Shown here: positions 1-38,459 of the stretch, one piece after another
Position numbering within the stretch: position 1 is the first letter of the stretch
How the letters are laid out: each line of letters begins with the position of its first letter
Source: a virus
Lineage: Duplodnaviria > Heunggongvirae > Uroviricota > Caudoviricetes
DNA length: 38,459 nucleotides
Strand: one strand, 5' to 3'
Virus record (IMG/VR): IMGVR_UViG_2896607866_000012
Coordinates: 1-38,459 of that record
Program-made: the position numbers and the translations under genes
The notes under the pieces: model-generated
What the model was told of the DNA's origin: nothing
The model's input: the letters and a program-made list of their open reading frames with translations, nothing else
Database searches by the model: none

Positions 1-651
1 TTAATATCCCATTGCAATGTAATACGCATCAGCAGATGAACCGTATCCTGAACCGGGCGACACAGTAATATTAAATCCAGTGTTCTGGACACTTGTCGCC
101 GATACAGTCGGCTGCCCTGCCGCGCCAGTAACGTTCAATGTAACTACGACAGCAATGACTCTTGAGAACGTCATCGGGAACCTCATCCCGTATGTTGAAG
201 ATACATTCGGGGCACCATTCAACTGACCGCACTGTAAAATTAATCCAGACGGAAATTTTTGCGCAGCAGCCGTTACGGTATTAATTGACGCGAACAGGCT
301 CATATCAGGTATCTGATTCGCCCCTGTACCTACATTCCTTTTAGCTGCTTCTCCCAAACCAAGGTTTTCGAGAGCCGTTTTCACCGTGCCATCCGATTTG
401 ATATCGCCAAACGGATTCTTGCGGCTTAACAGCAGCGCGCGAAGTGCGGTAAGCAACTGATCGTGCCGCCCCTTCTCTAGGCTGGCACCGGATGCCTCCA
501 CCACGCTGCAAAGCTCCTCCTGCAACATGTCAAAGTAGTCATCATCCAGATCGGTGGCAAGCGTGCCAGTCTGGGGGTTACCACGGGTAAAACCGTTCTT
601 ACCCGCGCCGAACTTATCCTTCTGCGCGGTTTTCGTGTCTATACGATGCAT
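1..651 (-). CDS. phage tail fibre protein, 216 aa (e14 YcfK-like)
   Basis: Complete ORF with stop TAA at 3..1; directly downstream of the DUF2313 gene in a Mu-type baseplate module; Gly/Ser/Thr-rich C-terminus. Family assignment from memory. Confidence 0.55.
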
Positions 652-654
652 GGA

Positions 655-1239
655 TTACTCCGGATATTTAAAAATTACGTAGGTATGCGAAGGGCAGAGT
701 TTGTTAAGCACACATTCAACGACGGTGTCGCCCCAGATACGCAACGCGGAATCACAGGGATCGCCACATGTCATCCAGGTGCTGTTGGTGGCGGCTGGCA
801 TGTTGACCTGCCAGTAATACCGCCATTCCGGCGCATTCACCGCGTCAGTACAGGCCGATGAGCAGGTGAACGTGCTTTTGTCGTATCGCGTGATGGTGGC
901 GTCTTGTCTGCCCAGGGCAGCAAGCTGTGCAAGGTAAAAATCCTCATTGATGCCGCCCGCCAGGTTAACCTTCGCATCCAGTCGTTGCTGACGCTGGCGA
1001 AGGGTCTGTGTTCCTGCGGGAATACATTCATCCGGCAGGCCGCACAGACGCTCCCAGCGATTTATCAGTTCGGTGGTGGTGCGCGGATCCAGCTCCCGCA
1101 TCAGGGCATCCGCACGCTGATGAACGCAGGTTAATGACTGTGCCGCACCGGCAATCGCCGGATCGCTGGCTGACCACGCCGGACCGGGCGGCAGCAGTGC
1201 CGACAACAGACGGATGTAATCATCGTTTGTCACGTCCAT
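655..1239 (-). CDS. tail/baseplate protein, DUF2313 (Mu gp48 / YmfQ-like)
   Basis: 194 aa ORF; position after baseplate J-like gene; start overlaps the upstream stop. Confidence 0.65.
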
Positions 1240-2288
1240 GAAATCGTCCCCAGAACCGCCAGTTCATTTTTTGCAATGGAGATATTGTCTGCCGGTGCAA
1301 GCAACTGATGGCTGTATTCCCCGTTCGCACCGGAAATCGCCTCACTGATACGCGATACCTTCAGTTCTCCCTGCGGATAACCATCACGCAGCAGGAACGA
1401 ACGCAACTCCGCGGTGATGGCAGCCCGTATTTCCGGTGTGTCCGGCGTCACGCGAATATGAAAATCCACCGTATGTGCCACCGGCCTGAACACATACAAA
1501 TCAGAGCCTGCCACCGGGGCCAGTGGCCCGATATGTTGTCTTGCCGCCGTTTCCGTTGATTCTTCCGGAATGGGGTTAATCAGGTCACTGCTGGTAATCA
1601 TCACACCAACAGTTCCCGTTCCCATCCAGTGACGGTATGTCCATGCACGGGTAATGCCGGGCACTTCTTTAGCCCAGACGACATAGTCCCCGTCAGCCCC
1701 GCCCTGCGGCGTCCAGTAATACCGCTCAATGACGCGGGCGCGCCACGTTTCCAGATCTTCAGTATCGAATCCGCCAGTCAGGGTATCTGCAACACCGGAA
1801 GACGGCAGACCATTCACCGGCGTGACCAGGATTAATGCCGTACCGTCGTCAGCGTTACCGACCGCGCCTGTAGTTGAGCAAGTGATCGGCACACGCAGGA
1901 CACCACCGGAGCTGGTTGCATCGGCAGTTGCCGTGTACTGAACCAGGTCATCGCGCTGAATCACGCTCCCGGCAGTCACCTTCAGGCCATCGCTGACACC
2001 TTCCAAGCGCATATACCCGCTGGCAGCCGTGGCCCCCTTGCGCGGACACCGTTTCATCGCAGCATGTCGCGCCAGCCAGGACTCATCGCACAGGTCAGGC
2101 AGCATATTCATTGCCAGATAATCGATGTACCCGTAGACCGTATGCAGCGCCGCCGCATACACCTTTGCCCGCACGTCTTCATCCATGCGCCGGAGCGTGT
2201 CGCTGACGTCCAGCCTGACGAATAAATCGTTACGGAGCATACTGATATTTTCTGCCAGCGTCGGGCGCTGAAATTCACTGTCCGCCAT
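1230..2288 (-). CDS. baseplate J-like protein (Mu gp47-like)
   Basis: 352 aa ORF in conserved order gp44-45-46-47-48 of Mu-like tails. Confidence 0.7.
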
Positions 2289-2703
2289 GCGTTATCGCAC
2301 TCCACAGATCATCAAAAGAAATCATTACCGGTCCGTCACGACGCCAGAGAGTGATACTGTTACCCAGTTCATTAATCCCGGTGCGGCGGATATCCAGATC
2401 AATACGGGACACCACGCCGTCATCAATCATCCATTGCAGGCATTCACGGATATACCCCCTTACCGTCTGCACCAGCTGATTGGTCAGTTTGCTGCGCTGA
2501 AGCAGCCACAGTCGGGAGCCGTAACGGTCATTCTGTACCGCAGGCCAGGTATCCCCCCACCATCCCATCGGGACGTCGGCGTTGTCATCAGGCTCCGCCC
2601 GCCGCCAGGTAAACAGGGAAATCACCACGGCGCGGGTCAGCGGATCCAGCGGTGCGCTGGCGCAGGTGCGTTTACCGTTCACCGTCAGCCACAGTTCCAT
2701 CAT
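2275..2703 (-). CDS. baseplate wedge protein (Mu gp46 / GP46 family)
   Basis: 142 aa ORF; synteny in Mu-like baseplate module; overlapping start/stop with neighbours. Confidence 0.6.
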   Translation of the reverse strand: MMELWLTVNGKRTCASAPLDPLTRAVVISLFTWRRAEPDDNADVPMGWWGDTWPAVQNDRYGSRLWLLQRSKLTNQLVQTVRGYIRECLQWMIDDGVVSRIDLDIRRTGINELGNSITLWRRDGPVMISFDDLWSAITHGGQ

Positions 2704-3248
2704 GCCCCCATCGCTTTATCAGGTTTGTCGGTGTTACTGCCCTGACCGTTCTCTCTGTGACGATGCCCGTTATAGGCAAGCCGCATCGCTGACATGGTGG
2801 TGCCGCCGGAGTCGCACAGGTCTTTCACCTGTCCTGTCACTTCCAGGTCCATTTCAAAACGTGCCTTAGGCGCATTGCGAAACGTGATCGTTTTACCTGC
2901 ACCGTCCACCACGATCCCCTCCCGGGTCAGCGTCACAGACTGCCCCTGATCGTCATAGACAGCCACCTCACCCGTCTGCAGCCCTTTCAGGCGGTAGCGC
3001 CGGTCCGACACCGTAACAACCACCGCATGAGAACGGTCGCCATCCGGAAACAACACCACCGCTTCCGCACCGCTGTTTGCCCTTGCGGTAAAACCGTAGG
3101 GTTCAAGATGTTCAATCCCGGCTTTGGGTTCACCGGCAATCAGGGACACATCCACGGTCTGACATTTCGTGGCGGCACTGATGCTTTTCACCACTGCCCG
3201 CCCAATCAGGCCGAGGAGTTGTCGCTGCATGGCTTCAATCGTCCTCAT
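2700..3248 (-). CDS. baseplate assembly/spike protein (Mu gp45-like, P2 gpV-like)
   Basis: 182 aa ORF; synteny. Confidence 0.6.
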   Translation of the reverse strand: MRTIEAMQRQLLGLIGRAVVKSISAATKCQTVDVSLIAGEPKAGIEHLEPYGFTARANSGAEAVVLFPDGDRSHAVVVTVSDRRYRLKGLQTGEVAVYDDQGQSVTLTREGIVVDGAGKTITFRNAPKARFEMDLEVTGQVKDLCDSGGTTMSAMRLAYNGHRHRENGQGSNTDKPDKAMGA

Positions 3249-4327
3249 CAGAACGGGTCCTCCTGTACTCTGGCTTTTTTCTTTTTCCGCGCGCCGGGGG
3301 CTTCGGGTTCAGGCAGATAAGCATCAGGCGGGCCGACACGGATTTCCGTCAGGGTGCCGTTCTGGTCCTGAGTAAACGTGACTTCCGAAACAAGCAGTTC
3401 GGTATTGTCGAAACCACAGACCGGATCAAAGACAATCACCCGCTGGTTGGGCTGCCACAGCGTACCGTTACCCTGTCGCCAGCCCTGCACCACATAGGTG
3501 GTTTCATCCGTCCGCGCCGCCCGTTGCCGGGCTTCAAAGTCAGCACGCGCAATACAGCCTGCCCCCGTAGCCTGCCCTGTCTGCCTGATATACATCGGAC
3601 GGTAACGGGCAATAAATGCGTCCTCTGTACGGGCCCGCAGCGCGGTGGTGGTGGCCTCACCGAAATCATCGTCATTTCCGGCACGCTGCCCCGCCACCTG
3701 GTAAACAGAAAATCGCTCCCGGATACTCTTCTCCGTATCGCAGGAAAGGATGTTTTCCCCGAGTACCAGCGCAGTATGTGCCCGCGTTGAGCCAATACCG
3801 CCAATCACCAGCCTGCCGTGCGGGTCGTCGTAAGCCAGTGCCTGCTGCTGACCGAGTATTTTGTTGATTACCTCAATCACCGTTTCACCGTGATCAGGCT
3901 GAACATCAGGAATAACACCCGACGGCGCACCGCTGTTCACCACCTCAATGCCGAAAGGCGCAGCAAGCGCCTGCGCAATCTGTACCAGCGATCGTCCGTT
4001 AAACTGTGTCGGTTCGGCTGCACAGTCAATCAGGTCAGCGGTCAGACTGCGTCCGGCAATACCGGTGCTGACCGAACGGGCATCGTAACGAACGGGCGTC
4101 GCCTCCACCCAGCCGGTGATCACCAGCTCATCACCAATCAGCACCTCCACTTTTGAACCGTTTTTAATGCGCGGCTGAAGCGTGGTAATACCCTCATCTC
4201 CCGGCCACTGGCGGGTGATCTCCACACTGAAATCCCGCGCCAGCCGTTCAATACCGGCACCGATGCGCACCGATGTCCAGCCATTCCACTCCCGGCCATT
4301 TACCCGTAGCGTGACATTGTCGTTCAT
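3248..4327 (-). CDS. baseplate hub / tail protein (Mu gp44-like, late control D family)
   Basis: 359 aa ORF; synteny between DNA circularisation protein and spike. Confidence 0.6.
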   Translation of the reverse strand: MNDNVTLRVNGREWNGWTSVRIGAGIERLARDFSVEITRQWPGDEGITTLQPRIKNGSKVEVLIGDELVITGWVEATPVRYDARSVSTGIAGRSLTADLIDCAAEPTQFNGRSLVQIAQALAAPFGIEVVNSGAPSGVIPDVQPDHGETVIEVINKILGQQQALAYDDPHGRLVIGGIGSTRAHTALVLGENILSCDTEKSIRERFSVYQVAGQRAGNDDDFGEATTTALRARTEDAFIARYRPMYIRQTGQATGAGCIARADFEARQRAARTDETTYVVQGWRQGNGTLWQPNQRVIVFDPVCGFDNTELLVSEVTFTQDQNGTLTEIRVGPPDAYLPEPEAPGARKKKKARVQEDPF

Positions 4328-5694
4328 TGCACTGGCACCTTCAGAGGGATCACCGGCACAAAGCCGGGATGCGTAATGGCATTACGCCGGATAATGTCCG
4401 CGTCACGCGCCGCGTTATCAAACCAGGTCGCCGCCAGCACCAGCGCGGGTAAAACCTCATCCGGTGTGCGCTGAATGATCCGTGCAGACTGTTCAAGGCG
4501 CGTGTTGATATCCGCATTCAGATCTGCTTTCACCCGGCGCAGCGCCAGAAACAGCGCATCGCTGGTTGTACGGGACAACTCCTTATCAATTGCCGTATTC
4601 AGTGTGTCGCGAATGTCAGTCAGTTCTTCCCACGTCGGCAGGTCAACCGTGTTTTTCACCGCCGGTGCATTGTTCAGTGCCGGATGCGTGGCGGAAGGCC
4701 AGCAAGTGCTCTGCGCGGGTGTTGTTGCCTGCCCCACTGCGGCATTCTGCATCACCGCGGAAGTTGTTGGCGCAGGCAATCGGGTAACGGCATACGCCGC
4801 TTCGCTGATTGCGGTCGTACGAAGGGTGCTGGCAACCACGTTACGCTGCTGCGTCGCCGTGGCGGTGGTTTTACTGTCCGTTTTCCAGACGCCGCGCGGT
4901 TGCAGATCGCTGCCGAGGCTGACACCGGAAAGCGTTTTGATCATGGTGACCAGGTCGCTGGCGTTACCATAAAGGCGTTTCCCGGTACGCCACATTTTCT
5001 GCACCTGCTCAACGAAATTTTTGCCTGACGATGGCGGCGGCAGAAGTACCGAGATATCCCCCTGCAACAGCCTGGCGGCATCCGATACGGCAGAATCCAC
5101 CACTTTCATCGCATCAGAAACATACCCCAGCATTATGCTGGCATTACCGATAACGTCGTTCTGCACGAAATCCGCCACACCATCGATACTGAAACCGCTG
5201 AAGCTGTCACTGATGCAGTCATCCAGTGCAGAACAGGATGACATCAGCGTCTGCGCCGTCGCCGCACCTGATGTGGGGTAAGAGAGTTCTCCCGCTTCGA
5301 CAAACTTCAGGTCAAAGCGGACAATACGCCCTTCACTCTTCGATGTGCTGACCCGAACTTCTCCGTCAACACAGACTTTCAGCTCGCCGTATGTCGGATG
5401 GACAAGCGTGCCGGGACCGGGTTTATTCAGCGCGTCAATCAGGCGATCGCGCTGGTCAAAGCAGTCATCGCCCACCACATAAGCCGTGATGGACGGGCGG
5501 AAAGTGATTTTCCCCAGGTCTTCGGTATAGGGTTTGTCGCGGTTCGGGTATTCGTGCGTTTCCACACGACGACCGGTTCCCGCACTTTCTTCTTCAACCT
5601 TAAACGGCACACCGCGAAATGACGCGTCCTGAAGTCTGTCTTTCCACGTCATATAAACTCCGTACATAAAAAATCCCACCGGTGTGGGACTCAT
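4324..5694 (-). CDS. DNA circularisation protein N-like (Mu gp43-like)
   Basis: 456 aa ORF immediately downstream of tape measure gene. Confidence 0.6.
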   Translation of the reverse strand: MSPTPVGFFMYGVYMTWKDRLQDASFRGVPFKVEEESAGTGRRVETHEYPNRDKPYTEDLGKITFRPSITAYVVGDDCFDQRDRLIDALNKPGPGTLVHPTYGELKVCVDGEVRVSTSKSEGRIVRFDLKFVEAGELSYPTSGAATAQTLMSSCSALDDCISDSFSGFSIDGVADFVQNDVIGNASIMLGYVSDAMKVVDSAVSDAARLLQGDISVLLPPPSSGKNFVEQVQKMWRTGKRLYGNASDLVTMIKTLSGVSLGSDLQPRGVWKTDSKTTATATQQRNVVASTLRTTAISEAAYAVTRLPAPTTSAVMQNAAVGQATTPAQSTCWPSATHPALNNAPAVKNTVDLPTWEELTDIRDTLNTAIDKELSRTTSDALFLALRRVKADLNADINTRLEQSARIIQRTPDEVLPALVLAATWFDNAARDADIIRRNAITHPGFVPVIPLKVPVQ

Positions 5695-5712
5695 TAACAG
5701 ATTAATTTTTCA

Positions 5713-7548
5713 TTACCTGCCAAAGCGCGTATAGCCAACATCATGGCTGACATCAAAACCGCTGGATCGCGTTTCCATAACCCGCATACCCGGAGGCGAA
5801 TTCACAAAAGAGACCTTGATCTCACCATCAACTTTTGGCGCAGTAGCTTTATTAATCATGAAGGGATTCGGGCCTGTGGCACCGGAGGCGTTGTTTGACT
5901 GAGCCAGATCCACCACCGGATAAGGTGTGTATCCCCGTGCCGGTATTCCCGTCCCATAAGCATCATAAGCACCCGCGCCCCACTGCGCAGAGTTAATGGC
6001 ATCGACCGTGTCTCCGGAACTGTCGGTAAACCACTCAATAATTGGCTTCAGCTTGTCCCACATATCCTGAAACCACTTAACAACCGGCCCCCAGTGATTG
6101 ATCACCATCCCCAGCGGCGACCAGGCAAAAACTTTCTTAAGGAGTTCCCAGCCAGCCTCAAAATAAGGACCAATGGTTTCCCAGAGCTTCTTGAAATAAG
6201 GTCCGACAACATCCCAGTTAGTGATAATTAATCCCGCAGCCATGGCTATCGCCGTCGCAATCATGCCAATCGGCGTCATCGACATGATCCTGCTGACAAT
6301 GCTGATGGCACTGCCCACGCCCATCAATCCCAGTTTCAGAATCGCAAGACCGGCAGCAAGCCCGACGACGCCGCGAATAACCCGGGGATTTTCATCCGCA
6401 AACTTCGTGAATTTCTCCCCCAACTCCCCCAGCCACTGCGTGATGTTCTTAGCGTCACCAGAAAATGCGCCGCCAATAGCCGCAAGGCCGTTAGTTGCGG
6501 TCCCCGTCATTGCCTCCCACAGGTTGGACAGCGTACCAAGCTGAGCCTGAACACGTTTATTCAGGCTGGCCTGTTTATTCATCTTCTGCTGGATCTGATC
6601 GTAGCCATCCTTTCCTTTATCGATCAGCGCATTGACCACCTGAAGGGTTTCGGCATCATCACCAAATATTGCCTTAAGTACACCGGTTCGCTTAACGTCG
6701 GTCAGTTTTCGCAGCTTTGCCAGTTGCCTGAACATGTTATCAAGACCGCCAAAACTCCCTTTGCCATCAGTAAAATCGAGCTGTACCCCGAGTTTCTGGC
6801 GGGCCATGATTTTATTGACGTCCCTGATTTTCTTAACGCTTAATCCGGACTGGATAACTTTTCGCAGGGCATTACCTGCCGACTCCCCGTTCATCCCCAT
6901 CTGATCCATCATGACACTGATGGGGGCAAGACTCTGTGCAGCCTGAAGACCGTCCTTATTCACCATCTTCAGAACAGAGCTGGTTTTAGTGAAGAATGAC
7001 AGCATGTTGGTGTCGTCAACGCCCAGATAAAACGCCTTCTGAATTGTGTCGAACAGCCCCATCATGTCTTCTGAGGCCGTTCCGGTAGCATCCTGCATCT
7101 TTGCAGCAAACTCAGCAGCCGCTTCCGGTGTTTTTTTCAGTTGTACCGCAAGATAAGCTGTCGCTTTACCCACACCGCCAAGAATGTTTTCTGCCGGGAT
7201 CCCCTGACGCACCAGCATCTGCATCATGTTCTGGAAATCAGCCGTTGTACCGGGTAGCTGGTTACCCAGGCCAATAGCCAGTTTATTGATGTCCTGAAAG
7301 CTCTTTCCAACCTCGCCGTTCGCATCCATCATGGCGACTTTCAGCCCGGTGGCGGCGTTTTCCTGATCGGCATAAGATTTCAGGGAAAGCGTCAGACCCG
7401 CTGCCAGTCCGCCACCAAGCGCCAGCCCACCCTGTGACGCTTCTTCCGCCTGGCGTTTAAATCCCCGGATTTTCTTTTGCATTTTCGACAGCGCGGGAGA
7501 AAGCCTGTCGACACCGGTGATCAACGCCTTAAGCTCAAATTCAGCCAT
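5713..7548 (-). CDS. tail tape measure protein
   Basis: 611 aa ORF with Ala/Gly-rich and predicted helical/hydrophobic segments; preceded by frameshifted chaperone pair. Confidence 0.8.
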   Translation of the reverse strand: MAEFELKALITGVDRLSPALSKMQKKIRGFKRQAEEASQGGLALGGGLAAGLTLSLKSYADQENAATGLKVAMMDANGEVGKSFQDINKLAIGLGNQLPGTTADFQNMMQMLVRQGIPAENILGGVGKATAYLAVQLKKTPEAAAEFAAKMQDATGTASEDMMGLFDTIQKAFYLGVDDTNMLSFFTKTSSVLKMVNKDGLQAAQSLAPISVMMDQMGMNGESAGNALRKVIQSGLSVKKIRDVNKIMARQKLGVQLDFTDGKGSFGGLDNMFRQLAKLRKLTDVKRTGVLKAIFGDDAETLQVVNALIDKGKDGYDQIQQKMNKQASLNKRVQAQLGTLSNLWEAMTGTATNGLAAIGGAFSGDAKNITQWLGELGEKFTKFADENPRVIRGVVGLAAGLAILKLGLMGVGSAISIVSRIMSMTPIGMIATAIAMAAGLIITNWDVVGPYFKKLWETIGPYFEAGWELLKKVFAWSPLGMVINHWGPVVKWFQDMWDKLKPIIEWFTDSSGDTVDAINSAQWGAGAYDAYGTGIPARGYTPYPVVDLAQSNNASGATGPNPFMINKATAPKVDGEIKVSFVNSPPGMRVMETRSSGFDVSHDVGYTRFGR

Positions 7549-7723
7549 GTGTGCGTTTCTCCTGCTCTATCCTGTTTGCCTGACTGACCAGTAAGGGAAT
7601 TTCACTGATCGGCATATTCAGCAATTCGAAAGGATTAATGCGCCAGTAGCTGGCGCAATCAAAGAAGCGATCAGTAAGGTATTCAGCCGTCAGGCCTGGA
7701 GGAAAAAACCAGCCACAAGCCAC
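7541..7723 (-). CDS. tail assembly chaperone, -1 frame extension (G-T-like product)
   Basis: ORF in -1 frame overlapping the 3' end of 7690..7959; reached via slippery heptamer T_TTT_TTC; no credible own start (GTG). Confidence 0.5.
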   Translation of the reverse strand: MACGWFFPPGLTAEYLTDRFFDCASYWRINPFELLNMPISEIPLLVSQANRIEQEKRTHG

Positions 7724-7959
7724 GCCGCTGCATTCAGGTCTGCCGGAGACATCTGGTCGACAGAGCTTTGCGGCACTTTCGCCAGCCGCACAATATATTT
7801 CGACACCACATGCGCCAGAAGTCTGACGGACTCATCCTGATTCATCTGGTAGGGATACCCCAGCTCGCGGACATCCTTCCCGGTGGGCTCATCAAACTCC
7901 AGTACGGAGAGTGTCTCGCCATGAGCGGTAATCGGTTTCTTTAACTCAAGCTCTTTCAT
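7690..7959 (-). CDS. tail assembly chaperone
   Basis: 89 aa ORF between tail tube and tape measure; conserved position for chaperone. Confidence 0.55.
   Translation of the reverse strand: MKELELKKPITAHGETLSVLEFDEPTGKDVRELGYPYQMNQDESVRLLAHVVSKYIVRLAKVPQSSVDQMSPADLNAAAWLVAGFFLQA
7702..7708 (-). other. programmed -1 ribosomal frameshift slippery site (T_TTT_TTC on minus strand)
   Basis: Minus strand reads gct ggt ttt ttc ctc cag gcc tga in frame A and ...tgg ttt ttt cct cca... in frame B; heptamer in X_XXY_YYZ register. Confidence 0.5.
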
Positions 7960-8315
7960 TACTGGTAATCCCCTTCTTCACCGTGGAACTCAAGATCGAC
8001 CGTGCCTTCTTCGGCATTATGGTTCGCTTCGCCGTGCAGCCAGGCAGACGACAGTACATAGACCTGACCGTTCGCCAGCTCGGCAGTGATGGTCATCTCA
8101 TCAGACGAGGTGATTTTGCTCACCGGAAAATTCTTCGGCACCTTGAAGGTCCCTTTGACATAAGGCGCACGGTGAGTTTCCTTGCGGTCCACTGAACCGT
8201 CCAGGCCGATGATGTCATCATTGACCGTCCTGTTCATGGGCACCTCAATGCCGCCGGTCAGCGATAGCTGCTGACCGTCCATTTTGAAATAACAGGTTCC
8301 CCCGATACGGGCCAT
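7959..8315 (-). CDS. tail tube protein
   Basis: 118 aa ORF directly downstream of sheath gene. Confidence 0.65.
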   Translation of the reverse strand: MARIGGTCYFKMDGQQLSLTGGIEVPMNRTVNDDIIGLDGSVDRKETHRAPYVKGTFKVPKNFPVSKITSSDEMTITAELANGQVYVLSSAWLHGEANHNAEEGTVDLEFHGEEGDYQ

Positions 8316-9811
8316 TATGCAGACTCCTCTGAATACTGAAGACGGAACTGGTTAACCACGGCAAAGACACGCAACTGGTTAACATAGTCAGGCGGGAACA
8401 GCGTGTTCAGGCGGTTCGGATCGCTGGCATCACGCTCCACAACCAGGTACTGCTTAAACAGTTCGTAGTTTTCCACGATCCCCGCACGCTCAAGCTGACG
8501 GTAGGTTGCCAGCAGTTCCCCTTTGATCACCGCCGGGGTGACAATCGCCTGACCGGGACCAAAGCGGGTACCGTCGCTGGCAAGCTTGTGACGCCCGTAC
8601 TTACTGGTAATGACGGATTTCAGTTTGCGCAGAACATACGCACTGGTATGCAGCGTCTCGCTGTCGAGGTAGCTGTTATCCGCAACCCCGTAAGCATTTT
8701 TCCTGTACGTGGTGACATCACGCTGAATGCGCAGCACCCCGCTTTCGACATACGCCGTTGCCACGCCATGAAACAGCAGGGTCTGCTGTTCGGTCATCGT
8801 GAACCGTTTCCCCTTCGGCGCAGGCAGCATACCCACCAGCTCACCGGTCTGCGTGGGACATGCCGGATCGTTGCGGATAAACACCGCTGCGCGGGCGGTA
8901 CGGCTTGCCGCCAGCTCGTCGGCAGGCGTCTGGGTCTCTTTTTCGTACCCCGCCAGGGTGATGTGCTGCTGGTTAAACTGGTCACCTGCGGTCACCAGTT
9001 CTGACAGCGTGCCGATCTTTGCCGTATACACATGACCATACAGCTGACGCGCATAGCTCCAGCGACCGCTGGTATCGTTCATCTCGGTCACCAGCGTGTT
9101 AACGGAGGCCGTGTCGTTGAACGGCAGACCGATATAATCAAACGGCTCATCCGCCATTGCAGCCACCGCACCGGTGAGAACCGGAGCGCCCGTTCCGGCG
9201 GTCCCCGTCGCCACGGCAATCTGTACGCCCGCTGGCAGCACTTCGCCCCCACCAAAGCCGTAGTAATTGAGGCTGACAGGAATTTCATTCCCGCAAAGCC
9301 CCTTATGACGCGCGGTCAGTGTGACCACGCCTGCCGAAGATGAGGCCGTAAACGGCAGGGCCGGAACGGCATTGATGGCATCCTGGATACTGCTGGCAAT
9401 CGTCGTGACGTTATCGCCGTTGGTCACCGGTGCCTGCACGCGGGTACGTCCCACATAAACATTCACCGTGCCGGTTTCGGTTGCCGCCCCGGTCACCGTC
9501 AGCGTAACCGTTGCCGCCGCGCCTGTGGCTTCCGGAACGGCAATCACATACAGCTCACCAAACGGGTCGGTCTGGCGATAAGCCTCGACCATACGCGCCA
9601 GCTGACTTCCCGCACCACAAATCTGGCGTGCATAGTCTGCCGACGGCATTAGTACCAGACTGTTGGCAACAATCTCTGCACCGTTATTGGCATGACCAAT
9701 CAGCAGCGATGCTCCGCTGTCCTGTGCAGTATTCGCCGCCGAGTTATCCATTTCCGCATAAAACAACGGAACCAGCGTATTCGACGGAATGGTGTTAAAG
9801 CTTATCGTCAT
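8315..9811 (-). CDS. contractile tail sheath protein
   Basis: 498 aa ORF, size and position typical of Mu/P2-type sheath. Confidence 0.85.
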   Translation of the reverse strand: MTISFNTIPSNTLVPLFYAEMDNSAANTAQDSGASLLIGHANNGAEIVANSLVLMPSADYARQICGAGSQLARMVEAYRQTDPFGELYVIAVPEATGAAATVTLTVTGAATETGTVNVYVGRTRVQAPVTNGDNVTTIASSIQDAINAVPALPFTASSSAGVVTLTARHKGLCGNEIPVSLNYYGFGGGEVLPAGVQIAVATGTAGTGAPVLTGAVAAMADEPFDYIGLPFNDTASVNTLVTEMNDTSGRWSYARQLYGHVYTAKIGTLSELVTAGDQFNQQHITLAGYEKETQTPADELAASRTARAAVFIRNDPACPTQTGELVGMLPAPKGKRFTMTEQQTLLFHGVATAYVESGVLRIQRDVTTYRKNAYGVADNSYLDSETLHTSAYVLRKLKSVITSKYGRHKLASDGTRFGPGQAIVTPAVIKGELLATYRQLERAGIVENYELFKQYLVVERDASDPNRLNTLFPPDYVNQLRVFAVVNQFRLQYSEESA

Positions 9812-9973
9812 CGGTATTCACCTTTTTATTCACGCGCCGGATATCACCCGCTGCTTCACGGCGCAGCCAGTAGTTGTTCTCGTCAACATTTCGCCCTTCG
9901 GCGGGCAAAAGGTCGCCGCGGGCAGGGTCAGGAACTGACCGCCCTTTAACAGGTTTGACAAACATGAGGATCC

Positions 9974-10534
9974 TCAGGAAGGAAGGGTTATTTCGGTGTG
10001 ATGTTCGATATCGCCGTCAGGCCCGTTACCGGGCTCGAGATAATCAACATCAATCGCCAGCGTTTGCAGTTCATCCAGACTGTTCAGATCATCCTGCTGG
10101 CGGGTATCGTCTTCAGTCAGCTCGCTGATGACCGAAAAATCGAACTGATAAATCAGCTCATGACGATTCAGATCCAGCAGCGTGCCGCCGTCATAGGTAA
10201 TCGGGTTACCGCACGCCTCCGGGTTCCAGCCCAGCAGAGCCTTAAAGAGCATCTGCCGGACATCGTCCACCACATCATACGAGGCAAACTGACCGCGCTC
10301 ATCACGCCCGTTACTCAGTATGACAACCACGGAGAAACCCTCTTTCAGCTCCTGCCAGTAGTCGGTCTGGCTTTTGTTTTCTCCCGGAGAATCATCACCC
10401 GGTACAACATATGCCGCCGGGAGTTTCAGCTTTCCGACCTCCGGCAGATTTTTGAACTGGGCCGCGCCTGCAACCCGGTTTTCAAAATACGGACAGCGGG
10501 CACGCAGTGCAGCAATAACAGGCGTCAGTTTCAT
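9974..10534 (-). CDS. virion protein (Mu gp37-like, DUF1834)
   Basis: 186 aa acidic ORF upstream of sheath. Confidence 0.45.
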   Translation of the reverse strand: MKLTPVIAALRARCPYFENRVAGAAQFKNLPEVGKLKLPAAYVVPGDDSPGENKSQTDYWQELKEGFSVVVILSNGRDERGQFASYDVVDDVRQMLFKALLGWNPEACGNPITYDGGTLLDLNRHELIYQFDFSVISELTEDDTRQQDDLNSLDELQTLAIDVDYLEPGNGPDGDIEHHTEITLPS

Positions 10535-11037
10535 CTGTGTCGTCGCTCCGGCTTCAGTGATTTACGCAATTCCCGCGCCAGAAAATAGCGTGTCCAGCTG
10601 CGGTTCTTTTCAAGCGTTTCCACCATGAAGTTATTACGTGGAGCCAGTCGCCAGCCGCTGCCACCGGATGCACCACGATGATGGCTGCGACGACGCTTTG
10701 CCCCTCGCCTCACGCCATAGAACAAAAAAGCCGGATAAAAATCACCGGTGATACGGCGGTTTCCCTCTCCATTACGCTGGTTAGGGGCTATACGTGCCAT
10801 AAAACCAGGGCGATGTTTACTGGCTCTGGGTACCATGTAACCAATCAAACGAGCCAGGCGTCCGGTCTGATAACCGGGGTTTTCACCCGGTGCCGACCGC
10901 GCACGGCGCATCACCAGCCGACGGGCATCACGCATATGACGCTGACCAATCGTGACAAACGCCCGCCGGACACGGGCGCGGTTAAAGCGCATCTCCGCGG
11001 GCTGCTGAAAATCAACGTGCAAAAAGGAAGTCGTCAT
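10531..11037 (-). CDS. basic virion protein (tail completion / head-tail joining)
   Basis: 168 aa Arg-rich ORF; position between head-tail adaptor and gp37-like gene. Confidence 0.4.
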   Translation of the reverse strand: MTTSFLHVDFQQPAEMRFNRARVRRAFVTIGQRHMRDARRLVMRRARSAPGENPGYQTGRLARLIGYMVPRASKHRPGFMARIAPNQRNGEGNRRITGDFYPAFLFYGVRRGAKRRRSHHRGASGGSGWRLAPRNNFMVETLEKNRSWTRYFLARELRKSLKPERRHR

Positions 11038-11422
11038 TGTTGCCTCCGTGACTCTGCCTACATTCGCCCAGCTCCGTACACTCCAGCAGCAGAAAGCGCC
11101 GCGCCCCGTTCAGATCGCGCTGACGTTTCACCCGGTACACACTGTCACCGCAGACCACCTCATAATCAGCGGTGATCCCCCGGCGGTAACGAATGGTGAT
11201 GTAATGGGTGATGGCGTCCCCGGTCTGCGCGGTTTCCTGCCAGGTGGTGGCACTGGTCTGGATAACCTTCGCCCATGTCCGGAACGTAACCGGGTATTGA
11301 GGCTCCACGCCAAAGTTATCCGCGGGCATATCCACCCGCAGGCGGATCAGGACGCGTTTATTCAGTTCACCGGGGTCCGGCAGAATGTAGGTTGCGCTGG
11401 TCTGCGCCTGACGAATTTTCAT
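11012..11422 (-). CDS. head closure / head-tail adaptor protein
   Basis: 136 aa ORF downstream of gp6-like connector. Confidence 0.5.
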   Translation of the reverse strand: MKIRQAQTSATYILPDPGELNKRVLIRLRVDMPADNFGVEPQYPVTFRTWAKVIQTSATTWQETAQTGDAITHYITIRYRRGITADYEVVCGDSVYRVKRQRDLNGARRFLLLECTELGECRQSHGGNNDDFLFAR

Positions 11423-11742
11423 TGCGGAAAGTACCTGTACGGGCCGACAAGCCAGCCAAAACTCTGCGGCATGTCGAGTTTCTCCACTTCCGTAACCGAC
11501 GAGCGGTTTTCGTAAAAATGGCTGATAAGCATCAGCATCCCTAGACGAATATCATCCGGCAGGTGCAGCCCGTCCGGATCGCTGTCCGGAATGGTTTCAT
11601 CCGGTGCATAGAGCTTCCGGTTCAGATACGTTTCCGTCCGCTTTTGTGCCGCACATGCCAGCAGTTGCAGATGGTGGTCATCAGTATCGAAATCCTCATC
11701 CAGCCGGAGTTGGGCTTTAATCTCTTCCATTGTCAGAAGCAT
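11419..11742 (-). CDS. head-tail connector protein (gp6-like)
   Basis: 107 aa acidic ORF after capsid gene. Confidence 0.5.
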   Translation of the reverse strand: MLLTMEEIKAQLRLDEDFDTDDHHLQLLACAAQKRTETYLNRKLYAPDETIPDSDPDGLHLPDDIRLGMLMLISHFYENRSSVTEVEKLDMPQSFGWLVGPYRYFPQ

Positions 11743-11744
11743 AC

Positions 11745-11945
11745 TCAGCCCTCTTTACTGGTCGTGGCTTTTTTCTCTTTTGCCGCTTTACTGCTTTTTG
11801 CACTGATTCCGCGCTCTGCTAACCCGGCCTGAAGTGCAATCTCCTGCACCCGGGCAGGAAGCGCCCCGTCGTCATACTCACCGGCCTGAATGACCTCAAC
11901 ACGCATACCGTCCGGTGACCATTTCAGATCTTGTTTCAGGATCAT
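11745..11945 (-). CDS. hypothetical small protein
   Basis: 66 aa ORF between capsid and connector; Lys-rich C-terminus. Confidence 0.3.
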   Translation of the reverse strand: MILKQDLKWSPDGMRVEVIQAGEYDDGALPARVQEIALQAGLAERGISAKSSKAAKEKKATTSKEG

Positions 11946-11995
11946 GATTCTTTCACCTGTCAGAACAGGGGGCGCGGTTCCGCGCCCCTGAGTGA

Positions 11996-13201
11996 TTACG
12001 CCGCTGCAATCTTCAGCAGTTTGATGGCCTGCGAATCGACCAGCATGCCGCCGGTGCGCTTGGTGGTATAAAAACCGACAAACGGTTTATTGGTGTACGG
12101 ATCACGCAGAATGCGGGTACCGATACGGTCAACGATGGTGTAACCCCGCTTGAAGTTACCAAATGCAATAGCTTTCGCATCAGCGGCGATATCCGGCATC
12201 TGTTCGTTTTCAGCGATACCGTAACCCGCCAGAGAGGACGGTTGCCCCAGCTCCAGCCCCGGACGCCACAGATAGTTACCCTCGGTGTCTTTCAGCAGAC
12301 GGATGGCAAACAGGCTGTTGTTGTTCATCATGAACTTCGCGCCAGTGCGGTGTGCCTTACGCAGCGTGTAAATCAGTTTGATAATGGCGTCTGCGGTCAC
12401 CGTCGTCGCTTCACCGGATACAATATGCTGAAGTTTACCGAACGCACGAACCTTATCGGTTTCATCGGTGGATTCATACGCCAGGAACCCTTTTGGCTTC
12501 TTGGTGCCATCACCGGTGGTAAAGGCAATTTCTTCCTGTTCGGCAAATTCGGTCGCCAGCTCGCTGTTGATCCAGGCCTCCAGGTTGAAGAAGATATCAT
12601 CCAGCATTTTCTGAGTGGCCTGCGGGTTACCGTAGATTTCCCCCATGAAAGGTTCAATCAGTCCCAGTTTTGAGGTGGCAGTCTGGGAGCGCGCGTCAGT
12701 CTCGCCAACCCATCCGGAAGCCGTGCCGCCCAGATTCACCAGTTTTTTGTAGTCGGAACCGCCAACGGTGATCACCGTGGCTTCCTGGCGCATCACCACT
12801 TCATCTTTCAGCAGGGTGAGAATGTTGCGATCCAGTGCTTCCGGCACGGCATAGCCGCCGTCTTCATCGGTGCCCACCTGTAATGCCTTGCGCTCCAGAT
12901 CGCGCAGACCATCTTCACGGCCTTTACGCAGGAAGCCCACAAACGCTTCTTTATGCTCGGTGGCCAGTTTATTTTGCGCACCACCTGCCGGACGTTTCAG
13001 CTCAAGCAGCTCTTTTTCAAGATCGCTTTTGAGGTTTTCCAGCTCGCTGAGTTTCCCGTTCAGGGTTTCCACCTGCCCGGCAAGTTTGCCTTTTTCCTGC
13101 TCAATCGCATCCACGCGCTTGTCGTTCTTTGCTTTGAAGTCGTCAAACTTCTGCTGCAGCTCCTGCGCGACCTGTTCCACATCTTTAATATCAACCGCCA
13201 T
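11996..13201 (-). CDS. major capsid protein (HK97 fold)
   Basis: 401 aa ORF with N-terminal coiled-coil delta-like region; follows prohead protease and portal. Confidence 0.85.
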   Translation of the reverse strand: MAVDIKDVEQVAQELQQKFDDFKAKNDKRVDAIEQEKGKLAGQVETLNGKLSELENLKSDLEKELLELKRPAGGAQNKLATEHKEAFVGFLRKGREDGLRDLERKALQVGTDEDGGYAVPEALDRNILTLLKDEVVMRQEATVITVGGSDYKKLVNLGGTASGWVGETDARSQTATSKLGLIEPFMGEIYGNPQATQKMLDDIFFNLEAWINSELATEFAEQEEIAFTTGDGTKKPKGFLAYESTDETDKVRAFGKLQHIVSGEATTVTADAIIKLIYTLRKAHRTGAKFMMNNNSLFAIRLLKDTEGNYLWRPGLELGQPSSLAGYGIAENEQMPDIAADAKAIAFGNFKRGYTIVDRIGTRILRDPYTNKPFVGFYTTKRTGGMLVDSQAIKLLKIAAA

Positions 13202-13215
13202 CGTATTTCTCCTGA

Positions 13216-13902
13216 TTAGAAGTTCAGATTTTTCAGTGCATTCAGTACAGAGCCCACATCCTCAGCGTCGCGCAGGGACAGTGCGCCATAGCCCCCGGCC
13301 ATGAATGCTTTGGCCTGGGTACGGGAGAGTCCGACATCACGCAGGACTCTTTCGATTTTTTTCTGTTCGGGGATTTCACCGCGGGCCAGCGCGTTCTTGA
13401 CGTCGCTGATCCGCGCCTCGTCGTTAGACGGGAACGTCACCAGACTGACTTCCCAGAGGTCGATTTCTTTCAGCAGAAAGGCTTCTTTACTCCGGTCGTA
13501 TTCCCAGTCTTTCAGGACGTACCCAATAGAAAGGCCGGTTAACGAACCGGCCTTCATGTGTGCATGTGCGCGTTTTGCGAGGGGATCATCATCAATGAGC
13601 AACCGTCCCCTGACGTAAAGCCCGACATCGTCTTCCTTCATTTCGGTATAAACACCGATGGGTTCATCCATGCGGTGCTGCCAGAGCAGCGCAGGTAACG
13701 CTTTTCTGTCACTCCACGCCCGCAGGGAAGCAGCAAATGCCCCGGACATCACCACATCATCGTGGCTGTCCTTTACACCAAAGACGGAGCCATACCCTTC
13801 AAACTTACCGGAGTCACTGACAGATTTCAGACTCAGCGGTACATCAAGACGTTGTTTCGTCTGTATTGGCGTTATCCTTCTGCTTACCGGCTTTACTGCC
13901 AT
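13216..13902 (-). CDS. prohead serine protease (HK97 family)
   Basis: 228 aa ORF between portal and capsid; 5' end overlaps portal 3' end so true start may be internal. Confidence 0.75.
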   Translation of the reverse strand: MAVKPVSRRITPIQTKQRLDVPLSLKSVSDSGKFEGYGSVFGVKDSHDDVVMSGAFAASLRAWSDRKALPALLWQHRMDEPIGVYTEMKEDDVGLYVRGRLLIDDDPLAKRAHAHMKAGSLTGLSIGYVLKDWEYDRSKEAFLLKEIDLWEVSLVTFPSNDEARISDVKNALARGEIPEQKKIERVLRDVGLSRTQAKAFMAGGYGALSLRDAEDVGSVLNALKNLNF

Positions 13903-15085
13903 CGGAGGGTTTCGTGGTCATGTTCATCGGTGTGAGATAGACATCACCACCGGGACGCGGATTCATATCTTCCAGGTCGCGGCAGTCATTGGGAGAGTAA
14001 ATTCCCCAGTTGATCCCGGTGGCGTAGGCTTCAAAACGGGACTTCATATCCCCGCGCAGTAACGCCCCGGCGTTAAATTTGGCGTAATAAATGCCCAGCT
14101 TACTTTTTCGTACCAGTCCGGTGTTGATCCGCTGCTCAATGCGGGTCAGATACGGCACCAGTGAATAGTTGATAAATCCCAGCCCCAGCTCTTCGATATT
14201 GTTGAAGGTGGCGCGATCGGTGTTCTGCACCATATGCAATGGCACCCGGAACAGACGACAGATTTCTTCAAGCTGAAACTTGCGGGTTTCCAGGAACTGG
14301 CTGTCCTCGGCGTTCAATGCCATCGACTTCCAGTCCAGCCCCATCTCAAGGATCATCGGGCGGTGAGCATTGCCAAGCCCGGTGTGACGCTCCTCAAAAT
14401 CTTTCTTCAGGCGCTCATAAGCCTGATCCGACAGCGTCTGTTCTGTACGCAACACACCGGACGTCACCGCGCCATTGCTGAACAGTCTGGCACCGTGTTC
14501 TTCAGTCGCTGCTGCCAGCGATATTGCCTCGCGGGCATAGGCGACGGGATTCAGTCCCACCAGACCGTCCAGCGTCAGCGTGCGCACATGCCAGATATCC
14601 TCCTGGGTCAGCACATCCGTTGAGCCGTCCGGGAATGTGACCTGATAGACCGGCTCCCAGCTACTGTTAAGCTTCGGTACCACACAGCCGGGATCGACGG
14701 ACAGCAGTTCAGCCACTTCACCAAATGCTTTCACTTTGTAGGCGTAAAAGTTGCCCCGCAGGCACAGACAGGTGACCACCAGCTCCCAGAACTCCTGCGG
14801 CGTCATATAGCCATTAGGATGCGAGGAGATCAGCTTATGCAGACGTTCGCCAGTGGCTCTCTGCTTCAGACCGCCATTCAGGTGATACAGGTTGCAGGGC
14901 AACATCCCGACCGACTCCGCCAGCACCCTAACACAGGAAAAAACCGCCGTCAGTCGCATGGCCCGCTGACTGCTGATCTGCTTTCCGGTATAGGTGTCGT
15001 AGGACAACCCGATAGCATCCGCCAGCTCTGCTGGCGTGGTCACCGGTGCGTCACTTTTTCGTTGAAATAATCCCGAAAAGAACAC
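13844..15085 (-). CDS. portal protein (HK97 family)
   Basis: 413 aa ORF downstream of terminase large subunit. Confidence 0.85.
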
Positions 15086-15266
15086 TATTTACCTCCGCCG
15101 ACAGACTGCTTGTACGGTCGAGATATCGCGCCACCAGCCACGACCAGAACAGGCACAACGCCCCGGCAACAACAAAACCCACCGGGGGATAAATCAGCCA
15201 GGCACCATACGCCAGCAAAAGCGCCCCCAGCACGCCTACCAGAGGCGCGAGAATCAGCATGATCAT
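15051..15266 (-). CDS. small hydrophobic protein
   Basis: 71 aa ORF with two predicted TM segments between terL and portal; overlaps portal start. Confidence 0.3.
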
Positions 15267-15277
15267 AATTACCTCAG

Positions 15278-17011
15278 TTAAAGCGAGCGGATCCCGTAGG
15301 ACTCAATGTGGTCAGACAGCGTGTCTTCTTTCTCGTACAGCATGGCTCTGCCAACCGCCATAATCAGCGCAACTGCACCATCGATTTTGTTTTCCGCCTG
15401 CTCTTTGACGGGCTTCACCACATCATCGTTACCCGGAATGGTTTTTCCGACCACGTTGCCGATACACCAGGTCATGATGGGATTGCCATCATGATGAAAG
15501 CGCCCCGATTCAATTGCCGCTTCCAGCTCTTTCATCGGGTCGGACATGTTGGTGTAGTTCTGAATGATGGTGACGGTGTTCAGGTCTTCATCAGCAAGGT
15601 CATGTGACAGCCCGGTCGCCCCGAAGGGGTCGATGGGTGACTCGCTGACCGGGCTGATTTTGTTCGCCGCTTTGGCCTCTTCGAGGATGTAGCGATAATC
15701 CACCTCTGCACCATCGGTAACGGTCAGGACGCCCATTTCCACCCATTTCTGAAAGCGTTCGGCTGTCCGGCGATCTTCATTTTTCTCGACGCTATACACC
15801 GCGTCATACGGTACCCAGAAACGCGGGGCCACACTGTAGTAATGCGTTTTACCGTCAATCTCGCGGGTATAAAGTCGCGCCATGCTGTTCATATCCAGCT
15901 TACGCTCCAGGTCAAAGGCCAGAATGCACGGCTGCCCCTCGAACTGCTCAAGGGTCAGTGATTTATCCTCGCAGCTCTGCCAGCTCACCAGGTTGAAATA
16001 CGCCGAACGCGCCGACACCTAGATATTGAGGTGTTTTGTTTTAAAGACGTTTGCCAGACGGGCGTTATTTTTCGCACGCTGCTGCTGACTTAACAAAAAT
16101 TCGCGATAAACCGACACGCCAATATTTGGATTGGCTTTTTCCAGCACCTGCGGGTCGGTCCAGTCGTCACCTTCATCAACGGTATAGATGATCCCGAACA
16201 GTTCATCGTTAGGCACCGAGCCGTTGAGCATCTCGATGACTTCCCGCCGCTTGTCGTAGCACGGCCCCTCAATGTTGTACCCGGCGGTGGTGATAGCCCA
16301 CATCAGTGGCTGACGTCGCGCCCCCATCCCGGTAAGCATCGTGGTGTAAAGCGCATCGGTGGCGTGCTCGTGATATTCATCCACCACCGCACAGTGGGGT
16401 GATGAACCATCACCGGGGTTACCGATCAGCGGTTCAAACCGCGCGCCATCCTCCGGACGATTCATGTTTGAGGCGTTAACCTCAATCCCGAACGCTTCCG
16501 TCAGCATGGGGGGGCGTTTACACATCAGTCGTGCCGGACGAAAGACTTCCCATGCCTGCTTCTCCGTCGTGGCACCGGAATACACTTCCGCGCCGAACTC
16601 GTTATCACAGGCAAAACAATACAGGGCGACACCGGCAGAGATTGCCGATTTGCCGTTCTTACGGGGGATTTCGGTATACACCTCACGGAAGCGGCGCAGC
16701 CGGGAGCCTTTATTGACCCAGCCAAACGCGCAGCAGATCACAAAGAGCTGCCACGGCTCCAGCGTGATGGGCATCCGTTTGAATGCCCACTCACCCTTGG
16801 TGTGTGGCAACAGCTGAATAAATTTCGCGGCCCGTTCAGCCAGGTCCTTGTCGAAGCGGTAACGAAACGACTTACTTTTTTCCGCCATCAGGTCATCAAG
16901 ATGGCGCTGGCAGGCCTGAATCACAAACTGGCAGGCCACAATCTTTCCGCGCACGACATCACGGGCATACTGATTGGCAGCATTTACGTTGGGGTAAGAT
17001 TTCCGGCTCAT
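15278..17011 (-). pseudogene. terminase large subunit interrupted by in-frame TAG (ATPase part 16022..17011, nuclease part 15278..16018)
   Basis: Two adjacent same-frame ORFs separated only by plus cta at 16019..16021 (minus TAG); together 578 codons. Confidence 0.75.
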
Positions 17012-17502
17012 GATTCGATGATTTTCAGAAACGGGTTAGTGGCTTTCTTCTGCCCCGCCAGGCCAATCAGACGCTGGCGGCTGCTGGGGTCGAGTCCGAG
17101 CATTGCCCCCGTACTGCTCATCTCGGACTCCTGTTCTTTTTTGGCGGTCAGCTCCGGATTTTTGACCATACCGCCCATTGCACCGGTGATGGTGTTGCCC
17201 TGTCTGGCAATATTTTTCACGGCACGTCGCCAGAACTCGTAGGCCACGCACCACCGCTCAAGCACCGCGAGGTCAGTCACGCACAGCAGGCCCTGACCGC
17301 AGAGTTCTTTAGTTGTCAGTTGCCACATGATCGTAGCGAGAGGGAGATCTTCTTCAGCGAACCACTCCGGTGGCTCAACACCTTTGATGGGCGTAAAAAC
17401 AGGTTCATCTTTATTCAGGGCTCGCTTGCCGGGGTTTCCGGCCAGCGCCTTGCGCGCCGTTGGCTTGGGGCGACGCCCGGAACGCCCCGCCGTTCCAGCC
17501 AT
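17008..17502 (-). CDS. terminase small subunit (P27 family-like)
   Basis: ORF upstream of terL; ATG at 17502 preceded by AGGAG; track start 17511 is GTG. Confidence 0.7.
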
Positions 17503-17628
17503 ATGCGGCACTCCTGGTTAAATTTCATTTTTCGCGGGTATAAAAAAACGATGGGGCGGGCAGTCCGGAAGGCGCGCGGTCGCAGAGATTTGACCTCCCC
17601 CTCCCCAGTCTGATGATGACATTAATTA

Positions 17629-18018
17629 TCACTTGAGCCGCTCACGCGCGGTCTTCGCTGCGTGACACGACCAGCACAGGCTTTCAAGGTTGCTGTCTTC
17701 ATCAGTACCGCCGTGGGCCTTCGCCTTGATGTGGTCCACGCAGGACGCCTGCTTCACTATCGCCTGCCGTAGATGGTTCTGACACAGCCCTTTGTCGCGC
17801 TTAAGTATCCGCTCCCGGATGACTTCCCACTTTGTTCCGTATCCTCGCTGCTGCCGTGATTGACCAGGCTTGTAGGACTTCCAGCCTTCACCTTTGTGAT
17901 TTTCACAGTAGCCAGATGGGTCTGTTGTGGTGTTGCGACAGCCGCGAACACGGCAAGCCTTTGGTGTGCGCGGTGGCATATTCACTCCCCAAAAAACGTA
18001 TAGCATTATCGCAGACAC
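17629..18018 (-). CDS. HNH endonuclease
   Basis: 129 aa ORF with Cys/His-rich motifs (CxxC, HxxxH pattern); canonical position upstream of terS in HK97-like cos phages. Confidence 0.8.
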   Translation of the reverse strand: MSAIMLYVFWGVNMPPRTPKACRVRGCRNTTTDPSGYCENHKGEGWKSYKPGQSRQQRGYGTKWEVIRERILKRDKGLCQNHLRQAIVKQASCVDHIKAKAHGGTDEDSNLESLCWSCHAAKTARERLK

Positions 18019-18042
18019 TTAATGAATGCCTGCTGAATGCCA

Positions 18043-18246
18043 CTAATCGTCGAGTTGCAATACACCGTGCTCAAGTGACTCTGAGTAAGCGATCAGCCCT
18101 GTGTATTCAGGGATAATCTCGCCATCATCCGCTTCGAATTCCGGGATTGTACCAGTGGTGATGGTGTATTGGGGCTGACCATCTTCTTTCGCGAATGCTG
18201 CTAGGTCTTCAATCTGCTTAGCTGTAAGAACTACTGTCATGCTCAT
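18043..18246 (-). CDS. hypothetical acidic protein
   Basis: 67 aa ORF rich in Asp/Glu; no family recognised. Confidence 0.35.
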   Translation of the reverse strand: MSMTVVLTAKQIEDLAAFAKEDGQPQYTITTGTIPEFEADDGEIIPEYTGLIAYSESLEHGVLQLDD

Positions 18247-18304
18247 ACCTCAGTTGTTAAAAAGCCCCGCTATTGCGAGGCTATGATTGACTAAAGTGAT
18301 GCTG

Positions 18305-18580
18305 TCAGGTGTGGGTCCAAATGAATTTAACAATCCCAATAATGCTAGCCAGAACGCCAAAACCAAAAATAAATTGACCACATACCCCTATGATTCCCGA
18401 TGCAATGGCACCGGCATTTGTCTGAGCATTTTCGTTTATGCTCGCCCCCACTAGATACATAATCAAACCAACTATGAGAGATGCGATAATCCAATGTTCC
18501 ACTGCTAATACAATTACAATGCTCAAAATATCTGCTAAACCATCACTATGACCACTCACTGCATATCCTTGCTTTGACAT
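18305..18580 (-). CDS. hypothetical membrane protein
   Basis: 91 aa ORF with about three predicted TM helices in a visibly AT-rich stretch; TATAAT-like element about 25 nt upstream of ATG; no obvious SD. Confidence 0.4.
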   Translation of the reverse strand: MSKQGYAVSGHSDGLADILSIVIVLAVEHWIIASLIVGLIMYLVGASINENAQTNAGAIASGIIGVCGQFIFGFGVLASIIGIVKFIWTHT

Positions 18581-18646
18581 TTGAAAAATTCATCACTGGA
18601 TTATAATTGTTTACACCCTTCATAGTCGTTCGAATATGATAAAAAA

Positions 18647-19183
18647 TCAATTGTGGGGGATAGCGTTATTTGACTCTCTCAACGAGTCGTAAATACGTTC
18701 ACACGTCATCCCGGCGGTGTAGCGTTCGTCAGCGATTCCAGCATAACGTTTAGCTTCTGCTGCAATATCTCCGAGCATGTCGGCGAACATTCCGGCGTCG
18801 GCGTCGGTTGTTTTGCTTCGGACGGCAGCGGCAAGATCAGCGGTGTGCTTTGCGGCGTCCAGGCGTGCGGCAAGCTTTGTTGCTTCGGTACGCAACTGGC
18901 TAACAGTGGCAGACAGGCCAGCAGCAGTGGCAGCAGATTTAGCGGCTTGTGCTTGTGCATCTTTTACAGCCTCATCACGGGCAATTATGCGCCCTTGTTC
19001 AATCCAGCGTGCGGCAGTCTGCGCGTTCGCTTCCTGTGAAGATTCCATGCTATTGTGGTCAGCCCACTTCTTTTGCCAGCCCCGCTCACTCCAGATGTTC
19101 CCGGCAAAAAATGCACCAGCCAACATCAGCAAAACAATGATTGTTTTCCACCGCGCCTGAACAAAAGCAAAGACCGCTGTCAT
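18647..19183 (-). CDS. Rz-like i-spanin
   Basis: 178 aa ORF with N-terminal TM and Ala/Gln-rich coiled coil, downstream of endolysin, with embedded Rz1-like ORF. Confidence 0.65.
18706..18960 (-). CDS. Rz1-like o-spanin lipoprotein
   Basis: ORF embedded in +1 frame inside Rz; lipobox LLASC and Pro-rich C-terminus; true start probably downstream of annotated first Met. Confidence 0.55.
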
Positions 19184-19797
19184 ACCAGCAACGCCGCCCG
19201 CGCTTTGTTATAACGACTATTTCTGTCAGCCAGTCCATTCTGGCCACCGTTGATGATCTGCGTTACACGGACAACATCACCTGAATACATCAGACAACCA
19301 CGTAATGTGAAATACCATGCAGCAGAACGGGCTGCATGTTTCTCCTGTGTCAGCAACTCTGGTGTGCTGATCAGATCCAACTTCAGCGCCGCACCGCATT
19401 TGGCGTAGTTCTCGCGGCCGGTGATTTGAAGCAGGCCACGACCGCGATATTTCCAGCCGTCACCCTGGCTGTTATTCCCCATGCGGTCACCATAAACCAG
19501 ATTGGCTATTTGCGGCTGGTGGGCTACCTGCTTACCATCGACACGCCCCAGCATTTCACACTGATAAGGCGTCAGGCGTTTACTAAAGGTTTTCTTCAGC
19601 CCGTCTACCGAGTAGTTGAAGCTTTCCACCAGCGAGGTAAAACCAGCAGATTCATGCCCAACTTGTGCAATGAACATGGCCTGATCGTTAACTGCTGTGA
19701 TTCCAAACTCTTTCATTGCAGCATCAATGTGCGGAAACCAGCGCGCAGCCAGCCCGGCGCTAATACCAGCCGCCTTTTGAAATAATTGTTGGTTCAT
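19180..19797 (-). CDS. endolysin, glycoside hydrolase family 19 type
   Basis: 205 aa ORF with GH19-like motifs; lysis cassette position. Confidence 0.8.
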
Positions 19798-20078
19798 TAG
19801 TGCCTCAGATGATCAACCAGACGTGCAACGTTGCCTCTGACGGCCACCAGCACGGAAAGAAAAATAGTGTTCGCCACGATAATGGGCCATGAGGAATGGG
19901 GATAAATCCCACAGAGATAGGCCAACGGAACAGCACTGTATGTAACAGTAATCAGCCAGGCTAAACGTGAAACCCAAGGACGATGCCGCGAATCACCACG
20001 ACGATAAAACATCAGAGTAATAACAACACAAGCACATAACAGCGCATTTATAGTTGCTGTCGGGTCATTTAGCTCCAC
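19797..20078 (-). CDS. holin-like / lysis accessory membrane protein
   Basis: 93 aa ORF with predicted TM helices immediately upstream of endolysin. Confidence 0.45.
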   Translation of the reverse strand: MELNDPTATINALLCACVVITLMFYRRGDSRHRPWVSRLAWLITVTYSAVPLAYLCGIYPHSSWPIIVANTIFLSVLVAVRGNVARLVDHLRH

Positions 20079-20451
20079 CTGAACCTCCCCGGCGCGTTAT
20101 GAGCGCCACCAGCGAGCCGATATCCTGATTATTCAGGAACGTCAGGATTTTAACGGCTAAAGCAGAGACGATTACGGCACCAATAGCATCCAGCGGTTTA
20201 TCACTGTATCCGGTCAAGTGCGCCAGCTTGGAGCCAACCAACCCAGAGCAAAGGATCCCGGCAATATATGACACGATAAAATATGCCAGTCGGCGCGATG
20301 CACTCAGATCTGCTGCTGTTGCTATGTAGAATACAGCCCCTGCAAATGCGTCAAATACAACGCCGTAATCAGTTCCGGTCAGCAGTCCATAAACACTGGC
20401 ACCCGTCAGGGCACCACCAGCCAGCCCAGTACCGGAAATCGGATCGGACAT
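20065..20451 (-). CDS. putative holin
   Basis: 128 aa Gly/Ala-rich membrane ORF at start of lysis cassette. Confidence 0.5.
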   Translation of the reverse strand: MSDPISGTGLAGGALTGASVYGLLTGTDYGVVFDAFAGAVFYIATAADLSASRRLAYFIVSYIAGILCSGLVGSKLAHLTGYSDKPLDAIGAVIVSALAVKILTFLNNQDIGSLVALITRRGGSGGAK

Positions 20452-20530
20452 TTAGCCCCCTCTTAATTGCTGTTGGTCCTCTCAGATATGAGGGGAAGGG
20501 ATCTTAATGACAGTCTATTTATTATTTCAG

Positions 20531-20788
20531 TCAAACACTACCCTGTTGATGATTTCTCAGAAGCGAACTTGACTCCCAGGGGAAACTCAACTTTCCGTTA
20601 AAACCACCAGCAGACACTCGTTCAATTTCCACAGAAATATCACTGAGCCGTTCTTCAAGCTCTGCTTTTTCTTTTACCAGACGGTTATAGCGGCTTAGAT
20701 GAAGCTTTTGCTGCTCCAGCCAGTCTTCAAGCTGTTCAACAGTCATACCAGGGTTAAAAAAATATGGCTGCTGCTTTTCGCCCTGCAT
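20531..20788 (-). CDS. hypothetical coiled-coil protein (85 aa from internal ATG)
   Basis: ATG at 20788 preceded by GGAGG; the track's longer N-terminus (to 20857) overlaps a terminator hairpin and is rejected. Confidence 0.3.
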   Translation of the reverse strand: MQGEKQQPYFFNPGMTVEQLEDWLEQQKLHLSRYNRLVKEKAELEERLSDISVEIERVSAGGFNGKLSFPWESSSLLRNHQQGSV

Positions 20789-20800
20789 TATTGACCTCCA

Positions 20801-20828
20801 GAAAAGCAAAAACCCCGCCGAAGCGAGG
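20801..20828 (-). terminator. rho-independent terminator (tR'-like) downstream of Q
   Basis: Minus strand CCUCGC-UUCG-GCGGGG (one G-U pair) followed by UUUUUGCUUUUC. Confidence 0.45.
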
Positions 20829-20881
20829 TTTGTTATGATTTCGTTAACGGCAGACATACAAAGCCCATAGTTAGGAGAATC

Positions 20882-21691
20882 CTAACCATATTTTTTGAAA
20901 AATGCAAGCATCATGTCGCCATCTTCGGCGAAAATCATTTGTCTTGTCACTTTTCTCAATTGTGTCTCTGCATATGCTTCTTCCTGCCAGCACTTTGTAA
21001 CCAGTTTATCAATGACATCTGCATATCCTTTGTACCACTGATAATCCGTCAGGTCCGGTACCAGCTTCTGGACATGATGCCGCGCCAGTGTGGTTGGTAA
21101 ACGGCTAAACCGGTTTCCATTGCAACGCCCACAAATCTTATAAACAGGCGTGCCATGAAGCCGGGTCCTTTTTTCATCCAGGACAATACCTTTACCCTTA
21201 CACCCTCTGCACGCTGTGCTGACTTCTCCCTTACCATGACAATGCTGACATAGTTCCTTCACCCACTCCTCCTTGATAACAGATTCACCGCTTCTGGAGT
21301 GTTTCACCACTTCGCGCAATACATTATGAAATCCAGTACCAGCACAATGCTCACAGCGAGCCTTACTTGCCGCAGACCTGGAATAATCAGCAAAGGCAAA
21401 ATTCACAAGGTAAGGGATGAGCTGTAACCGGGTTTCTTCACTCAATTTATTCAATGTCGGATTATCCAGTGCCATCGCGTAATTGAGCAGACCTTCAATC
21501 GCAAACTGAGGATCCTGAACACCAACTTTTGCCAGGAATAAGGCAAATCCAAGCGGTGCTTTCGACTGCACCATCCCCTGCGCAGCCATCACATCCGTAA
21601 TCGTTAAACCACCCGAGCCTGTCGCCGGTGCGTCATCGCTCAGTTTTGGAGATTTTGGGGAGTAATATTTTGGTAAGGCTTCAAGGTTCAT
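20882..21691 (-). CDS. late antiterminator Q family protein
   Basis: 269 aa ORF with Cys-rich zinc-binding cluster immediately upstream of lysis genes. Confidence 0.8.
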   Translation of the reverse strand: MNLEALPKYYSPKSPKLSDDAPATGSGGLTITDVMAAQGMVQSKAPLGFALFLAKVGVQDPQFAIEGLLNYAMALDNPTLNKLSEETRLQLIPYLVNFAFADYSRSAASKARCEHCAGTGFHNVLREVVKHSRSGESVIKEEWVKELCQHCHGKGEVSTACRGCKGKGIVLDEKRTRLHGTPVYKICGRCNGNRFSRLPTTLARHHVQKLVPDLTDYQWYKGYADVIDKLVTKCWQEEAYAETQLRKVTRQMIFAEDGDMMLAFFKKYG

Positions 21692-21704
21692 GCTCGTTCT
21701 CCAC

Positions 21705-22385
21705 TTACGCCAGTACGCCTATTGCCAGCGCACGATCGATAAAACGAAATATCAGCTCCAGCAGGGAGCCATACTTCTCTTCAAATGCCACGGTATCCGC
21801 ATGCAGCTCGTCGTGATGCTTTCTGCACAAAGGCAACACAAAGAGGTCATGCGCTTTTGTACCCATTCCCCCCTGACCGTGGCCTATCAGGTGGTGAGGA
21901 TCATCAGCAGGCTTTCCACAACATGCGCACGGCTGTGTCTTAACCCAGCGCGTGTACTTTTCATTAACCCAGCGGCGACGTTTTGGGCGTAACATAAAAG
22001 ACTCCGGCGACTCCGGATCCACTTTCAGCGCCAGCACCTTTTTCGCCTTATCCTGGATGATGCTGGTGGCAGGAACCGAAGGCACAAGGTCACTTTCCCG
22101 GGTGACAGACGGCACAACAGGATTCGGTAATCTCAGTGCCTTACGGGCTGCGCTTTCCGGTAAGGCATCCGCCAGATCATTACGAACCAGCCACCAGCAC
22201 AGTTCCGGCATTGTCACAACGTGACTGTCATCAAAACCGAGATCCCGACGCACAACAGACAACACCCAGCGGGCACAGTTATCCGTTGCCATTGATTCCA
22301 GCCGTTCCGTGAACTGATCGCGCAGCTGGTTATCGCAGTGCCAGCACAGACGGATTGCGCCCGGAGCGTGTCGCATTGTTGTCAT
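21705..22385 (-). CDS. DUF968-like protein with C-terminal HNH-type motif
   Basis: 226 aa ORF; C-terminal CxxC...HH...H motifs; nin-region position. Confidence 0.5.
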   Translation of the reverse strand: MTTMRHAPGAIRLCWHCDNQLRDQFTERLESMATDNCARWVLSVVRRDLGFDDSHVVTMPELCWWLVRNDLADALPESAARKALRLPNPVVPSVTRESDLVPSVPATSIIQDKAKKVLALKVDPESPESFMLRPKRRRWVNEKYTRWVKTQPCACCGKPADDPHHLIGHGQGGMGTKAHDLFVLPLCRKHHDELHADTVAFEEKYGSLLELIFRFIDRALAIGVLA

Positions 22386-22415
22386 GTTCTCGCTGTGCCA
22401 GTCGGAATGAGGCCA

Positions 22416-22700
22416 CTAGCAGCCTTTTTCACGAAGTAACCAGCTTTCAAGACATTCCACGCCACCAGCACGACGGATCACTGCCTCATTGCGGAACACG
22501 GCCCGAACAGCAGGATCATCCGCCAGCGGTTGTGATGCCGCCGGAACGGCACCACTGGCAAAAGATGAATAACGTTCTGGCTCAGGCTCCAGCAGGACAC
22601 GCCCCTGCATAAACAGGGGCATCAGCTCTGAACCGGGTCTGAACAATACGATCCCCATACGCGGGGCAATTTCAGGGGTCAGTAATGCTCTCACGGTCAC
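22416..22700 (-). CDS. hypothetical protein
   Basis: 94 aa ORF in operon orientation; no family recognised. Confidence 0.25.
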   Translation of the reverse strand: MTVRALLTPEIAPRMGIVLFRPGSELMPLFMQGRVLLEPEPERYSSFASGAVPAASQPLADDPAVRAVFRNEAVIRRAGGVECLESWLLREKGC

Positions 22701-22701
22701 C

Positions 22702-23511
22702 TCAATGAACGGTATCGAGCAGCTTTAACAGCTCAGGGAATCGGGATTCGAAGAAATGCGGCTGCGTCTCGCGCGGATTTGCGGGACTGGTGATGTTCTT
22801 GCCGAACATGCAGCCTTTCGCTGTCAGCGACCAGAATTTTTTGATGTTGTTAATCGCGGTACGGCTGTATCGTTCGCGCTGCTCGACGATCCCCAGCTTC
22901 ACCATCTGGTGATATGCCTGATTAGCCGTCAGGCGGATACCATACTGCTTCAGCAGTGCACTCAGTGACAGCGTAGGGCGACTTGAGCCATCGGGTGCAT
23001 CGGCAGGAGCATCAATTGCATAGCGCGGAGCCAGATTCGGTAAGCCAACAGCCTCCTGGAGTTTCTGACAAGCCCCAAGCACAGATGAGTTAGACAGGTT
23101 TAATTCCCGACGCATAAAGTCCAGCAGAATCACACCAGCCTGCATCTTGTCAGCAGCCTGCCCGGATAATTTTTCCGGTGCGCTGGTTACCATATCGAAA
23201 GTACGGATCACCTTCAGATGGAATGACGGGCTGATCCACATTGCATAGGCATACACCAGTTCCTTGCAGACATACGTTCCCCGTTCATTTCCCCCATGAA
23301 TCACACTCACCGGGTCAACACCCAAATTCTGGGTGTTGGTCAATTCATGAACAAGCTCAACAGTTTGTTGGCTGGAAAGAAACTTTCCTGGCTCCTTGGT
23401 TCTGGCATTTGCACCAGATGCTACTGCTGCGCGATGCAGATCGTTCAGGCTGTAACGCCCATAAGCATCACGACGAACTTCAATACCATCAATGACCATC
23501 AGATTATTCAT
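22702..23511 (-). CDS. KilA-N domain protein (antirepressor-like)
   Basis: 269 aa ORF; N-terminal KilA-N-like region. Confidence 0.65.
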   Translation of the reverse strand: MNNLMVIDGIEVRRDAYGRYSLNDLHRAAVASGANARTKEPGKFLSSQQTVELVHELTNTQNLGVDPVSVIHGGNERGTYVCKELVYAYAMWISPSFHLKVIRTFDMVTSAPEKLSGQAADKMQAGVILLDFMRRELNLSNSSVLGACQKLQEAVGLPNLAPRYAIDAPADAPDGSSRPTLSLSALLKQYGIRLTANQAYHQMVKLGIVEQRERYSRTAINNIKKFWSLTAKGCMFGKNITSPANPRETQPHFFESRFPELLKLLDTVH

Positions 23512-23530
23512 ACTTCGTTTCTCCTCTTAA

Positions 23531-23920
23531 TCAGGCGGCTGCACCCGCCGGTTTCTCATACTTACTGATAGTGATCTCGACCTTCCCTTTCGGGATAACC
23601 GGTCCCCACTCCACCAGCATTCTTTTCACCTGACTGTCGTCTTCCCACACCCCCGCGTGGGTCAAGGCGTCAAACAGCGCCTTGTTATAGTTGTCCAGAT
23701 CGCGGATCCGGTTATCCGGAGGAAACAACACGATCTCCACTGAAGCAGGTGCCGACGTTGGTTTCGGCAGACGACGTAACTGTTCAACTATTGCTGCGCA
23801 CGCCGCGCTCTGAAATTTTCGCCCCGCCGCGCTTATCAGGCTCTTACCTGCAAACGCCCCTTTGTTGGGGTGTCGCCAGTACGTGTTCACGCTGGGCGGG
23901 AAAGGCAGGATCAGCTTCAT
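23531..23920 (-). CDS. rusA: Holliday junction resolvase RusA
   Basis: 129 aa ORF matching the RusA family in length and conserved acidic residues. Confidence 0.8.
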   Translation of the reverse strand: MKLILPFPPSVNTYWRHPNKGAFAGKSLISAAGRKFQSAACAAIVEQLRRLPKPTSAPASVEIVLFPPDNRIRDLDNYNKALFDALTHAGVWEDDSQVKRMLVEWGPVIPKGKVEITISKYEKPAGAAA

Positions 23921-24243
23921 ACTTTCAGGCCCCTCTTATGTAACCAGTGGGTTGCACGCAGCCTGGCGTTTTCCTCACCGGCAAGCAGTGAGCGGATAAT
24001 CCCGACCGCCTCGCTGTCGTCGTCCTTCACCGCGGTATGAAGCGTGATGCCCCGGGCCACGCCACGCTTTATCGTGATGACGCCTTTTTTCTCCAGTGCG
24101 CGAAGATGCTCCACCGCTGCATTCACTGAACGGTATCCCAGCATGGTTGCCACCTCCTGATTGGTTGGCGGGAAGCCACGTTCTTTCTGGTAAGAAATCA
24201 GCATATCCAGCACCTGCTGCTGGCATTGAGTTAATGTCGTCAT
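23917..24243 (-). CDS. LexA-like DNA-binding domain protein (no S24 peptidase domain)
   Basis: 108 aa; strongly resembles the LexA N-terminal winged helix (...PPT..EVA..LGYRSVNAAVEHLRALEKKGVI...) but ends before any catalytic Ser/Lys domain. Confidence 0.6.
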   Translation of the reverse strand: MTTLTQCQQQVLDMLISYQKERGFPPTNQEVATMLGYRSVNAAVEHLRALEKKGVITIKRGVARGITLHTAVKDDDSEAVGIIRSLLAGEENARLRATHWLHKRGLKV

Positions 24244-24893
24244 GCCGCCATCTCCCTGACCAGTTTTTCCGCCTGCTGGCGAACCTGCGCCAGAAAGGCC
24301 TCACCACATGCCTCAAGTTCATCGCGCCCGATGTAGCTGATTGCCGGTCCCTTCCAGGTCTTGTCGAAAACAGCAATAGCACCAGCGAAGAAAGCGCCTG
24401 TCGGCACCTGCTTCTCGTCCTTCGGGATAAACCAGGCTGGCAGTTCAAAACCAATACGCCCGCGAATAAAAGCAATATGGTCTGCATCTTCCGGCCACCA
24501 AACTTCGCTGGTGGCAGCTTTGATCAGGAAAACATAGCGCCCACCTTTATCACGCATGGCACTGGCATGTTTCATGATGTAACGCATGCCGGTGATGTAT
24601 TGCCCCTCATGCTGACTGGCGCGGCTGTACGGGGGATTACCAAAGGCAGCACCTTTAAGCTCCGCAAGACGTTCTGACCAGTCATGCGCCAGCGCGTTGT
24701 CTTCCGCAGTGTAATAAGCGGCACATTTGGCGTTATCACCATCAGTAAACAGATCCAGAACAAACGGGCCAAACAGGGTGTTAATTCCCAAGAAAATGTT
24801 GTCCGGCGTGCGCCACTGATCGCCCACTTCCTTCAGTTCATGGGCTGGTTTGTTCCGCAGCTCCACTAGCGCCTGGCAATATTTATTACTCAT
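24240..24893 (-). CDS. phage DNA N6-adenine methyltransferase (Dam-like)
   Basis: NPPY motif; ATG at 24893 overlaps upstream stop (TAATG); track start 24926 is GTG. Confidence 0.8.
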   Translation of the reverse strand: MSNKYCQALVELRNKPAHELKEVGDQWRTPDNIFLGINTLFGPFVLDLFTDGDNAKCAAYYTAEDNALAHDWSERLAELKGAAFGNPPYSRASQHEGQYITGMRYIMKHASAMRDKGGRYVFLIKAATSEVWWPEDADHIAFIRGRIGFELPAWFIPKDEKQVPTGAFFAGAIAVFDKTWKGPAISYIGRDELEACGEAFLAQVRQQAEKLVREMAA

Positions 24894-25387
24894 TAAGCCC
24901 CCACGTAATTCCCTGACAGATACCACTCTTCACCCGATGCAGCGCGCTTGCTGCTTTTCCGTAAGCACCGCTCACGATGCGCCAGAAAATTGTTTCGTTC
25001 TGGCTGGGAGTGGCTTTCACGGAATGCCTCCATCCACACCGTTGCAGCTCGACGGAATAAGCCCCTGGACTCCAGTTCTTCAGCCTGGCGGGTCAGGCAC
25101 AAAATCACCCGGGGGTCGTTAGTGCCGACATAGAAATTGCGCACAGGTCTGGTTTCACGAACAGATTGTGGTTCCGGCTCCTGCGCTCTCTCAGTCAGGC
25201 GCGGGAAATGTCTGCGTGTATCTCCTTCACAACGGTGAGCCACACGCCCACTCTGACGTAACTTGCTTGCTGACTGCAGAACGCGCTGCCGTGAGTAACC
25301 AGCAAAAGCATCCGCAATGTCTCCGGAAGTACACCCCGGATGGGCTTCAATGAATTTCTGAACTTCATTCAAAAGACTCATAATCAC
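24893..25387 (-). CDS. hypothetical protein
   Basis: 164 aa basic ORF downstream of the replication gene; no confident family. Confidence 0.3.
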   Translation of the reverse strand: MIMSLLNEVQKFIEAHPGCTSGDIADAFAGYSRQRVLQSASKLRQSGRVAHRCEGDTRRHFPRLTERAQEPEPQSVRETRPVRNFYVGTNDPRVILCLTRQAEELESRGLFRRAATVWMEAFRESHSQPERNNFLAHRERCLRKSSKRAASGEEWYLSGNYVGA

Positions 25388-26214
25388 CCCCTGAATCCTG
25401 CCGGGATCTGGCTGTAGTCCACGTTGTCGTAACTGGCTTTGAAGTACGGGTCCTCGCGTCTGGCTGCAGATACTGCAGGAACTTCCCAGGATTCTTCGAA
25501 ATGACGATCCGGACCAAAGAACGTGACAGCCTGTTTCACAAATTGTGTGCCGCTGTTACCCATCGCAGATACCCAGCCCGCGTAGCGTTTCACACCTTCC
25601 AGCATGGTTTCGGGGTTTACCCCCTCATTCAAACGGGCTTTCCAGGCTTTGAAGGCTGCAGATTTTGAATTGCCACCAGCACGTTTGGGATAGGCCAGCC
25701 ATGCCTGCTCAAACTCCGGAGAGTATTCCGGTCGGTTTGAACGAACTCGCACAGACTCATCAGCAGATGCACCAACAGCTATTGGGTCATTGACTGGTTC
25801 TTTGACTGGTTCTTTGACTGGTTCAAAAGAGTGACTGGTTCTGGGTGAATCTCCTGCACTACCCCCTGGTGCAACTCCTGCACTACCTGGTGAATTTGCT
25901 GCACCAGATAGTGAATTATTTGCACTACCCCCTAGTGAATCTCCTGCACCATCAAGATGAAGGAGATAGATATTACTTGAGTTACCTTTTTCACCTTTCC
26001 GGGTGACTTTTTTTACCAGCCCGGACTCACAAAGGGCCGCAATATGATTCATCACAGAACGTTTGCTAATCTCGCACTGGTCAGCAATATGCTGGTAGCT
26101 GGGCCAGCACTCACCCTGATCGCTGGCATTATCAGCCAGCTTGATCAGAACCAGTTTTCGCAATGGATTACCCACTCGAATTTTCATCGCTTTAACCATC
26201 AGCTCCATACTCAT
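25384..26214 (-). CDS. replication initiator-like protein with N-terminal HTH (lambda O-like architecture)
   Basis: 276 aa; N-terminal winged-helix/HTH, central low-complexity linker encoded by tandem DNA repeats, conserved C-terminal domain; start overlaps upstream stop (ATGA). Confidence 0.55.
   Translation of the reverse strand: MSMELMVKAMKIRVGNPLRKLVLIKLADNASDQGECWPSYQHIADQCEISKRSVMNHIAALCESGLVKKVTRKGEKGNSSNIYLLHLDGAGDSLGGSANNSLSGAANSPGSAGVAPGGSAGDSPRTSHSFEPVKEPVKEPVNDPIAVGASADESVRVRSNRPEYSPEFEQAWLAYPKRAGGNSKSAAFKAWKARLNEGVNPETMLEGVKRYAGWVSAMGNSGTQFVKQAVTFFGPDRHFEESWEVPAVSAARREDPYFKASYDNVDYSQIPAGFRG
25791..25950. repeat. iteron-like tandem repeats inside replication gene (candidate ori)
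   Basis: TGACTGGTTCTT x3 plus one degenerate copy (25791..25842), then four or five 21-24 bp repeats of (T)CTCCTGCACTACC(CC)CTGGTGAA (25848..25950). Confidence 0.45.
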
Positions 26215-26447
26215 GCTGCACCTCCGAGATGCTTCATGTTTTTTCCGGAGCGAAAGGCTATAAGCGGCATACTGACGCGGTAATTACGGCCCAGCGGTTC
26301 ACAAACCACCTTCTGACATTCACGGTCAACCAGGCTAACACATAGAACATGCCCTGCAGGCGTGGTGTACCACTGCCCAACTGTAGGAATTGATATTTTT
26401 TTACGCTGAAGCAAACGGCAAATATTGAGGATCAACGGATTAAGCAT
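26211..26447 (-). CDS. hypothetical protein
   Basis: 78 aa ORF translationally coupled between flanking genes. Confidence 0.3.
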   Translation of the reverse strand: MLNPLILNICRLLQRKKISIPTVGQWYTTPAGHVLCVSLVDRECQKVVCEPLGRNYRVSMPLIAFRSGKNMKHLGGAA

Positions 26448-27276
26448 GACGATGCCCTCCGCTGATATTCAGGAGACGGTGAATATGAAAATTAGCCTTA
26501 TCCGCCAAACGGATACGTTCAGCCTGCAAGTTAAGAAGGGTTTCTACCAGAACCTGATGCGCCTGCGGATCCGAAAGAGTTACCTTGCGCAGAGCACGTA
26601 GTGCAGTTGTTACATAACTGAGTTTATGTAAGTCTTCATCATTCAGACGAGTGAGGGCTGGGACAGTAGCCATGATGGCAGCCTCCGATAACAGTGAATT
26701 ACCTTCACCACCGGAAACGCCAATTTCGCTGGTGGTGAACTGAACGGGGTTGGCGTAACCGGCGTTATCGGAAACCGGCGCACCTTTCAGTGCCCCCGTC
26801 CAGCCCACCATAATTTGGGTGTGCGCAGACGCAGACGATAAAAAAGACGCTGGCGCGTCATATATCGCCGATAACATTTCCAGGACGCCAATCCCGGCAC
26901 CCGCTTTATAAGGTGCCTGAACAGTGTAACGTCCCGGAATGGCAGAATCAATGTGCTGGTGGTCCTTCACACTCAACAAAATCACGCCTGAATTTCCACA
27001 AAGGACTAAAGCACTCATGCGGGTAGTCTTTGCGAAGATAGATAACGCGCTGTGTTTCTGGCTCCCAACGAATAACATGGACATAAAGCCCTCTTCCGTC
27101 ACGAAACCAGCGGTTAAGTTCCTGCACAACTCGCCCCCCACAGTCAGGTAAAGTTCTCTGTGGTTACTTACAGCCAGGTGATTTGGTAATCTGCATTCAT
27201 GCCGTAACAACAGGTGTTCAGCGACACTGACCACCAGCTGTTGCGACAAACGGTTATTTGCCGTTAAACTGTTCAT
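26440..27276 (-). CDS. hypothetical protein, 278 aa
   Basis: ORF in early-right operon between CII-like and replication genes; no recognised motif. Confidence 0.35.
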   Translation of the reverse strand: MNSLTANNRLSQQLVVSVAEHLLLRHECRLPNHLAVSNHRELYLTVGGELCRNLTAGFVTEEGFMSMLFVGSQKHSALSIFAKTTRMSALVLCGNSGVILLSVKDHQHIDSAIPGRYTVQAPYKAGAGIGVLEMLSAIYDAPASFLSSASAHTQIMVGWTGALKGAPVSDNAGYANPVQFTTSEIGVSGGEGNSLLSEAAIMATVPALTRLNDEDLHKLSYVTTALRALRKVTLSDPQAHQVLVETLLNLQAERIRLADKANFHIHRLLNISGGHRHA

Positions 27277-27836
27277 GCGTTAGTTTCTCCACAGACACAA
27301 AACGCCACGACGCCCGTAGCTGCACACTCGCGGGCGTCACTCTTTTCTGGAGCGCAAAAGATTTTGTAGACCAGTGCTGCATGCTCCTGGAGCTTCGAAA
27401 TTGACAGATACAACTCATCATTAATTGCTGTCTGCTCGTGTGGCTCCACGACCCCATCTTCGATTGCCGAACGAATCTGCTTTGAGTAATTCCCGATCTG
27501 TTCGATGACTTCCAGCAGGCGCTGGTTTATATCGGCGTTCTCTACTTCCTCAATTTCAGGAAGCGATACGAACACCCCACCAGCAGACTGTGCGACAGCA
27601 TCCGCAATGTAGTGAGTGCCAGCCGCGCGCTGTAAAACCATTGCCCATCCCAGCGGGAAAATCTGATCGCCATCGGCACGAAGGCGGTTAAATAATGCGT
27701 TCTCTGTTACATCCAGCCAGTCAGCTGCTTCAGCGTAACCACCCGGCAACGCTGCGATAGTTTTTCTGACAGCTTTCACGTACCACTCAGGCTGTTTTTC
27801 TACTTTCCAGTGATACTTACCCACGGTTAGCCTCAT
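27273..27836 (-). CDS. CII-like regulatory protein (CP76/YdaT-like)
   Basis: 187 aa ORF immediately downstream of cro-like gene; family from memory. Confidence 0.45.
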   Translation of the reverse strand: MRLTVGKYHWKVEKQPEWYVKAVRKTIAALPGGYAEAADWLDVTENALFNRLRADGDQIFPLGWAMVLQRAAGTHYIADAVAQSAGGVFVSLPEIEEVENADINQRLLEVIEQIGNYSKQIRSAIEDGVVEPHEQTAINDELYLSISKLQEHAALVYKIFCAPEKSDARECAATGVVAFCVCGETNA

Positions 27837-27867
27837 CGTTCTGTGGTTAAAAATTGAAGGTGTTCTG

Positions 27868-28068
27868 TTAATCTTTCGGATAGATATCCGGTCTTAAGTC
27901 AGATTTCGTAATTGCACCTGACGTGCATTGCTCAAGTTTTTTCGCCAGCACAAAACTGGCTTTTTTATAACCATTGAAAACCAGCCGTAAGTAGCCAGGT
28001 GTTGAGCCAACTTTTCCGGCCAACTCGCCCTGCTGTTCTTTGGTTAAAGAGTCCCAATACGCTTTCAT
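27868..28068 (-). CDS. Cro-like HTH regulator (YdaS-like)
   Basis: 66 aa from ATG 28068 with GGGGG SD upstream; divergent from CI; the longer 101 aa track ORF extends into the operator region. Confidence 0.55.
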   Translation of the reverse strand: MKAYWDSLTKEQQGELAGKVGSTPGYLRLVFNGYKKASFVLAKKLEQCTSGAITKSDLRPDIYPKD

Positions 28069-28073
28069 ACAAT

Positions 28074-28142
28074 ATGTACCCCCGGTATACATATTACATG
28101 ATTGAAATGAACCTTCAAGATACTTGTACCTTATCGGTACAA
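28074..28142. promoter_or_regulatory. immunity-region operators and PR promoter
   Basis: Perfect palindrome TTGTACC-N5-GGTACAA at 28124..28142; ATGTA-N9-TACAT at 28074..28092; minus-strand -35 TTGAAG (28113..28118) and -10 TAATAT (28091..28096), 16 bp spacer. Confidence 0.5.
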
Positions 28143-28158
28143 AGGTTTTAATTTCGTT

Positions 28159-28833
28159 ATGAAAACAATCCATGACATCCGGCGGTCTAACGCCAGAAAA
28201 CTGAGAGATGGTGTTGGCGGAAATTCATCCTTTGCCACCATGATTGATCGCGAGCCAACCCAAACCAGCAGGTTTATGGGGGATGGCGCTACTAAAAATA
28301 TCGGTGACAGCATGGCACGGCACATCGAAAAATGTTTCGACCTGCCTGTCGGATGGCTCGATCAAGAACACCAGACAACGAACATCACAAAAAAACCTGA
28401 TGTTTCAATCACTAATAAACAAATCACATTAGTCCCTATCATATCATGGGTACAGGCCGGAGCATGGAAAGAAGTTGGATATTCTGAGGTTGATTTGAGC
28501 ACAGCAGAAACGTATCCCTGCCCTGTACCCTGTGGGGAAATGACTTATATCTTGCGGGTGATAGGTGATTCAATGATTGATGAGTACCGCCCGGGAGACA
28601 TGATTTTTGTCGATCCTGAAGTACCTGCCTGCCACGGTGACGACGTTATTGCATTGATGCACGATACAGGTGAAACCACCTTCAAAAGGTTGATAGAAGA
28701 TGGGACACAGCGTTATCTCAAAGCGTTAAACCCAAACTGGCCTGAGCCTTACATTAAGATCAACGGTAATTGCTCTATAATTGGAACTGTGATTTTCTCA
28801 GGAAAACCAAGAAGATACAAAATCAAAGCCTAA
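28159..28833 (+). CDS. CI-like repressor with S24 (LexA/UmuD-type) peptidase domain
   Basis: 224 aa; N-terminal DNA-binding region, C-terminal GDSM...K motifs; divergent to cro-like gene. Confidence 0.85.
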   Translation: MKTIHDIRRSNARKLRDGVGGNSSFATMIDREPTQTSRFMGDGATKNIGDSMARHIEKCFDLPVGWLDQEHQTTNITKKPDVSITNKQITLVPIISWVQAGAWKEVGYSEVDLSTAETYPCPVPCGEMTYILRVIGDSMIDEYRPGDMIFVDPEVPACHGDDVIALMHDTGETTFKRLIEDGTQRYLKALNPNWPEPYIKINGNCSIIGTVIFSGKPRRYKIKA

Positions 28834-28845
28834 TCAATGTTTATG

Positions 28846-28868
28846 AACCTGCTTCGGCAGGTTTTTTT
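28846..28868 (+). terminator. rho-independent terminator after repressor gene
   Basis: AACCTGC-TTCG-GCAGGTT followed by T7 run. Confidence 0.65.
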
Positions 28869-28872
28869 ATAC

Positions 28873-28907
28873 TTGACAATGTACCCATGAGATACATAAT
28901 GTACCCA
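28873..28907 (+). promoter_or_regulatory. PL-like early-left promoter with operator repeats
   Basis: TTGACA (28873..28878), 16 bp spacer, CATAAT (28895..28900); two ATGTACCCA direct repeats at 28879..28887 and 28899..28907. Confidence 0.5.
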
Positions 28908-29026
28908 AGAGAAACAACAAACAGGCAGGACGCCCACGAAGTAGCCGCCTGGGGCATATGAAGTCCAGGATGATTCGTTGAGTCATGTTGTGCCACTAGG
29001 TACTCATGTTAAAGCAGGTGTATGAA

Positions 29027-29302
29027 ATGAAAGTCCAGATTTTAAACAATAACTGTGAAGTCGTTTGGTCATACGACATAGCCGCCCATGTAGATCAGAG
29101 CGGCGATAGCTGGGCCAATGGGAAACATCAGATTATGGCTGGAGTTGTATTCTCTTTACGCCGTGCTTTAGAACAGGCTGAAGTCTTTCCATCAGGCCCT
29201 GAATGGAAATGGCCTTTTTCTATTTGTCCAAATTCGGAGAGTACATTTCAGAAAATTGGTCAGAAAGTCGCACTCGAAGAGCATCAGCCAACTGTTTCCT
29301 GA
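29027..29302 (+). CDS. hypothetical early-left protein
   Basis: 91 aa from ATG 29027 with AGGTG SD; overlaps a convergent minus-strand ORF that is split by IS911, so coding status is uncertain. Confidence 0.3.
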   Translation: MKVQILNNNCEVVWSYDIAAHVDQSGDSWANGKHQIMAGVVFSLRRALEQAEVFPSGPEWKWPFSICPNSESTFQKIGQKVALEEHQPTVS

Positions 29303-29421
29303 TTTTTTCAGGTAACTCGTCGGCATCGCAGAAACAACAACGCTCGATCTGAAGTGGCACACTGAATTTGGCCACCTGAACAGAGGTGATATGCTCACCT
29401 CAGAACAACACAGGTGCTCCA

Positions 29422-30590
<1,169 letters not shown>

Positions 30591-30717
30591 CCACTTCAAT
30601 CATGTTGAAAGCCGATTCGTAGAACTGTTTTTGCTGAGTGTCGCTGAGACAGGAAAAGAGCGACGTTACGATGATTTTATTAATTGCATTATCAAGTTCT
30701 TTTTCATCAAAAGTCAT

Positions 30718-31154
30718 TTGATTTTCCTTTTATGTATACGGGCTTAAAAGGATACCACCGAGCCTGAAGTGGTGAAAAGACAGGCACATAACAGCTAAGT
30801 ATTTTCAACCAAAGAGAATCCTTAGCGTTGTGGTGAATGCGGCTCAGCGCACGCGGGTTAAGGTTGAGGCTGACAGTCGACCTTCTGTGGATACCCACCC
30901 GTCTGGTGTGCAACCTTCGCCAGGCACCGGGAGGCACCCGGCACCACAACTTTATGCTGTGTGTAGTCCTGGCGGTACCAGTTTGTACCCTTGCTTCCGG
31001 CTGGTACCGTCCTTTTTACAAAACAGAGAAGAGCATCACCGGACGACGGGCTCATAACCCAATCCATCCGGGCGGCTGCCACCGCAGGTGTTCTTCTCTG
31101 TTTTGTGGAGAAACTAATCGGCCTTGCAGGGTCGATATGATGAGGAGCAGCAAA
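30718..31154 (+). other. GC-rich structured non-coding block (candidate regulatory RNA)
   Basis: No credible ORF; nested inverted repeats including a 15/16 bp stem (31018..31033 with 31091..31106) and CGGTACCAG / CTGGTACCG (30973..30981 / 31001..31009). Strand assigned by operon direction only. Confidence 0.3.
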
Positions 31155-31256
31155 ATGGCTAGCGAACGCAGTACTGATGTGCAGGCATTTATCGGGGAGC
31201 TGGACGGCGGCGTATTTGAAACCAAAATCGGCGCAGTTCTCGGTAATGACTCCAAC

Positions 31257-31760
31257 TTACTGATAGTGTTTTATGTTCAGATAATGCCCGATGACCTTGT
31301 CATGCAGCTCCACCGATTTTGAGAACGACAGTGACTTCCGTCCCAGCCTTGCCAGATGTTGTCTCAGATTCAGATTATGTCGCTCAATGCGCTGAGTGTA
31401 ACGCTTGCTGATAACGTGCAGCTTTCCCTTCAGGCGTGATTCATACAGCGGCCAGCCATCCGTCATCCATACCACGACCTCAAAGGCCGACAGCAGGCTC
31501 AGAAGACGCTCCAGTGTGGCCAGAGTGCGTTCACCGAAGACGTGCGCCACAACCGTCCTCCGTATCCTGTCATACGCGTAAAACAGCCAGCGCTGACGTG
31601 ATTTAGCACCGACGTAGCCCCAATGTTCGTCCATTTCAGCGCAGACAATCACATCACTGCCCGGTTGTATGCGCGAGGTTACCGACTGCGGCCTGAGTTT
31701 TTTAAGTGACGTAAAACCGTGTTGAGGCCAACGCCCATAATGCGTGCACTGGCGCGACAT
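31257..31760 (-). CDS. insB: IS1 InsB frame (InsAB' transposase by frameshift)
   Basis: 167 aa ORF ending ...[10 protein letters not shown], 15 nt from IS end. Confidence 0.85.
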
Positions 31761-31954
31761 CCGACGCCATTCATGGCCATATCAATGATTTTCTGGTGCG
31801 TACCGGGCTGAGAGGCGGTGTAAGTGAACTGTAGTTGCCATGTTTTACGGCAATGAGAGCAGAGATAGCGCTGATGTCCGGCAGTGCTTTTGCCGTTACG
31901 CACCACGCCTTCAGTAGCGGAGCAGGAAGGACATCTGATGGAAATGGAAGCCAC
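31679..31954 (-). CDS. insA: IS1 InsA
   Basis: 91 aa [23 protein letters not shown]...; starts 56 nt from IS end. Confidence 0.9.
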
Positions 31955-32358
31955 GCAAGCACCTTAAAATCACCATCATACACTAAATCAGTAAGTTGGC
32001 AGCATTACCCAGTTCTCAGTGAAGTCGCTTCCGGTGTGATGAACACGAAAACCAAAGGTAAGGTCTCACTCAACCTGGAAATCGAACCATTTGATGAGAA
32101 CCGTGTGAAAATCAAACACAAACTCTCATATGTTCGCCCGACTAACCGTGGGAAAATTTCCGAAGAAGACACCACCGAAACGCCGATGTATGTCAATCGC
32201 GGTGGTCGCCTGACTATTCTGCAGGAAGACCAGGGACAATTACTGACTCTTGCCGGTGAGCCTGACGGAAAACTCCGCGCAGCAGGTCATTAATATCGTT
32301 CTTAATTAACTGATTATTTATCTCATCACTGAATATCTTAATATAGTGAGGACTTATT

Positions 32359-33006
32359 ATGTCTCAGTACTTAGACGCAACCGCAATTAATCAAATCCAT
32401 GCCCTTATTTCTGCTCAGGGTGTTAATGAAATTATCAGTAAGATTGGTGCCGATGCTGTGGCATTGCCTGAGAATTTCCGCATTCATGATCTGGAAAAAT
32501 TTAATTTAAATCGCTTCCGTTTCCGTGGTGCGCTTTCCACTGCCAGCATCGATGACTTTACCCGTTATTCTAAAGATCTTGCAGATGAAGGCACCCGCTG
32601 CTTTATCGATGCTGATAATATGCGTGCCGTCAGTGTGCTTAACCTGGGTACTATTGATGAACCAGGTCACGCAGATAACACCGCCACTCTCAAACTGAAA
32701 AAGACAGCACCGTTCTCTGCCCTGTTGTCTGTTAACGGCGAGCGTAACTCCCAGAAATCACTGGCAGAATGGATTGAAGACTGGGCCGACTACCTTGTGG
32801 GCTTTGATGCTAATGGTGACGCCATTCAGGCAACAAAAGCGGCTGCGGCTATCCGTAAAATCACGATTGAAGCAAACCAGACCGCTGATTTTGAAGATAA
32901 TGACTTCAGCGGCAAACGCTCCCTGATGGAATCTGTCGAAGCGAAGACCAAAGACATTATGCCAGTGGCATTTGAATTTAAATGCGTTCCGTTTGAAGGT
33001 CTGTAA
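32359..33006 (+). pseudogene. yfdQ: yfdQ-like (DUF2303) gene, 3' end displaced by IS66-family insertion
   Basis: 215 codons then a stop supplied by the IS terminus (gTAAg); the remaining 59 codons resume in frame at 35765 after the 8 bp repeat, reconstructing 274 aa. Confidence 0.6.
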
Positions 33007-33084
33007 GCGCCCCATCAGCGACGTCTTGTGAAAATTGTCCTGTCTGGCAACAATCGCGCCCATCTATATTGATGGACACGAACG

Positions 33085-33759
33085 ATGAATTCCCAGACAA
33101 CAAAAGATATTCCCTGCTTCCGTTCTTATTTGCCTGATGCCCTGCGTTTAAGATTTGAAGATAAACTGACCATCCGGGCCATCGCTCAGCGTCTGGGTCT
33201 CAGTCATTCCACAATACATACGCTTTTTCAGCGATTTCTTGCATCCGGTATCGCATGGCCATTGCCCGATTCAGTTTCATTCGCTCAACTTGACGCCATC
33301 CTTTATGCCAACAGAAAGAAGGAATTAACAGAGCCTCAAATCAGAGAAGGCTCATGGCGAAAAGAACGGCGAACCAGCTATAGCCGTGAATTTAAGGTCC
33401 GTCTGGCTAAGCAGGCGTTACAGCCTGGGGCTGTTGTTGCCCGGATCGCCAGAGAACACGATATCAATAATAACCTGCTGTTTAAATGGAAAAGCCAGTA
33501 CGAGGACGGCTTACTGAGCGATGATGACATACAGGAATGCATGCCTGTCCCGGTGGCTCTGACTGATACGCCGGAGCCGACCAGACCAGTTACAAATCCC
33601 TTCTGGCGTAACAAGCATGATGAGCGCCCTGAGGGGGCTCCCGGAAACGTCCCACGGTGCGAGCTGCATCTTAAATCAGGTGTGGTAAAACTGTTTGACC
33701 CTCTCACTCCGGAACTGTTACGGGCGCTAATCCGCGAAATGAAAGGGGGTATCCGATGA
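33085..33759 (+). CDS. IS66-family TnpA-like accessory protein
   Basis: C-terminal half shows the IS66 Orf1 pattern (YSREFKVRLAKQALQPGAVVARIAREHDINNNLLFKWKSQYEDG); N-terminal extension, so true start uncertain. Confidence 0.55.
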   Translation: MNSQTTKDIPCFRSYLPDALRLRFEDKLTIRAIAQRLGLSHSTIHTLFQRFLASGIAWPLPDSVSFAQLDAILYANRKKELTEPQIREGSWRKERRTSYSREFKVRLAKQALQPGAVVARIAREHDINNNLLFKWKSQYEDGLLSDDDIQECMPVPVALTDTPEPTRPVTNPFWRNKHDERPEGAPGNVPRCELHLKSGVVKLFDPLTPELLRALIREMKGGIR

Positions 33760-34103
33760 TAACGCTGCCGACCGGTACCAAAATCTGGATCATCGCTGGC
33801 ATCACAGATATGCGTTGTGGCTTCAATGGCCTGGCTTCGAAGGTGCAGAACACGCTGAAAGATGACCCGTTCTCCGGGCATATCTTCGTCTTCCGGGGCC
33901 GCAGTGGCAAAATGGTGAAAATACTGTGGGCCGATCGTGACGGGTTATGCCTGTTCGCCAAACGCCTGGAACGGGGCCGCTTCGTCTGGCCGGTGACCCG
34001 GGAAGGGAAAGTGCACCTGACGCCAGCTCAGTTATCCATGCTACTGGAGGGGATCGCGTGGCAACATCCCAAACGGACAGAACGGCCTGGCATCCGGATA
34101 TAA
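33756..34103 (+). CDS. IS66-family TnpB (Orf2)
   Basis: 115 aa; start overlaps tnpA stop (ATGA). Confidence 0.8.
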   Translation: MITLPTGTKIWIIAGITDMRCGFNGLASKVQNTLKDDPFSGHIFVFRGRSGKMVKILWADRDGLCLFAKRLERGRFVWPVTREGKVHLTPAQLSMLLEGIAWQHPKRTERPGIRI

Positions 34104-34122
34104 CCCGTGATAAAACAAGGGA

Positions 34123-35723
34123 ATGAACAATGAACTCCCCGATGATATTGAGCTGCTTAAAGCCATGTTGCGTAAGCAACAGAGTCGGCTTCGACAGTAT
34201 GCCTGTCAGGTCGCGGGCTATGAGCAGGAAATTGAACGGCTGAAAGCGCAACTCGACAGGTTGCGTCGTATGTTGTTCGGCCAGAGTTCAGAGAAAAAGC
34301 GTCATAAGCTTGAAAATCAGATCCGACAGGCAGAAAAACGACTGTCGGAACTGGAAAACCGGCTGAACACAGCCAGAAATCTTCTGGAAGATGCATCGTC
34401 AGTCACAGATTCACCTGACACCAGTCCCCCGTCAGAAAACCCGATCGCCAGTAAGCCTGAATCCCCGGGACGAAAATCTTCACGAAAACCGCTGCCGGCA
34501 GAACTTCCCCGGGAGACACATCGCCTTCTGCCTGCTGAAACCAGTTGCCCGGCCTGTGGAGGTGTTCTGAAAGAAATGGGGGAAACAATCTCAGAGCAAC
34601 TGGATATCATTAATACCGCCTTTAAAGTTATCGAAACCATACGTCCCAAACTGGCCTGTAGCCGGTGTGATGTCATCGTTCAGGCACCACTTCCCCTAAA
34701 CCGATCGAACGCGGTTATGCCAGTGCAGGGTTACTTGCACGGATCCTGGTCAGCAAATATATGGAACATATCCCTTTATATCGCCAGTCAGAAATATACG
34801 CGCGACAGGGCGTGGAGCTGAGCCGTAATACCATGGTGCGCTGGGTATCAGAAATGGCAGACAAACTCCGTCCTCTGTATATAGCGCTGAATGACTATGT
34901 TCTGGAGGCAGGAAAGGTGCACGCAGATGACACTCCGGTGAAAGTACTGGCCCCGGGGAACGGAAAGACGAAAACGGGTCGTCTGTGGGTATACGTCAGG
35001 GATGATCGTAATGCGGGTTCATCCCTGCCGGCAGCCGTCTGGTTCGCGTATTCGGCAGATCGCAAAGGAGAACATCCGCAGCTCCACCTGGCAAAGTATC
35101 AGGGCGTACTGCAGGCTGATGCCTATGCAGGTTATAACGTACTGTACGAAACGGGCCGGGTGAAGGAAGCCGGGTGCCTGGCCCACGCCCGCCGAAAAAT
35201 CCATGACGAGGATGTGCGCCGTCCGACAGAAATGACTCAGGAAGCGCTCAGACGGATAGCAGAGTTATACGACATAGAAGCGGAGATACGTGGCAGTCCG
35301 GCAGAGGAACGGCTTGCAGTCAGAAAAGCCAGAAGCGTCCAGTTGATGCAGTCGTTGTACGACTGGATACAGTTGCAGAGGAAAACGCTGTCGAAACATG
35401 CGGAGATGGCGAAGGCGTTCGACTATATCCTGAATCACTGGAATGCGCTGAACGAGTTCTGTCGTGACGGCTGGGTGGAAATAGACAACAACATCGGTGA
35501 AAACGCGTTACGATCGGTGGCGGTTGGAAGAAAAAATTATCTCTTTTTCGGCTCAGACAAGGGAGGAGAAAGTGCGGCGATCATCTACAGTCTGCTGGTC
35601 ACCTGCAAACAGAACGAAGTGGAGCCGGAGGACTGGTTGCGCGAAGTGATCGAGAAGCTCAATGACTGGCCGTCGAACCAAGTGCATGAACTGCTGCCCT
35701 GGAACTTCTCGTCTGTAAAATAA
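34123..35723 (+). pseudogene. IS66-family transposase TnpC, frameshifted
   Basis: N-terminal zinc-finger part (34123..34821) and catalytic part (34761..35723) are in different frames; switch lies at C4 run 34693..34696. Confidence 0.7.
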
Positions 35724-35755
35724 TCCTTACGCTACGTACTTCTCGGGGCGCTTAC

Positions 35756-35944
35756 GAAGGTCTGAAAGAACGTCCGTTTAAATTACGCCTCAGCATTATC
35801 ACTGGCGATCGTCCTGTACTGGTTCTGCGCATTATTCAGCTGGAAGCGGTGCAGGAAGATATGGCTAACGAATTTCGTGATCTGCTTGTTGAGAAATTCA
35901 AAGACAGCAAAGTAGAAACCTTTATTGGTACTTTCACCGCCTGA
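35756..35944 (+). pseudogene. 3' remnant of yfdQ-like gene
   Basis: In-frame continuation of 32359..33002 across the IS; stop TGA 35942..35944. Confidence 0.55.
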
Positions 35945-35956
35945 TTTCATTACTGC

Positions 35957-35978
35957 AAATGCCCCTGCGGGGGCATTT
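35957..35978 (+). terminator. stem-loop downstream of yfdQ-like gene (possible terminator)
   Basis: AAATGCCCC-TGCG-GGGGCATTT, followed by only a weak U tract. Confidence 0.3.
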
Positions 35979-36071
35979 ATGGAAACGTAATTAACTCAAT
36001 AATCACCGGATGGTGAGGGCTTCCTTTTACCCAAACTCAGCGCAGTGCAGCGCATATACGTGGAGAACAAA

Positions 36072-36267
36072 ATGTCATTTATTAAAACTTTTTCCGGGAA
36101 GCATTTTTATTATGACAAGATAAATAAAGACGACATCGTGATTAACGATATCGCGGTTTCCCTTTCAAATATCTGTCGCTTTGCCGGTCATCTTTCTCAC
36201 TTCTACAGTGTCGCCCAACATGCGGTGCTTTGCAGCCAGCTGGTGCCGCAGGAATTTGCTTTTGAAG
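36072..36267 (+). pseudogene. yfdR: yfdR-like HD-domain gene, 5' fragment truncated by IS600-like element
   Basis: GGAGAA SD then ATG 36072; MSFIKTFSGKHFYYDKINKDDIV...QEFAFE then runs into the IS end at 36268; no 3' portion in window. Confidence 0.55.
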
Positions 36268-36310
36268 TGAGGTGTACTGGCAATAGCGGACACTACCATT
36301 TGTTCTTTTT

Positions 36311-37129
36311 TTAAGCAGCCATCTGATGATATTTTTCCCTGAAGGCTGCCGGGGAGATATTCCCCAGACGAGAGTGACGACGCTGACGATTGTAGAAAAT
36401 CTCAATGTATTCCCGTATTACTGAGATGGCTTCATCCCGGTTATTAAAACGATAGTGGCTCAGGCTCTCATTTTTCAGCGTTCCCCAGAAGCTTTCCATC
36501 GGAGCGTTGTCGTAACAGTTACCTTTACGCGACATTGATGTTTTCAGACCAAACTGCTCCTGTATGACCCGGTAATCGTATGCGCAGTACTGTGAACCTC
36601 GATCAGAGTGGTGGATTAGCCCGGCAGGTGGGCGCTGGCTCCTGAGCGCCATAAACAGGGCTTTACCTGTCAGCTCTTTTGTCATGCGCTCTCCCATGGC
36701 GTAGCCGACAATTTCGCACGTATAAACATCTTTGATGCCAGCGAGGTACAACCATCCCTCCTGTGTGGCAACATACGTCAGGTCCGCCACCCAGACTTGA
36801 TTTGGTGCTGTAGGAGCGAACGTCTGGTTCAGCAGATTTGGCGCAACTGGCAGATTGTGGTTCGGGTTCGTAGTCGCTCTGAACTTGCGTTTCTGCTTAC
36901 AGCGTAGCCTTAGCTCCTTACGAAGACGTGCCAGTCGGTCACGACCAACGATGATGCCATTCTCTGCCAGCTCCGTCTGGAGCCGCCGGGTTCCATATGT
37001 TTCGCGAGTGCGGATATGTGCCACCTTAATCTCCAGTTTTAGCCGCTCATCACTTTGTTTTCTGTCTGAGGGTTCATGCTGTACCCAGTTGTAATAACCG
37101 CTCCTGGATACACCAAATACCTGACACAT
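36311..37129 (-). CDS. IS600-like OrfB (DDE catalytic domain)
   Basis: 272 aa in -1 frame relative to OrfA; DDE motifs. Confidence 0.8.
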   Translation of the reverse strand: MCQVFGVSRSGYYNWVQHEPSDRKQSDERLKLEIKVAHIRTRETYGTRRLQTELAENGIIVGRDRLARLRKELRLRCKQKRKFRATTNPNHNLPVAPNLLNQTFAPTAPNQVWVADLTYVATQEGWLYLAGIKDVYTCEIVGYAMGERMTKELTGKALFMALRSQRPPAGLIHHSDRGSQYCAYDYRVIQEQFGLKTSMSRKGNCYDNAPMESFWGTLKNESLSHYRFNNRDEAISVIREYIEIFYNRQRRHSRLGNISPAAFREKYHQMAA

Positions 37130-37164
37130 CGCTTCAATGGGAAATTGTTGTCGCCATTGTTCGA

Positions 37165-37467
37165 TTAACGCGTATTTTTCAGCGACTCCTGTGCAAAATA
37201 CGCTGTTGCTTTTTTTAATATATCTCGCTCAAGGCGAGCTTCATTTAACGCCTTACGCAGTTGCAGAATTTCAGATTCCAGTTCAGCCACCGTGCGGGAA
37301 CCAGGAGTACCGAGCCCTTTTCTGGCGGCGGTAACCCATTGTCCTAAAGTGCCTTCAGGAAGGGATAATCGGGAAGCGCCTTCACTGATCGAAAGTTGAT
37401 TTTCAAGAACCGTTCTGACAGCTTCGGCTTTGAACTCTTTAGAGTAACGTTGGGTTTTTCTGCTCAT
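37165..37467 (-). CDS. IS600-like OrfA
   Basis: 100 aa [26 protein letters not shown]...; contains TTA_AAA_AAA slippery run (plus 37210..37216). Confidence 0.8.
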
Positions 37468-37531
37468 TATTAGCTCCTTCTGATGCCATTCTATTTCAGG
37501 AAGGAGTGTCCGTTAAACTCAGGCTACCTCA

Positions 37532-38459
37532 CAAAAGCCGGATCGGATTCTGGCTTCAACATTTCGCAGGAATGCAACTAAGAGACATTACTGAATCAAA
37601 AATTTATTCAGCAATGCAGAAAATGACGAACCGGCGTCATGAGGAAAACTGGAAACTCAGGGCAGAAGCATGCAGAAAAAAAGGGAAACCTGTTCCAGAA
37701 TACACGCCAAAACCAGCGTCGGTTGTAACGAAGGCTACGCATCTTTCATTTATAAAGGCCCTACTAAGAGCCGCAGAGCGTGAATGGAAAATGCTGGATA
37801 AGGCACCAATTATTAAAGTGCCTCAACCAAAGAATAAACGGATCCGCTGGCTGGAGCCCCATGAAGCACAAAGGCTGATTGATGAATGTCCGGAGCCATT
37901 AAAGTCTGTTGTTGAATTTGCACTGGCAACAGGCTTAAGACGCTCGAACATCATCAACCTTGAATGGCAACAAATAGATATGCAGCGCCGGGTGGCATGG
38001 ATAAACCCGGAAGAGAGTAAATCAAACCGCGCAATCGGCGTTGCGCTGAATGATACTGCATGTCGCGTTTTGAAAAAACAAATCGGGAATCATCACCGTT
38101 GGGTATTTGTGTACAAGGAAAGCTGTACCAAACCAGACGGAACGAAAGCGCCAACAGTAAGGAAGATGCGGTATGACGCAAACACAGCCTGGAAAGCGGC
38201 GCTGAGACGGGCTGGTATTGATGATTTCAGATTTCACGACTTGAGACACACCTGGGCAAGTTGGCTGGTTCAAGCCGGAGTCCCGTTGTCAGTGTTACAG
38301 GAAATGGGAGGCTGGGAGTATATCGAAATGGTTCGTCGATATGCTCACCTTGCACCTAATCACCTTACCGAACACGCACGGCAAATAGACTCGATCCTGA
38401 ACCCATCGGTCCCAAATTTGTCCCAGTCAAAAAATAAGGAAGGTACTAATGATGTGTAA
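37532..38459 (+). pseudogene. phage tyrosine integrase, 5'-truncated at IS600-like boundary
   Basis: Catalytic-domain signature R...HDLRHT...Y present; arm-binding N-terminus absent; the track ORF start (GTG 37506) lies inside the IS; stop TAA at 38457..38459. Confidence 0.75.

Follow-up and report, generated by a model that had tools for sequence, protein, structure and literature searches.

Introduction

The large terminases closest to the gene studied here are those of the phages SfV, SfII, SfI and SfIV and of related E. coli prophages, which are HK97-type TerL proteins accompanied by a P27-family TerS and an HNH endonuclease. The terL of the window, by which we mean the whole 38,459-nucleotide stretch of viral DNA analysed, is alike in length to these genes and 96.5–98.3% identical to them in nucleotide sequence; moreover, the order HNH-terS-terL-ymfR-portal-protease-capsid and all the catalytic residues are common to the SfV group and the window. 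On the other hand, the window gene differs from the whole group by a TAG in place of TGG at codon 331 and by the private changes T167P, A369E, T404A and P479T. The only solved homologue that could be detected by sequence is the HK97 TerL (PDB 6Z6D; Fung et al. 2022, PMC9410871), with E = 2.9e-24 over residues 112–556. This protein is only distantly related and has an arginine, Arg270, at the position in question, so that the conservation of Trp331 is a feature of the SfV group and does not extend to the whole family.

Defective, grounded prophages inactivated by insertion sequences (IS) and point mutations are well known in Shigella and E. coli, as exemplified by the cryptic prophages of strain K-12, and cryptic serotype-converting prophages have been discussed in the S. 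flexneri phage literature. In these elements, the retention of the prophage is usually explained by the gtr serotype-conversion module. The window resembles grounded prophages in its thrW-proA site, in the damage to int and xis, in the presence of several internal IS and in its scattered nonsense mutations. It differs from them since it keeps about 27 kb of full-length late, lysis and replication genes, and since, within 10 kb, an IS1 and the host lutABC genes were found in the place of a gtr module.

Amber mutations in terminase genes are also familiar from the laboratory, in which lambda A-am and T4 17-am were obtained. The likeness to the window is that a single amber falls in a packaging gene, and by analogy the expected phenotype would be proheads and tails without packaged DNA; in fact, T4 gene 16 ambers accumulate empty proheads (PMC3012670). 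By contrast with the laboratory mutants, the amber of the window is natural, is fixed in a bacterial lineage, was not maintained on a suppressor host and was followed by further decay.

Results and Discussion

An amber codon interrupts a single terL reading frame

The minus strand from 17011 to 15278 reads, in continuous translation, as one frame of 577 codons (1734 nt), in which codon 331 is the sole internal stop (Table 1). The upstream ORF, 16019..17011 with the stop included, gives a product of 330 aa with the C-terminal end FKTKHLNI and is closed by the TAG; the downstream one opens in the same frame with GTG and gives 246 aa, starting with VSARSAYF. The original prediction, according to which the two halves of terL share one frame and are separated only by TAG, was therefore exact in both coordinates and peptide context. 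The whole 1734 nt aligned without gaps, at 97.2–98.3% identity, to the 577-codon terL genes of vB_EcoM-689R6, SfII and E. coli prophages, while the terL of SfV could be aligned over nt 1–1653 at 96.5%, its 3′ end being divergent. A 577-codon terL that aligns to the window gene is present in about 1100 complete E. coli genomes. The gap-free alignment to uninterrupted genes shows that the two ORFs are one interrupted gene and not a chance pair.

Table 1. Features of the window discussed in the text, with positions counted from its first letter.
Feature	Position	Strand	Remarks
Portal gene	13844..15085	-	Intact, 413 aa
terL 3′ fragment, codons 332–577 + TAA	15278..16018	-	RNase-H-like nuclease residues; ORF list, Pfam
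Amber TAG replacing ancestral TGG (Trp331)	16021..16019	-	CTA on the plus strand; from alignment to intact relatives
terL 5′ fragment, codons 1–330	16022..17011	-	ATPase core + lid; ORF list, Pfam TerL_ATPase
terL codon 167, CCC (Pro)	16511..16513	-	ACN (Thr) in all relatives
terL 21-nt segment, gene nt 75–95	16917..16937	-	Between two 10-bp direct repeats GGCCTGCCAG; kept in the window
terS, P27-family small terminase	17008..17511	-	Intact, 164 aa from ATG 17502; PF05119
HNH endonuclease gene	17629..18018	-	Upstream of terS; intact; PF01844; HK97-type packaging-module arrangement
Second amber, CAG>TAG (Gln to stop)	22416..22418	-	In the DUF968 (YdfU, SfV orf45) gene 21705..22700
IS3-family element, ~1.25 kb	29350..30598	+	ORFs 29386..29721 and 29718..30590; HTH_Tnp_1 and rve domains (L024/L025 gene call)
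IS1 (insA/insB), 768 bp	31242..32009	-	Splits the yfdP/orf32 homologue
IS66-family element	33008..35755	+	In the yfdQ/orf31 homologue; HTH_Tnp_1, TnpB_IS66, split DDE_Tnp_IS66 transposase
IS3-family element	36268..37530	-	orfA 100 aa, orfB 272 aa
Truncated integrase	37506..38459	+	SfV Int residues 80–387 at 98%

The codon from which the stop derives was read in the relatives. All four intact DNA references, namely SfV, SfII, vB_EcoM-689R6 and E. coli GPEC1405, have TGG at codon 331, and the tryptophan is also present in 11 other complete proteins of E. coli, Citrobacter and Salmonella, the most distant of them 87.5% identical. Thus, the mutated base is the one at position 16020, G>A on the gene strand and C>T on the plus strand. 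Of a 71-nt probe centred on codon 331, the TGG version was matched exactly by 995 complete-genome records of E. coli, whereas none of the 1366 matching records contained the exact TAG version. It had been proposed that the stop is one base away from a sense codon, and an alignment of both halves to intact terminases had been suggested to identify it: the codon was TGG, the first of the candidates listed, in every relative aligned.

A programmed or suppressor-dependent stop should be conserved among homologues, but it was present in 0 of 1366 records and the aligned phage homologues all have TGG. Similarly, we found no split homologue, the protein being 577 aa long in every relative examined and the stop conserved in none of them. 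An exact-sequence look-up of the repaired 577-aa protein (W331) gave no entry in the collection searched.

The same stop is found in independent S. flexneri assemblies

The window was 100% identical to CP024470.1 wherever compared (20,993 + 8,954 bases), and corresponds to positions 4061590–4100048 of that record. CP024470 is the genome of Shigella flexneri 71-2783, serotype 3a, which was obtained by PacBio and Illumina sequencing at 200–500x with an optical-map check (PMC5754485; PMC9455713). Both products of the interrupted gene have been deposited as exact sequences, the 330-aa one as EIQ14033.1 (S. flexneri 2850-71) and the 246-aa one as EIQ14034.1 (2850-71) and SUI47756.1 (an NCTC-prefixed deposit); the latter shows the TAG, since the 246-aa fragment is called only when the stop is present. 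The exact 330-aa product was found on 9 contigs and the 246-aa product on at least 24. In addition, codon 331 was TAG in 11 out of 11 S. flexneri-type loci (L005–L007 and L016–L023). Exact protein matches to the N-fragment, to the C-fragment or to the portal had led to these loci, some of which overlap on the same contigs; their sources are the complete genome, drafts from NCBI and several SRA assemblies of Logan. In two other NCBI drafts (L021 and L023) no protein is called across the terL locus, which is consistent with an annotation as pseudogene.

A sequencing or assembly error at base 16020 had been listed among the possible origins of the stop, and has nothing in its favour apart from the fact that the difference is of one base only. 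The same TAG was observed across technologies and laboratories, in the hybrid genome with optical map, in the NCTC deposit, in the 2850-71 draft, in the other drafts and in several SRA-derived assemblies. The presence of the codon in independently assembled S. flexneri copies therefore tells against an error, whose probability we regard as negligible.

The stop falls between the ATPase motifs and the nuclease triad

On the repaired protein, Pfam recognised TerL_ATPase (PF03354) at residues 86–256 and TerL_nuclease (PF20441) at residues 268–558, with scores of 91.3 and 118.3 bits, respectively (cut-offs about 24). As the gene is encoded, the frame is broken at codon 331 and the two domains are not on one polypeptide; the gene is thus a terL pseudogene and not a functional member of the HK97/SfV-type large terminases. 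Codon 331 is 63 residues into the Pfam nuclease model and 36 residues upstream of the first catalytic aspartate, D367. The description of the two pieces as an ATPase half and a nuclease half was fair in general terms, whereas the stop does not coincide with the boundary of the Pfam models, but lies inside that of the nuclease.

The motifs were mapped by alignment to HK97 TerL (6Z6D) and by the residues named in PMC9410871. The N-fragment carries the Walker A K118/K121, the Walker B D211/E212 and the C-motif T242, which correspond to K57/K60, D153/E154 and T186 of HK97, while the nuclease triad D367, D461 and D544, equivalent to D302/D388/D471 of HK97, is entirely downstream of the stop. In this alignment the catalytic residues of both halves are all retained. 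Trp331 is aligned with HK97 Arg270, 32 residues ahead of HK97 D302 and, as judged from the same alignment, the stop would lie in the lid/linker region.

Since the break falls between the ATPase motifs and the aspartate triad, and since the TAG and the GTG of the second ORF are adjacent, it could be imagined that translation stops at the TAG and restarts at the adjoining GTG, the two halves forming a working motor. The GTG at 16018 already encoded Val332 in the ancestral gene and is not a dedicated start, and no Shine-Dalgarno was found upstream of it (+1.7 kcal/mol, against −5.5 to −10.9 for the neighbouring genes). The native ATG of terL likewise lacks a Shine-Dalgarno and overlaps the terS stop as ATGA (17008..17011), which indicates that terL is translationally coupled to terS. 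Some re-initiation giving a C-terminal fragment is conceivable, because the GTG adjoins the TAG and terL's own start, devoid of a Shine-Dalgarno, is coupled to terS. However, a motor made of two polypeptides has other obstacles. It has been reported that T4 gp17 split at the linker keeps the ATPase and nuclease activities and loses all DNA translocation (PMC3012670), and that in HK97 TerL a β-strand just past the lid, together with a short linker, joins the lid to a hairpin of the nuclease (PMC9410871), which is the region with which codon 331 is aligned. With no split counterpart among the relatives, and with a decay that continued after the split, as described below, we consider a functional two-polypeptide terminase extremely unlikely.

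Decay of terL continued after the stop

The comparison of the S. flexneri haplotypes allowed us to order the lesions of terL. One TAG-bearing haplotype (L017) still has ACC (Thr) at codon 167; thus, T167P arose after the inactivation of the gene. In a sub-lineage described as common (L016/L020), which also has the TAG and Pro167, the 21-nt segment listed in Table 1 is deleted in frame, with the loss of 7 codons, and L021 carries a further 1-nt insertion near the terL 3′ end. The haplotypes are therefore nested, from the TAG alone (L017), to the TAG with T167P (the window and most others), to the addition of the 21-nt deletion and, finally, of the 1-nt insertion. From this nesting of later lesions on the TAG we conclude that terL went on decaying; the TAG is the oldest lesion seen in the gene, with later changes in both halves.

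The private changes T167P, W331*, A369E, T404A and P479T are all at positions that are invariant in 15 relatives (to 87.5% identity), and the private synonymous changes in terL are at most seven. Five private amino-acid changes against no more than seven synonymous ones fit a relaxed constraint, in a sample that is small and has too few within-clade substitutions to measure selection.

Beyond the interrupted gene itself, these observations have a practical side. The 'terminase' ORFs EIQ14033.1 and EIQ14034.1 are best regarded as the two parts of a single pseudogene, and the nested haplotypes (TAG, T167P and the 21-nt deletion) might be used to mark lineages of S. flexneri.

Lesions in the rest of the prophage

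The state of the other genes was surveyed by searching the window for every annotated protein of SfV and vB_EcoM-689R6, together with nucleotide comparisons, and the IS families were assigned by Pfam. A second point nonsense mutation, again an amber, divides the DUF968 gene in two, the resulting ORFs being 94 aa and 226 aa long, a split that is common to other S. flexneri assemblies. The apparent stop in the yfdQ/orf31 homologue, which we evaluated as a third nonsense mutation, was rejected, since the tblastn alignment runs there into the IS66-family insertion.

The four insertions are in the early-left and immunity-proximal region. SfV is contiguous (25170/25172) where the window has the first IS3-family element. 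At the second one, orf29, orf28 and xis are missing, while orf30 has been stripped of its 3′ part and int of 79 codons at its 5′ end; the element stands in their place. The int gene is adjoined, outside the window, by proA, proB, phoE and crl, so this is the thrW-proA attachment locus of the SfV-family phages, occupied by an element with an SfV-type integrase next to proA.

The opposite end was read in genomes that match the window completely or almost so (L010–L012). Immediately outside the window on its left side (10560..11561 in L010/L011/L012), the gene for tail-fibre assembly (tfa) is cut at about residue 78 by a 768-bp IS1, 99.9–100% identical to the IS1 inside the window, and the host lutABC (ykgEFG) genes follow directly. 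SfV GtrA, GtrB and GtrV had no match in the window, nor in the 10 kb past the tail-fibre end in these genomes; the O-antigen modification cluster gtrA-gtrB-gtr(type), which in this family sits between the tail-fibre genes and attP, was thus not found at this site. This arrangement suggests that an IS1-mediated deletion removed the end of the prophage, that is, the rest of tfa and presumably gtr and attR, along with the chromosomal DNA between thrW and ykgE.

In the same genomes, a Mu-type transposase gene (PF09299) and an HTH_35 gene were observed at 16343..18689, about 6 kb past the prophage remnant and flanked by another IS1; this region may be the end of an SfMu-like prophage.

With the start of int and the whole of xis missing, the prophage is unable to excise. 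The element is thus grounded, and at this site the serotype-conversion module has been lost.

The fact that both point nonsense mutations of the prophage are amber could be taken as a hint that full-length TerL is still made, by a supE- or supF-type tRNA of the host or by readthrough, and a suppressible stop had indeed been considered when the locus was first described. We also evaluated whether the two ambers are a sign of evolution in a suppressor host, and we rejected it: with this codon usage, 66% of the transition nonsense mutations lead to TAG, and two TAG out of two are expected 43% of the time (P = 0.43). Furthermore, no tRNA gene is present in the 38.5-kb window, the stop is conserved in no homologue, more lesions accumulated in terL after the TAG, and the prophage cannot excise in any case. 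A leaky or suppressed amber is therefore very unlikely.

Neutral decay of a grounded prophage as the most probable explanation

Shigella is a genus noted for IS expansion and for the accumulation of pseudogenes. We propose, with a probability of about 0.92, that the stop is a genuine and vertically inherited TGG->TAG nonsense mutation of Trp331, which belongs to the neutral decay of a grounded myovirus prophage of the SfV/SfII family at thrW-proA, rather than being a regulatory or domesticated trait. Translation would stop after 330 residues, leaving a fragment with the ATPase and the lid but without the RNase-H-like nuclease domain, and both cos cleavage and the translocation of DNA into the proheads would be lost. 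The TAG would be just one among several lesions that accumulated without selection in a prophage now unable to excise, and its place in time with respect to the IS insertions is an inferred one. The first of the alternatives in the original prediction, a nonsense mutation fitting the other signs of decay, is therefore the one we favour, on account of the nested later lesions, the IS elements, the truncated int and the second amber. A terL pseudogene in a defective S. flexneri prophage is of an already known kind, and both fragments were already in the public databases.

On the other hand, a considerable part of the element is well preserved. The genes terS, HNH, those from Q to replication, and all those from the tail-fibre gene (1..651) to the portal are full length, and the head and tail genes at 1..13902 are stop-free when compared with SfV or 689R6. 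The synteny of the packaging module, HNH, terS, terL and portal, is maintained, TerS being 99–100% identical to those of SfV and 689R6. That the head, tail and lysis genes are full length might indicate that they were retained, and a recent grounding would account for it equally well.

The former reading would imply that the loss of terL was favoured, for instance because it stops a lethal induction while the structural and lysis genes are kept, or because the 330-aa fragment is a dominant-negative decoy against the terminase ring of superinfecting phages of the SfV family or of satellites. The integrity of the head, tail and lysis genes in the window speaks for such a domestication; for the decoy, the N-fragment retains the Walker A, Walker B and C-motif residues, and the antiterminator Q has 99% identity to that of SfV, so that an incoming relative could turn on the late operon. 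However, the N-fragment is still decaying within the clade, first by T167P at an invariant position and then by the 7-codon deletion, and induction would already be non-productive with tfa truncated and int and xis destroyed. Moreover, terL accounts for 6.3% of the transition-nonsense target, in keeping with its share of the coding bases (6.6%), and has been struck no more often than its size predicts; since it represents only about 6% of the nonsense target, an amber in it needs no selective explanation. No satellite-like genes were seen in the window. It had been suggested that the loss of packaging, when the late region is intact in other respects, is what would be expected of a domesticated or satellite-exploited prophage, but the element is broadly wrecked, in int, in xis, by four IS, by the second amber and in tfa, and no gtr was found in the 10 kb past tfa. 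We therefore regard a selected knockout as very unlikely. Even a little less probable is the specific case in which the 330-aa fragment, expressed through the Q of the invader, would co-assemble with an SfV-family terminase and poison its motor, acting in superinfection exclusion as an anti-phage decoy.

The neutral decay of the grounded prophage remains the reading that we adopt, and the locus is in this respect a clean example of prophage decay in S. flexneri after immobilisation by IS, with one step pinned to a single base, the Trp331 amber. It is also of interest for annotation and prophage prediction, as a 38-kb region that looks near-complete yet cannot excise, would not package its DNA and has an incomplete tfa.

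Mosaic modules in the late region

Portal, protease and capsid genes (11996..15085) were 98% identical to those of vB_EcoM-689R6, and had only 25–27% identity or no match to those of SfV, while the terminase and tail genes were about 97–99% identical to both phages. Thus, the head module is of another lineage than that of SfV, since it matches 689R6 and barely SfV. The lysis cassette (18043..20857) consists of genes for Phage_holin_8, Phage_holin_3_7, a Glyco_hydro_19 endolysin and a DUF2514 protein, and looks intact; it has no counterpart in SfV or vB_EcoM-689R6, which both have the lambda-type S/R/Rz set, and is thus a mosaic module swap.

What the first reader, a model, noticed from the sequence alone, without database searches (positions are those of the whole stretch)
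18043..18646. AT-rich two-gene moron between Rz/Rz1 and the HNH-terminase block
A 91 aa protein with about three TM helices (18305..18580) and a 67 aa highly acidic protein (18043..18246) sit in a stretch that is visibly more AT-rich than the surrounding phage genes. The membrane gene has a TATAAT-like element about 25 nt upstream but no clear SD. A small membrane protein paired with an acidic partner at a known lambdoid moron site is the typical arrangement for superinfection-exclusion or toxin/antitoxin-like cargo. I cannot assign either to a family.
Basis: partly seen in the sequence, partly recalled or inferred. Interest (0 to 1): 0.5.

Follow-up and report, generated by a model that had tools for sequence, protein, structure and literature searches.

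The report
Membrane-protein moron beside a separate acidic gene
The two small genes are real but are not a pair: one is an AT-rich, self-contained add-on gene ("moron") for a two-helix membrane protein, and the other is a widespread, independently inherited acidic late gene of phage N15 gp56 type, and neither has a known function.

Summary
Both ORFs exist and both evolve under strong purifying selection (dN/dS 0.03-0.4). The likely starts are shorter than reported. The membrane protein is 84 aa, starting at GTG 18559 behind an AAGGA Shine-Dalgarno (SD) sequence. It is predicted as two long helices, not three. The acidic protein is 65 aa, starting at ATG 18240.

Only the membrane module (18289-18669) is unusually AT-rich. 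Its GC of 0.386 is in the lowest 0.13% of same-size windows. The acidic gene (GC 0.48) is not unusual.

The genes are not a unit. The acidic gene (N15 gp56 family, phrog_9518) occurs without the membrane gene in mEp390, N15, E. coli Nissle and 16 viral contigs. The membrane gene (phrog_28582) occurs without the acidic gene in five Enterobacter prophages.

A strong hairpin plus U-run separates them. This 23-nt element is exact in at least 120 viral contigs and usually contains the spanin stop codon. Cargo on both sides of it varies, and Salmonella phage F1055 has an empty slot.

The membrane gene has an invariant TATAAT, its own SD and this terminator, so it fits the classic moron definition. 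No family, fold or defence-system match assigns a function to either protein. A superinfection-exclusion-like role for the membrane protein is an inference only.

This is a new member of a known kind, of modest interest.

The parts
18289..18669 (-). AT-rich moron module (promoter-like -10, 5' UTR, SD and membrane-protein gene) inserted between the 3' end of Rz and the conserved post-lysis hairpin
   Evidence: GC is 0.386, in the lowest 0.13% of same-size windows. Homology to F1055 Rz stops at about 18670. Homology to the mEp390 acidic module stops at 18288. In relatives the slot is empty or holds other cargo.
18600..18605 (-). TATAAT (-10-like hexamer) of the moron
   Evidence: TATAATC is invariant in 9 loci, 33-40 nt upstream of the start, while flanking non-coding sequence and synonymous sites are diverged or saturated. 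The -35 is poor (at most 3 of 6), and the consensus scan did not call a promoter.
18566..18570 (-). Shine-Dalgarno AAGGA for the GTG start of the membrane gene
   Evidence: Read directly from the sequence. Equivalent AGGA/GGA elements precede the homologues' starts.
18305..18559 (-). Membrane-protein CDS, 84 aa, GTG start (phrog_28582). The longer 91-aa ORF extends to 18580.
   Evidence: phrog_28582 E=3.5e-54. Homologues are 84-85 aa. dN/dS is 0.06-0.4. AlphaFold2 predicts a two-helix hairpin at pLDDT 86.7. GRAVY is 1.26 with 11 Gly.
18259..18282 (-). Intrinsic-terminator-like hairpin: 8-bp G+C-rich stem, AAUA loop and U-run. It is the conserved end-of-lysis-cassette element.
   Evidence: Free energy is -14.1 kcal/mol, z=-6.06. 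The exact 23-mer occurs in at least 120 IMG/VR contigs. The same stem-loop is annotated as a putative rho-independent terminator upstream of N15 gene 56. The spanin stop codon lies in its loop in most loci. The simple terminator scan did not flag it.
18248..18251 (-). Shine-Dalgarno GAGG of the acidic gene
   Evidence: It lies 7 nt upstream of ATG 18240. The block hairpin-AACAACTGAGGAATGAGCATG is conserved in mEp390, QEC11-421, Nissle and L145.
18043..18240 (-). Acidic 65-aa protein CDS (N15 gp56 family, phrog_9518). The ORF extends to 18246.
   Evidence: phrog_9518 E=1.7e-40. There are 264 protein clusters across Enterobacteriaceae, the best 120 of them 89-98% identical to the query. Identity to N15 gp56 is 54%. 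dN/dS is 0.03-0.10. There is no promoter between the hairpin and the SD.
18647..19183 (-). Rz-like i-spanin (DUF2514) with embedded Rz1 (18706-18960). This is the upstream flank of the slot.
   Evidence: Pfam DUF2514 E=2.7e-42 and phrog_312.
17629..17979 (-). HNH endonuclease of the HNH/TerS(P27)/TerL packaging block. This is the downstream flank of the slot.
   Evidence: Pfam HNH and phrog_144. RefSeq annotates 351 nt. Homology of the packaging block in other E. coli prophages stops at about 17981-17988.
20882..21691 (-). Q antiterminator. It places the region about 2 kb into the Q-dependent late operon.
   Evidence: Pfam Antiterm PF03589 E=1.5e-53.

Best explanation
The interval holds two independent accessory cassettes. 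They flank a conserved terminator hairpin that marks the end of lambdoid lysis cassettes.

Cassette 1 (18289-18669) is a single-gene moron:
- It is an AT-rich insert with an invariant TATAAT, a 40-nt leader, an AAGGA SD and a GTG start.
- It encodes an 84-aa protein predicted as a two-helix hairpin.
- Conserved features are an E-H-W motif in helix 1, a polar INENAQTNAGA tip, a glycine-rich helix 2 and a K-F-x-W C-terminus.
- Transcripts from its own promoter would stop at the hairpin (18259-18282).

Inferred, not shown: the gene is expressed from the repressed prophage and acts in the inner membrane as a lysogenic-conversion function. The most likely role is superinfection exclusion or envelope protection, in the manner of HK97 gp15. 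I put that specific role at about 0.35.

Cassette 2 is the N15 gp56-type acidic 65-aa gene. It starts 18 nt after the U-run and has no promoter of its own. It can therefore be made only when Q-modified RNA polymerase from the late promoter reads through the hairpin, which makes it a late lytic-cycle protein. Its function is unknown. A candidate is a soluble acidic decoy or anti-defence factor (inference, about 0.2).

The two genes are neighbours because both slots at the hairpin are recombination hot spots, not because they work together.

The confidence value applies to the architecture and expression logic. The specific functions carry the lower probabilities given above.
For: Real genes: dN/dS is 0.06-0.4 for the membrane gene, with saturated dS, and 0.03-0.10 for the acidic gene.

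Independence:
- The acidic gene follows the spanin and hairpin directly in mEp390, QEC11-421, Nissle, N15 and SaltyDalty. It does so in 16 of the 122 hairpin sites in viral contigs that lack the membrane gene.
- The membrane gene has no acidic gene nearby in L005, L007, L008, L010, L017, L139, L140 and L142.
- In L145 an Ant-like gene and a second hairpin separate the two.

Insertion and variable slot:
- F1055 has Rz, hairpin and HNH with nothing between.
- L081, L091 and L043 have an empty Rz-hairpin slot.
- L022 and its relatives hold a 54-aa zinc-ribbon gene there, and L048 and L062 hold other genes.

Composition: GC is 0.386 against a window mean of 0.525. The gene stays at about 0.40-0.45 GC in all hosts.

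Promoter: TATAATC is invariant in 9 loci.

Terminator: -14.1 kcal/mol, z=-6, with compensatory stem changes in the L005 group. The N15 annotation agrees.

Structure: pLDDT 86.7, two helices.

Not tied to lysis genes: distant homologues sit in a tail module and in other phage regions.

Late-operon position: Q lies just upstream.

Definition: the moron definition and the gp15 precedent come from PMC3594210.
Against: - No -35 better than 3 of 6, and no extended -10. The consensus promoter scan found nothing on this strand. Prophage-state expression is therefore unproven.
- The terminator scan did not flag the hairpin, and its U-run is only 4-5 U.
- The hairpin pre-exists in phages that lack the moron, so it is borrowed rather than brought in.
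- No sequence or fold similarity to any characterised exclusion, defence, holin or toxin protein. The functional part is analogy only.
- In the closest relatives with readable downstream sequence (the window type and L145) the acidic gene is present nearby. Linkage within that sub-lineage cannot be told apart from weak functional association.
- The acidic protein model has low confidence (pLDDT 58).
Confidence: 0.6

Rival explanations
1. The two genes form one functional two-gene cassette, either a toxin/antitoxin-like pair or a membrane effector with an acidic partner, acquired together.
For: They are adjacent and co-oriented in the window and in 10 E. coli genomes. They also lie in the same neighbourhood in L145.
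Against: - Each gene is found many times without the other.
- A strong terminator hairpin lies between them.
- Their GC contents differ, 0.39 against 0.47-0.48.
- In L145 another gene and a second hairpin separate them.
- There are no PADLOC, Pfam or NCBIfam matches.
Confidence: 0.05
2. The membrane protein is a lysis accessory, such as an antiholin, a pinholin-like protein or a lysis-timing modulator. It would be expressed only as part of the Q-dependent late transcript.
For: - It lies just downstream of the spanin genes and upstream of the end-of-lysis hairpin in the window and in 8 related loci (L005, L008, L010, L012, L017, L144, L145, L146). In L007 a 289-aa ORF and a 461-nt gap intervene.
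- It is a small two-TM protein with a glycine-rich second helix and polar residues within the membrane.
- The window has an in-frame upstream ATG that adds a Lys-containing extension, reminiscent of dual-start holins.
Against: - There is no holin profile match. The best PHROG holin hit has E=0.35.
- The cassette already has two holin-family genes.
- Phages with the same cassette lack the gene (F1055 and mEp390).
- It follows different lysis cassettes in L012 and L144.
- Distant homologues lie in a tail module and other non-lysis contexts.
- The upstream ATG is not conserved.
- A conserved -10 would be unnecessary for a purely late gene.
Confidence: 0.15
3. The membrane protein is a pore-forming or depolarising small toxin. 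It would act in abortive infection or in a type-I-toxin-like addiction role and be kept silent in the lysogen.
For: - Glycine-zipper-like helix 2.
- Conserved Glu, His and Gln within the membrane.
- Very hydrophobic, GRAVY 1.26.
- AT-rich and horizontally mobile.
Against: - No antisense RNA or antitoxin candidate. Rfam gives only a sub-threshold hit.
- At 84 aa with two helices it is larger than typical type I toxins.
- No PADLOC match.
- Frameshifted variants are rare.
Confidence: 0.1
4. The membrane protein is an orphan immunity protein against a membrane-targeting bacteriocin or microcin.
For: Its size, two-TM topology and low GC resemble small microcin immunity proteins. This rests on my own knowledge and was not tested.
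Against: No bacteriocin genes lie nearby in any locus. No family match was found.
Confidence: 0.05

Closest known systems
HK97 gp15 moron, and lambda bor/lom-type morons (Juhala/Hendrix definition; review PMC3594210)
   Same: A single small gene inserted in the late operon between genes that are adjacent in relatives. Its GC differs from its neighbours. It has its own -10 and a terminator. It encodes a small inner-membrane protein.
   Different: - There is no sequence or profile similarity to gp15, Bor or Lom.
- The -35 is weak.
- The terminator is a pre-existing lysis-cassette hairpin rather than one brought in by the insert.
- Expression in lysogens and any exclusion phenotype are untested.
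Phage N15 gp56 (AAC19093.1), mEp390 gp053 and phrog_9518
   Same: The acidic 65-aa protein is a full-length homologue: 54% identity to N15 gp56 and 95% to mEp390 gp053. It sits in the same position, as the first gene after the post-lysis stem-loop.
   Different: Nothing functional is known for any member. Here it is followed by an HNH/P27-type terminase block rather than by the N15 or mEp390 neighbours.
T4 Imm (Pfam Imm_superinfect) and P22 SieA superinfection-exclusion membrane proteins
   Same: Small phage-encoded inner-membrane proteins. Imm is also about 83 aa with two TM helices (my own knowledge).
   Different: No Pfam hit at E<=1. Membership is not supported, and only the general mode of action is borrowed.
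Pinholin S21 and class II holins
   Same: Two transmembrane helices, a glycine-rich second helix, and a position next to lysis genes.
   Different: - No profile match.
- It lies after the spanins, not before the endolysin.
- It is dispensable in phages with the same lysis cassette.
- Distant homologues are found outside lysis cassettes.

Membership tests
Moron (independent transcription unit added to a phage operon; PMC3594210, PMC2629481) | Lies between two genes that are adjacent in related phages | tested here: met
   In F1055, Rz, the hairpin and HNH are contiguous. In L081, L091 and L043 and in mEp390, the spanin, hairpin and acidic gene are contiguous.
Moron (independent transcription unit added to a phage operon; PMC3594210, PMC2629481) | Nucleotide composition differs from surrounding genes | tested here: met
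   The module has GC 0.386 against flanks of 0.53-0.56, in the lowest 0.13% of windows. This holds for the membrane gene only, not for the acidic gene.
Moron (independent transcription unit added to a phage operon; PMC3594210, PMC2629481) | Own sigma-70 promoter | tested here: inconclusive
   A perfect TATAAT is invariant in 9 diverged loci. The -35 matches at most 3 of 6, and the consensus scan found no promoter.
Moron (independent transcription unit added to a phage operon; PMC3594210, PMC2629481) | Own factor-independent terminator | tested here: met
   An 8-bp G+C-rich stem plus U-run lies 22 nt after the stop codon, at -14.1 kcal/mol and z=-6. The Enterobacter homologues have a different hairpin with compensatory changes. 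Caveats: the hairpin pre-exists in phages without the insert, and the simple scan did not flag it.
Moron (independent transcription unit added to a phage operon; PMC3594210, PMC2629481) | Expressed from the repressed prophage | not testable with these tools
   This needs a lysogen transcriptome or 5'-RACE.
Two-gene toxin-antitoxin or effector-partner cassette | The two genes co-occur and are inherited together | tested here: not met
   The acidic gene occurs alone in 16 of 122 hairpin sites and in mEp390, N15, Nissle and QEC11-421. The membrane gene occurs alone in L005, L007, L008, L010, L017, L139, L140 and L142.
Two-gene toxin-antitoxin or effector-partner cassette | Co-transcribed as one tight operon | tested here: not met
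   A 64-nt spacer containing a strong terminator hairpin lies between them.
Two-gene toxin-antitoxin or effector-partner cassette | Similarity to known TA or defence families | tested here: not met
   PADLOC, Pfam and NCBIfam give no significant hit.
Known superinfection-exclusion membrane proteins (T4 Imm, P22 SieA, HK97 gp15) | Sequence or profile similarity | tested here: not met
   Pfam gives no hit at E<=1. PHROGs gives only the unknown-function phrog_28582. The BFVD fold search has no match at E<=0.001.
Known superinfection-exclusion membrane proteins (T4 Imm, P22 SieA, HK97 gp15) | Blocks infection by incoming phage when expressed in a lysogen | not testable with these tools
   This needs plating assays.
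Holin / pinholin | Match to a holin family profile | tested here: not met
   There is no Pfam holin hit. The best PHROG holin, phrog_6384, has E=0.35.
Holin / pinholin | Obligate part of the lysis cassette, adjacent to the endolysin | tested here: not met
   It lies after the spanins. It is absent from F1055 and mEp390, which have the same cassette. Distant homologues lie outside lysis cassettes.
Holin / pinholin | Dual-start motif | tested here: inconclusive
   The window has an in-frame ATG (MSKQGYA) 7 codons upstream of the GTG. That ATG has no SD and is not conserved in homologues.
N15 gp56 / phrog_9518 family (acidic protein) | Full-length sequence similarity | tested here: met
   phrog_9518 E=1.7e-40 over residues 2-67. 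Identity is 54% to N15 gp56 and 95% to mEp390 gp053.
N15 gp56 / phrog_9518 family (acidic protein) | First gene after the post-lysis stem-loop | tested here: met
   The same hairpin, SD and ATG arrangement occurs in the window, mEp390, QEC11-421, Nissle, N15 and L145. The gene starts at +42 from the hairpin in 14 viral contigs.

The most novel reading that the evidence does not exclude
The 84-aa two-helix protein (phrog_28582) would be the founding member of a new family of phage-borne inner-membrane exclusion or defence effectors, moving between phages as a minimal promoter-gene-terminator unit. The very widespread, strongly constrained N15 gp56-type acidic protein would be a late-expressed anti-defence decoy. 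The exact 23-nt hairpin that carries the spanin stop codon would be a dedicated recombination linker that lets lambdoid phages swap cargo on both of its sides.
Probability: 0.15. Interest if true: 0.55.

Novelty: new member of a known kind. Interest (0 to 1): 0.27.

Why it matters
If the membrane protein proves to be expressed in lysogens and to protect them, it would add a new, very small family to the known prophage-encoded exclusion and defence functions. It would also be a clean example of a minimal moron.

The more general point concerns the site itself. The end of the lysis cassette in many lambdoid phages is marked by a nearly invariant hairpin with variable cargo on both sides. That makes it a convenient landmark for mining accessory genes.

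The acidic gp56 family is common and strongly constrained across Enterobacteriaceae prophages. It is completely uncharacterised and is a reasonable target for functional screens.

None of this changes current understanding. It is an ordinary moron-site finding with the gene pairing corrected.

Tried and rejected
Searches that gave no functional assignment:
- Pfam, NCBIfam and PADLOC scans of both proteins gave nothing significant.
- PHROGs matched only unknown-function families.
- tblastn of the membrane protein against 50,697 phage records found no match.
- The species-representative genome scan found only 2 Enterobacter loci.
- A profile search of 1.8 billion representatives found 7 hits. 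Five were small proteins of this family, two of them truncated or frameshifted copies, and two were long repetitive proteins that are probably composition artefacts.
- Foldseek of the membrane model against BFVD had no hit at E<=0.001, as expected for a helical hairpin.
- afdb50 was unavailable.
- The acidic protein model was poor (pLDDT 58), and its PDB fold search was meaningless.
- PDB sequence-profile searches for both proteins found nothing.
- Rfam found only a sub-threshold STnc100 hit (E=0.42, 17.9 bits against a gathering score of 47), which I rejected.
- Literature searches by accession numbers, PHROG ids and N15 gp56 found nothing relevant.
- PHROG scans of the neighbours of the distant homologues gave no functional clue.

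Ideas considered and rejected:
- A three-TM topology.
- A start at ATG 18580.
- Junk ORFs (dN/dS).
- A two-gene unit (distribution data).

Full report
**Context.** The window is an E. coli lambdoid/HK97-type prophage. The 641-nt interval is 100% identical in 8 complete E. coli genomes and at least 99.7% identical in 10 of 5,426. One of these is strain KSC1031, where the prophage lies next to tRNA-Thr/proA. All relevant genes are on the minus strand. In transcription order they are:
- Q antiterminator, 20882-21691 (Pfam Antiterm)
- two holin-family genes
- a GH19 endolysin
- Rz (DUF2514) with embedded Rz1
- the two ORFs of the finding
- an HNH endonuclease, a P27-type TerS and TerL

**Checking the observation.** Both ORFs exist at the stated coordinates. 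GC falls to 0.38-0.43 across 18200-18800, against 0.52-0.59 on either side.

The interval 18043-18646 has GC 0.421, in the lowest 0.26% of same-length windows. The dip is confined to the membrane module 18289-18669 (GC 0.386, lowest 0.13%). The acidic gene at GC 0.48 is at the 21st percentile and is unremarkable.

Both genes are real and constrained. Pairwise dN/dS is 0.06-0.4 for the membrane gene, with synonymous sites near saturation. It is 0.03-0.10 for the acidic gene.

**Re-annotation.**
- Twenty homologues of the membrane protein are 84-85 aa and start at codon 8 of the 91-aa ORF.
- In the window that codon is GTG at 18559, preceded by AAGGA at a 6-nt spacing. Homologues have AGGA or GGA at the same place.
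- The upstream ATG (18580) and its reading frame are not conserved. This explains the 'missing SD'.
- AlphaFold2 on an 18-sequence alignment gives a confident model (pLDDT 86.7) of two long helices, residues 4-44 and 48-83, which is a helical hairpin and not three TM segments.
- Invariant or near-invariant positions are E21-H22-W23 in helix 1, the polar tip I41-N-E-N-A-Q-T-N-A-G-A, several glycines in helix 2, and K78-F-x-W81.
- The acidic gene most likely starts at the second ATG (18240), giving 65 aa. GAGG is 7 nt upstream of it, and RefSeq agrees. The protein has 14 acidic and 2 basic residues and a pI of 4.05.

**The two genes are not a unit.**
- The acidic gene belongs to phrog_9518 (E=1.7e-40). 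It has 264 protein clusters across Escherichia, Citrobacter, Enterobacter, Kluyvera and Leclercia, and the best 120 of them are 89-98% identical to the query.
- It is 95% identical to mEp390 gp053 and 54% identical to N15 gp56.
- In mEp390, E. coli QEC11-421, Nissle 1917, SaltyDalty and N15 it directly follows the spanin gene(s), with no membrane gene. These phages have different lysis cassettes and different packaging genes.
- The membrane gene (phrog_28582, E=3.5e-54) is rare. It has 26 clusters, occurs in 2 of 185,579 species-representative genomes, and gives 7 hits in 1.8 billion representatives.
- In Enterobacter prophages L005, L007, L008, L010 and L017 it sits after the spanin, but other genes follow it: a GvpU-like protein, a 485-aa protein, methyltransferases and DUF2513. 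There is no acidic gene within the 4-6 kb held on either side.
- Distant homologues (30-50% identity) lie in a myovirus tail module (L139) and among unknown genes of AT-rich phages (L140, L142).
- In L145, a close relative, a P22-antirepressor-like gene and a second hairpin lie between the membrane gene and the acidic gene.

**The hairpin between them.**
- Twenty-two nt after the membrane-gene stop lies AGCCUCGC-AAUA-GCGGGGCU followed by UUUU (18259-18282).
- It folds at -14.1 kcal/mol, z=-6.06 against shuffles.
- The same element, followed by AACAACTGAGGAATGAGCATG, precedes the acidic gene in every context examined.
- The N15 authors annotated it as a putative rho-independent terminator upstream of gene 56.
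- In at least 63 of the 110 sites with an ORF ending at the hairpin, that ORF is a spanin whose last codons (..A-S-Q-stop) are encoded by the 5' arm and loop. The hairpin is therefore the native end of the lysis cassette.
- Downstream of it I found 29 unrelated protein clusters among 112 sites. The acidic gene is present at 17 of 122 sites.
- Upstream, between a DUF2514 Rz and the hairpin, the slot takes four forms:
  - empty (F1055, L081, L091, L043)
  - a 54-aa zinc-ribbon gene (L022, L070, L138, L031)
  - a 76-aa gene plus an opposite-strand 57-aa gene (L048, L062)
  - the membrane gene (the window and L049)
- All of these cargoes are AT-rich (GC 0.39-0.45).
- In F1055 the hairpin is followed directly by HNH, so both genes of the finding are dispensable for this lysis/packaging combination.

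**Is the membrane gene a moron?** The definition is an insert between genes that are adjacent elsewhere, with deviant GC and its own promoter and terminator, expressed from the prophage (PMC3594210; PMC2629481).
- Position and composition are met.
- A terminator is present, though it is the pre-existing lysis-cassette hairpin. The Enterobacter subgroup has a different hairpin at the same place with compensatory stem changes.
- For the promoter, TATAATC is invariant in nine loci, 33-40 nt upstream of the start, although the surrounding non-coding DNA and the synonymous sites have diverged heavily.
- However, the -35 is at best 3 of 6, and the consensus scan called neither this promoter nor this terminator.
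- Expression in the lysogen is therefore plausible but unproven.

**Expression logic (inferred).** In a lysogen, transcripts from the moron -10 would end at the hairpin, so only the membrane protein would be made. The acidic gene starts 18 nt after the U-run and has no room for a promoter. It should be made only when Q-modified polymerase from the late promoter, with Q just upstream, reads through the hairpin. That would make it a late protein.

**Function.** Nothing assigns one.
- Pfam, NCBIfam and PADLOC are negative.
- Fold searches are uninformative, and afdb50 was unavailable.
- PDB sequence profiles are negative.
- No literature was found.

For the membrane protein I favour a prophage-expressed inner-membrane function of the superinfection-exclusion or envelope-protection type, at about 0.35. 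Four observations point that way:
- It travels as a self-contained unit with a conserved -10.
- It is independent of lysis-cassette type and even of genome position.
- It keeps about 0.40-0.45 GC in hosts of 0.53-0.57.
- It has a conserved polar helix tip suited to contacting a partner at the membrane surface.

A lysis-timing role (about 0.15) is disfavoured by its absence from phages with the same cassette and by homologues outside lysis cassettes. A depolarising toxin (about 0.1) and an orphan bacteriocin immunity protein (about 0.05) remain possible.

For the acidic protein I can say only that it is a strongly constrained, probably soluble, late-expressed accessory protein. An acidic decoy or anti-defence role is a guess (about 0.2).

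**Verdict.** The interpretation as a variable moron site is right. The 'paired two-gene cargo' and toxin/antitoxin reading is not supported. This is a new, uncharacterised member of a well-known kind of element, and its interest is modest.

Noticed in passing
window 16019-16021 (minus strand, inside TerL, 15278-17011): The large terminase gene carries an in-frame amber codon. The window has T at 16020 where E. coli KSC1031 has C, which changes TGG (Trp) to TAG. This splits TerL into a 330-aa ATPase part and a 246-aa nuclease part in the same frame. Unless it is a sequencing error, the prophage is probably packaging-defective.
   Followed up: partly
window 18259-18281 (minus strand); loci L019-L138: The exact 23-mer GCCTCGCAATAGCGGGGCTTTTT occurs in at least 120 IMG/VR viral contigs. 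In most of them the stop codon of a spanin lies in the hairpin loop, for three unrelated spanin types that all end in ..ASQ*. Cargo varies on both sides. It looks like a conserved module-boundary or terminator element at which lambdoid phages exchange accessory genes.
   Followed up: partly
window 20451-20882, including ORF 20531-20857 (108 aa, minus strand): A second AT-rich stretch (GC 0.41-0.43) lies between the Q antiterminator and the first holin gene. It contains a 108-aa ORF with no Pfam match. It may hold the late promoter and terminator region, another accessory gene, or both.
   Followed up: no
window 19797-20451 (minus strand): Two different holin-family genes sit in tandem (Phage_holin_8, 128 aa, and Phage_holin_3_7, 93 aa) and overlap by 14 nt. 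The same pair recurs in F1055, mEp390 and the Enterobacter prophages.
   Followed up: no
L145 209-727: A close relative that carries the membrane gene has a KwaA (Kiwa defence system) homologue on the opposite strand, just upstream of the holin. This shows that defence genes occupy neighbouring accessory slots of these prophages.
   Followed up: no
proteins P0018, P0020, P0021 (metagenome and SRA assemblies): Some copies of the membrane gene are frameshifted in helix 2 and read into the alternative frame that the ORF listing also shows in the window (18250-18381). This is either assembly error or occasional decay of the gene.
   Followed up: no
window versus L002 (KSC1031), whole length: The window is collinear with the KSC1031 prophage at a fixed offset only over about 6.0-11.9 kb and 15.1-20.45 kb. 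Elsewhere the ungapped comparison falls to random level, because of either indels or different modules. The prophage in the window is therefore not the same mosaic as any annotated genome I inspected. IMG/VR contig IMGVR_UViG_2737471817_000007 (L049) is 99-100% identical at protein level from the C-terminal part of Rz through TerS.
   Followed up: partly
window 18252-18345 (minus strand): There is a sub-threshold Rfam match to the Salmonella sRNA STnc100 (17.9 bits against a gathering score of 47, E=0.42). It overlaps the hairpin and the 3' end of the membrane gene and is probably driven by the terminator alone.
   Followed up: no

What the first reader, a model, noticed from the sequence alone, without database searches (positions are those of the whole stretch)
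25791..25950. Two families of tandem repeats inside the replication initiator gene (candidate iteron origin)
TGACTGGTTCTT x3 plus one degenerate copy is followed by four or five 21-24 bp CTCCTGCACTACC(CC)CTGGTGAA-type repeats. On the coding strand they translate to a low-complexity linker (EPVKEPVKEPV..., GGSANNSLSGAANSPGSAGVAPGGSAGDSP) between the HTH N-domain and the conserved C-domain. Lambda O shows the same logic, with its origin iterons lying in the linker-coding region. No helicase-loader gene follows, so the replication module is unusual.
Basis: partly seen in the sequence, partly recalled or inferred. Interest (0 to 1): 0.45.

Follow-up and report, generated by a model that had tools for sequence, protein, structure and literature searches.

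The report
Replication origin inside phage initiator gene
The repeats lie inside a prophage's replication-initiator gene and behave like DNA that is conserved for its own sake, most likely five initiator-binding sites plus an easily melted repeat block that together form the phage's replication origin, as in phage lambda but in an unrelated initiator family.

Summary
Window 25791-25950 holds four exact TGACTGGTTC repeats and five 17-bp imperfect palindromes (GTGMA-N5-TKCAC) spaced 24/21/21/24 bp. They lie in the part of a 276-aa initiator gene (25384-26214, minus strand) that encodes a disordered linker.

Comparison with about 50 distant and about 80 close homologues shows selection on the DNA rather than on the peptide:
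- Every homologue has 3-6 palindromes at 21-24 bp spacing, in fixed register with an almost invariant 30-bp element.
- The two arms co-vary and keep dyad symmetry.
- Four half-site classes map 1:1 onto four recognition-helix classes, while C-terminal domains are shuffled.
- Some units, and part of the invariant element, are read in other reading frames.
- Codon choice in the element is fixed (Arg always AGA).
- In close relatives the repeats are the least variable third-codon positions of the gene.

Across the family the invariant element is usually the gene's least stable duplex. Relatives are followed by lambda-P-like, DnaC-like or primase-helicase genes. This E. coli/Salmonella clade has none.

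Verdict: a lambda-style origin inside the initiator gene, in an HTH_36 family with no detectable similarity to lambda O. The support is comparative only; no experiment tests it. It is a new member of a known kind and of moderate interest.

The parts
25384..26214 (-). Replication initiator gene (276 aa): N-terminal winged-helix domain, disordered linker, C-terminal helical domain
   Evidence: ORF list. Pfam HTH_36 1.8e-11 and phrog_270 'replication initiation protein' 3.4e-88. AlphaFold2 domain layout. The gene is 97-99% identical to those of SfV (orf39), mEp460, cdtI and Stx2c/Stx2a phages.
25951..26214 (-). Coding region of the winged-helix DNA-binding domain (aa 1-88). Aa 1-48 are nearly invariant in the family; aa 49-66 (recognition helix) are variable.
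   Evidence: pLDDT 86-96 and Foldseek hits to winged-helix proteins, including the DnaD N-terminal domain 2v79. Mean pairwise identity is 87% for aa 1-48 and 50% for aa 49-66 in 38 non-redundant homologues.
25934..25950 (.). Iteron 1 (coding strand GGTGCAGGAGATTCACT), a 17-bp imperfect palindrome
25910..25926 (.). Iteron 2 (AGTGCAAATAATTCACT), 24 bp from iteron 1
25889..25905 (.). Iteron 3 (GGTGCAGCAAATTCACC), 21 bp from iteron 2
25868..25884 (.). Iteron 4 (AGTGCAGGAGTTGCACC), 21 bp from iteron 3
25844..25860 (.). Iteron 5 (AGTGCAGGAGATTCACC), 24 bp from iteron 4. It abuts the invariant element, in the same register in every homologue.
25814..25843 (-). Family-invariant 30-bp element (coding strand CAGAACCAGTCACTCTTTTGAACCAGTCAA), encoding RTSHSFEPV. 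It is the candidate DNA-unwinding element or origin core.
   Evidence: The element has 0-3 substitutions in most of about 50 homologues from seven or more genera. Codon choice is fixed. It is read in another frame in L042, L045, L047 and L048. It is the least stable 30-bp duplex window of the gene in 63-95% of 38 homologues.
25791..25841 (-). Four direct repeats of GAACCAGTCA (plus-strand TGACTGGTTC at 25791-25800, 25803-25812, 25815-25824 and 25832-25841). The two copies nearest the iterons (25832-25841 and 25815-25824) belong to the invariant element. The other two vary in number.
   Evidence: exact x4, found only here. Copy number runs from 1 (P0116, P0123) to 5 (L061, L064) in close relatives.
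25951..26010 (.). Second low-GC patch (37% GC), on the other side of the iterons, coding for the 'wing'. In this window it is the least stable part of the gene.
25471..25731 (-). C-terminal helical domain (aa 162-248), the presumed module that recruits a partner or host helicase
   Evidence: pLDDT 78-94. 45% identical to the C-terminus of a DUF1376/YdaU-family replication protein. In other genera it is paired with a downstream DnaC/IstB-like gene. No significant fold match.

Best explanation
Window 25791-25950 is the replication origin of this lambdoid prophage, embedded in the linker-coding part of its own initiator gene.

The proposed mechanism has four steps:
1. Dimers of the initiator's N-terminal winged-helix domain bind the five 17-bp dyad-symmetric iterons. 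These are spaced about two helical turns apart (inferred).
2. The resulting nucleoprotein complex, helped by rightward transcription through the gene, melts the adjacent, family-invariant GAACCAGTCA repeat element (inferred, and less certain).
3. The C-terminal domain brings in the replicative helicase. Relatives encode a lambda-P-like, DnaC-like or primase-helicase partner directly downstream (shown for the gene order; the interaction is inferred).
4. This E. coli/Salmonella clade has lost that partner gene, so it presumably uses the host DnaB-DnaC complex directly (inferred).

What is shown is that the repeats are under selection as DNA, that they are dyad-symmetric, that they are phased, and that they co-vary with the recognition helix. 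Binding, unwinding and initiation at this site are inferred.
For: 1. Architecture. In 52 loci from Escherichia, Phytobacter, Leclercia, Enterobacter, Pseudomonas, Shewanella, Marinomonas, Xenorhabdus, Erwinia and others, the same position holds 3-6 units. Unit spacing is only 21, 22, 23 or 24 bp, apart from three cases of 33 bp. The last unit always abuts the invariant element.

2. Dyad symmetry kept by compensatory change. Arm pairs (1,15) and (2,14) are Watson-Crick in 97% and 92% of 139 distinct units, with two or three pair types each. None of 2000 column shuffles reaches these values.

3. Specificity coupling. Four recognition-helix classes map 1:1 onto four half-site classes, with 52 of 52 loci fitting (one by a close variant of the helix motif). 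Seven C-terminal domain clusters are shuffled among those classes. A separate scan seeded only with the DNA element found the N-terminal domain upstream in 112 of 113 viral contigs, and no pairing listed there breaks the mapping.

4. Constraint at the DNA level:
- 21 of 235 units are in a different reading frame, with spacing 23+22 bp instead of 21+24 bp.
- The peptide the repeats encode differs completely between classes (GGSAGDSP, VVQEIHQ, GAADNP, VGPEST, MPSDST).
- Codon choice in the invariant element is fixed: mean share of the commonest codon is 0.92 against 0.58 in the N-terminal domain columns where the amino acid is conserved (p = 8.5e-5).
- Within the close clade, the fraction of variable third-codon positions is 11% in the iterons and 5.6% in the repeat element. 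It is 24% in the N-terminal domain, 42% in the non-repeat linker and 47% in the C-terminal domain.

5. Low-stability element. The invariant element is the least stable window of the gene across the family.

6. Context. Homologues sit in classical initiator-plus-loader modules, next to PF06992 lambda P, PF01695 DnaC/IstB or Toprim+DnaB_C genes.

7. Precedent. Lambda's annotated iterons are 18 bp, spaced 20/24/23 bp, lie inside gene O and are followed by an AT-rich tract (PMC7466680). Iterons lie within P22 and phage L gene 18 (PMC8022706).
Against: - There is no experimental evidence for binding, unwinding or initiation in this family. None turned up in the literature I could search.
- In this window the repeat element is only mildly AT-rich (43% GC against 50% for the gene). 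The gene's least stable patch lies on the other side of the iterons.
- There are no DnaA boxes, IHF sites or GATC sites in or next to the array.
- Iteron number ranges from 1 to 9 among near-identical prophage alleles, and the outer GAACCAGTCA copies vary freely. Some of these alleles may be defective.
- The helix-iteron association is confounded by physical adjacency.
- The shuffle control for arm co-variation does not remove phylogenetic relatedness.
- Units were collected by similarity to the last unit of each locus, which could miss degenerate sites.
Confidence: 0.75

Rival explanations
1. The repeats are a low-complexity linker selected, or merely tolerated, at the protein level. They arose by slippage and have no function as DNA.
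For: The region encodes a disordered segment. Copy number of both repeat types varies among close alleles. Most spacings are multiples of 3.
Against: The peptide is not conserved between classes, whereas the palindromic DNA architecture and phasing are. Units occur in different reading frames. Synonymous codons are fixed in the invariant element. The repeat-coding part is the least variable third-position DNA of the gene, while the neighbouring non-repeat linker is among the most variable. The arms co-vary to keep dyad symmetry.
Confidence: 0.04
2. The palindromes are real binding sites of the initiator, but they serve autoregulation, copy control or handcuffing. Replication itself starts elsewhere in the phage genome.
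For: Sites for a DNA-binding protein inside its own gene could act as a transcriptional roadblock. In this window the clearest AT-rich patch is not the repeat block. One further matching palindrome lies about 500 bp upstream of the gene, at 26693-26709.
Against: No consistent additional sites occur within +/-3 kb in other loci. The array always abuts a conserved low-stability element. The layout matches the proven lambda origin. The modules in relatives are initiator-plus-loader pairs, for which an origin inside the gene is the known rule (PMC7466680; PMC8022706).
Confidence: 0.12
3. The invariant 30-bp element is conserved mainly as a recombination junction (a 'linker sequence') that allows exchange of N-terminal and C-terminal modules between phages. 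It is not an unwinding element.
For: Module exchange does occur exactly there. P0164 and P0170 join an identical C-terminal half to other N-terminal domain and iteron classes. C-terminal clusters are shuffled among iteron classes.
Against: Recombination uses identity but does not by itself maintain it across genera with 40-65% GC. Codon fixation and the change of reading frame argue for direct selection. The fixed register with the last iteron, and the element being the stability minimum of the gene, fit an origin core. The two roles do not exclude each other.
Confidence: 0.07
4. The palindromes act as mRNA hairpins, for example by pausing translation or stabilising the transcript.
For: Compensatory arm changes would also preserve RNA stems.
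Against: Folding 25780-25960 as RNA gives a z-score of only -1.2. Among non-complementary arm pairs, C/A and G/A dominate and G/T makes up only 20%. The stems are 3-6 bp. The 21-24 bp phasing and the coupling to the recognition helix have no explanation at the RNA level.
Confidence: 0.02

Closest known systems
Phage lambda origin (ori-lambda) inside gene O
   Same: Lambda has four annotated 18-bp sites (described as 19-bp imperfect inverted repeats) in tandem at 20-24 bp spacing. They lie in the middle of the initiator gene and are followed, in the direction of transcription, by an easily melted tract. The segment encodes a dispensable interdomain stretch, and iteron number varies between relatives: 4 in lambda and 6 in Stx phages, which adds 13 aa (PMC7466680).
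   Different: The initiator has no detectable sequence similarity to lambda O (no PF04492 hit; hhalign probability 1%). The iteron sequences are unrelated. The flanking tract here is a sequence-invariant direct-repeat element and only mildly AT-rich, not a long A/T run. No P gene follows in this window.
Modular lambdoid initiators (lambda, phi80, 82, P22 gene 18, phage L gene 18)
   Same: The N-terminal half and the iterons are type-specific, the C-terminal half matches the helicase or loader partner, and the origin lies in the coding region (PMC8022706 for P22 and L; for phi80 and 82 this rests on my own recollection of Grosschedl & Hobom 1979 and Moore et al. 1981, not checked here). The same modular pattern is seen here.
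   Different: This is a different protein family (HTH_36). Here the junction element is conserved to the nucleotide across Pseudomonas, Shewanella, Xenorhabdus and the enterics.
Eru6-type replication region of Stx phages and the 'O' gene of phage Phi24B
   Same: The window's initiator gene is 97.5% identical to that of Stx2a_WGPS2, the Eru6 reference phage (PMC8951638). Phi24B 'O' has the same N-terminal domain (66% identity), three perfect GGGGCAGGAGCTGCCCC palindromes and the same invariant element.
   Different: Those papers type the regions by gene content and state that nothing is known about replication of Eru phages. They describe no origin or iterons (PMC8951638). Phi24B has a primase-helicase gene downstream; this window does not.
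Bacillus phage SPP1 G38P and oriL; DnaD-type replisome organisers
   Same: An initiator whose N-terminal domain binds repeats that lie inside its own gene, next to an AT-rich region (own knowledge). The N-terminal domain here gives a sub-threshold match to the DnaD N-terminal domain (PF21984, 24.3 bits against a cut-off of 27; 2v79, Foldseek E about 0.03).
   Different: The similarity is at the level of fold only and is below the thresholds. The repeats and the partner genes are unrelated.
Iteron origins of theta-replicating plasmids (Rep_3/RepA type)
   Same: Tandem initiator-binding repeats at about 22-bp phasing next to an unwinding element.
   Different: Plasmid iterons are usually direct repeats bound by monomers. 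They lie outside the rep gene and come with DnaA boxes. Here the units are dyad-symmetric, lie within the gene, and no DnaA box is present.

Membership tests
Lambda-type origin embedded in the initiator gene (architecture) | Three or more tandem ~17-19 bp imperfect inverted repeats spaced about two helical turns apart | tested here: met
   Five units spaced 24/21/21/24 bp, against 0.24 pattern matches expected by chance. The family-wide spacing is 21-24 bp. For comparison, lambda's are spaced 20/24/23 bp.
Lambda-type origin embedded in the initiator gene (architecture) | The repeats lie in the segment that codes for a non-essential or disordered interdomain stretch of the initiator | tested here: met
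   The repeats encode aa 89-141, and AlphaFold2 gives pLDDT about 30 for aa 91-161. Natural alleles with 1 to 9 units keep the reading frame.
Lambda-type origin embedded in the initiator gene (architecture) | An AT-rich or low-stability unwinding tract directly next to the iterons | tested here: inconclusive
   Across the family, the element downstream of the iterons is the least stable window of the gene in 63-95% of 38 homologues. In this window it is only 43% GC against 50% for the gene, and the 37% GC patch lies on the other flank.
Lambda-type origin embedded in the initiator gene (architecture) | The initiator binds the repeats, and replication starts there | not testable with these tools
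   Only indirect support: the recognition-helix class maps 1:1 onto the half-site class.
Lambda-type origin embedded in the initiator gene (architecture) | The initiator gene is followed by a gene for its helicase-loader or helicase partner | tested here: not met
   The window has none. Most distant homologues do have one: PF06992, PF01695 or Toprim+DnaB_C.
Lambda O protein family (Pfam PF04492 Phage_rep_O) | Sequence match to the family profile or to lambda O | tested here: not met
   No PF04492 hit at E <= 0.01. hhalign of the family alignment against lambda O gives probability 1%.
HTH_36 (PF13730) winged-helix phage initiators / phrog_270 | Profile match above the curated cut-off, and a winged-helix fold | tested here: met
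   HTH_36 scores 44.1 bits against a cut-off of 25. phrog_270 matches at 3.4e-88. The model is helix-turn-helix plus a beta hairpin, with winged-helix Foldseek hits.
Iteron plasmids (Rep_3 type) | Direct-repeat iterons outside the rep gene, with DnaA boxes | tested here: not met
   The units are dyad-symmetric and lie within the gene. There is no DnaA box within 25300-26300.

The most novel reading that the evidence does not exclude
The origin is written in two parts.

The first part is the set of type-specific palindromic iterons, read by the variable recognition helix.

The second part is a universal 30-bp core (CAGAACCAGTCACTCTTTTGAACCAGTCAA) that is recognised by its sequence rather than only by its AT content. 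The same core would also serve as the crossover point for swapping initiator modules.

In the E. coli/Salmonella clade the phage has dropped its own DnaC-like loader, and the C-terminal domain captures the host DnaB-DnaC complex directly.
Probability: 0.3. Interest if true: 0.55.

Novelty: new member of a known kind. Interest (0 to 1): 0.42.

Why it matters
This initiator family is very common. About 5,500 protein clusters match it, and 897 of 5,426 complete E. coli genomes carry a near-full-length copy. It is found in SfV, ST64B, cdtI, mEp460, Phi24B and the Eru6-type Stx phages. The recent literature says that nothing is known about how these phages replicate (PMC8951638).

A precise, testable origin map gives experimenters a minimal replicon to clone: five iterons plus an invariant core. 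It also gives a natural set of matched initiator-iteron specificities for studying incompatibility and phage-phage interference. Finally, it offers a way to ask how a phage without its own helicase loader takes over the host helicase, which bears on induction of Shiga-toxin prophages.

In kind it is an expected result, because it follows lambda's logic. Its value lies in the strength of the comparative evidence and in the unexpected nucleotide-level invariance of the junction element.

Tried and rejected
- RNA structure. Folding the array as RNA gives a z-score of -1.2, and the non-complementary arm pairs are mostly not wobble pairs.
- Host-factor sites. No DnaA box, IHF consensus or GATC lies in or next to the array.
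- Internal promoter or terminator. Nothing above what shuffles give.
- Auxiliary iteron sites elsewhere. One isolated match in the window (26693-26709), and nothing consistent in other loci.
- Homology to lambda O. None detectable.
- Small plasmids that use this initiator as their only Rep. The plasmid records that match are phage-sized circles of 38-48 kb or larger replicons, so they do not test autonomy.
- Literature. The SfV genome paper is not held, and Weigel & Seitz (2006) was not among the papers my searches returned. The motif strings appear in no relevant paper. An earlier prediction of this origin therefore cannot be excluded.
- First protein search. Searching with the C-terminal domain alone returned mostly fragments.
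Full report
**1. What is in the window**

The finding lies inside ORF 25384-26214 (minus strand, 276 aa). This is the fifth gene of a lambdoid early-right operon that runs divergently from a cI-type repressor gene (28159-28833, plus strand). The operon order is:
- cro-like gene (27868-28173)
- CII-like gene (27273-27836)
- Ash-family gene (26440-27276)
- a 78-aa ORF (26211-26447)
- the initiator
- PerC/YfdN-like gene, Dam methylase, a LexA-type DNA-binding protein, RusA, a KilA-like regulator, an HNH-like protein, Q, holin and endolysin.

The protein matches Pfam HTH_36 (aa 17-67, 1.8e-11) and phrog_270 'replication initiation protein' (3.4e-88). The same gene, at 97-99% nucleotide identity, is present in SfV (orf39), mEp460, cdtI, Stx2c phages and Stx2a_WGPS2, and at 88% in ST64B (sb42). 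Of 5,426 complete E. coli genomes, 897 carry a near-full-length copy.

**2. Checking the observation**

Tandem Repeats Finder reports both repeat families.
- TGACTGGTTC occurs exactly four times, only at 25791-25841.
- GTGMA-N5-TKCAC occurs six times against 0.24 expected. Five of these form an array at 25845-25949.

On the coding strand the array is five 17-bp imperfect palindromes: GGTGCAGGAGATTCACT, AGTGCAAATAATTCACT, GGTGCAGCAAATTCACC, AGTGCAGGAGTTGCACC and AGTGCAGGAGATTCACC. They are spaced 24, 21, 21 and 24 bp. They are followed at once by CAGAACCAGTCACTCTTTTGAACCAGTCAA and two more GAACCAGTCA copies.

AlphaFold2 gives a confident winged-helix domain (aa 1-90), a disordered stretch (aa 91-161, pLDDT about 30) and a helical C-terminal domain (aa 162-248). 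The fourth 12-bp copy is exact in its 10-bp core, and there are five long units.

**3. Peptide or DNA?**

This is the central question. I collected 56 loci from one genome per species and 80 close loci from viral contigs. The first 51 genome loci were analysed.

- **Architecture.** Every distant homologue with an intact gene has a short repeated peptide after the HTH domain, followed by 'PRTSHSFEPVNEP'. The genera include Phytobacter, Leclercia, Enterobacter, Pseudomonas, Shewanella, Marinomonas, Xenorhabdus, Erwinia, Microbulbifer and Wohlfahrtiimonas. The repeated peptide differs completely between groups: GGSAGDSP, VVQEIHQ, GGAADNP, VGPEST, MPSDST, PPSANVA, SAKSAP. At the DNA level, all of them have 3-6 units of 17 bp centred at the same distance from the invariant element. 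The spacings are 21 (85 cases), 22 (15), 23 (16), 24 (64) and 33 (3).

- **Reading frame.** Twenty-one of 235 units sit in another reading frame, giving spacings of 23+22 bp in place of 21+24 bp. The phasing of the DNA is kept while the translation changes. In L042, L045, L047 and L048 the sequence CCAGAACCAGTCAC is retained but read as HPEPVT instead of PRTSHS.

- **Synonymous sites in distant homologues.** In 38 non-redundant homologues the element's codons are essentially fixed: Arg is always AGA, Ser is AGT and TCT, Thr is ACC. This holds even in GC-rich Pseudomonas. The mean share of the commonest codon is 0.92, against 0.58 in the N-terminal domain columns where the amino acid is conserved (Mann-Whitney p = 8.5e-5).

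- **Synonymous sites in the close clade.** Among 54 distinct alleles, the fraction of variable third-codon positions differs sharply along the gene:

| Segment | Variable third positions |
|---|---|
| N-terminal domain | 24% |
| Iterons | 11% |
| GAACCAGTCA repeat block | 5.6% |
| Non-repeat part of the linker | 42% |
| C-terminal domain | 47% |

A linker constrained only as protein would show the opposite pattern.

**4. Dyad symmetry and specificity**

Over 139 distinct units, arm positions (1,15) and (2,14) are Watson-Crick complementary in 97% and 92% of units, each with two or three pair types. Positions (3,13), (4,12) and (5,11) reach 71%, 55% and 64%. None of 2000 column shuffles reaches any of these values.

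The half-sites fall into four classes:
- RGTG[C/A]A...T[G/T]CACY
- GGGGC...(C)CCC
- GTAGGC...GCCTAC/AGCAC
- RTGCC...GGCAC

These map one-to-one onto four classes of the predicted recognition helix: xRSV[M/I/V/Q], RSTVK, DRSTVR and [K/H]SxVR. All 52 loci fit, one of them by a close variant of the helix motif. By contrast, seven C-terminal domain clusters are shuffled among the iteron classes.

The first 48 residues are 87% identical pairwise, and residues 49-66 only 50%. A separate scan of viral contigs, seeded only with the 28-bp DNA element, found the N-terminal domain upstream in 112 of 113 usable hits, and none of the pairings listed there breaks the mapping.

Two caveats apply. The helix and the iterons are adjacent, so linkage contributes to the association. 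The shuffle control does not remove relatedness between sequences.

**5. An unwinding element?**

Averaged over the 38 homologues, the 30-bp windows that start 0-30 bp into the invariant element have 37-45% GC, against about 55% for the genes. They are among the least stable 10% of windows of the gene in 63-95% of loci for windows starting 0-25 bp in, falling to 42% at 30 bp.

In this E. coli copy the contrast is weaker: 43% GC against 50% for the gene. Its least stable patch is 25951-26010 (37% GC), on the other side of the iterons. I therefore rate 'iterons' as well supported, and 'the GAACCAGTCA block is the unwinding element' as plausible but less certain.

**6. Copy-number variation**

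Near-identical alleles carry 1, 2, 5, 7, 8 or 9 iterons. Phage cdtI has 8, through duplication of a three-unit block. They carry between one and five GAACCAGTCA copies. One allele (P0136) has lost the last iteron and the invariant element.

The changes are by whole units, as between lambda (4 iterons) and Stx phages (6 iterons) (PMC7466680). The one exception is that the outer GAACCAGTCA copies do look slippage-prone.

**7. Replication context**

In other genera, homologues are followed directly by one of the following:
- a lambda-P-family gene (PF06992)
- a DnaC/IstB-like ATPase gene (PF01695)
- a Toprim+DnaB_C primase-helicase gene
- a gene for an unknown 268-aa protein

Of the 16 loci whose C-terminal domain belongs to the window's cluster, 11 have the DnaC-like gene and one has a P-like gene. 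The window, cdtI, ST64B and Leclercia L002 have none, and a PerC-like gene occupies the position in the window, ST64B and L002. So the 'solo' state is real, and it is a derived loss. Use of host DnaC-DnaB by the C-terminal domain is an inference.

The same C-terminal domain is 45% identical to the C-terminus of a DUF1376/YdaU-family replication protein that sits next to a primase-helicase gene. It has no significant structural match.

**8. Comparison with what is known**

Lambda's annotated iterons are 18 bp, spaced 20/24/23 bp, lie inside gene O and are followed by an A/T-rich tract. They are imperfect inverted repeats (described as 19 bp) bound by O (PMC7466680). P22 and phage L gene 18 also contain their iterons (PMC8022706).

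The present initiator is not detectably homologous to lambda O. It works like lambda's origin, but it is not a member of the O family.

The window's initiator gene is the one found in the Eru6 reference Stx phage. The papers that define Eru types state that nothing is known about replication proteins of these phages, and they mention no iterons. Phi24B 'O' has three perfect palindromes and the same invariant element.

I found no description of these motifs in the searchable literature. The SfV genome paper is not held, and Weigel & Seitz (2006) did not turn up in my searches, so a prior prediction cannot be excluded.

**9. Verdict**

The feature is a new member of a known kind: an origin embedded in the initiator gene. 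Two points go beyond the expected:
- the nucleotide-level invariance of the 30-bp junction element across distant Gammaproteobacteria
- the clean one-to-one pairing of helix classes and iteron classes

Interest is moderate (0.42). Confidence that this is the origin is 0.75.

Noticed in passing
window 26693-26709: There is one more palindrome of the iteron type (AGTGAATTACCTTCACC). It lies inside the Ash-family gene, about 495 bp upstream of the initiator's start. It could be an auxiliary binding site or a chance match. No equivalent site recurs in distant loci.
   Followed up: partly
window 29718-35723: Several transposase ORFs (29718-30590, 33085-33759, 34123-34821, 34761-35723) occupy the region to the left of cI. 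The prophage's early-left arm appears to be disrupted by insertion sequences, so the prophage may be defective.
   Followed up: partly
window 28845-28920: Just after cI there is a terminator-like hairpin, then TTGACA and two copies of AATGTACCCA(t/a)GAGA(t/a)ACA (a 20-bp tandem repeat at 28878-28916). This looks like a promoter with repeated operator-like sites for the next gene.
   Followed up: no
window 25384-25387: The initiator's stop codon overlaps the start of the PerC/YfdN-like gene (24893-25387). That gene sits where relatives carry their helicase-loader gene.
   Followed up: partly
L142 (Phi24B, HM208303 12548-13324): The annotated 'O' gene of Stx phage Phi24B belongs to this family. 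It has three perfect GGGGCAGGAGCTGCCCC palindromes spaced 21 and 24 bp, then CAGAACCTATCACTCTTTTGAACCAGTCAA, and is followed by a primase-helicase gene annotated 'P'.
   Followed up: partly
proteins P0126, P0136, P0139, P0148-P0151: E. coli genomes hold decayed alleles of the initiator. Some are fused to PerC, Dam or RusA coding sequence. One has a deletion that removes the last iteron and the invariant element.
   Followed up: no
P0164 and P0170: These are natural chimeras. A C-terminal half nearly identical to the window's is joined to N-terminal domains and iterons of the RSTVK/GGGGC class and the KSAVR/RTGCC class. The junction lies in the invariant element, so that element is also where modules are exchanged.
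   Followed up: partly
L006-L011, L018, L029 (Pseudomonas): A conserved protein of about 268 aa with no Pfam match follows the initiators that carry the 'C3' C-terminal domain. It occupies the position of the loader gene and may be an undescribed partner protein.
   Followed up: no

What the first reader, a model, noticed from the sequence alone, without database searches (positions are those of the whole stretch)
26211..27276. Two unassigned genes inside the early-right operon between the CII-like and replication genes
A 278 aa protein (26440..27276) and a 78 aa protein with a CxxC-like pair (26211..26447) are translationally coupled (overlapping stop/start) between the CII-like regulator and the HTH replication initiator. 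Neither shows a motif I recognise (no Walker A, no DnaC/P-like features). In lambda this position is empty; in Rac-type prophages it holds ydaU-like genes of unknown function.
Basis: inference. Interest (0 to 1): 0.45.

Follow-up and report, generated by a model that had tools for sequence, protein, structure and literature searches.

The report
Hidden RNA switch inside prophage "gene"
The supposed 278-amino-acid gene is really a composite that hides a small protein gene in another reading frame and a P4/P1-type antisense-RNA switch (IsrK plus C4 RNAs) that most likely gates translation of a nested 77-residue protein, the 78-residue protein and the phage replication gene behind them.

Summary
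Both ORFs exist exactly as described and are chained by overlapping stop/start codons, on the minus strand of an SfV/e14-like E. coli prophage. The 278-codon ORF is not an ordinary protein gene.

- **Codons 51-110** overlap a conserved DUF4222 gene in another frame (26948-27127). That frame has dN/dS 0.03-0.18. The 278-codon frame has 1.2-8.9.
- **Codons 121-183** are two Rfam RNAs on the same strand: IsrK (26916-26840) and C4 antisense RNA (26815-26728). The Pfam "Ash" hit is their conceptual translation (dN/dS about 1), as in phage P4.
- **RNA pairing:** the C4 loop is complementary to a site in IsrK and to the Shine-Dalgarno region of a nested 77-aa ORF (26673-26440). All three sites co-vary across about 8 specificity types in 34 related sequences.
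- **Open frame:** the long frame has no stop in any variant, like P4 eta over kil.
- **The 78-aa protein** is an SH3/Tudor-like barrel, probably a distant DUF4222 paralogue, coupled to the replication initiator.

Most likely this is a P4/P1/Gifsy-1-type RNA immunity cassette controlling the nested ORF, the 78-aa ORF and Rep. It is a new variant of a known kind. Regulation is inferred, not shown.

The parts
26440..27276 (-). Long 278-codon ORF. A composite frame analogous to P4 eta: kept open but not constrained as protein upstream of codon 202.
   Evidence: ORF. ATGA overlap with ymfL. Frame open in all 71 related loci in which it could be located. No stops in this frame against a mean of 2.1 and 3.7 in the other two frames, over isrK+1..+270 in 34 distinct sequences. 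dN/dS about 1 over the RNA part and 1.2-8.9 over the DUF4222 overlap. The P4 long ORF 8168-8812 has the same layout and the same Pfam Ash hit.
27128..27276 (-). First 50 codons of the long ORF, between the ymfL stop and the DUF4222 start. A leader with no protein-coding signature.
   Evidence: Window versus ST64B: differences by codon position are 7, 12 and 13, plus a 6-nt indel. Only this frame is open here. The e14-type leader is different and shows a weak third-position excess (16, 16, 29).
26948..27127 (-). DUF4222 gene: 59 aa, GTG start, G-rich Shine-Dalgarno sequence upstream. It lies in a different frame from the long ORF.
   Evidence: Pfam PF13973, E 9.5e-14. RefSeq annotates it as a separate gene. 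dN/dS 0.03-0.18 with differences at third positions. It is a stand-alone gene next to the replication gene in Pantoea, Providencia, Serratia, Yersinia, Morganella and E. coli phages, where the other frame has stops. 371 family clusters. AF2 pLDDT 89, SH3/Tudor-like barrel.
26923..26951 (-). Putative isrK promoter: TTGATT, 17 nt, TACACT, 6 nt, then +1 at 26916. The -35 element overlaps the DUF4222 stop codon.
   Evidence: Read from the sequence. It matches 8 of 12 consensus positions, below the scan threshold, so one search did not report it. Promoter-like hexamers sit at the same position upstream of the isrK-like element in P4 and in Ss-VASD (TTGACT-17-TATATT). Inferred, not shown.
26840..26916 (-). 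IsrK-like sRNA (the P4 seqA equivalent), carrying the decoy/target site seqA (GTTATCGG, 26868-26875) and an intrinsic terminator (stem 26846-26859 plus U6).
   Evidence: Rfam RF01394, 63.7 bits against gathering score 50, E 1.6e-11. Terminator scan hit. seqA:seqB has 9 pairs, 7 of them compensatory, with 98% of cells paired.
26728..26815 (-). C4 / P4-CI-type antisense RNA. The hairpin-2 loop carries seqB (CCGATAAC, 26764-26771). The AUG at 26811 (codon 156) matches the position of the first AUG of Gifsy-1 orf45.
   Evidence: Rfam RF01695, 79.8 bits against gathering score 45, E 3e-14. Outer stem of 17 pairs is 100% paired, with 4 compensatory pairs. Hairpin 1 has 4 of 5 compensatory pairs. The same RNA pair follows DUF4222 at the same offsets in ST64B, Stx1_499 and the Rha variant. 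orf45 AUG at position 107 (PMC4825925).
26682..26692 (-). seqC target (GTTATCGG) overlapping the Shine-Dalgarno sequence GGAGG, 8 nt upstream of the nested start codon.
   Evidence: seqB:seqC has 12 pairs, 7 compensatory, with 93.6% paired. The whole tested structure is 95% paired, against 41-46% when the register is slid. Cognate duplex -19.4 kcal/mol against -5 to -11 for other types in this window's row. GTTATCGG occurs 5 times against 0.89 expected, and 3 of these are seqA, seqB and seqC.
26440..26673 (-). Nested 77-aa ORF (codons 202-278 of the long ORF), sitting in the kil/icd/antirepressor slot. An orphan protein.
   Evidence: The Shine-Dalgarno sequence and ATG are nearly invariant across the variants, and the sequence diverges a few codons after the ATG. 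The same start opens P4 kil (65 aa), Rha antirepressors (181-185 aa) and other cargoes. VT2phi_272 annotates its Rha gene from this ATG. Beyond its own clusters, only two informative relatives (both 46% identity) among 1.84 billion representatives. No similarity to Kil or Icd.
26211..26447 (-). 78-aa ORF-B: a small SH3/Tudor-like barrel, probably a distant DUF4222 paralogue. It is coupled to the nested ORF (8-nt overlap) and to the replication gene (ATGA).
25384..26214 (-). Replication initiator (context). The last gene of the translationally coupled chain and the presumed ultimate target of the switch.
   Evidence: Pfam HTH_36 and DnaD_N. PHROG 270 and others, 'replication initiation protein'.
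27273..27836 (-). YmfL / CII-like gene (context). Its stop overlaps the start of the long ORF.
   Evidence: Pfam Phage_CP76. PHROG 101. NCBIfam YmfL, E 1.9e-50.

Best explanation
The interval is a mosaic regulatory cassette, not two plain genes. Reading along the minus strand after the CII-like gene ymfL:

1. A roughly 150-nt leader.
2. A small SH3-like DUF4222 protein gene.
3. A P4/P1/Gifsy-1-type RNA switch. It consists of an IsrK-like sRNA with its own weak promoter and intrinsic terminator, a C4/CI-type antisense RNA, and a target site (seqC) overlapping the Shine-Dalgarno sequence of a nested 77-aa ORF.
4. The 78-aa SH3-like ORF-B, then the replication initiator. Each is coupled to the gene before it by overlapping stop and start codons.

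**Shown here**
- The RNAs belong to curated families, with compensatory support for their stems.
- The C4 loop (seqB) is complementary to seqA in IsrK and to seqC at the Shine-Dalgarno sequence. The three sites co-vary through about 8 specificity types.
- The DUF4222 frame, not the long frame, is under purifying selection.
- The 'Ash' stretch evolves neutrally at the amino-acid level, yet never acquires a stop codon.

**Inferred, by analogy with P4 (from memory), P1 and Gifsy-1**
- C4 RNA, processed from read-through transcripts, pairs with seqC and blocks ribosome binding at the nested ORF.
- Without that translation, coupling to ORF-B and Rep is lost, and the untranslated RNA is exposed to Rho.
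- IsrK, carrying seqA, competes for C4 or remodels the leader, and so sets the threshold.
- Ribosomes entering the long ORF from ymfL on pR transcripts translate straight through the IsrK terminator, C4 and seqC. Lytic transcripts would then be insensitive to the RNA block, as P4 eta does for kil. This would explain why the frame is kept open without amino-acid constraint.
- The 77-aa product is the cassette's cargo. Other cassettes carry Kil/Icd division inhibitors or Rha antirepressors in this slot.
- ORF-B and DUF4222 are accessory proteins tied to the replication initiator.
For: **RNA elements**
- Rfam hits above gathering score for isrK and C4, on the operon strand, inside the ORF.
- The same RNA pair in three relatives. 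C4 lies upstream of icd in a P1-like phage. Both RNAs lie inside the P4 long ORF.
- The Pfam Ash hit coincides with the RNAs here and in P4.
- Covariation: C4 stems 100% paired with compensatory changes. seqB:seqC has 7 of 12 compensatory pairs. seqA:seqB has 7 of 9, with a covariation score of 0.884 against 0.214 in shuffles and at most 0.15 when the register is slid.
- The cognate pairing is the most stable in nearly every row of the specificity matrices.
- Intrinsic terminator found by the scan.
- The 257-nt leader folds with z = -4.9.

**Reading frames**
- Shine-Dalgarno sequence and ATG nearly invariant across variants, with different cargoes immediately downstream.
- DUF4222 frame dN/dS 0.03-0.18; long frame 1.2-8.9.
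- Ash frame over the RNAs: differences of 637, 633 and 617 by codon position; dN/dS 0.66-2.4.
- No stops in the Ash frame against 2.1 and 3.7 in the other frames.

**Literature**
- Gifsy-1 has the same layout: isrK, an ORF whose first AUG is at position 107, and a translationally coupled antirepressor. Its authors liken IsrK to P4 seqA (PMC4825925).
- P1 Icd is a small FtsZ-targeting protein encoded after c4 (PMC11897509).
Against: - There are no expression data, so none of the regulatory steps is observed for this element.
- The isrK promoter matches only 8 of 12 consensus positions and was not reported by the scan.
- A predicted cis hairpin that sequesters the Shine-Dalgarno sequence has no convincing covariation.
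- Translation of the whole long ORF is inferred only from the absence of stops. It would have to coexist with translation of DUF4222 in another frame.
- In Gifsy-1, IsrK activates rather than represses, so the sign of the IsrK effect here is uncertain.
- The 77-aa cargo is nearly invariant in the available loci. Its only distant relatives are known at the protein level, so its coding status rests on limited evidence.
- The P4 eta/kil mechanism is cited from memory. The papers were not available.
Confidence: 0.72

Rival explanations
1. The 278-aa ORF encodes a genuine Ash-family regulator or antirepressor, as databases annotate it. Its central domain would fold and act as a protein. The RNA-family hits would be incidental.
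For: - The ORF is long and open, with an ATG and an ATGA overlap.
- Pfam Phage_ASH scores above its cut-off.
- PHROGs 3960, 821 and 995 are labelled 'transcriptional regulator'.
- There are more than 2000 database homologues, many called as 278 aa.
Against: - In the Ash stretch, differences are spread evenly over codon positions and dN/dS is about 1.
- Stems show compensatory changes that alter the encoded amino acids.
- The N-terminal third has dN/dS above 1, while the overlapping DUF4222 frame is conserved.
- RefSeq does not call the 278-aa form at all.
- In P1 the homologous stretch lies upstream of icd, around the C4 RNA.
- No solved-structure relatives were found.
Confidence: 0.04
2. The RNA switch is real, but the long ORF upstream of the nested start is never translated. 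Only DUF4222, possibly an orf45-like frame from the AUG at 26811, the 77-aa ORF and ORF-B are made. The open frame would be a by-product of RNA sequence conservation and chance. pR transcripts would themselves be subject to the IsrK terminator and to C4.
For: - DUF4222 has its own Shine-Dalgarno sequence, and its stop lies 32 nt before isrK +1.
- The leader shows no coding signal.
- RefSeq leaves 27128-27272 unannotated.
- In 933W-type phages the open frame begins only just upstream of isrK.
- In more distant phages the frame has stops across DUF4222.
Against: - There are no stops in the long frame in 34 distinct sequences and about 8 hypervariable specificity types, against 2.1 and 3.7 in the other frames.
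- All indels seen are multiples of 3.
- The ATGA overlap with ymfL is conserved in the window, ST64B, e14, SfII and Klebsiella.
- P4 has a precedent in eta, though this is cited from memory.
Confidence: 0.2
3. The cassette is a decayed remnant. An Rha-type antirepressor cargo was lost and replaced by a meaningless 77-codon frame, and the RNAs no longer regulate anything in this prophage.
For: - Most related cassettes carry a 181-185-aa Rha antirepressor.
- The 77-aa protein is an orphan.
- An IS3-type insertion lies nearby in the window.
Against: - The 77-aa cargo is found with four different, fully matched seqA/seqB/seqC specificities (WIN, L079, L035 and L061 types).
- Two relatives at 46% identity keep a conserved motif, and both also follow a C4-derived N-terminus.
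- The Shine-Dalgarno sequence, the ATG and the overlaps with ORF-B and Rep are all intact.
Confidence: 0.06

Closest known systems
Satellite phage P4 immunity region (seqA - cI RNA/seqB - seqC, with the nested genes eta and kil, followed by epsilon and the replication gene alpha)
   Same: - Same order of elements on one strand: an isrK/seqA-like RNA, a C4/CI RNA, then a Shine-Dalgarno sequence and ATG in the context EAAIMAT opening a short nested ORF.
- A long in-frame ORF spans the RNAs and gives the same Pfam Ash hit.
- The next gene overlaps the nested ORF's stop.
- Replication genes lie downstream.
   Different: - This element sits in the pR operon of a lambdoid (SfV/e14-like) prophage, after a CII-like gene and a DUF4222 gene.
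- The spacer between IsrK and C4 is 24 nt; in P4 it is 107 nt.
- The cargo is an unrelated 77-aa protein, not Kil.
- The next gene is an SH3-like protein, not epsilon.
- The P4 mechanism (CI-dependent, Rho-dependent termination; eta translation conferring immunity insensitivity) is recalled from the literature and was not re-read here.
Phage P1/P7 immI operon (c4 antisense RNA - icd - ant1/ant2)
   Same: - A C4-family RNA is followed about 50 nt later by a small ORF that is coupled to the next gene. In the P1-like locus, C4 lies at 1545-1632 and icd at 1687-1908.
- The C4 loop is complementary to the ribosome-binding region of that ORF here. The corresponding P1 c4 mechanism is from my own knowledge of the P1 literature.
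- Icd starts MATIPTP..., like the cargoes here.
   Different: - P1 has no isrK element.
- Its cargo Icd is an FtsZ inhibitor (PMC11897509) with no similarity to the 77-aa protein.
- The downstream gene in P1 is an antirepressor, not a replication module.
Salmonella Gifsy-1 isrK - orf45 - anrP locus
   Same: - An isrK sRNA with its own terminator, read through into an mRNA.
- An AUG at position +106/107 inside the C4-like (STnc1160) region.
- Translational coupling to the next gene.
- Complementarity between IsrK and the downstream RNA (PMC4825925; window).
   Different: - In Gifsy-1 the short ORF ends after 45 codons and the cargo is an antirepressor that turns on antQ. Here the frame runs on in-frame into a 77-aa cargo, and the chain leads to replication genes.
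- IsrK is an activator in Gifsy-1. Its sign here is unknown.
e14 ymfM (SfiC, SOS-inducible division inhibitor) of E. coli K-12
   Same: - Same position after ymfL, with the same ATGA overlap and MNSLT start.
- The same alternative-frame DUF4222 gene lies inside it, ending at the replication gene.
   Different: - e14, SfII and Klebsiella P7641 lack the isrK/C4 cassette, the 77-aa ORF and ORF-B.
- YmfM is only 33% identical to the window frame. The similarity is confined to the part that overlaps DUF4222, where the YmfM frame shows dN/dS above 1.

Membership tests
C4 antisense RNA (Rfam RF01695; P1/P7 c4, P4 CI) | Covariance-model score above the curated gathering score | tested here: met
   79.8 bits against gathering score 45, full length 1-87, E 3e-14.
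C4 antisense RNA (Rfam RF01695; P1/P7 c4, P4 CI) | Long closing stem enclosing two hairpins, supported by compensatory changes | tested here: met
   Outer stem of 17 pairs, 100% paired, 4 compensatory. Hairpin 1 has 4 of 5 compensatory pairs. Hairpin 2 is invariant.
C4 antisense RNA (Rfam RF01695; P1/P7 c4, P4 CI) | Loop complementary to target sites on the same transcript, one of them at the ribosome-binding site of the downstream ORF | tested here: met
   seqB:seqC has 7 of 12 compensatory pairs. seqA:seqB has 7 of 9. About 8 specificity types.
C4 antisense RNA (Rfam RF01695; P1/P7 c4, P4 CI) | Processing from a longer transcript (RNase P), and repression of downstream expression in trans | not testable with these tools
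   Needs RNA mapping and reporter genetics.
IsrK / P4 seqA-type sRNA (Rfam RF01394) | Covariance-model score above the gathering score, and a Rho-independent terminator at the 3' end | tested here: met
   63.7 bits against gathering score 50. Hairpin 26859-26846 plus T6.
IsrK / P4 seqA-type sRNA (Rfam RF01394) | Own promoter directly upstream | tested here: inconclusive
   TTGATT-17-TACACT placed 6 nt before +1, matching 8 of 12 positions. Not reported by the scan. Better hexamers sit at the same place in Ss-VASD and P4.
Pfam Phage_ASH (PF10554), taken as a protein domain | HMM score above the curated cut-off | tested here: met
   61 bits against cut-off 26, aa 117-210.
Pfam Phage_ASH (PF10554), taken as a protein domain | Amino-acid sequence under purifying selection, as expected of a folded domain | tested here: not met
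   dN/dS 0.66-2.4. Differences of 637, 633 and 617 across codon positions. The hit coincides with two RNA genes here and in P4.
DUF4222 (PF13973): the 59-aa alternative-frame ORF | HMM score above the cut-off, and purifying selection in that frame | tested here: met
   51.1 bits against cut-off 27. dN/dS 0.03-0.18. A stand-alone gene in six other phages.
DUF4222 (PF13973): the 78-aa ORF-B | HMM score above the cut-off | tested here: not met
   No hit for the window protein at E <= 0.1. The Stx1_499 homologue scores 14.1 bits, E 0.036, against cut-off 27.
DUF4222 (PF13973): the 78-aa ORF-B | Profile-profile similarity, same fold, and the same position next to the replication gene | tested here: inconclusive
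Icd / Kil small division inhibitors (P1 Icd, P4 Kil): the nested 77-aa ORF | First ORF after the C4 RNA, with its Shine-Dalgarno sequence inside the C4 target | tested here: met
Icd / Kil small division inhibitors (P1 Icd, P4 Kil): the nested 77-aa ORF | Sequence similarity to Icd or Kil | tested here: not met
   No BLASTP alignment at E <= 100 to either. Icd and Kil match each other at E 2e-7.
Rha-type antirepressor (PF09669) | Phage_pRha domain | tested here: not met
   Absent from the window ORF. Present in sister cassettes.

The most novel reading that the evidence does not exclude
**Main reading.** In SfV/e14-like lambdoid phages, a P4-style antisense-RNA immunity cassette acts as a second, exchangeable immunity layer.
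- It would gate translation of the replication initiator, through the nested 77-aa ORF and the SH3-like ORF-B.
- It comes in at least 8 specificity classes that recombine freely with different cargoes.
- The database family 'Ash protein' would be an ORF kept open only so that ribosomes from the lytic promoter can run over the RNA switch and override it.

**Corollary for E. coli K-12.** The SfiC/YmfM division-inhibition phenotype may belong to the embedded DUF4222 protein rather than to the annotated YmfM frame.
Probability: 0.3. Interest if true: 0.72.

Novelty: new variant of a known kind. Interest (0 to 1): 0.55.

Why it matters
- **Annotation.** 'Ash family protein' appears in thousands of Enterobacterales prophage annotations. 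It seems to be the conceptual translation of two regulatory RNAs, and the long ORF also hides a genuinely conserved small gene (DUF4222) in another frame. Any proteome-based survey of these prophages would miss the RNAs and miscount the genes.
- **Biology.** RNA-based immunity of the P4/P1 type would sit inside a lambdoid early-right operon, directly upstream of the replication genes. The matched seqA/seqB/seqC specificities are a natural set of orthogonal RNA switches.
- **E. coli K-12.** The same analysis shows that the conserved frame in the 3' half of ymfM (reported as SfiC) is the DUF4222 frame. This makes the molecular identity of SfiC directly testable.

Tried and rejected
- **Sequence search of the PDB** with the 278-aa translation gave only chance-level hits.
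- **NCBIfam** had nothing for either ORF.
- **Homologue searches.** The search for homologous proteins with the full ORF returned only relatives at 90% identity or more. These were useless for a deep alignment, so no structure was predicted for the long ORF or the 77-aa ORF. The first related-loci search with DUF4222 returned 80 loci at 97-98% identity. These were useless for codon tests on DUF4222 itself but turned out to carry the variable RNA specificities.
- **Promoter scan** found no sigma-70 site in 26100-27400. The proposed isrK promoter is therefore weak evidence.
- **Cis hairpin.** A predicted hairpin sequestering the Shine-Dalgarno sequence was tested for covariation. It was not convincing: 75% paired against 73% in shuffles.
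- **Kil/Icd hypothesis.** The idea that the 77-aa ORF is a Kil/Icd homologue was tested and rejected.
- **Deletion-remnant hypothesis.** The idea that the 77-aa ORF is a leftover C-terminus of an Rha antirepressor was rejected. BLAST found no similarity beyond the RNA-encoded part.
- **CxxC motif.** A metal-binding CxxC in ORF-B was rejected, because only one Cys is invariant.
- **Literature.** The P4 eta/kil papers could not be retrieved. One literature query was wasted on unrelated hits, and three failed on term length.
Full report
**1. Checking the observation**

The region lies on the minus strand of an SfV/e14-like lambdoid prophage of E. coli. It is 96-99% identical to phages 2H10, Ayreon and SfV, and 99.6% identical to E. 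coli SA186. The gene order is:

- a cI-like S24 repressor (28159-28833, plus strand);
- a cro-like gene;
- the CII-like gene ymfL (27273-27836);
- the 278-codon ORF (26440-27276);
- the 78-codon ORF (26211-26447);
- an HTH/DnaD-like replication initiator (25384-26214);
- PerC, Dam, a LexA-like gene and RusA.

These two ORFs correspond to SfV orf37 and orf38.

**2. The first third of the long ORF hides another gene**

RefSeq does not annotate the 278-aa form. It calls a 181-aa 'ash family protein' and, in a different frame, a 59-aa DUF4222 protein at window 26948-27127. That short ORF matches Pfam DUF4222 at E 9.5e-14.

In Pantoea, Providencia, Serratia, Yersinia, Morganella and another E. coli phage, DUF4222 is a stand-alone gene. 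It lies immediately upstream of the replication gene and usually overlaps it. In several of these phages the other frame is interrupted by stops.

Codon statistics are unambiguous. In the DUF4222 frame, differences fall on third positions (for example 3, 3, 14 and 7, 6, 27) and dN/dS is 0.03-0.18. In the 278-codon frame the same substitutions give dN/dS of 1.2-8.9.

The 50 codons upstream of DUF4222 show no coding signature between the window and ST64B (7, 12 and 13 differences by codon position).

**3. The middle third is two RNA genes**

A gathering-threshold Rfam scan found two hits on the operon strand:

- isrK (RF01394) at 26916-26840;
- C4 antisense RNA (RF01695) at 26815-26728.

The Pfam Phage_ASH hit (aa 117-210, nt 26647-26928) covers exactly these two elements.

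The same pair follows DUF4222 at identical offsets in ST64B, Stx1_499 and an Rha-carrying E. coli prophage. C4 alone precedes icd in a P1-like phage. e14, SfII, Klebsiella P7641, Pantoea AH07 and the Providencia phage have neither RNA.

In P4 itself, both RNAs lie inside the long ORF 8168-8812, and that ORF gives the Ash hit over them. So PF10554 is, at least at its core, the translation of the P4-type immunity region.

Across nine cassette variants, differences in the 'Ash' frame are spread evenly over codon positions (637, 633, 617) and dN/dS is 0.66-2.4.

**4. RNA-RNA pairing with exchangeable specificities**

I took 34 distinct versions of the cassette from IMG/VR and GenBank loci. Three short patches change together:

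- seqA, in the single-stranded part of IsrK (window GTTATCGG, 26875-26868);
- seqB, in the hairpin-2 loop of C4 (CCGATAAC, 26771-26764);
- seqC (GTTATCGG, 26692-26685), which overlaps the Shine-Dalgarno sequence GGAGG, 8 nt before an ATG at 26673.

The counts are as follows.

| Element | Pairs | Compensatory | Cells paired |
|---|---|---|---|
| seqB:seqC | 12 | 7 | 93.6% |
| seqA:seqB | 9 | 7 | 98% |
| C4 closing stem | 17 | 4 | 100% |
| C4 hairpin 1 | 5 | 4 | 100% |

For seqA:seqB the covariation score is 0.884, against 0.214 in shuffles and at most 0.15 in slid registers. Cognate duplexes are the most stable in nearly every row of the cross-specificity matrices. This is the seqA - cI(seqB) - seqC layout of P4 immunity. 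The Gifsy-1 authors draw the same analogy for IsrK.

The IsrK terminator was found independently by the terminator scan. A promoter-like TTGATT-17-TACACT sits 6 nt before isrK +1. It is weak (8 of 12 matches, not reported), although better hexamers occupy the same position in Ss-VASD and P4.

**5. A nested gene starts at 26673**

The Shine-Dalgarno sequence and the ATG are nearly invariant across the variants, and the sequences diverge a few codons after the ATG. From that ATG the cassettes encode:

- a 77-aa protein (window type, found with four different specificities);
- P4 Kil (65 aa);
- 120-aa and 215-aa proteins;
- most often, 181-185-aa Rha antirepressors. Pfam places the Phage_pRha domain a few residues after this start.

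One GenBank record annotates its Rha gene from this ATG.

The 77-aa protein has no similarity to Kil or Icd. Among 1.84 billion cluster representatives it has only two informative relatives, both 46% identical. They keep the motif LVTTALRSLRKV...LQxERxRL, and both also follow a C4-derived N-terminus.

An upstream AUG at 26811, inside the 5' end of C4, corresponds to the first AUG of Gifsy-1 orf45 (position 106 here, 107 there). It is in frame with the nested ORF.

**6. Why is the whole 278-codon frame open?**

Over isrK+1..+270 the long frame has no stops in any of 34 sequences. The other frames average 2.1 and 3.7 stops. All indels are multiples of three. The ATGA overlap with ymfL is shared by the window, ST64B, e14, SfII and Klebsiella.

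P4 has the same arrangement: a long ORF (orf199/eta) spanning the immunity RNAs, with kil nested in frame at its end. ST64B's depositors already noted similarity to 'P4 ORF199'.

From my memory of Forti et al. (J Bacteriol 1999), translation of eta from the upstream promoter makes those transcripts insensitive to CI-RNA-dependent termination. I could not retrieve this paper.

I therefore propose that ribosomes coupled from ymfL on pR transcripts read through the switch and override it. Transcripts from the isrK promoter would remain subject to C4. This step is inferred. The rival view, that the frame is untranslated, keeps about 0.2 probability.

**7. The 78-aa protein (ORF-B)**

It belongs to a narrow family confined to Enterobacteriaceae, with no Pfam domain (PHROG 1153; 105 clusters). 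Its first 20 or so residues change with the cargo type upstream.

DUF4222 (pLDDT 89) has the same strand order and largely the same neighbours. Further evidence links the two:

- profile-profile comparison gives E 1.7e-4 (probability 50%) over 45 columns, and in that register the secondary-structure elements coincide;
- a homologue scores E 0.036 against Pfam DUF4222;
- both proteins sit directly before a replication initiator and overlap it.

I regard ORF-B as a probable distant DUF4222 paralogue. It may be a replication-associated adaptor or a coupling device, but its biochemical function is unknown.

**8. Mechanism, with status**

*Shown:*
- the gene and RNA anatomy;
- selection in the DUF4222 frame;
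- neutral amino-acid evolution of the Ash stretch combined with retention of the open frame;
- three-way covariation that places the C4 loop on the Shine-Dalgarno sequence of the nested ORF;
- the chain of overlapping start and stop codons down to Rep.

*Inferred from P1, P4 and Gifsy-1:*
- C4 occludes the Shine-Dalgarno sequence;
- loss of translation propagates through coupling and Rho polarity to ORF-B and Rep;
- IsrK modulates the block through seqA;
- translation of the long ORF overrides it.

*Unknown:*
- the activity of the 77-aa cargo. In other cassettes this slot holds division inhibitors (PMC11897509) or antirepressors (PMC4825925).

**9. Comparison and novelty**

The RNAs are members of known families, and the logic is that of P4, P1 and Gifsy-1. 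Four things are new:

- the location, inside a lambdoid pR operon between DUF4222 and the replication gene;
- the orphan cargo together with an SH3-like partner;
- the documented set of recombining specificities;
- the recognition that the 'Ash' protein family is RNA-derived.

I rate this a new variant of a known kind, of moderate interest.

**10. Side finding: e14 ymfM**

In K-12 e14, ymfM is reported as the SOS-inducible division inhibitor SfiC (bioRxiv 10.1101/2020.11.19.390815). It has the same embedded DUF4222 gene (L003 6002-6181, TTG start), preceded by an AGGAG Shine-Dalgarno sequence that I read from the sequences printed. The cloned ymfM ORF contains 53 of its 59 codons. The conserved frame there is the DUF4222 frame. 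Which product causes filamentation remains open.

Noticed in passing
L003 (E. coli K-12 e14) 5823-6181; window 26948-27127: The K-12 gene ymfM ('cell division inhibitor YmfM', SfiC) contains the DUF4222 gene in another frame (TTG start at 6002, with AGGAG upstream as read from the sequence). The DUF4222 frame is the one under purifying selection. The published pBAD-ymfM clone and the ymfM deletion would both affect DUF4222, so the product responsible for filamentation is ambiguous.
   Followed up: partly
Loci L005-L086 (alignment A1), junction at window 26671-26686: Specificity type (seqA/seqB/seqC) and cargo (77-aa protein or Rha antirepressor) are found in several combinations. For example, the window specificity occurs with both cargoes. 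This implies recombination at the nearly invariant stretch around the Shine-Dalgarno sequence and the ATG.
   Followed up: partly
window 26385-26447 and homologues: The first 20 or so residues of ORF-B come in two versions: MLNPLILNI... after the 77-aa cargo, and MIRNIFKRF... after Rha cargo. The barrel core is conserved. So the exchange boundary of the cargo module lies inside ORF-B.
   Followed up: no
window 27304-27320 (minus strand): A terminator-like hairpin (7 pairs) followed by GTTTTGTGTC lies inside the 3' end of ymfL, just before the start of the long ORF. It is one of two scan hits in the region. Its significance is unknown.
   Followed up: no
window 29386-30590 (plus strand): Two overlapping ORFs (111 aa and 290 aa) look like an IS3-family transposase pair with the usual frameshift arrangement. 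They are inserted near the immunity region, on the cI side. This is judged from the translations only.
   Followed up: no
L095 1687-1908; L096 8168-8365; P1-type Icd, P4 Kil and the Rha-type cargoes all begin MAT(I/T)(P/L)T... The first codons after the C4-controlled start are conserved across unrelated cargoes, perhaps as part of the RNA target or the translation-initiation region.
   Followed up: partly
L002 2730-3417 (RefSeq annotation of the same locus): PGAP calls a 181-aa 'ash family protein' from a GTG that overlaps the DUF4222 gene by 38 nt, and leaves 146 nt after ymfL unannotated. GenBank phage records-aa, 220-aa or longer fused 'antirepressor' ORFs. None of the records inspected annotates the two RNAs.
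   Followed up: yes
(Pantoea AH07, Providencia PSTCR8lys, Serratia BZS1, Yersinia YeP3, Morganella IME1369_02, E. coli SaltyDalty): DUF4222 genes sit directly upstream of replication initiators of different families (O-like, DnaD-like/primosomal protein I and others). In four of the six phages the stop overlaps the initiator's start codon by a few bases. This suggests a conserved functional or translational link to replication initiation.
   Followed up: partly

Follow-up and report, generated by a model that had tools for sequence, protein, structure and literature searches.

The stretch of DNA analysed here, referred to as the window, is 38,459 nucleotides long and corresponds to the SfV prophage of Shigella flexneri. 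The block under study (positions 30,718 to 31,154) is 100% identical to SfV. It lies in the early-left operon, which runs from cI towards xis/int; on one side it is flanked by an IS911 insertion, on the other by a copy of yfdP (orf32) that is split by IS1. As a sequence-only reading of the window had proposed, the block sits on the early-left transcript directly ahead of yfdP; the orf32 start in the SfV annotation (L002 4438) is window position 31155. A cI-like repressor is encoded upstream on the same strand in SfV, e14, ST64B, 118970_sal3, phiES15 and phiNP, and in e14 the block adjoins xis/int. Because IS911 cuts off the upstream operon and IS1 splits yfdP, the block may be silent or mis-expressed in this Shigella copy. 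No sigma-70 promoter of its own was found on the + strand across 30400-31300, and the promoter-like and terminator-like matches in that scan are on the minus strand only.

Homologues of the block occur in 2,921 of 5,426 complete E. coli genomes, more than half, and 1,849 cover at least 80% of the block. They are annotated as nothing, as 'hypothetical protein' or as ymfH. The ymfH gene has been described as a member of the SOS/e14 'YmfT' iModulon and as part of an intE-xisE-ymfH operon (PMC12132413). The literature on ymfH, on ST64B sRNAs and on RprA-like or phage-encoded RprA yielded no account of the block.

The three inverted repeats described in the sequence-only reading are present where it placed them, and a further one, which that reading missed, forms the base of a larger domain (Table 1). 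The description of the block as GC-rich holds relative to its neighbours only. Overall its GC content is 52.2%, against 52.5% for the window; the core at 30827-31113 has 57.1% and the flanking early genes about 45%.

Table 1. Positions of the features in and around the block (window coordinates)
Feature	Position	Strand	Basis or remark
Conserved block ACCACCGAGCCTGAAGTGGTGAAAAGACAGGCA	30754..30786	.	left edge of the element in many phages
5' hairpin GCUAAGUAUUUUC / GAGAAUCCUUAGC	30794..30826	+	directly before scaffold P1; repeat I4, MFE fold
Scaffold domain, STnc100/PasD type, pseudoknotted, 124 nt	30827..30950	+	Rfam model and covariation
Scaffold P1	30827-30835 / 30942-30950	+	
Further inverted repeat GTTGTGGTG / CACCACAAC	30827-30835 / 30942-30950		9/9
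Scaffold P2	30839-30854	+	
Scaffold pseudoknot	30860-30866 / 30911-30917	+	AAGGUUG with P4 loop CAACCUU
Scaffold P4	30901-30908 / 30918-30925	+	
Scaffold P5 (CCGGG-N5-CCCGG hairpin)	30927-30941	+	CCGGG-AGGCA-CCCGG
Single-stranded seed UGCUGUGUGUAGUC	30955..30968	+	identical to RprA nt 61-74, 14/14 nt
Rho-independent terminator, DicF type	30971..31017	+	GGCGGUACCAG / CUGGUACCGUCC then UUUUU; repeat I7
Inverted repeat I7 CGGTACCAG / CTGGTACCG	30973-30981 / 31001-31009		9/9
Candidate frame of a ~50-aa peptide	30991-31140		window ORF, TTG start; ...GT(A/V)LFT(K/Q)QRRASPDDGLITQS...
Three-way-junction hairpin, ~100 nt	31013..31111	+	fold energy and covariation
Stem extension of the hairpin	31013-31017 / 31107-31111	+	terminator U-tract with GGAGA
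Basal stem of the hairpin, 20 bp	31018-31037 / 31087-31106	+	
Inverted repeat I1	31018-31042 / 31082-31106		25 nt, 84% complementary
Branch 1 of the hairpin	31039-31071	+	conserved
Branch 2 of the hairpin	31072-31085	+	variable
yfdP/orf32 start	small hairpin 31118-31135; Shine-Dalgarno GAGGAG 31142-31147; ATG 31155-31157	+	window sequence
IS1	31242-32009		interrupts yfdP/orf32; ends and target duplication read from sequence

The long hairpin before yfdP is a branched structure. The + strand of 31010-31115 folds with -51.2 kcal/mol, compared with -25.8 +/- 3.3 for shuffled sequences (z = -7.8, none of 200 as good). Folding on both strands, which had been suggested as a check, gives a weaker structure on the minus strand (-46.7, z = -5.0). 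Covarying substitutions in homologous prophages, another suggested check, were found in this hairpin as well as in the scaffold, the pseudoknot and the terminator. Across 21 distinct variants of the hairpin, 94.7% of cells are paired, against 42-52% when the structure is slid along the alignment; compensatory change is seen in 10 pairs, and none of 500 shuffles reaches the observed values. A U.G wobble at pair 26:104, present in 20 of the 21 sequences, places the structure on the + strand. The hairpin is probably an RNase III processing site before yfdP, to judge from the length of the helix and the analogy with DicF (PMC5069750), on which the argument for cleavage is built. In many relatives a mini-ORF runs through the hairpin; it hints at a translational role, which an sRNA model does not explain.

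The 226 nt upstream of the hairpin are marginal by folding energy when taken alone (z = -2.1), and the case for their structure therefore rests on comparative evidence. On alignment A4, 84% of the scaffold structure is paired, a share that falls to 29-42% once the structure is slid; both partners have changed in 17 pairs, and the observed values are matched in 0 of 500 shuffles. Helices P1, P2 and P5 covary across classes. Seven of the nine pairs of the pseudoknot show compensatory change, and an alignment-free check finds more than 12 different covarying sequence pairs for it. P4 is supported by the alignment-free listing; its covariation cannot be counted formally on A4, because loop lengths differ between classes and MAFFT loses register.

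The sequence-only reading had found no RNA that it could name in the block. Three names can now be given: the 5' two-thirds match STnc100, the seed equals 14 nt of RprA, and the terminator is homologous to that of DicF. At Rfam gathering thresholds the block is empty, and the only matches in the window, C4 and isrK, lie elsewhere. The STnc100 model (RF02076) aligns over its full length (1-206) to 30805-31020 with 39.5 bits (E = 5e-7 in the local search, 2.5e-5 for the whole window), which is below the gathering score of 47 bits, and all homologues match with 29-41 bits. Judged from this alignment, the scaffold is a sub-threshold member of the STnc100 family. The core fold is complete: UGGUG/CACCA closes P1, the P2 hairpin carries a bulged A, and both the conserved GGUGAAU junction and the invariant P5 hairpin are present. 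STnc100 and PasD share these features, and in them too the scaffold is followed by a variable tail and a terminator and is carried by lambdoid prophages of Enterobacteriaceae. PasD, an sRNA that depends on Hfq, has been validated by Northern blot and has targets identified by RIL-seq (PMC8550237), and its relation to STnc100 has been reported (bioRxiv 10.64898/2026.05.13.724894).

There are also differences from these RNAs. P2 belongs here to a second, fully compensated class (GCGGC/GC-CGC instead of CCCCC/GG-GGG), the seed and terminator are not theirs, and the Rfam consensus structure lacks the pseudoknot. The canonical context of STnc100 is the late operon, downstream of Q, stx or moron genes, whereas the element described here lies in the early-left operon after a cI-like gene, in this phage and in five others. 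The scaffold mostly stands 20-70 nt upstream of an intrinsic terminator. It is also found directly before ORFs, dicB among them, where neither seed nor terminator follows, which indicates that it is not purely the body of an sRNA.

The seed corresponds to the stretch of RprA that is unpaired in the processed 47-nt form. The RprA sequence used was checked against the annotated rprA. This processed RNA, the last 47 nt of RprA, is a functional species (PMC9262595). In the block the same 14-nt sequence is again unpaired, and a Rho-independent terminator follows it directly. In six phages retrieved by homology the seed is invariant but for two positions, while the adjoining terminator stems change completely. 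Among phage contigs an identical seed precedes many kinds of terminator and follows at least 8 different 5' domains, and in other phage copies the RprA terminator is shared as well. The block differs from RprA in that it is not the chromosomal rprA locus, has no Rcs/Cpx-controlled promoter, lacks the upstream rpoS-pairing region and, in the window, ends in a DicF-like rather than an RprA-like terminator. The RprA covariance model, for which membership was set at 70 bits, has no match in the window at E <= 10; it gives 41 bits in phiES15 and 47-56 bits in other phage copies. Within the window, matches to the seed with up to 3 mismatches, which might mark a phage-internal target, are at chance level. 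Mimicry of the RprA seed and the scaffold pseudoknot both appear to be new, as no earlier report of either was found in the literature searched.

The terminator links the block to DicF (RF00039), which is encoded in the dicBF operon of the Qin prophage. In both cases the RNA lies between an upstream cI/DicA-like repressor and downstream genes of kil/dicB type or for recombination, the terminator hairpins are homologous (GGCGGUA(U/C)CAG...), and a long helix follows immediately 3', here of 20 bp, a size at which RNase III cleavage is predicted. The terminator stem is fully compensated in relatives, for instance as GUCGGCGUC/GACGCCGAC in ST64B and as GCCCGC/GCGGGC in phiES15. The DicF covariance model aligns with its terminator half only, and scores a weak 15.7 bits in the window, 28.5 in e14 and 38 at another locus (L147); full membership, defined as at least 48 bits including the ftsZ-pairing 5' region, is reached by neither the window nor the e14 copy. 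The seed of DicF is UUUCUGGUGACG rather than UGCUGUGUGUAGUC, the scaffold lies 5' of the seed here but 3' of DicF in Qin, and the inner domains enclosed by the long helices are not the same. RNase E makes the 5' end of DicF, and its 3' end arises through termination (53 nt) or through RNase III (72 nt) (PMC5069750). At a Qin-like locus the scaffold copy lies directly 3' of DicF with a P1 helix of about 20 bp, and the published 72-nt end would fall inside this helix.

The reading that best fits these data, to which we give roughly two chances in three, is that the block is a DicF-like, Hfq-type sRNA module of SfV/e14-type early-left operons, processed from the operon transcript. It would be transcribed within the operon running towards xis/int from downstream of cI. 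An sRNA with a U-tail, the usual Hfq-binding 3' end, would result from transcripts ending at the terminator. In transcripts that read through, RNase III would cut the 20-bp basal stem, which would free the sRNA and leave the yfdP message with a new 5' end. This scheme mirrors the published biogenesis of DicF in the Qin prophage. The 5' end would come from endonucleolytic processing, as by RNase E in DicF, and the product may be either an RNA of about 215 nt that includes the scaffold or a short one, resembling processed RprA, that consists of seed and terminator. The seed would then pair in trans with the host mRNAs recognised by the RprA 3' seed, whose targets include Salmonella ricI, narP (+1..+50), csgD and dgcM, so that the phage would in effect deploy a copy of a host envelope-stress regulator. 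The roles suggested in the sequence-only reading were an sRNA, an antitermination or processing site, or a recombination site; an sRNA gene combined with a processing site is now the best reading, and the last of the three finds no support.

Other explanations can be weighed against this one. The block may encode a small protein, either a ymfH-like ORF or a peptide of about 50 aa, in which case the hairpins would be structure of the surrounding mRNA and the product could be a small membrane peptide or a type I toxin. RefSeq lists ymfH in K-12 and a 'hypothetical protein' in many genomes. Two hydrophobic stretches would be present in the K-12 product, and a ymfH clone triggered the retron-Sen2 toxin (bioRxiv 10.1101/2020.06.22.160242). 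Many relatives have a good Shine-Dalgarno sequence plus ATG-TTC in an enlarged terminator loop, opening the peptide frame, and the N-terminal peptide is similar across phages. In ST64B the start in the loop is a GTG with AGGAGG. However, the extent of the conserved 'peptide' is exactly that of the helix arm and branch 1, which are conserved as nucleotides, and the window, SfV and e14 copies have neither the Shine-Dalgarno sequence nor the ATG. The reading frame is not kept: ORFs range in length from 10 to more than 60 aa, and their C-terminal halves use different frames or end within branch 2. In the same way, 1-nt indels and stops interrupt the ymfH frame in SfV, ST64B, sal3, phiES15 and phiNP, leaving no conserved stop-free frame. 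By codon position, variable columns number 12/18, 10/17 and 12/17, which means that there is no third-position excess, and many changes are non-synonymous yet compensate base pairs. No Pfam family matches the ORFs of the block. The sequence-only reading went too far in finding no plausible ORF, as ORFs of 75, 161 and 49 aa exist, but none is conserved and the block is non-coding, as that reading held. It had also named a co-linear protein gene in homologous prophages as evidence against its view; the ymfH annotation formally provides one, but the annotated ORF fails every conservation test run. A small protein is quite unlikely.

Another alternative is a DNA-level element: a site for recombination or attachment, an origin, or a palindrome bound by protein. 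Duplex DNA contains the inverted repeats just as well, and the proximity to xis/int in e14 would suit such a site. Nevertheless, the conserved G.U wobbles, such as U.G 26:104, would turn into A.C mismatches if the opposite strand were read, folding is better on the + strand than on the minus strand, and the U-tract is on the same strand in every copy. The stems stay paired by compensatory change as the sequence drifts, which points to a + strand RNA, while protein-binding sites do the opposite. Attachment sites are located elsewhere in these phages, and a role of this kind is highly improbable. A purely cis-acting RNA comes closer to the evidence but is still unlikely. Here the block would be a terminator/antiterminator checkpoint gating yfdP through xis/int, with the terminated RNA as a by-product, and the scaffold would act on RNA polymerase like HK022 put, or as a riboswitch-like aptamer with a terminator platform. 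The invariant junction nucleotides, pseudoknot and variable helices of the scaffold resemble a specific binding fold, and its usual position shortly ahead of an intrinsic terminator is in keeping with this. These phages have no obvious N homologue (orf33 has no Pfam match), and put RNAs occur in the same operons (PMC9378689). On the other hand, the seed is kept to the nucleotide while terminator and scaffold are exchanged, which would not be expected of a mere linker, and seed plus terminator are also found without any scaffold. In Qin-type loci the scaffold lies after the terminator, abutting the dicB ribosome-binding site, and the family member PasD acts as an Hfq-bound sRNA. The riboswitch version is a minor rival, since no convincing antiterminator alternative pairing was seen. 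Like the block, put is a structured RNA encoded in cis, upstream of terminators, in the early operons of a lambdoid phage that lacks N. It lies just after pL and pR, however, and has a different architecture of about 70 nt with two stem-loops and a triplex. No similarity in sequence or architecture was found, and a put homologue is ruled out for a scaffold of 124 nt with five helices and a pseudoknot. A tRNA or tmRNA was also considered; ARAGORN finds none in seven related loci, despite T-loop-like hairpins.

If the sRNA reading is correct, the RprA 3' seed has a mimic that is encoded by a prophage module of very wide occurrence. Prophage induction would be tied to RprA-controlled curli/biofilm formation, conjugation control and nitrate-response regulation. 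Phage sRNAs would be assembled combinatorially from scaffold, seed and terminator cassettes, and the annotation of ymfH-type ORFs would be corrected. In addition, the structure of STnc100/PasD would gain a pseudoknot, and the known RNase III site 3' of DicF would fall within a conserved helix. A broader and more tentative proposal, which we consider doubtful, is that the STnc100-type scaffold is an unrecognised pseudoknotted, cis-acting module of lambdoid phages that serves as an interchangeable chassis for copies of host sRNA seeds. The scaffold could have a part in processing or stability or could affect the polymerase, with the seed of processed RprA deployed here and that of DicF elsewhere. 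Shuffling of sRNA seeds between host and phage would then be a general way for phages to take over host regulons.

The left edge of the element can be recognised in many phages. The ACCACCGAGCCTGAAGTGGTGAAAAGACAGGCA block is near-invariant in 38 distinct loci with unrelated left flanks. At four loci (L180, L184, L206 and L222) the RprA-like seed follows directly after it, with no scaffold between. As RNA, the block could form an H-type pseudoknot (CCAC/GUGG plus GCCUG/CAGGC); its stems do not vary, and there is consequently no covariation to test. Its minus-strand sequence, TTCACC-16 nt-TGGTATCCT, may be an extended -10 promoter of a divergent ymfI-like gene. The 5' hairpin between this block and the scaffold is weakly supported as part of the element, and ST64B has a different hairpin, UAAGAG/CUCUUA, in its place.

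The roughly 440-bp block at 30718-31154 of the window is a + strand-specific RNA element that does not code for protein. Covariation supports four structures within it (scaffold, pseudoknot, terminator and three-way hairpin), a short stretch called the seed is identical to part of RprA, and the modules show kinship with STnc100/PasD and DicF. Its components are each of a known type: the scaffold is that of STnc100/PasD, the seed that of RprA, and the terminator and putative processing helix are of the DicF type. Judging by the literature searched, three observations are new: mimicry of the RprA seed, the pseudoknot in the scaffold, and the shuffling of modules like cassettes.

Elements of the block in order along the window
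Element	Positions	Strand
Near-invariant segment ACCACCGAGCCTGAAGTGGTGAAAAGACAGGCA	30754-30786	
5' hairpin	30794-30826	+
Scaffold domain	30827-30950	+
Unpaired stretch UGCUGUGUGUAGUC (seed)	30955-30968	+
Terminator	30971-31012, then UUUUU 31013-31017	+
Three-way hairpin	31013-31111	+
Small hairpin	31118-31135	+
Shine-Dalgarno GAGGAG	31142-31147	+
yfdP ATG	31155	+

Shigella flexneri phage SfV carries the block with 100% identity, between orf33 and orf32 in the gene order cro / cI, orf33, block, orf32 (yfdP), orf31 (yfdQ) ... xis, int; cI and all genes beyond share one strand. Homologous blocks are found downstream of a cI-like repressor in the K-12 prophage e14 (directly upstream of xisE, annotated as ORF ymfH), the Salmonella phages ST64B and 118970_sal3, Cronobacter phage phiES15 (upstream of kil) and Citrobacter phage phiNP. 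The homologue phages have 600-1000 bp there with no annotation or with hypothetical ORFs only. Block DNA was matched in 2,921 of 5,426 complete E. coli genomes, with at least 80% of the block covered in 1,849. The element is real, conserved and very widespread, and at present is unannotated or mis-annotated as an ORF.

Three IS insertions have damaged the early-left operon of the window. IS911 (29350-30598, 3-bp duplication ATC) lies about 120 bp upstream of the block and separates it from orf33 and cI, IS1 (31242-32009, 768 bp, duplication cagttctc) splits yfdP, and a further multi-ORF IS-like element follows yfdQ (about 33085-35723).

The three inverted repeats reported by the sequence-only reading are all present: 31018-31042 with 31082-31106 (25 nt, 84% complementary), 30973-30981 with 31001-31009 (9/9 complementary) and the CCGGG-N5-CCCGG hairpin at 30927-30941. 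A fourth, which it overlooked, pairs GTTGTGGTG with CACCACAAC (30827-30835 and 30942-30950) and surrounds most of the upstream part of the block. The strong secondary-structure potential that it had proposed holds for the long three-way hairpin, which folds at -51.2 kcal/mol on the + strand (z = -7.8, far beyond chance; equalled by 0 of 200 shuffles) and less well on the minus strand (-46.7 kcal/mol, z = -5.0). For the upstream 226 nt, energy alone is marginal (z = -2.1). Its description of the block as GC-rich is correct relative to the neighbours only (core 57.1%, flanking early genes about 45%), and not against the window (52.2% in the block, 52.5% overall).

In a permissive Rfam scan, 30805-31020 aligns to the entire STnc100 model (RF02076) with 39.5 bits, below the gathering score of 47 (E = 5e-7 local, 2.5e-5 for the whole window). 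Each of the five homologous loci likewise matches below threshold (29-41 bits). STnc100 and PasD are related prophage sRNAs whose usual place is downstream of Q or stx (bioRxiv 10.64898/2026.05.13.724894; PMC12370729), and PasD is Northern-validated and Hfq-dependent (PMC8550237).

Helices P1 (nnnUGGUG/CACCAnnn) and P2 of the scaffold covary; P2 of the window is of a second class, GCGGC/GC-CGC, a full compensation of the more frequent CCCCC/GG-GGG. P5 covaries too (CCGGG/CCCGG, CCUGG/CCAGG, GGUGG/CCACC) around a constant AGGCA loop. The e14 copy has a damaged P5 hairpin, CCGGG-GGCA-CCCGA. The strand immediately 3' of P2 pairs with the P4 hairpin loop, forming a pseudoknot that the Rfam consensus structure of STnc100 does not contain. 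In the window AAGGUUG (30860-30866) pairs with CAACCUU (30911-30917); the counterparts are AAGGCUG/CAGCCUU in phiES15, CAGUUAA/UUAACUG in Qin-type copies, and AGACUGACAAA/UUUGUCAGUCU and CAGAAC/GUUCUG in further copies. More than 12 different covarying pairs emerged from an alignment-free comparison. In a 14-sequence alignment, both partners have changed in 7 of 9 pseudoknot pairs, and no cell of the core pairs is unpaired. Over the whole scaffold, 84% of cells are paired, where slid controls give 29-42%; 0 of 500 shuffles equal these values.

IMG/VR was also scanned for the invariant scaffold 20-mer CCGGGAGGCACCCGGCACCA. In at least 120 loci, the 5' domain of the scaffold is fused to more than 15 unrelated tails, most of which finish in a terminator, while some lead directly into an ORF. 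Because the scaffold precedes ORFs such as dicB too, it probably serves more generally as a cis module (in processing, stability or an effect on the polymerase) and not as a body specific to sRNAs.

The seed comprises 14 nt identical to RprA nt 61-74; the RprA sequence used was checked against annotated rprA. In processed RprA, a functional regulator of 47 nt in its own right (PMC9262595), these nucleotides are the ones left unpaired. Among six phages retrieved through homology rather than through the seed, this stretch differs at two positions only, and the terminator stem beside it is swapped outright (GGCGGUACCAG/CUGGUACCGUCC, GUCGGCGUC/GACGCCGAC, GCCCGC/GCGGGC). Across viral contigs, the seed precedes many terminators and follows at least eight differing upstream domains; in four loci it comes directly after a segment of the near-invariant type, without the scaffold. 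Some phage copies bear an RprA-like terminator and score 41-56 bits on the RprA model (gathering score 70). Others, the window included, have a DicF-like terminator, with DicF model scores of 15.7 bits (window), 28.5 (e14) and 38 (L147, a retrieved locus). A genome scan found the seed followed by GGCGG across Enterobacterales, in Escherichia, Shigella, Citrobacter, Enterobacter, Klebsiella, Raoultella, Serratia, Erwinia, Pectobacterium and others. The literature search returned no description of a phage-encoded RprA-like RNA.

Near-full-length RprA-like RNAs occur in four IMG/VR loci (L154 3706-3806, L165, L155 and L157; 47-56 bits against the same gathering score). L154 has a tRNA T-arm-like hairpin, CCGGUUCGAUUCCGG, in place of the second RprA hairpin, and similar T-loop hairpins stand upstream of the scaffold in 118970_sal3 and phiNP. 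ARAGORN called no tRNA at any of these T-loop-hairpin loci.

The long hairpin keeps a three-part layout in 21 distinct variants: a 20-bp basal stem, a sequence-conserved inner branch (CACCGGRCGACGGGCUCAUAACCCAAUCCAYCCGGGC) and a variable second branch of 14-50 nt. Paired cells amount to 94.7% in these variants (42-52% when slid), and compensatory change is seen at ten pairs, such as C-G 10 / A-U 9, A-U 14 / G-C 6 and A-U 11 / G-C 9; 0 of 500 shuffles equal these values. A U.G wobble is retained in 20 of the 21 sequences, which places the structure on + strand RNA. The base of the stem includes the terminator U-tract.

DicF offers a precedent: it sits in the Qin prophage operon equivalent to that of the block. 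Its 5' end is made by RNase E and its 3' end by intrinsic termination (53 nt) or RNase III (72 nt) (PMC5069750). In a Qin-like prophage of O157:H7 (L232, 2051-2206), DicF (76.7 bits) is directly followed by a scaffold copy (STnc100, 39.8 bits), whose P1 forms a helix roughly 20 bp long, GUGAAUUUUGUGAUGUGGUG / CACCACAUCACAAAAUUCAU, and whose 3' end adjoins the dicB ribosome-binding site. Counting 19 nt past the 53-nt end, the published RNase III end would fall inside this helix. The order of seed, terminator, ~20-bp helix and next gene is common to both systems, but the inner domain of the helix differs, and in the window the scaffold is shifted to the 5' side of the seed. RefSeq has no annotation over the DicF-scaffold stretch of L232. 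Three other retrieved loci (L147, L236, L249) also have DicF, or an RprA-seed version of it, directly followed by an STnc100-type scaffold.

A search of 30400-31300 for a + strand sigma-70 promoter found none, and for this reason the RNA would be transcribed as part of the operon. Its 3' end may be made through termination or RNase III and its 5' end through RNase E-type processing; the RNA is predicted to depend on Hfq and to regulate RprA 3'-seed targets in trans. The YmfT iModulon groups ymfH with intE, xisE and ymfJ, which vary together with it (PMC12132413).

That the block encodes a small protein is suggested by RefSeq, which labels it ymfH or "hypothetical protein", sometimes "frameshifted", and by a second candidate frame whose N-terminal peptide, ...GT(A/V)LFT(K/Q)QRRASPDDGLITQS, is similar across phages. 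This is nevertheless very improbable, and the earlier view of the block as non-coding stands. The K-12 ymfH frame requires two frameshifts in SfV, reaches stops within 20 codons in ST64B and 118970_sal3, and is broken by 1-, 2-, 5- and 7-nt indels in phiES15 and phiNP; no block ORF has a Pfam match. The second frame (ORF 30991-31140 in the window, TTG start) is opened in many relatives by a good Shine-Dalgarno and ATG-TTC within an enlarged terminator loop, both missing from the loop of the window copy. It was rejected as a protein: its length runs from 10 to more than 60 aa among relatives, its C-terminal halves lie in differing frames or end inside an insertion, and variable columns are evenly spread over codon positions (12/18, 10/17, 12/17). 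Its conserved "peptide" falls on the nucleotide-conserved helix arms. A purely cis-acting checkpoint, put-like or riboswitch-like, is unlikely; the main argument against it is that the seed is conserved at the nucleotide level and portable. A DNA-level site is hardly credible, as the wobbles are strand-specific and the drift is compensatory.

A ymfH clone has been reported to trigger the retron-Sen2 toxin RcaT (bioRxiv 10.1101/2020.06.22.160242). Since the ymfH ORF (e14, L003 3082-3393) is not conserved, the RNA may be the active agent there.

The enlarged terminator loop of seven loci (L234, L237, L241, L250, L235, L248 and ST64B, L004) carries a conserved SD-N-GAAGATA-ATG-TTC motif, its Shine-Dalgarno presented by a small helix, UCUUC/GAAGA. 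The resulting mini-ORF of 10-60 aa spans the terminator 3' arm, the U-tract and the long hairpin; the motif could be a translational coupling or unfolding device. In the window, the yfdP frame is open upstream across the whole block, giving a 161-aa ORF (30837-31322, + strand). Such an open frame probably explains over-long yfdP or "hypothetical protein" calls, for example the 534-bp CDS of 118970_sal3.

The near-invariant segment is shared by 38 loci, where divergent, unrelated genes of the minus strand have their start codons about 40 nt away. It may be read as an extended -10 promoter of the minus strand (TGGTATnCT) or, at the RNA level, as an H-type pseudoknot whose loop is A-rich.

Elsewhere in the SfV prophage, a C4 antisense RNA (79.8 bits) adjoins isrK (63.7 bits) at 26728-26916 on the minus strand, with a weak match to a c4 a1/b1 target. 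Together they form a P1/P7-type immI-like antirepressor control module, and an isrK of the same kind occurs in ST64B (L004, 19-95).

Follow-up and report, generated by a model that had tools for sequence, protein, structure and literature searches.

Organization of the locus

The analysed window (the whole stretch of 38,459 nucleotides) carries, at 33003-35755 on the plus strand, a 2753-bp insertion sequence which interrupts the prophage gene yfdQ. The sequence-only reading had recognized an IS66-family element of this length with these terminal repeats; both are present. Nucleotide identity, TnpA and TnpC identify the element specifically as ISSfl3, and the Pfam domains of its three proteins are in agreement. 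Over its full length it shares 99.6-99.9% of its nucleotides with annotated ISSfl3 copies, the name resting on copies whose transposase is called ISSfl3 by PGAP; by ISfinder convention, sequences sharing >95% nucleotide or >98% amino acid identity belong to the same element. In comparison with the ISSfl3 of Shigella flexneri, gene order and termini are the same, and the window copy differs by one missing C within tnpC and a handful of SNPs, so that it measures 2753 bp vs the 2754 bp of intact copies. The same element is labelled 'ISSfl4' in the annotation of pCP301. The papers found to mention ISSfl3 contained nothing relevant to the present case.

The left terminal inverted repeat, GTAAGCGCCCC (33003-33013, plus strand), has its exact reverse complement, GGGGCGCTTAC, at the other end (35745-35755). 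The match is perfect for 11 of 11 positions and extends imperfectly to about 22 bp, with 16 of 22 matching. Terminal repeats of the IS66 family are reported to start with 5'-GTAAGCG (ISfinder; Han et al. 2001), as GTAAGCGCCCC does at both ends of this element.

Three genes, all on the plus strand, follow each other in the order typical of the family. The first, tnpA (33085-33759), codes for 224 aa with Pfam HTH_23 and HTH_Tnp_1 domains, a product exactly equal to the protein 'ISSfl3 orfA [Shigella flexneri]', seen on at least 1000 contigs. Its stop codon overlaps the start of tnpB (ATGA; 33756-34103), which encodes 115 aa with a TnpB_IS66 domain and is found, as an exact protein, in 3094 collection blocks. 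A 19-nt spacer separates tnpB from tnpC, which occupies 34123-35723 once the missing base is restored. The repaired TnpC (533 aa) is identical to WP_004967149.1, an 'IS66-like element ISSfl3 family transposase', and has the following domains: DDE_Tnp_IS66 (residues 198-483, E = 2.5e-101), zf-IS66 (139-183), LZ_Tnp_IS66 and DDE_Tnp_IS66_C. The prototypes IS679 and IS66 are likewise reported to have three consecutive ORFs, a tnpA/tnpB overlap, GTAAGCG termini and 8-bp target duplications (ISfinder; Han et al. 2001, J Bacteriol 183:4296). The window element is a different member, its TnpA being longer (224 aa) and provided with an extra N-terminal HTH_23.

Insertion into yfdQ

The element is flanked on both sides by the 8-bp sequence GAAGGTCT (32995-33002 and 35756-35763), a perfect target-site duplication of the length expected for IS66 and also observed for other ISSfl3 copies. 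The 5' part of yfdQ (DUF2303) appears in the ORF list at 32359-33006, plus strand: codons 1-215, ending in F-E-G-L, are followed by a TAA contributed by the first bases of ISSfl3. The 3' part, 59 codons plus stop, is stranded at 35765-35944 on the same strand. When the IS and one copy of GAAGGTCT are removed, an 825-nt ORF of 274 codons is obtained, 99.8% identical in nucleotide sequence to yfdQ of E. coli K-12; the proteins, aligned as the sequence-only reading had proposed, differ by a single amino acid. The reconstructed protein matches DUF2303 (PF10065) over residues 7-272 of 274 (E = 4e-93, 311.9 bits), and orthology is further indicated by the order yfdP-yfdQ-yfdR, the same as in the K-12 cryptic prophage CPS-53 (KpLE1). 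The two genes differ in that the window gene is split after codon 215 and lies in a prophage located elsewhere, with the integrase beside proA. Phage mEp460 and Stx2c-converting phages carry the gene yfdQ as well. An exact look-up of a 226-aa DUF968 fragment returned no record.

The joined flanks (54 nt, with a single GAAGGTCT) have an exact match in yfdQ of K-12, which thus represents the empty site. The probability of a chance match is about 1.5e-5 for the 8-bp flanks and about 2e-7 for the 11-bp termini; these low values, together with the exact empty site, exclude chance as the source of the repeats. The duplication and the truncation of yfdQ, 59 codons before its end by an IS-supplied stop, are as originally proposed.

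An insertion of ISSfl3, with the one-base deficit either following it or not real, very probably accounts for the split gene. In this account, a standard ISSfl3, with tnpA, tnpB and tnpC, transposed into yfdQ of a Shigella flexneri lineage, the target gene belonging to the early-left part of an SfV/CPS-53-like prophage which is degraded and adjoins proA. The DDE transposase cleaved the two strands 8 bp apart, and GAAGGTCT was duplicated when the gaps were repaired; YfdQ is cut after residue 215, the stop codon coming from the IS end. At least three sequenced strains have inherited the insertion.

The C run of tnpC and its history

As written, tnpC changes frame at a run of four C (34693-34696, plus strand), which is a run of five in all intact references. 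Codons 1-191, with the leucine-zipper and zf-IS66 domains, are read in the original frame (34123-34695), and codons 193-533, with DDE_Tnp_IS66 and the C-terminal element, in a frame shifted by one base (34698-35723), so that the domains are split at codon 191/192. Past the run, translation from the tnpC start proceeds in the wrong frame until it meets a stop at 34821, for a product of 232 aa. Restoring one C gives the continuous 533-aa TnpC described above, as had been predicted. A k-mer specific for the C4 version is CACCACTTCCCCTAAACCGATCG.

A comparison with reference copies had been suggested, as a two-ORF arrangement would point to programmed frameshifting. Such a functional tnpC, with the ribosome or the RNA polymerase shifting frame at the C run in the style of the IS3 or IS1 families, has in its favour only the coincidence of the frame change with a short homopolymer, and is rejected as extremely improbable. 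Five C were found in four out of four reference copies, some of them only 93% identical; ISSfl3 references and these more distant relatives encode TnpC as a single continuous ORF of 1602 nt. A C4 run was found in none of 67 copies from 5426 complete E. coli genomes, and CTT-CCC-CTA does not correspond to an X-XXY-YYZ slippery heptamer. Four C is far below the run lengths known to give transcriptional slippage, and recoding is not known among IS66-family elements.

Over 12.1 kb, the window and CP024470.1 agree at 100% of positions. The insertion and its duplication recur in UGYT01000001.1 and UGYQ01000001.1, two sister genomes of Shigella flexneri, in which the run has five C and tnpC is intact, with 533 aa; the exact 215-aa product of the 5' part of yfdQ likewise occurs in two S. 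flexneri sisters. Over 12.1 kb the window has no private SNP with respect to the sisters, and the C run is its sole private difference. Since the sisters share the insertion and have five C, the loss of one base would be later than the insertion, or else a consensus error: the C4 run is private to one assembly, CP024470.1, and either arose after insertion or is unreal. The opposite order, in which the copy was already defective when a transposase acting in trans moved it into yfdQ, could draw on C4 copies at five other loci (L017, L019, L020, L023, L025), each with its own perfect 8-bp duplication, and on a distinct tnpC-disrupted variant, with a 5-bp duplication, at no fewer than ten loci in CP026836.1. 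It is effectively refuted by the C5 sisters, as a defect preceding the insertion would require that both sisters had reverted to C5, or that the very same base pair had been hit twice independently; it retains a very small probability.

The choice is thus between an error of the long-read consensus, in which one base of a C5 run was not called, which appears somewhat likelier, and a genuine, strain-specific and very recent slippage mutation following insertion, a plausible though less favoured reading which would leave the ISSfl3 copy non-autonomous. An undercall is suggested by the distribution of the C4 product. The exact 232-aa protein was found on only 7 contigs, all long-read and all >50 kb, and not in short-read assemblies; for tnpB of the same IS, 2424 of the 3094 blocks hold only contigs <5 kb. 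A search for the C4-specific tail peptide among 5.8 billion proteins found the junction on long-read contigs only, and a look-up of the 320-aa downstream ORF returned, among the matches listed, only noisy long-read assemblies, with 8 blocks of short contigs indexed beyond those listed. The cluster members listed are either cut by the contig end, with C5 in the two that read through the run, or show different frameshifts. The absence of C4 from short-read assemblies is weak evidence for a C4 carried by a minority of copies, since variants of that kind make assemblers collapse or break; searches of short-read and Sanger data are blind to a minority C4 copy, and are to be taken as suggestive, not decisive. 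Related assemblies point the same way. In CP026824.1, which contains the same C4 product, the essential gene rpoC is broken, a G4 run having lost one base to become G3. The ISSfl3 copies of the related batch to which this assembly belongs show 39 single-base indels, each of them a deletion from a G/C run of at least 4, with no insertions and no indel in 25 A/T runs. The most frequently affected run is the one at IS position 1691, corresponding to the C run of the window; its count, 19 of 28, is inflated, because many loci were retrieved via frameshift-dependent products, and an unbiased tnpB sample gives 1 of 10.

A genuine mutation agrees better with the quality of the window, which is otherwise clean of 1-nt indels, across about 38 kb, in the comparisons made: with a sister genome and a Logan contig assembled from short reads (1-17548), with E. 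coli relatives (17001-25459) and with the sister genomes (26359-38459). These comparisons rule out a generally indel-riddled assembly, and the other G/C runs of at least 5 agree with the comparators in 48 cases out of 48. Homopolymer slippage is, moreover, a standard mutational route. The S. flexneri plasmid CP102205 also has C4, in an element otherwise free of indels, and 8 related S. flexneri plasmids from three sources share it at a common plasmid locus. Other tnpC frameshifts occur nearby in Sanger-era or short-read data (P0004 and P0047 in strain 2457T, P0048 in Logan), which indicates that genuine decay of tnpC is common. Against a mutation, the absence of private SNPs in 12.1 kb implies a very short branch for a site-specific event; the same C4 call recurs on many unrelated backgrounds, yet is confined to long-read assemblies; and the indel spectrum of the related batch consists purely of deletions in G/C runs, the C run of tnpC being the most affected. 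Hence, of the proposal that the copy is frameshifted and may be immobile, the one-C deficit stands; a biological frameshift, and with it immobility, is not established, the sisters having C5 and C4 being seen in long-read assemblies only.

Defective copies and significance

Should the C4 run be real, the predicted product would be a 232-aa protein with leucine-zipper and zinc-finger domains and no catalytic DDE domain. Transposition of the copy within yfdQ would then be predicted to depend on TnpC made by a different ISSfl3.

Element, target and mechanism are all already known, and the case is an ordinary one whether the C4 run is an artefact or a mutation. Its biological weight is small, the multiplication of IS elements and the decay of prophage genes into pseudogenes being textbook traits of Shigella. 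A practical caution does follow: since the sisters are intact and undercalls in related assemblies fall most often on this C5 run, a frameshifted transposase in one long-read assembly, without read support, should not be counted as IS decay.

The general idea that tnpC-defective ISSfl3 derivatives are non-autonomous elements, amplified in trans in Shigella by intact copies, is considered unlikely. Under it, and with a real C4 run, the copy within yfdQ would be a newly made member of the non-autonomous pool, and its 232-aa product might occupy the IS ends in competition with full-length TnpC. The multi-locus variant in CP026836.1 is the only part of these observations possibly worth more work. 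In that variant tnpC is split by a 5-bp tandem duplication (ACTGC); it occupies at least ten different loci, at least three of which show their own perfect 8-bp duplications.

Insertion of ISSfl3 into yfdQ

An IS66-family element of 2753 bp occupies positions 33003-35755. The repeat scan and the raw sequence show that 35745-35755 is the exact complement of GTAAGCGCCCC at 33003-33013, with imperfect pairing beyond this core (16 of 22 positions), and that GAAGGTCT lies immediately outside each end, at 32995-33002 and 35756-35763. The coordinates, terminal repeats and 8-bp duplication proposed in the sequence-only reading were each confirmed.

The element interrupts yfdQ, a prophage gene of the DUF2303 type. 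The 5' part (32359-33006) encodes 215 residues ending in FEGL, its TAA stop being supplied by the IS terminus; the last 59 codons and the stop are found at 35765-35944. Excising the element in silico together with one of the two GAAGGTCT copies restores an 825-nt ORF, which is 99.8% identical to the annotated E. coli K-12 yfdQ; the 274-aa product differs from it by one amino acid and matches Pfam DUF2303 across its full length. A 54-nt string joining the two flanks is found unchanged in K-12 yfdQ, where GAAGGTCT occurs once; an exact empty site of this kind is the classical proof of insertion with target duplication. A DDE-type IS66-family element has therefore entered yfdQ by an 8-bp staggered cut, duplicating its target and splitting the gene. 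The truncation, the IS-derived stop and the stranded 3' frame, all noticed before any database search, agree with the ORFs and with the K-12 site. YfdQ deprived of its final 59 residues is probably non-functional. Phage mEp460 and Stx2c-converting phages have intact yfdQ homologues.

In a megablast search of 5,426 complete E. coli genomes, full-length matches showed 99.6-99.9% identity, and their transposase is annotated as 'IS66-like element ISSfl3 family transposase', with tnpA and tnpB accessory genes beside it; the pCP301 annotation names the same element ISSfl4. The Pfam domains are HTH_23 and HTH_Tnp_1 in TnpA, TnpB_IS66 in TnpB, and LZ_Tnp_IS66, zf-IS66, DDE_Tnp_IS66 and DDE_Tnp_IS66_C in the repaired TnpC. 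TnpA is identical to the 'ISSfl3 orfA [Shigella flexneri]' protein, found on at least 1000 contigs. The near-identical annotated copies, the domains and this exact match support the earlier IS66-family assignment and specify it as ISSfl3. The tnpA and tnpB frames share ATGA; 19 nt separate tnpB from tnpC. The element has all the family hallmarks (ISfinder; Han et al. 2001): a set of three ORFs, termini of the GTAAGCG type and a target duplication of 8 bp. The first observation thus holds and its interpretation is largely right, yet ordinary: the IS is catalogued and the prophage gene is known. Shigella is a genus famous for IS expansion.

Frame change in tnpC

Base-by-base alignment with four reference copies, including ones at only 93% identity, shows four Cs (C4) at 34693-34696, one short of the five (C5) of the references, where tnpC is a single continuous 1602-nt ORF. 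Adding one C yields a 533-aa protein identical to WP_004967149.1; that a fifth C would restore a continuous frame had been anticipated from the sequence alone. The frame is lost at codon 191/192, past the zinc finger (residues 139-183) but short of the DDE domain (198-483). Since the references have one ORF and C4 is found in none of the 67 ISSfl3 places in the 5,426 E. coli genomes, a conserved two-ORF design of tnpC is ruled out; the local CTT-CCC-CTA does not qualify as a slippery heptamer.

By exact look-up, the truncated 215-aa YfdQ was found in one short-read contig as well as in three chromosomes. Over the 12.1 kb compared, CP024470.1 and the window are 100% identical. Two sister genomes, UGYT01000001.1 and UGYQ01000001.1, whose proteins are labelled Shigella flexneri, share this IS insertion to the base pair, duplication included, yet they have C5, and their tnpC is intact at 533 aa. 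In these 12.1 kb the sisters have 4-5 private SNPs apiece and the window none, the C-run being its sole private difference. As sisters with the identical insertion carry C5, the loss of one base is either later than the insertion or unreal.

Consensus error or mutation

We lean towards reading C4 as a long-read consensus artefact; a genuine mutation is a serious and only somewhat less probable alternative. The exact 232-aa C4 product is found on 7 contigs only (CP024470, four of the related CP0268xx assemblies, one plasmid and PSSP01), each above 50 kb and from an NCBI assembly of long-read style, whereas the exact TnpB of ISSfl3 is found in 3,094 collection blocks, 2,424 of them with only contigs below 5 kb, a comparison in which short-read assemblies are blind to a minority C4 copy. 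Among 5.8 billion proteins, the 'PLPLNRS' junction of the C4-specific out-of-frame tail was found on a long-read contig only, in a protein shifting frame three times within about 40 codons. CP026824.1, with the same exact C4 product, has also lost one nucleotide from a G4 run in the essential rpoC (position 10464 of locus L018), leaving 512 + 895 aa. This must be a consensus or assembly error, so that the whole assembly is prone to G/C-homopolymer undercalls. Among the ISSfl3 copies retrieved from this assembly batch, 39 of 39 single-base indels are deletions in G/C runs of at least 4 (16 such runs), with no insertions and none in 25 A/T runs; being all deletions, confined to G/C runs and scattered differently between copies, they form a technical, not biological, spectrum. 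The run most often hit is IS position 1691, the window's C-run, although this count is inflated by locus retrieval and falls to 1/10 in an unbiased tnpB sample. Next comes the G4 of the right terminal repeat (IS 2744-2747, window 35745-35748), called G3 in 8 of 27 CP0268xx copies (L017, L018, L027, L060-L063, L066), more likely by the same undercall; if real, it would change the end bound by the transposase.

A genuine mutation is supported by the assembly of the window itself, where no further 1-nt indel was seen in any region compared: 1-17548 (against a short-read contig of the Logan collection and a sister genome), 17001-25459 (against E. coli relatives) and 26359-38459 (against both sisters). 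G/C runs of at least 5 elsewhere in the window agree with the comparators in 48 of 48 cases. CP102205 has C4 and no other indel, C4 recurs in eight related plasmids of S. flexneri drawn from three sources, and both 2457T and a Logan contig have real tnpC frameshifts of other kinds a few codons off. On balance, the apparent inactivation of the transposase in the window copy is more likely technical in origin.

In different assemblies, at least five other distinct tnpC frame disruptions lie no farther than about 100 bp from the C-run (P0004, P0046-P0050; equivalent to window ~34660-34780), among them those of S. flexneri 2457T ('...CDVIGTTSS*' and a deletion at 'GLL|H') and of a Logan short-read contig. 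The same stretch is the end point of many short-read contigs, which, together with the disruptions, suggests real polymorphism between copies.

Multi-copy variants and prophage context

If C4 is real, the window copy would lack catalytic TnpC and depend on a helper copy. Mobilisation of tnpC-defective ISSfl3 in trans is plausible at the least: copies with C4 at five further loci are each flanked by an 8-bp duplication of their own, although some of these C4 calls may themselves be artefacts. All ISSfl3 copies fetched from CP026836.1 (at least 10 loci; L026-L035, L016) share a 5-bp tandem duplication, ACTGC, at IS position 2106 (window ~35107), which leaves tnpC ORFs of 348 (or 334) + 187 aa. 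Not being homopolymeric, it is real and cannot be an artefact. At L030, L034 and L035 the copy is flanked by its own perfect 8-bp duplication, at some others by a near-perfect one, and the spread of the variant implies either amplification in trans of a tnpC-defective copy or homogenisation by gene conversion. Another non-homopolymer variant, a deletion of 7 bp in the region where tnpB meets tnpC (IS positions 1120-1126), recurs in several ISSfl3 copies at different loci of CP026845.1 (L065-L067, L069).

The window represents a defective prophage of the SfV/CPS-53-like type, with a Mu-like tail, a lambdoid early region and an integrase adjoining proA. About 9 kb of the early-left region hold four IS elements: an IS911-like (IS3-family) element and an IS1 copy just upstream of yfdP (~29350-30600 and ~31200-32000), ISSfl3, and a 1264-bp IS600 (36268-37531, minus strand; 99.8% identical to the IS600 in L011). 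IS600 cuts the yfdR homologue (36072-36267) after about 65 codons, K-12 homology stopping at 36267, so that the gene directly downstream of yfdQ is likewise IS-inactivated. The large terminase subunit (15278-17011, minus strand) is split into 330 + 246 aa where E. coli relatives have 577 aa; short-read Logan contigs show this split too, and it is therefore real. The DUF968 gene (21705-22700, minus strand) is disrupted by a substitution, not an indel. Past the end of the tail fibre, the sister loci continue with IS1 and then ykgEFG-like genes.

Follow-up and report, generated by a model that had tools for sequence, protein, structure and literature searches.

An IS600 element at the junction of truncated yfdR and integrase genes in an SfV-like prophage of Shigella flexneri

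The serotype-converting phages of S. flexneri integrate at thrW beside proA and carry int and gtr at opposite ends (PMC3306764), and a decayed state is commonly reported for the prophages of this species (PMC6424224). When overexpressed, the prophage genes yfdQRST inhibit DnaA-dependent replication initiation in E. coli (PMC4776307). Deletions next to an IS element of the IS3 family have been followed in the long-term E. coli experiment, where 14 of 83 IS movements were IS150 movements with deletions, which ranged from 14 bp to 48.9 kb. None of these 14 cases showed a target duplication, a plain insertion came first in all of them, and the deletion was often enlarged later (PMC11708052).

In this study, we analysed a stretch of 38,459 nucleotides, referred to as the window, which is an SfV-like prophage at thrW, reversed relative to the SfV record. 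Phages SfV and SfIV and intact SfV-like prophages at thrW in E. coli, such as that of ACN002, share the order yfdP-yfdQ-yfdR-yfdS-yfdT-xis-int-thrW. In the window, an IS600 stands between the beginning of yfdR and the greater part of int. The sequence of the window is found in S. flexneri strain 71-2783, serotype 3a (CP024470.1), with 100% identity over the 2,704-bp region that contains both junctions, and CP024470.1 also shares the frameshifted IS66 and IS1 gene calls of the window.

The IS600 element and its target site

The element and the features within it are the following:

36268..37531, minus strand: complete IS600 (IS3 family), 1,264 bp
37165..37467, minus strand: IS600 orfA, 100 aa, with HTH_Tnp_1 (Pfam PF01527, E 1.5e-20) and NCBIfam transpos_IS3
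36311..37129, minus strand: IS600 orfB, DDE/rve, with Pfam rve, rve_2, rve_3 and HTH_21 and NCBIfam transpos_IS3 (E 8e-100)
37488..37516, minus strand: promoter-like site in IRL, a consensus match only, which points into the IS toward orfA and away from the integrase remnant

The element has the ends TGAGGT...ACCTCA; its left end (36268, IRR end) reads TGAGGTGTACTGG... and its right end (37531, IRL end) reads ...GGCTACCTCA. The terminal inverted repeats are imperfect, and the two ends agree at 20 of 30 positions. Eight IS600 copies from STEC/Stx phages and E. coli genomes align with the element from end to end over 1,264 bp, at 99.68% identity and with the same termini, and the copies in CP100042.1 and UGYQ01 are 100% identical to it. 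Near-identical copies carry the RefSeq label 'IS3-like element IS600 family transposase, programmed frameshift'. The coordinates of orfB are counted from its first ATG, and the open frame extends upstream as far as the slippery run; on NCBIfam transpos_IS3 it scores 334.6 bits (cut-off 160). An A7 run at 37210-37216, read from the sequence, is the expected site of a programmed -1 frameshift from orfA to orfB. Judged by length, termini, orfA/orfB layout and near-identity to the reference copies, the stretch 36268..37531 is an IS600 of the IS3 family, and what an earlier note on this DNA had called an IS600-like element is the full-length element with exact termini.

The DNA around the element reads ...TTTTGAAG on the left and CAAAAGCC... 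on the right. AAG on one side is thus faced by CAA on the other, and re-examination of the termini gave no 3-bp repeat, which agrees with the earlier claim that this copy has no target duplication. Moving the termini by 1-3 bp to restore a duplication was also considered and ruled out, because they are set by the eight full-length alignments. As a control for the 3-bp rule, the eight reference copies were inspected: five have a perfect duplication (GGG, GAT, CCG, AAC and GTT) and three have none. The rule applies to primary IS600 insertions, and exceptions to it are common. The duplication is a property of the insertion event and not of the element, and its absence at this locus marks a secondary deletion.

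Three further IS elements lie in the window:

29350-30598: IS911, duplication ATC
31242-32009: IS1, duplication CAGTTCTC
33003-35755: IS66-family element, duplication GAAGGTCT

The earlier note had set the element apart from 'the other three IS copies'. This contrast is correct in so far as each of the three has a duplication, but they are different elements and not copies of IS600; in agreement with this, the repeat search returned no long repeats within the window.

The truncated genes and the missing segment

Two gene remnants flank the IS600, and one of them is part of a hybrid reading frame:

36072..36267, plus strand: yfdR', the first 196 nt (65 codons and 1 nt) of the prophage 5'-deoxynucleotidase/DnaA-binding gene yfdR
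37532..38459, plus strand: int', the last 928 nt of an SfV-type tyrosine integrase gene
37506..38459, plus strand: hybrid ORF of 317 aa with a GTG inside IRL, eight IS-encoded codons, one junction-spanning codon and then int'

As proposed earlier, yfdR is cut after codon 65, and the exact break, one nucleotide further on, falls just ahead of the HD motif. The reading frame of yfdR' continues for 15 codons inside IS600, which results in an 80-aa ORF (36072..36314). Up to reference position 3512, the yfdR' flank is 99.6% identical to yfdR of E. coli ACN002 and 96.5% identical to SfV orf30. The right flank picks up within int at reference position 4974 (window 37532), and int' is 99.5% identical to int of ACN002 and 98.8% identical to int of SfV. 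In SfV, SfIV and more than 20 E. coli prophages including that of ACN002, the stretch covered by the same two flanks measures 2,901 bp, compared with 1,440 bp of non-IS DNA in the window. Measured against intact SfV-like prophages, 1,461 bp are therefore missing between yfdR and int. The boundary of the element is ambiguous by a single base, because the IS ends in A and reference position 4973 is also A; the deletion is 1,460 bp long if this A is counted as the reference base.

According to the reference annotation, the lost DNA comprises the last 341 nt of yfdR, orf29 (yfdS), orf28 (yfdT), xis and the 5' end of int. With the PGAP start, int has lost 191 nt, which removes codons 1-63 together with the first base of codon 64; with the start annotated in SfV, the loss is 236 nt. 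What the gap contained in the ancestor is deduced from relatives that are 98-99.6% identical. When the 1,461-bp reference segment and the YfdR C-terminus, YfdS, YfdT, Xis and the Int N-terminus were used as queries, no match was found anywhere in the window, and the same segment and proteins had no match within about 10 kb past either window end in the source genomes. The earlier statements that the window contains neither xis nor the 3' end of yfdR, and that the integrase resumes mid-gene without its N-terminal domain, were thus borne out.

Both flanks have the same order and orientation as in the SfV, SfIV and ACN002 prophages, and the event was therefore a deletion and not an inversion. The earlier note had left room for either; a deletion of 1,461 bp between colinear flanks is what was found, and the suggested inversion drops out, as no flank is flipped. 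A related possibility is that an inversion or translocation placed the excision module elsewhere in the genome, beside a reciprocal IS600 copy. The absent duplication is the one feature that such an event would explain, since inversions between IS copies give the same result. We consider it extremely improbable, because both flanks keep the SfV order and orientation, int' still adjoins thrW and proA, and neither the window nor the approximately 10 kb past each end contains the lost DNA. Because nothing is inverted, a reciprocal IS600 copy need not exist. Longer contigs were likewise inspected for an intact xis-int module next to the window, and they contain thrW, proA and proB directly after int' instead; the tRNA-Thr gene thrW starts 15 bp past the int' stop codon. 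One intact IS without a duplication between colinear flanks is what an IS-linked deletion typically leaves behind, and, as far as the sequence can tell, the IS600 marks the scar of such an event.

The integrase remnant consists of the last two bases of codon 64 and codons 65-372 (PGAP numbering), followed by the stop codon. It retains a core-binding-like region and the whole catalytic domain, while the N-terminal approximately 64 residues are gone. The catalytic domain is complete (Pfam PF00589, profile positions 1-171 of 172, E 2e-46), and its HxxR and Tyr regions with the motifs HDLRH and RRYAH align with the HP1 integrase. Xer-type profiles match only from residue ~124 of full-length Int on. 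Because Xer-type proteins have no arm-binding domain, the lost residues appear to belong to an extra N-terminal domain, which we infer to be the putative arm-binding domain. In lambda Int, the N-terminal domain binds the arm sites that are required for both integrative and excisive recombination. Compared to the ACN002 gene, int' differs at 5 of 928 positions, three of them synonymous and two non-synonymous (A129V and S327Y); five differences are too few to say anything on selection.

The GTG at 37506 and the AAGGAG motif noted earlier both exist, but the hexamer (37501-37506) shares one base with the GTG, which leaves a spacing of zero. In draft genomes, the gene is called from the next in-frame ATG at 37572, with a product of 295 aa. 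When both strands of 35900-38459 were scanned, the minus-strand site in IRL was the sole sigma-70-like match, and no promoter-like site was found near int' on the plus strand of this region. Three terminator-like hairpins are present inside IS600 on the plus strand, and read-through from the early-left operon would need to traverse IS911, IS1 and the IS66-family element as well. Thus, int' appears to have no credible promoter or ribosome-binding site. Because the Shine-Dalgarno-like hexamer abuts the GTG and the only nearby promoter-like site faces the opposite way, a functional hybrid IS-integrase product would be unlikely, which had also been the view of the earlier note. Two recorded products, a 317-aa 'phage integrase' and an 80-aa 'uncharacterised protein', are artefacts of the IS junctions, and both are best treated as pseudogene fragments.

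Occurrence of the junctions and origin of the deletion

Both junctions are also present in the NCTC assemblies UGYT01 and UGYQ01, where the 2,704-bp region is found at 100% and 99.96% identity, respectively (strain data for these S. flexneri genomes are given in PMC5754485 and PMC9455713). In exact look-ups, the junction-spanning ORFs occurred in S. flexneri only, and the 80-aa product is on record in only three complete genomes. CP100042.1, the fourth complete genome, agrees exactly at the right junction and has the IS911 and IS1 insertions but no IS66 element. Its left junction reads ...GGAATT/TGAGGTG compared with ...GGAATTTGCTTTTGAAG/TGAGGTG in the window, which corresponds to 11 bp less of yfdR. 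The right junction, with int and CAA, is thus the same in each of the four complete genomes in which it occurs. The 295-aa int' product is encoded on at least 17 draft contigs; two of these begin 2 nt past the right junction, and 15 are reported as similar. Draft contigs break at this point because short-read assemblies stop at the repeat.

The announcement of the 71-2783 genome flagged it as a draft with an unresolved collapsed repeat (PMC5754485), and mis-joining at an IS-sized repeat could in principle create a false junction. Such an artefact is next to inconceivable for this locus. Two NCTC assemblies that were made independently reproduce the 2,704-bp region with no more than 1 nt of difference, CP100042.1 has the right junction as well, and it is at this junction that the draft contigs break.

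A plain IS600 insertion with an intact duplication would be recognizable from one diagnostic junction at each site, which is GGCTACCTCA+AAGCGTTAATGC on the right side for an insertion in yfdR and GGACGATGACAA+TGAGGTGTACTGG on the left side for an insertion in int. No such intermediate was found at either site in the protein look-ups, in 5,426 complete E. coli genomes or in the pattern scans. In the E. coli genomes, no place covered at least 80% of either junction query, and the gapped junction patterns had no matches in viral, genome and metagenome contig collections. Exact look-ups of the junction-spanning and neighbouring proteins returned only contigs of the deletion type or contigs broken at the IS.

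The reading that we prefer, with a probability of roughly 0.6, is that IS600 originally inserted at CAA in int and that the deletion then eroded the DNA to its left. A normal insertion would have come first, probably in int at this triplet, because the four complete genomes with this junction do not differ there. One or more adjacent deletions, anchored at the IS and extending from its IRR end, would have followed. They would have kept IS600 itself, removed the left copy of the duplication and moved the deletion front across the 5' end of int, xis, yfdT and yfdS into yfdR. The front would then lie 11 bp farther on in CP100042.1, a sister genome, and an advance of the front at the IRR end seems to be the simplest explanation for the difference between the two left junctions. 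Because lost DNA cannot return, the window type would be either ancestral to the CP100042.1 type or independent of it.

The only feature that singles out the original junction is the further loss of 11 bp in CP100042.1. An assembly error in this genome could produce the difference, although noise would hardly place an 11-bp gap precisely at the end of the IS.

The end product alone fits both an adjacent deletion and recombination between two direct IS600 copies. In the latter case, IS600 would have been present in the same orientation in yfdR (at AAG) and in int (at CAA), and RecA-dependent recombination would have removed 1.46 kb together with one IS. This route yields exactly the observed product, with AAG on the left, CAA on the right, a single intact (hybrid) IS and colinear flanks, and it is expected for a copy-out-paste-in element of the IS3 family that lands nearby. 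A second hit is also plausible, as IS600 is found in yfdP, twice in yfdQ and once in yfdR of E. coli strains and only 1 bp away in yfdR of another S. flexneri lineage. However, neither the protein look-ups nor the 5,426 complete E. coli genomes revealed a genome with one of the single insertions or with both copies, and the additional 11 bp lost in CP100042.1 would demand another cycle, with an insertion 11 bp off and renewed recombination. We therefore regard recombination between two copies as a possible but rather doubtful origin of the scar.

Far less probable is an origin without a staggered target cut, in which IS600 would have entered a break that already existed or would have come in by the same event as the deletion. 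The missing duplication is compatible with this idea, and a similar mechanism has been hypothesized for the duplication-less movements of IS5 and IS481 (PMC11708052). Nevertheless, all 14 IS150 cases of the same study consisted of an insertion that was followed by an adjacent deletion, and no special mechanism is needed for the present locus. The IS-excision enhancer (IEE), which promotes the loss of the IS itself (bioRxiv 10.1101/2023.06.07.543989), was considered as well and is not applicable, because IS600 is retained here.

Additional IS600 junctions in yfdR bear on a different question. A Logan contig from ERR832492, which is common to five samples, ends in ...TTTTGAAGC/TGAGGTAGCC, with IS600 in the opposite orientation and 1 bp farther into yfdR. 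This lineage carries the same prophage without IS911, IS1 and IS66. Three IS600/yfdR junctions in related S. flexneri prophages are thus located within 12 bp: GAAG/IRR, GGAATT/IRR and, in the opposite orientation, GAAGC/IRL. One of the three reference copies that lack a duplication, that of E. coli O145:NM FWSEC0002, interrupts yfdR 40 bp upstream, between GTG and GAG, and 283 bp of the gene are gone. Further E. coli strains carry IS600 in yfdP and at two sites in yfdQ, each time with a normal duplication. From this cluster, one might suspect that yfdR around codon 65 is a preferred target for IS600 strand transfer and that the loss of xis and int from SfV-like prophages is recurrent and nearly predictable, but we judge this to be improbable.

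A simple erosion model leaves the ERR832492 junction unexplained, and this junction hints that target choice by the transposase may have made the yfdR junction. Given thousands of IS-rich genomes, the four cases from E. coli do not clearly exceed chance. Targeting of IS-end-like sequences, as in IS911, was examined and rejected, since the best matches to IRL and IRR in the 80 bp around the breakpoints were unremarkable in comparison with shuffled sequences (P = 0.37-0.99).

State of the prophage and comparison with known systems

The deletion at IS600 is accompanied by losses at the opposite end of the prophage. Past window position 1, the homology to SfV ends at SfV position 17463 inside orf22, the tail-fibre-assembly gene, at an IS1. 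Beyond this IS1, host genes similar to ykgEFG follow, without gtr genes and without attR. An IS1-associated event, separate from the deletion at IS600, has removed this end of the prophage together with attR. Of the components needed for excision, the catalytic domain of Int and the thrW end are present, while the N-terminal domain of Int, xis and attR are absent. Because xis and attR are gone, int is beheaded and four IS elements occupy the early region, the prophage is probably locked in the chromosome, decaying and unable to excise, and it is not expected to be induced as a viable phage. The yfdQRST cluster is affected throughout: the IS66-family element splits yfdQ, only the start of yfdR remains, and yfdS and yfdT have gone with the deletion. 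The whole cluster is therefore inactive in strain 71-2783.

In our literature search, no paper on this particular IS600 junction was found, and the feature is an ordinary one of a well-known kind. In comparison with annotated IS600 elements, the copy in the window has the same 1,264 bp, the same TG...CA ends and the same orfA/orfB arrangement with the A7 run, at 99.7-100% identity. It differs in having no 3-bp duplication, since one flank was deleted. A second case of IS600 in yfdR, that of FWSEC0002, shares the orientation of the IS within the gene and the missing duplication. Different from the window, its breaks lie after nt 156 and before nt 440 and its deletion is confined to yfdR, which identifies it as an independent event.

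At the level of the prophage, the gene order that is common to SfV, SfIV and ACN002 is kept in the retained flanks, which are 96.5-99.6% identical to these relatives. In contrast to SfV, the window lacks 1,461 bp of the module and contains four IS insertions, and its head and lysis modules are mosaic. Outside the window, the tail-fibre-assembly gene, gtr and attR, which SfV possesses, were lost through the IS1-linked deletion. The cryptic serotype-converting prophages of S. flexneri occupy the thrW site in the same way, but in the prophage described here the gtr end is gone, too. It therefore represents one further case in which the high IS load of Shigella turns prophages into fixed, decaying segments of the chromosome.

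The closest mechanistic counterpart is IS150 in the long-term E. coli experiment (PMC11708052). Both elements belong to the IS3 family, and in both cases the IS is kept at the edge of the deletion, a duplication is missing and the deletion seems to grow stepwise while it is anchored at the IS end. For IS150, the plain-insertion ancestor was seen in earlier samples, whereas none was found for the IS600 junction. The 11-bp difference between the window and its sister genome might thus illustrate, on a small scale and in nature, how adjacent deletions at IS3-family elements grow step by step, as it is known from laboratory evolution.

IS600 junctions in the yfd genes and possible further IS junctions in int

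Compared with the window, the sister genome CP100042.1 (locus L035, 14837-17529) has an identical IS600 and an identical right junction, but has lost 11 bp more of yfdR (TGCTTTTGAAG, equivalent to window positions 36257-36267), and this additional loss directly adjoins the IRR end of IS600. In a related prophage lineage (locus L028, Logan contig ERR832492_240, 4397-4622), yfdR is broken by IS600 1 bp further than in the window (GAAGC/TGAGGTAGCC), and the element lies in the opposite orientation to the window copy.

IS600 is also found in the yfd genes of E. coli. In the O145:NM strain FWSEC0002 (locus L013, 1818-3333), it is inserted in yfdR in the same orientation as in the window and lacks a target duplication (flanks GTG and GAG), while nucleotides 157-439 of yfdR are deleted at the element. 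This event is independent of the one in the window. A normal 3-bp duplication accompanies IS600 in yfdP of CP101292 and at each of two yfdQ sites, in CP037945 and CP027351.

In other S. flexneri assemblies, some contigs (cluster members P0020, P0023, P0024 and P0025) start within the same int gene, but in another allele of it, at about codons 17, 38 and 60-62. The starts of one group lie just 2-4 codons upstream of the junction in the window. The contig starts in the 5' region of int suggest further repeat (IS) junctions in other lineages.

Other IS elements and continuing IS activity

Three further elements in the window are each flanked by an intact duplication.

Further IS elements of the window, with their target duplications
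29350-30598, IS911, between orf33 and yfdP, duplication ATC
31242-32009, IS1, inside the 5' part of yfdP, duplication CAGTTCTC
33003-35755, IS66-family element, inside yfdQ, duplication GAAGGTCT

The IS66-family insertion is missing from CP100042.1, and the lineage represented by L028 lacks IS911, IS1 and the IS66-family element. Genome comparison suggests that the IS600 event came first, followed by IS911 and IS1 and then by the IS66-family element. Compared with the NCTC genomes, the window copy of the latter lacks 1 nt, and this deletion breaks its transposase into 232 and 320 aa instead of 533 aa. The IS1 copy carries one mismatch, with the InsB call shortened to 97 aa. These differences are either inactivating mutations or sequencing errors; the window's record is flagged as draft. 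In one NCTC strain (UGYT01), the replication-gene region carries a further IS3-family insertion (L020, 1805-2973; L024, 5158-6326). The window lacks this insertion, which shows that IS activity in the prophage is ongoing.

The far end of the prophage and its relation to SfV

Beyond window position 1, SfV homology stops at SfV position 17463, within the tail-fibre assembly gene orf22 (L015, 10652-12500; same in L014 and L016). A 768-bp IS1 comes next, then host ykgEFG-like genes, and neither the gtr cluster nor attR is present in this region of the three loci. The far end of the prophage is truncated. The strain has no gtr cluster there, yet its serotype has been typed as 3a. If this serotype depends on gtrX, the gene must be located elsewhere in the genome.

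Within the window, positions 11536-15358 and 17570-20845 have no nucleotide match to SfV. These two blocks cover head-module genes and the lysis region, so the prophage is not SfV proper but a mosaic relative of it.
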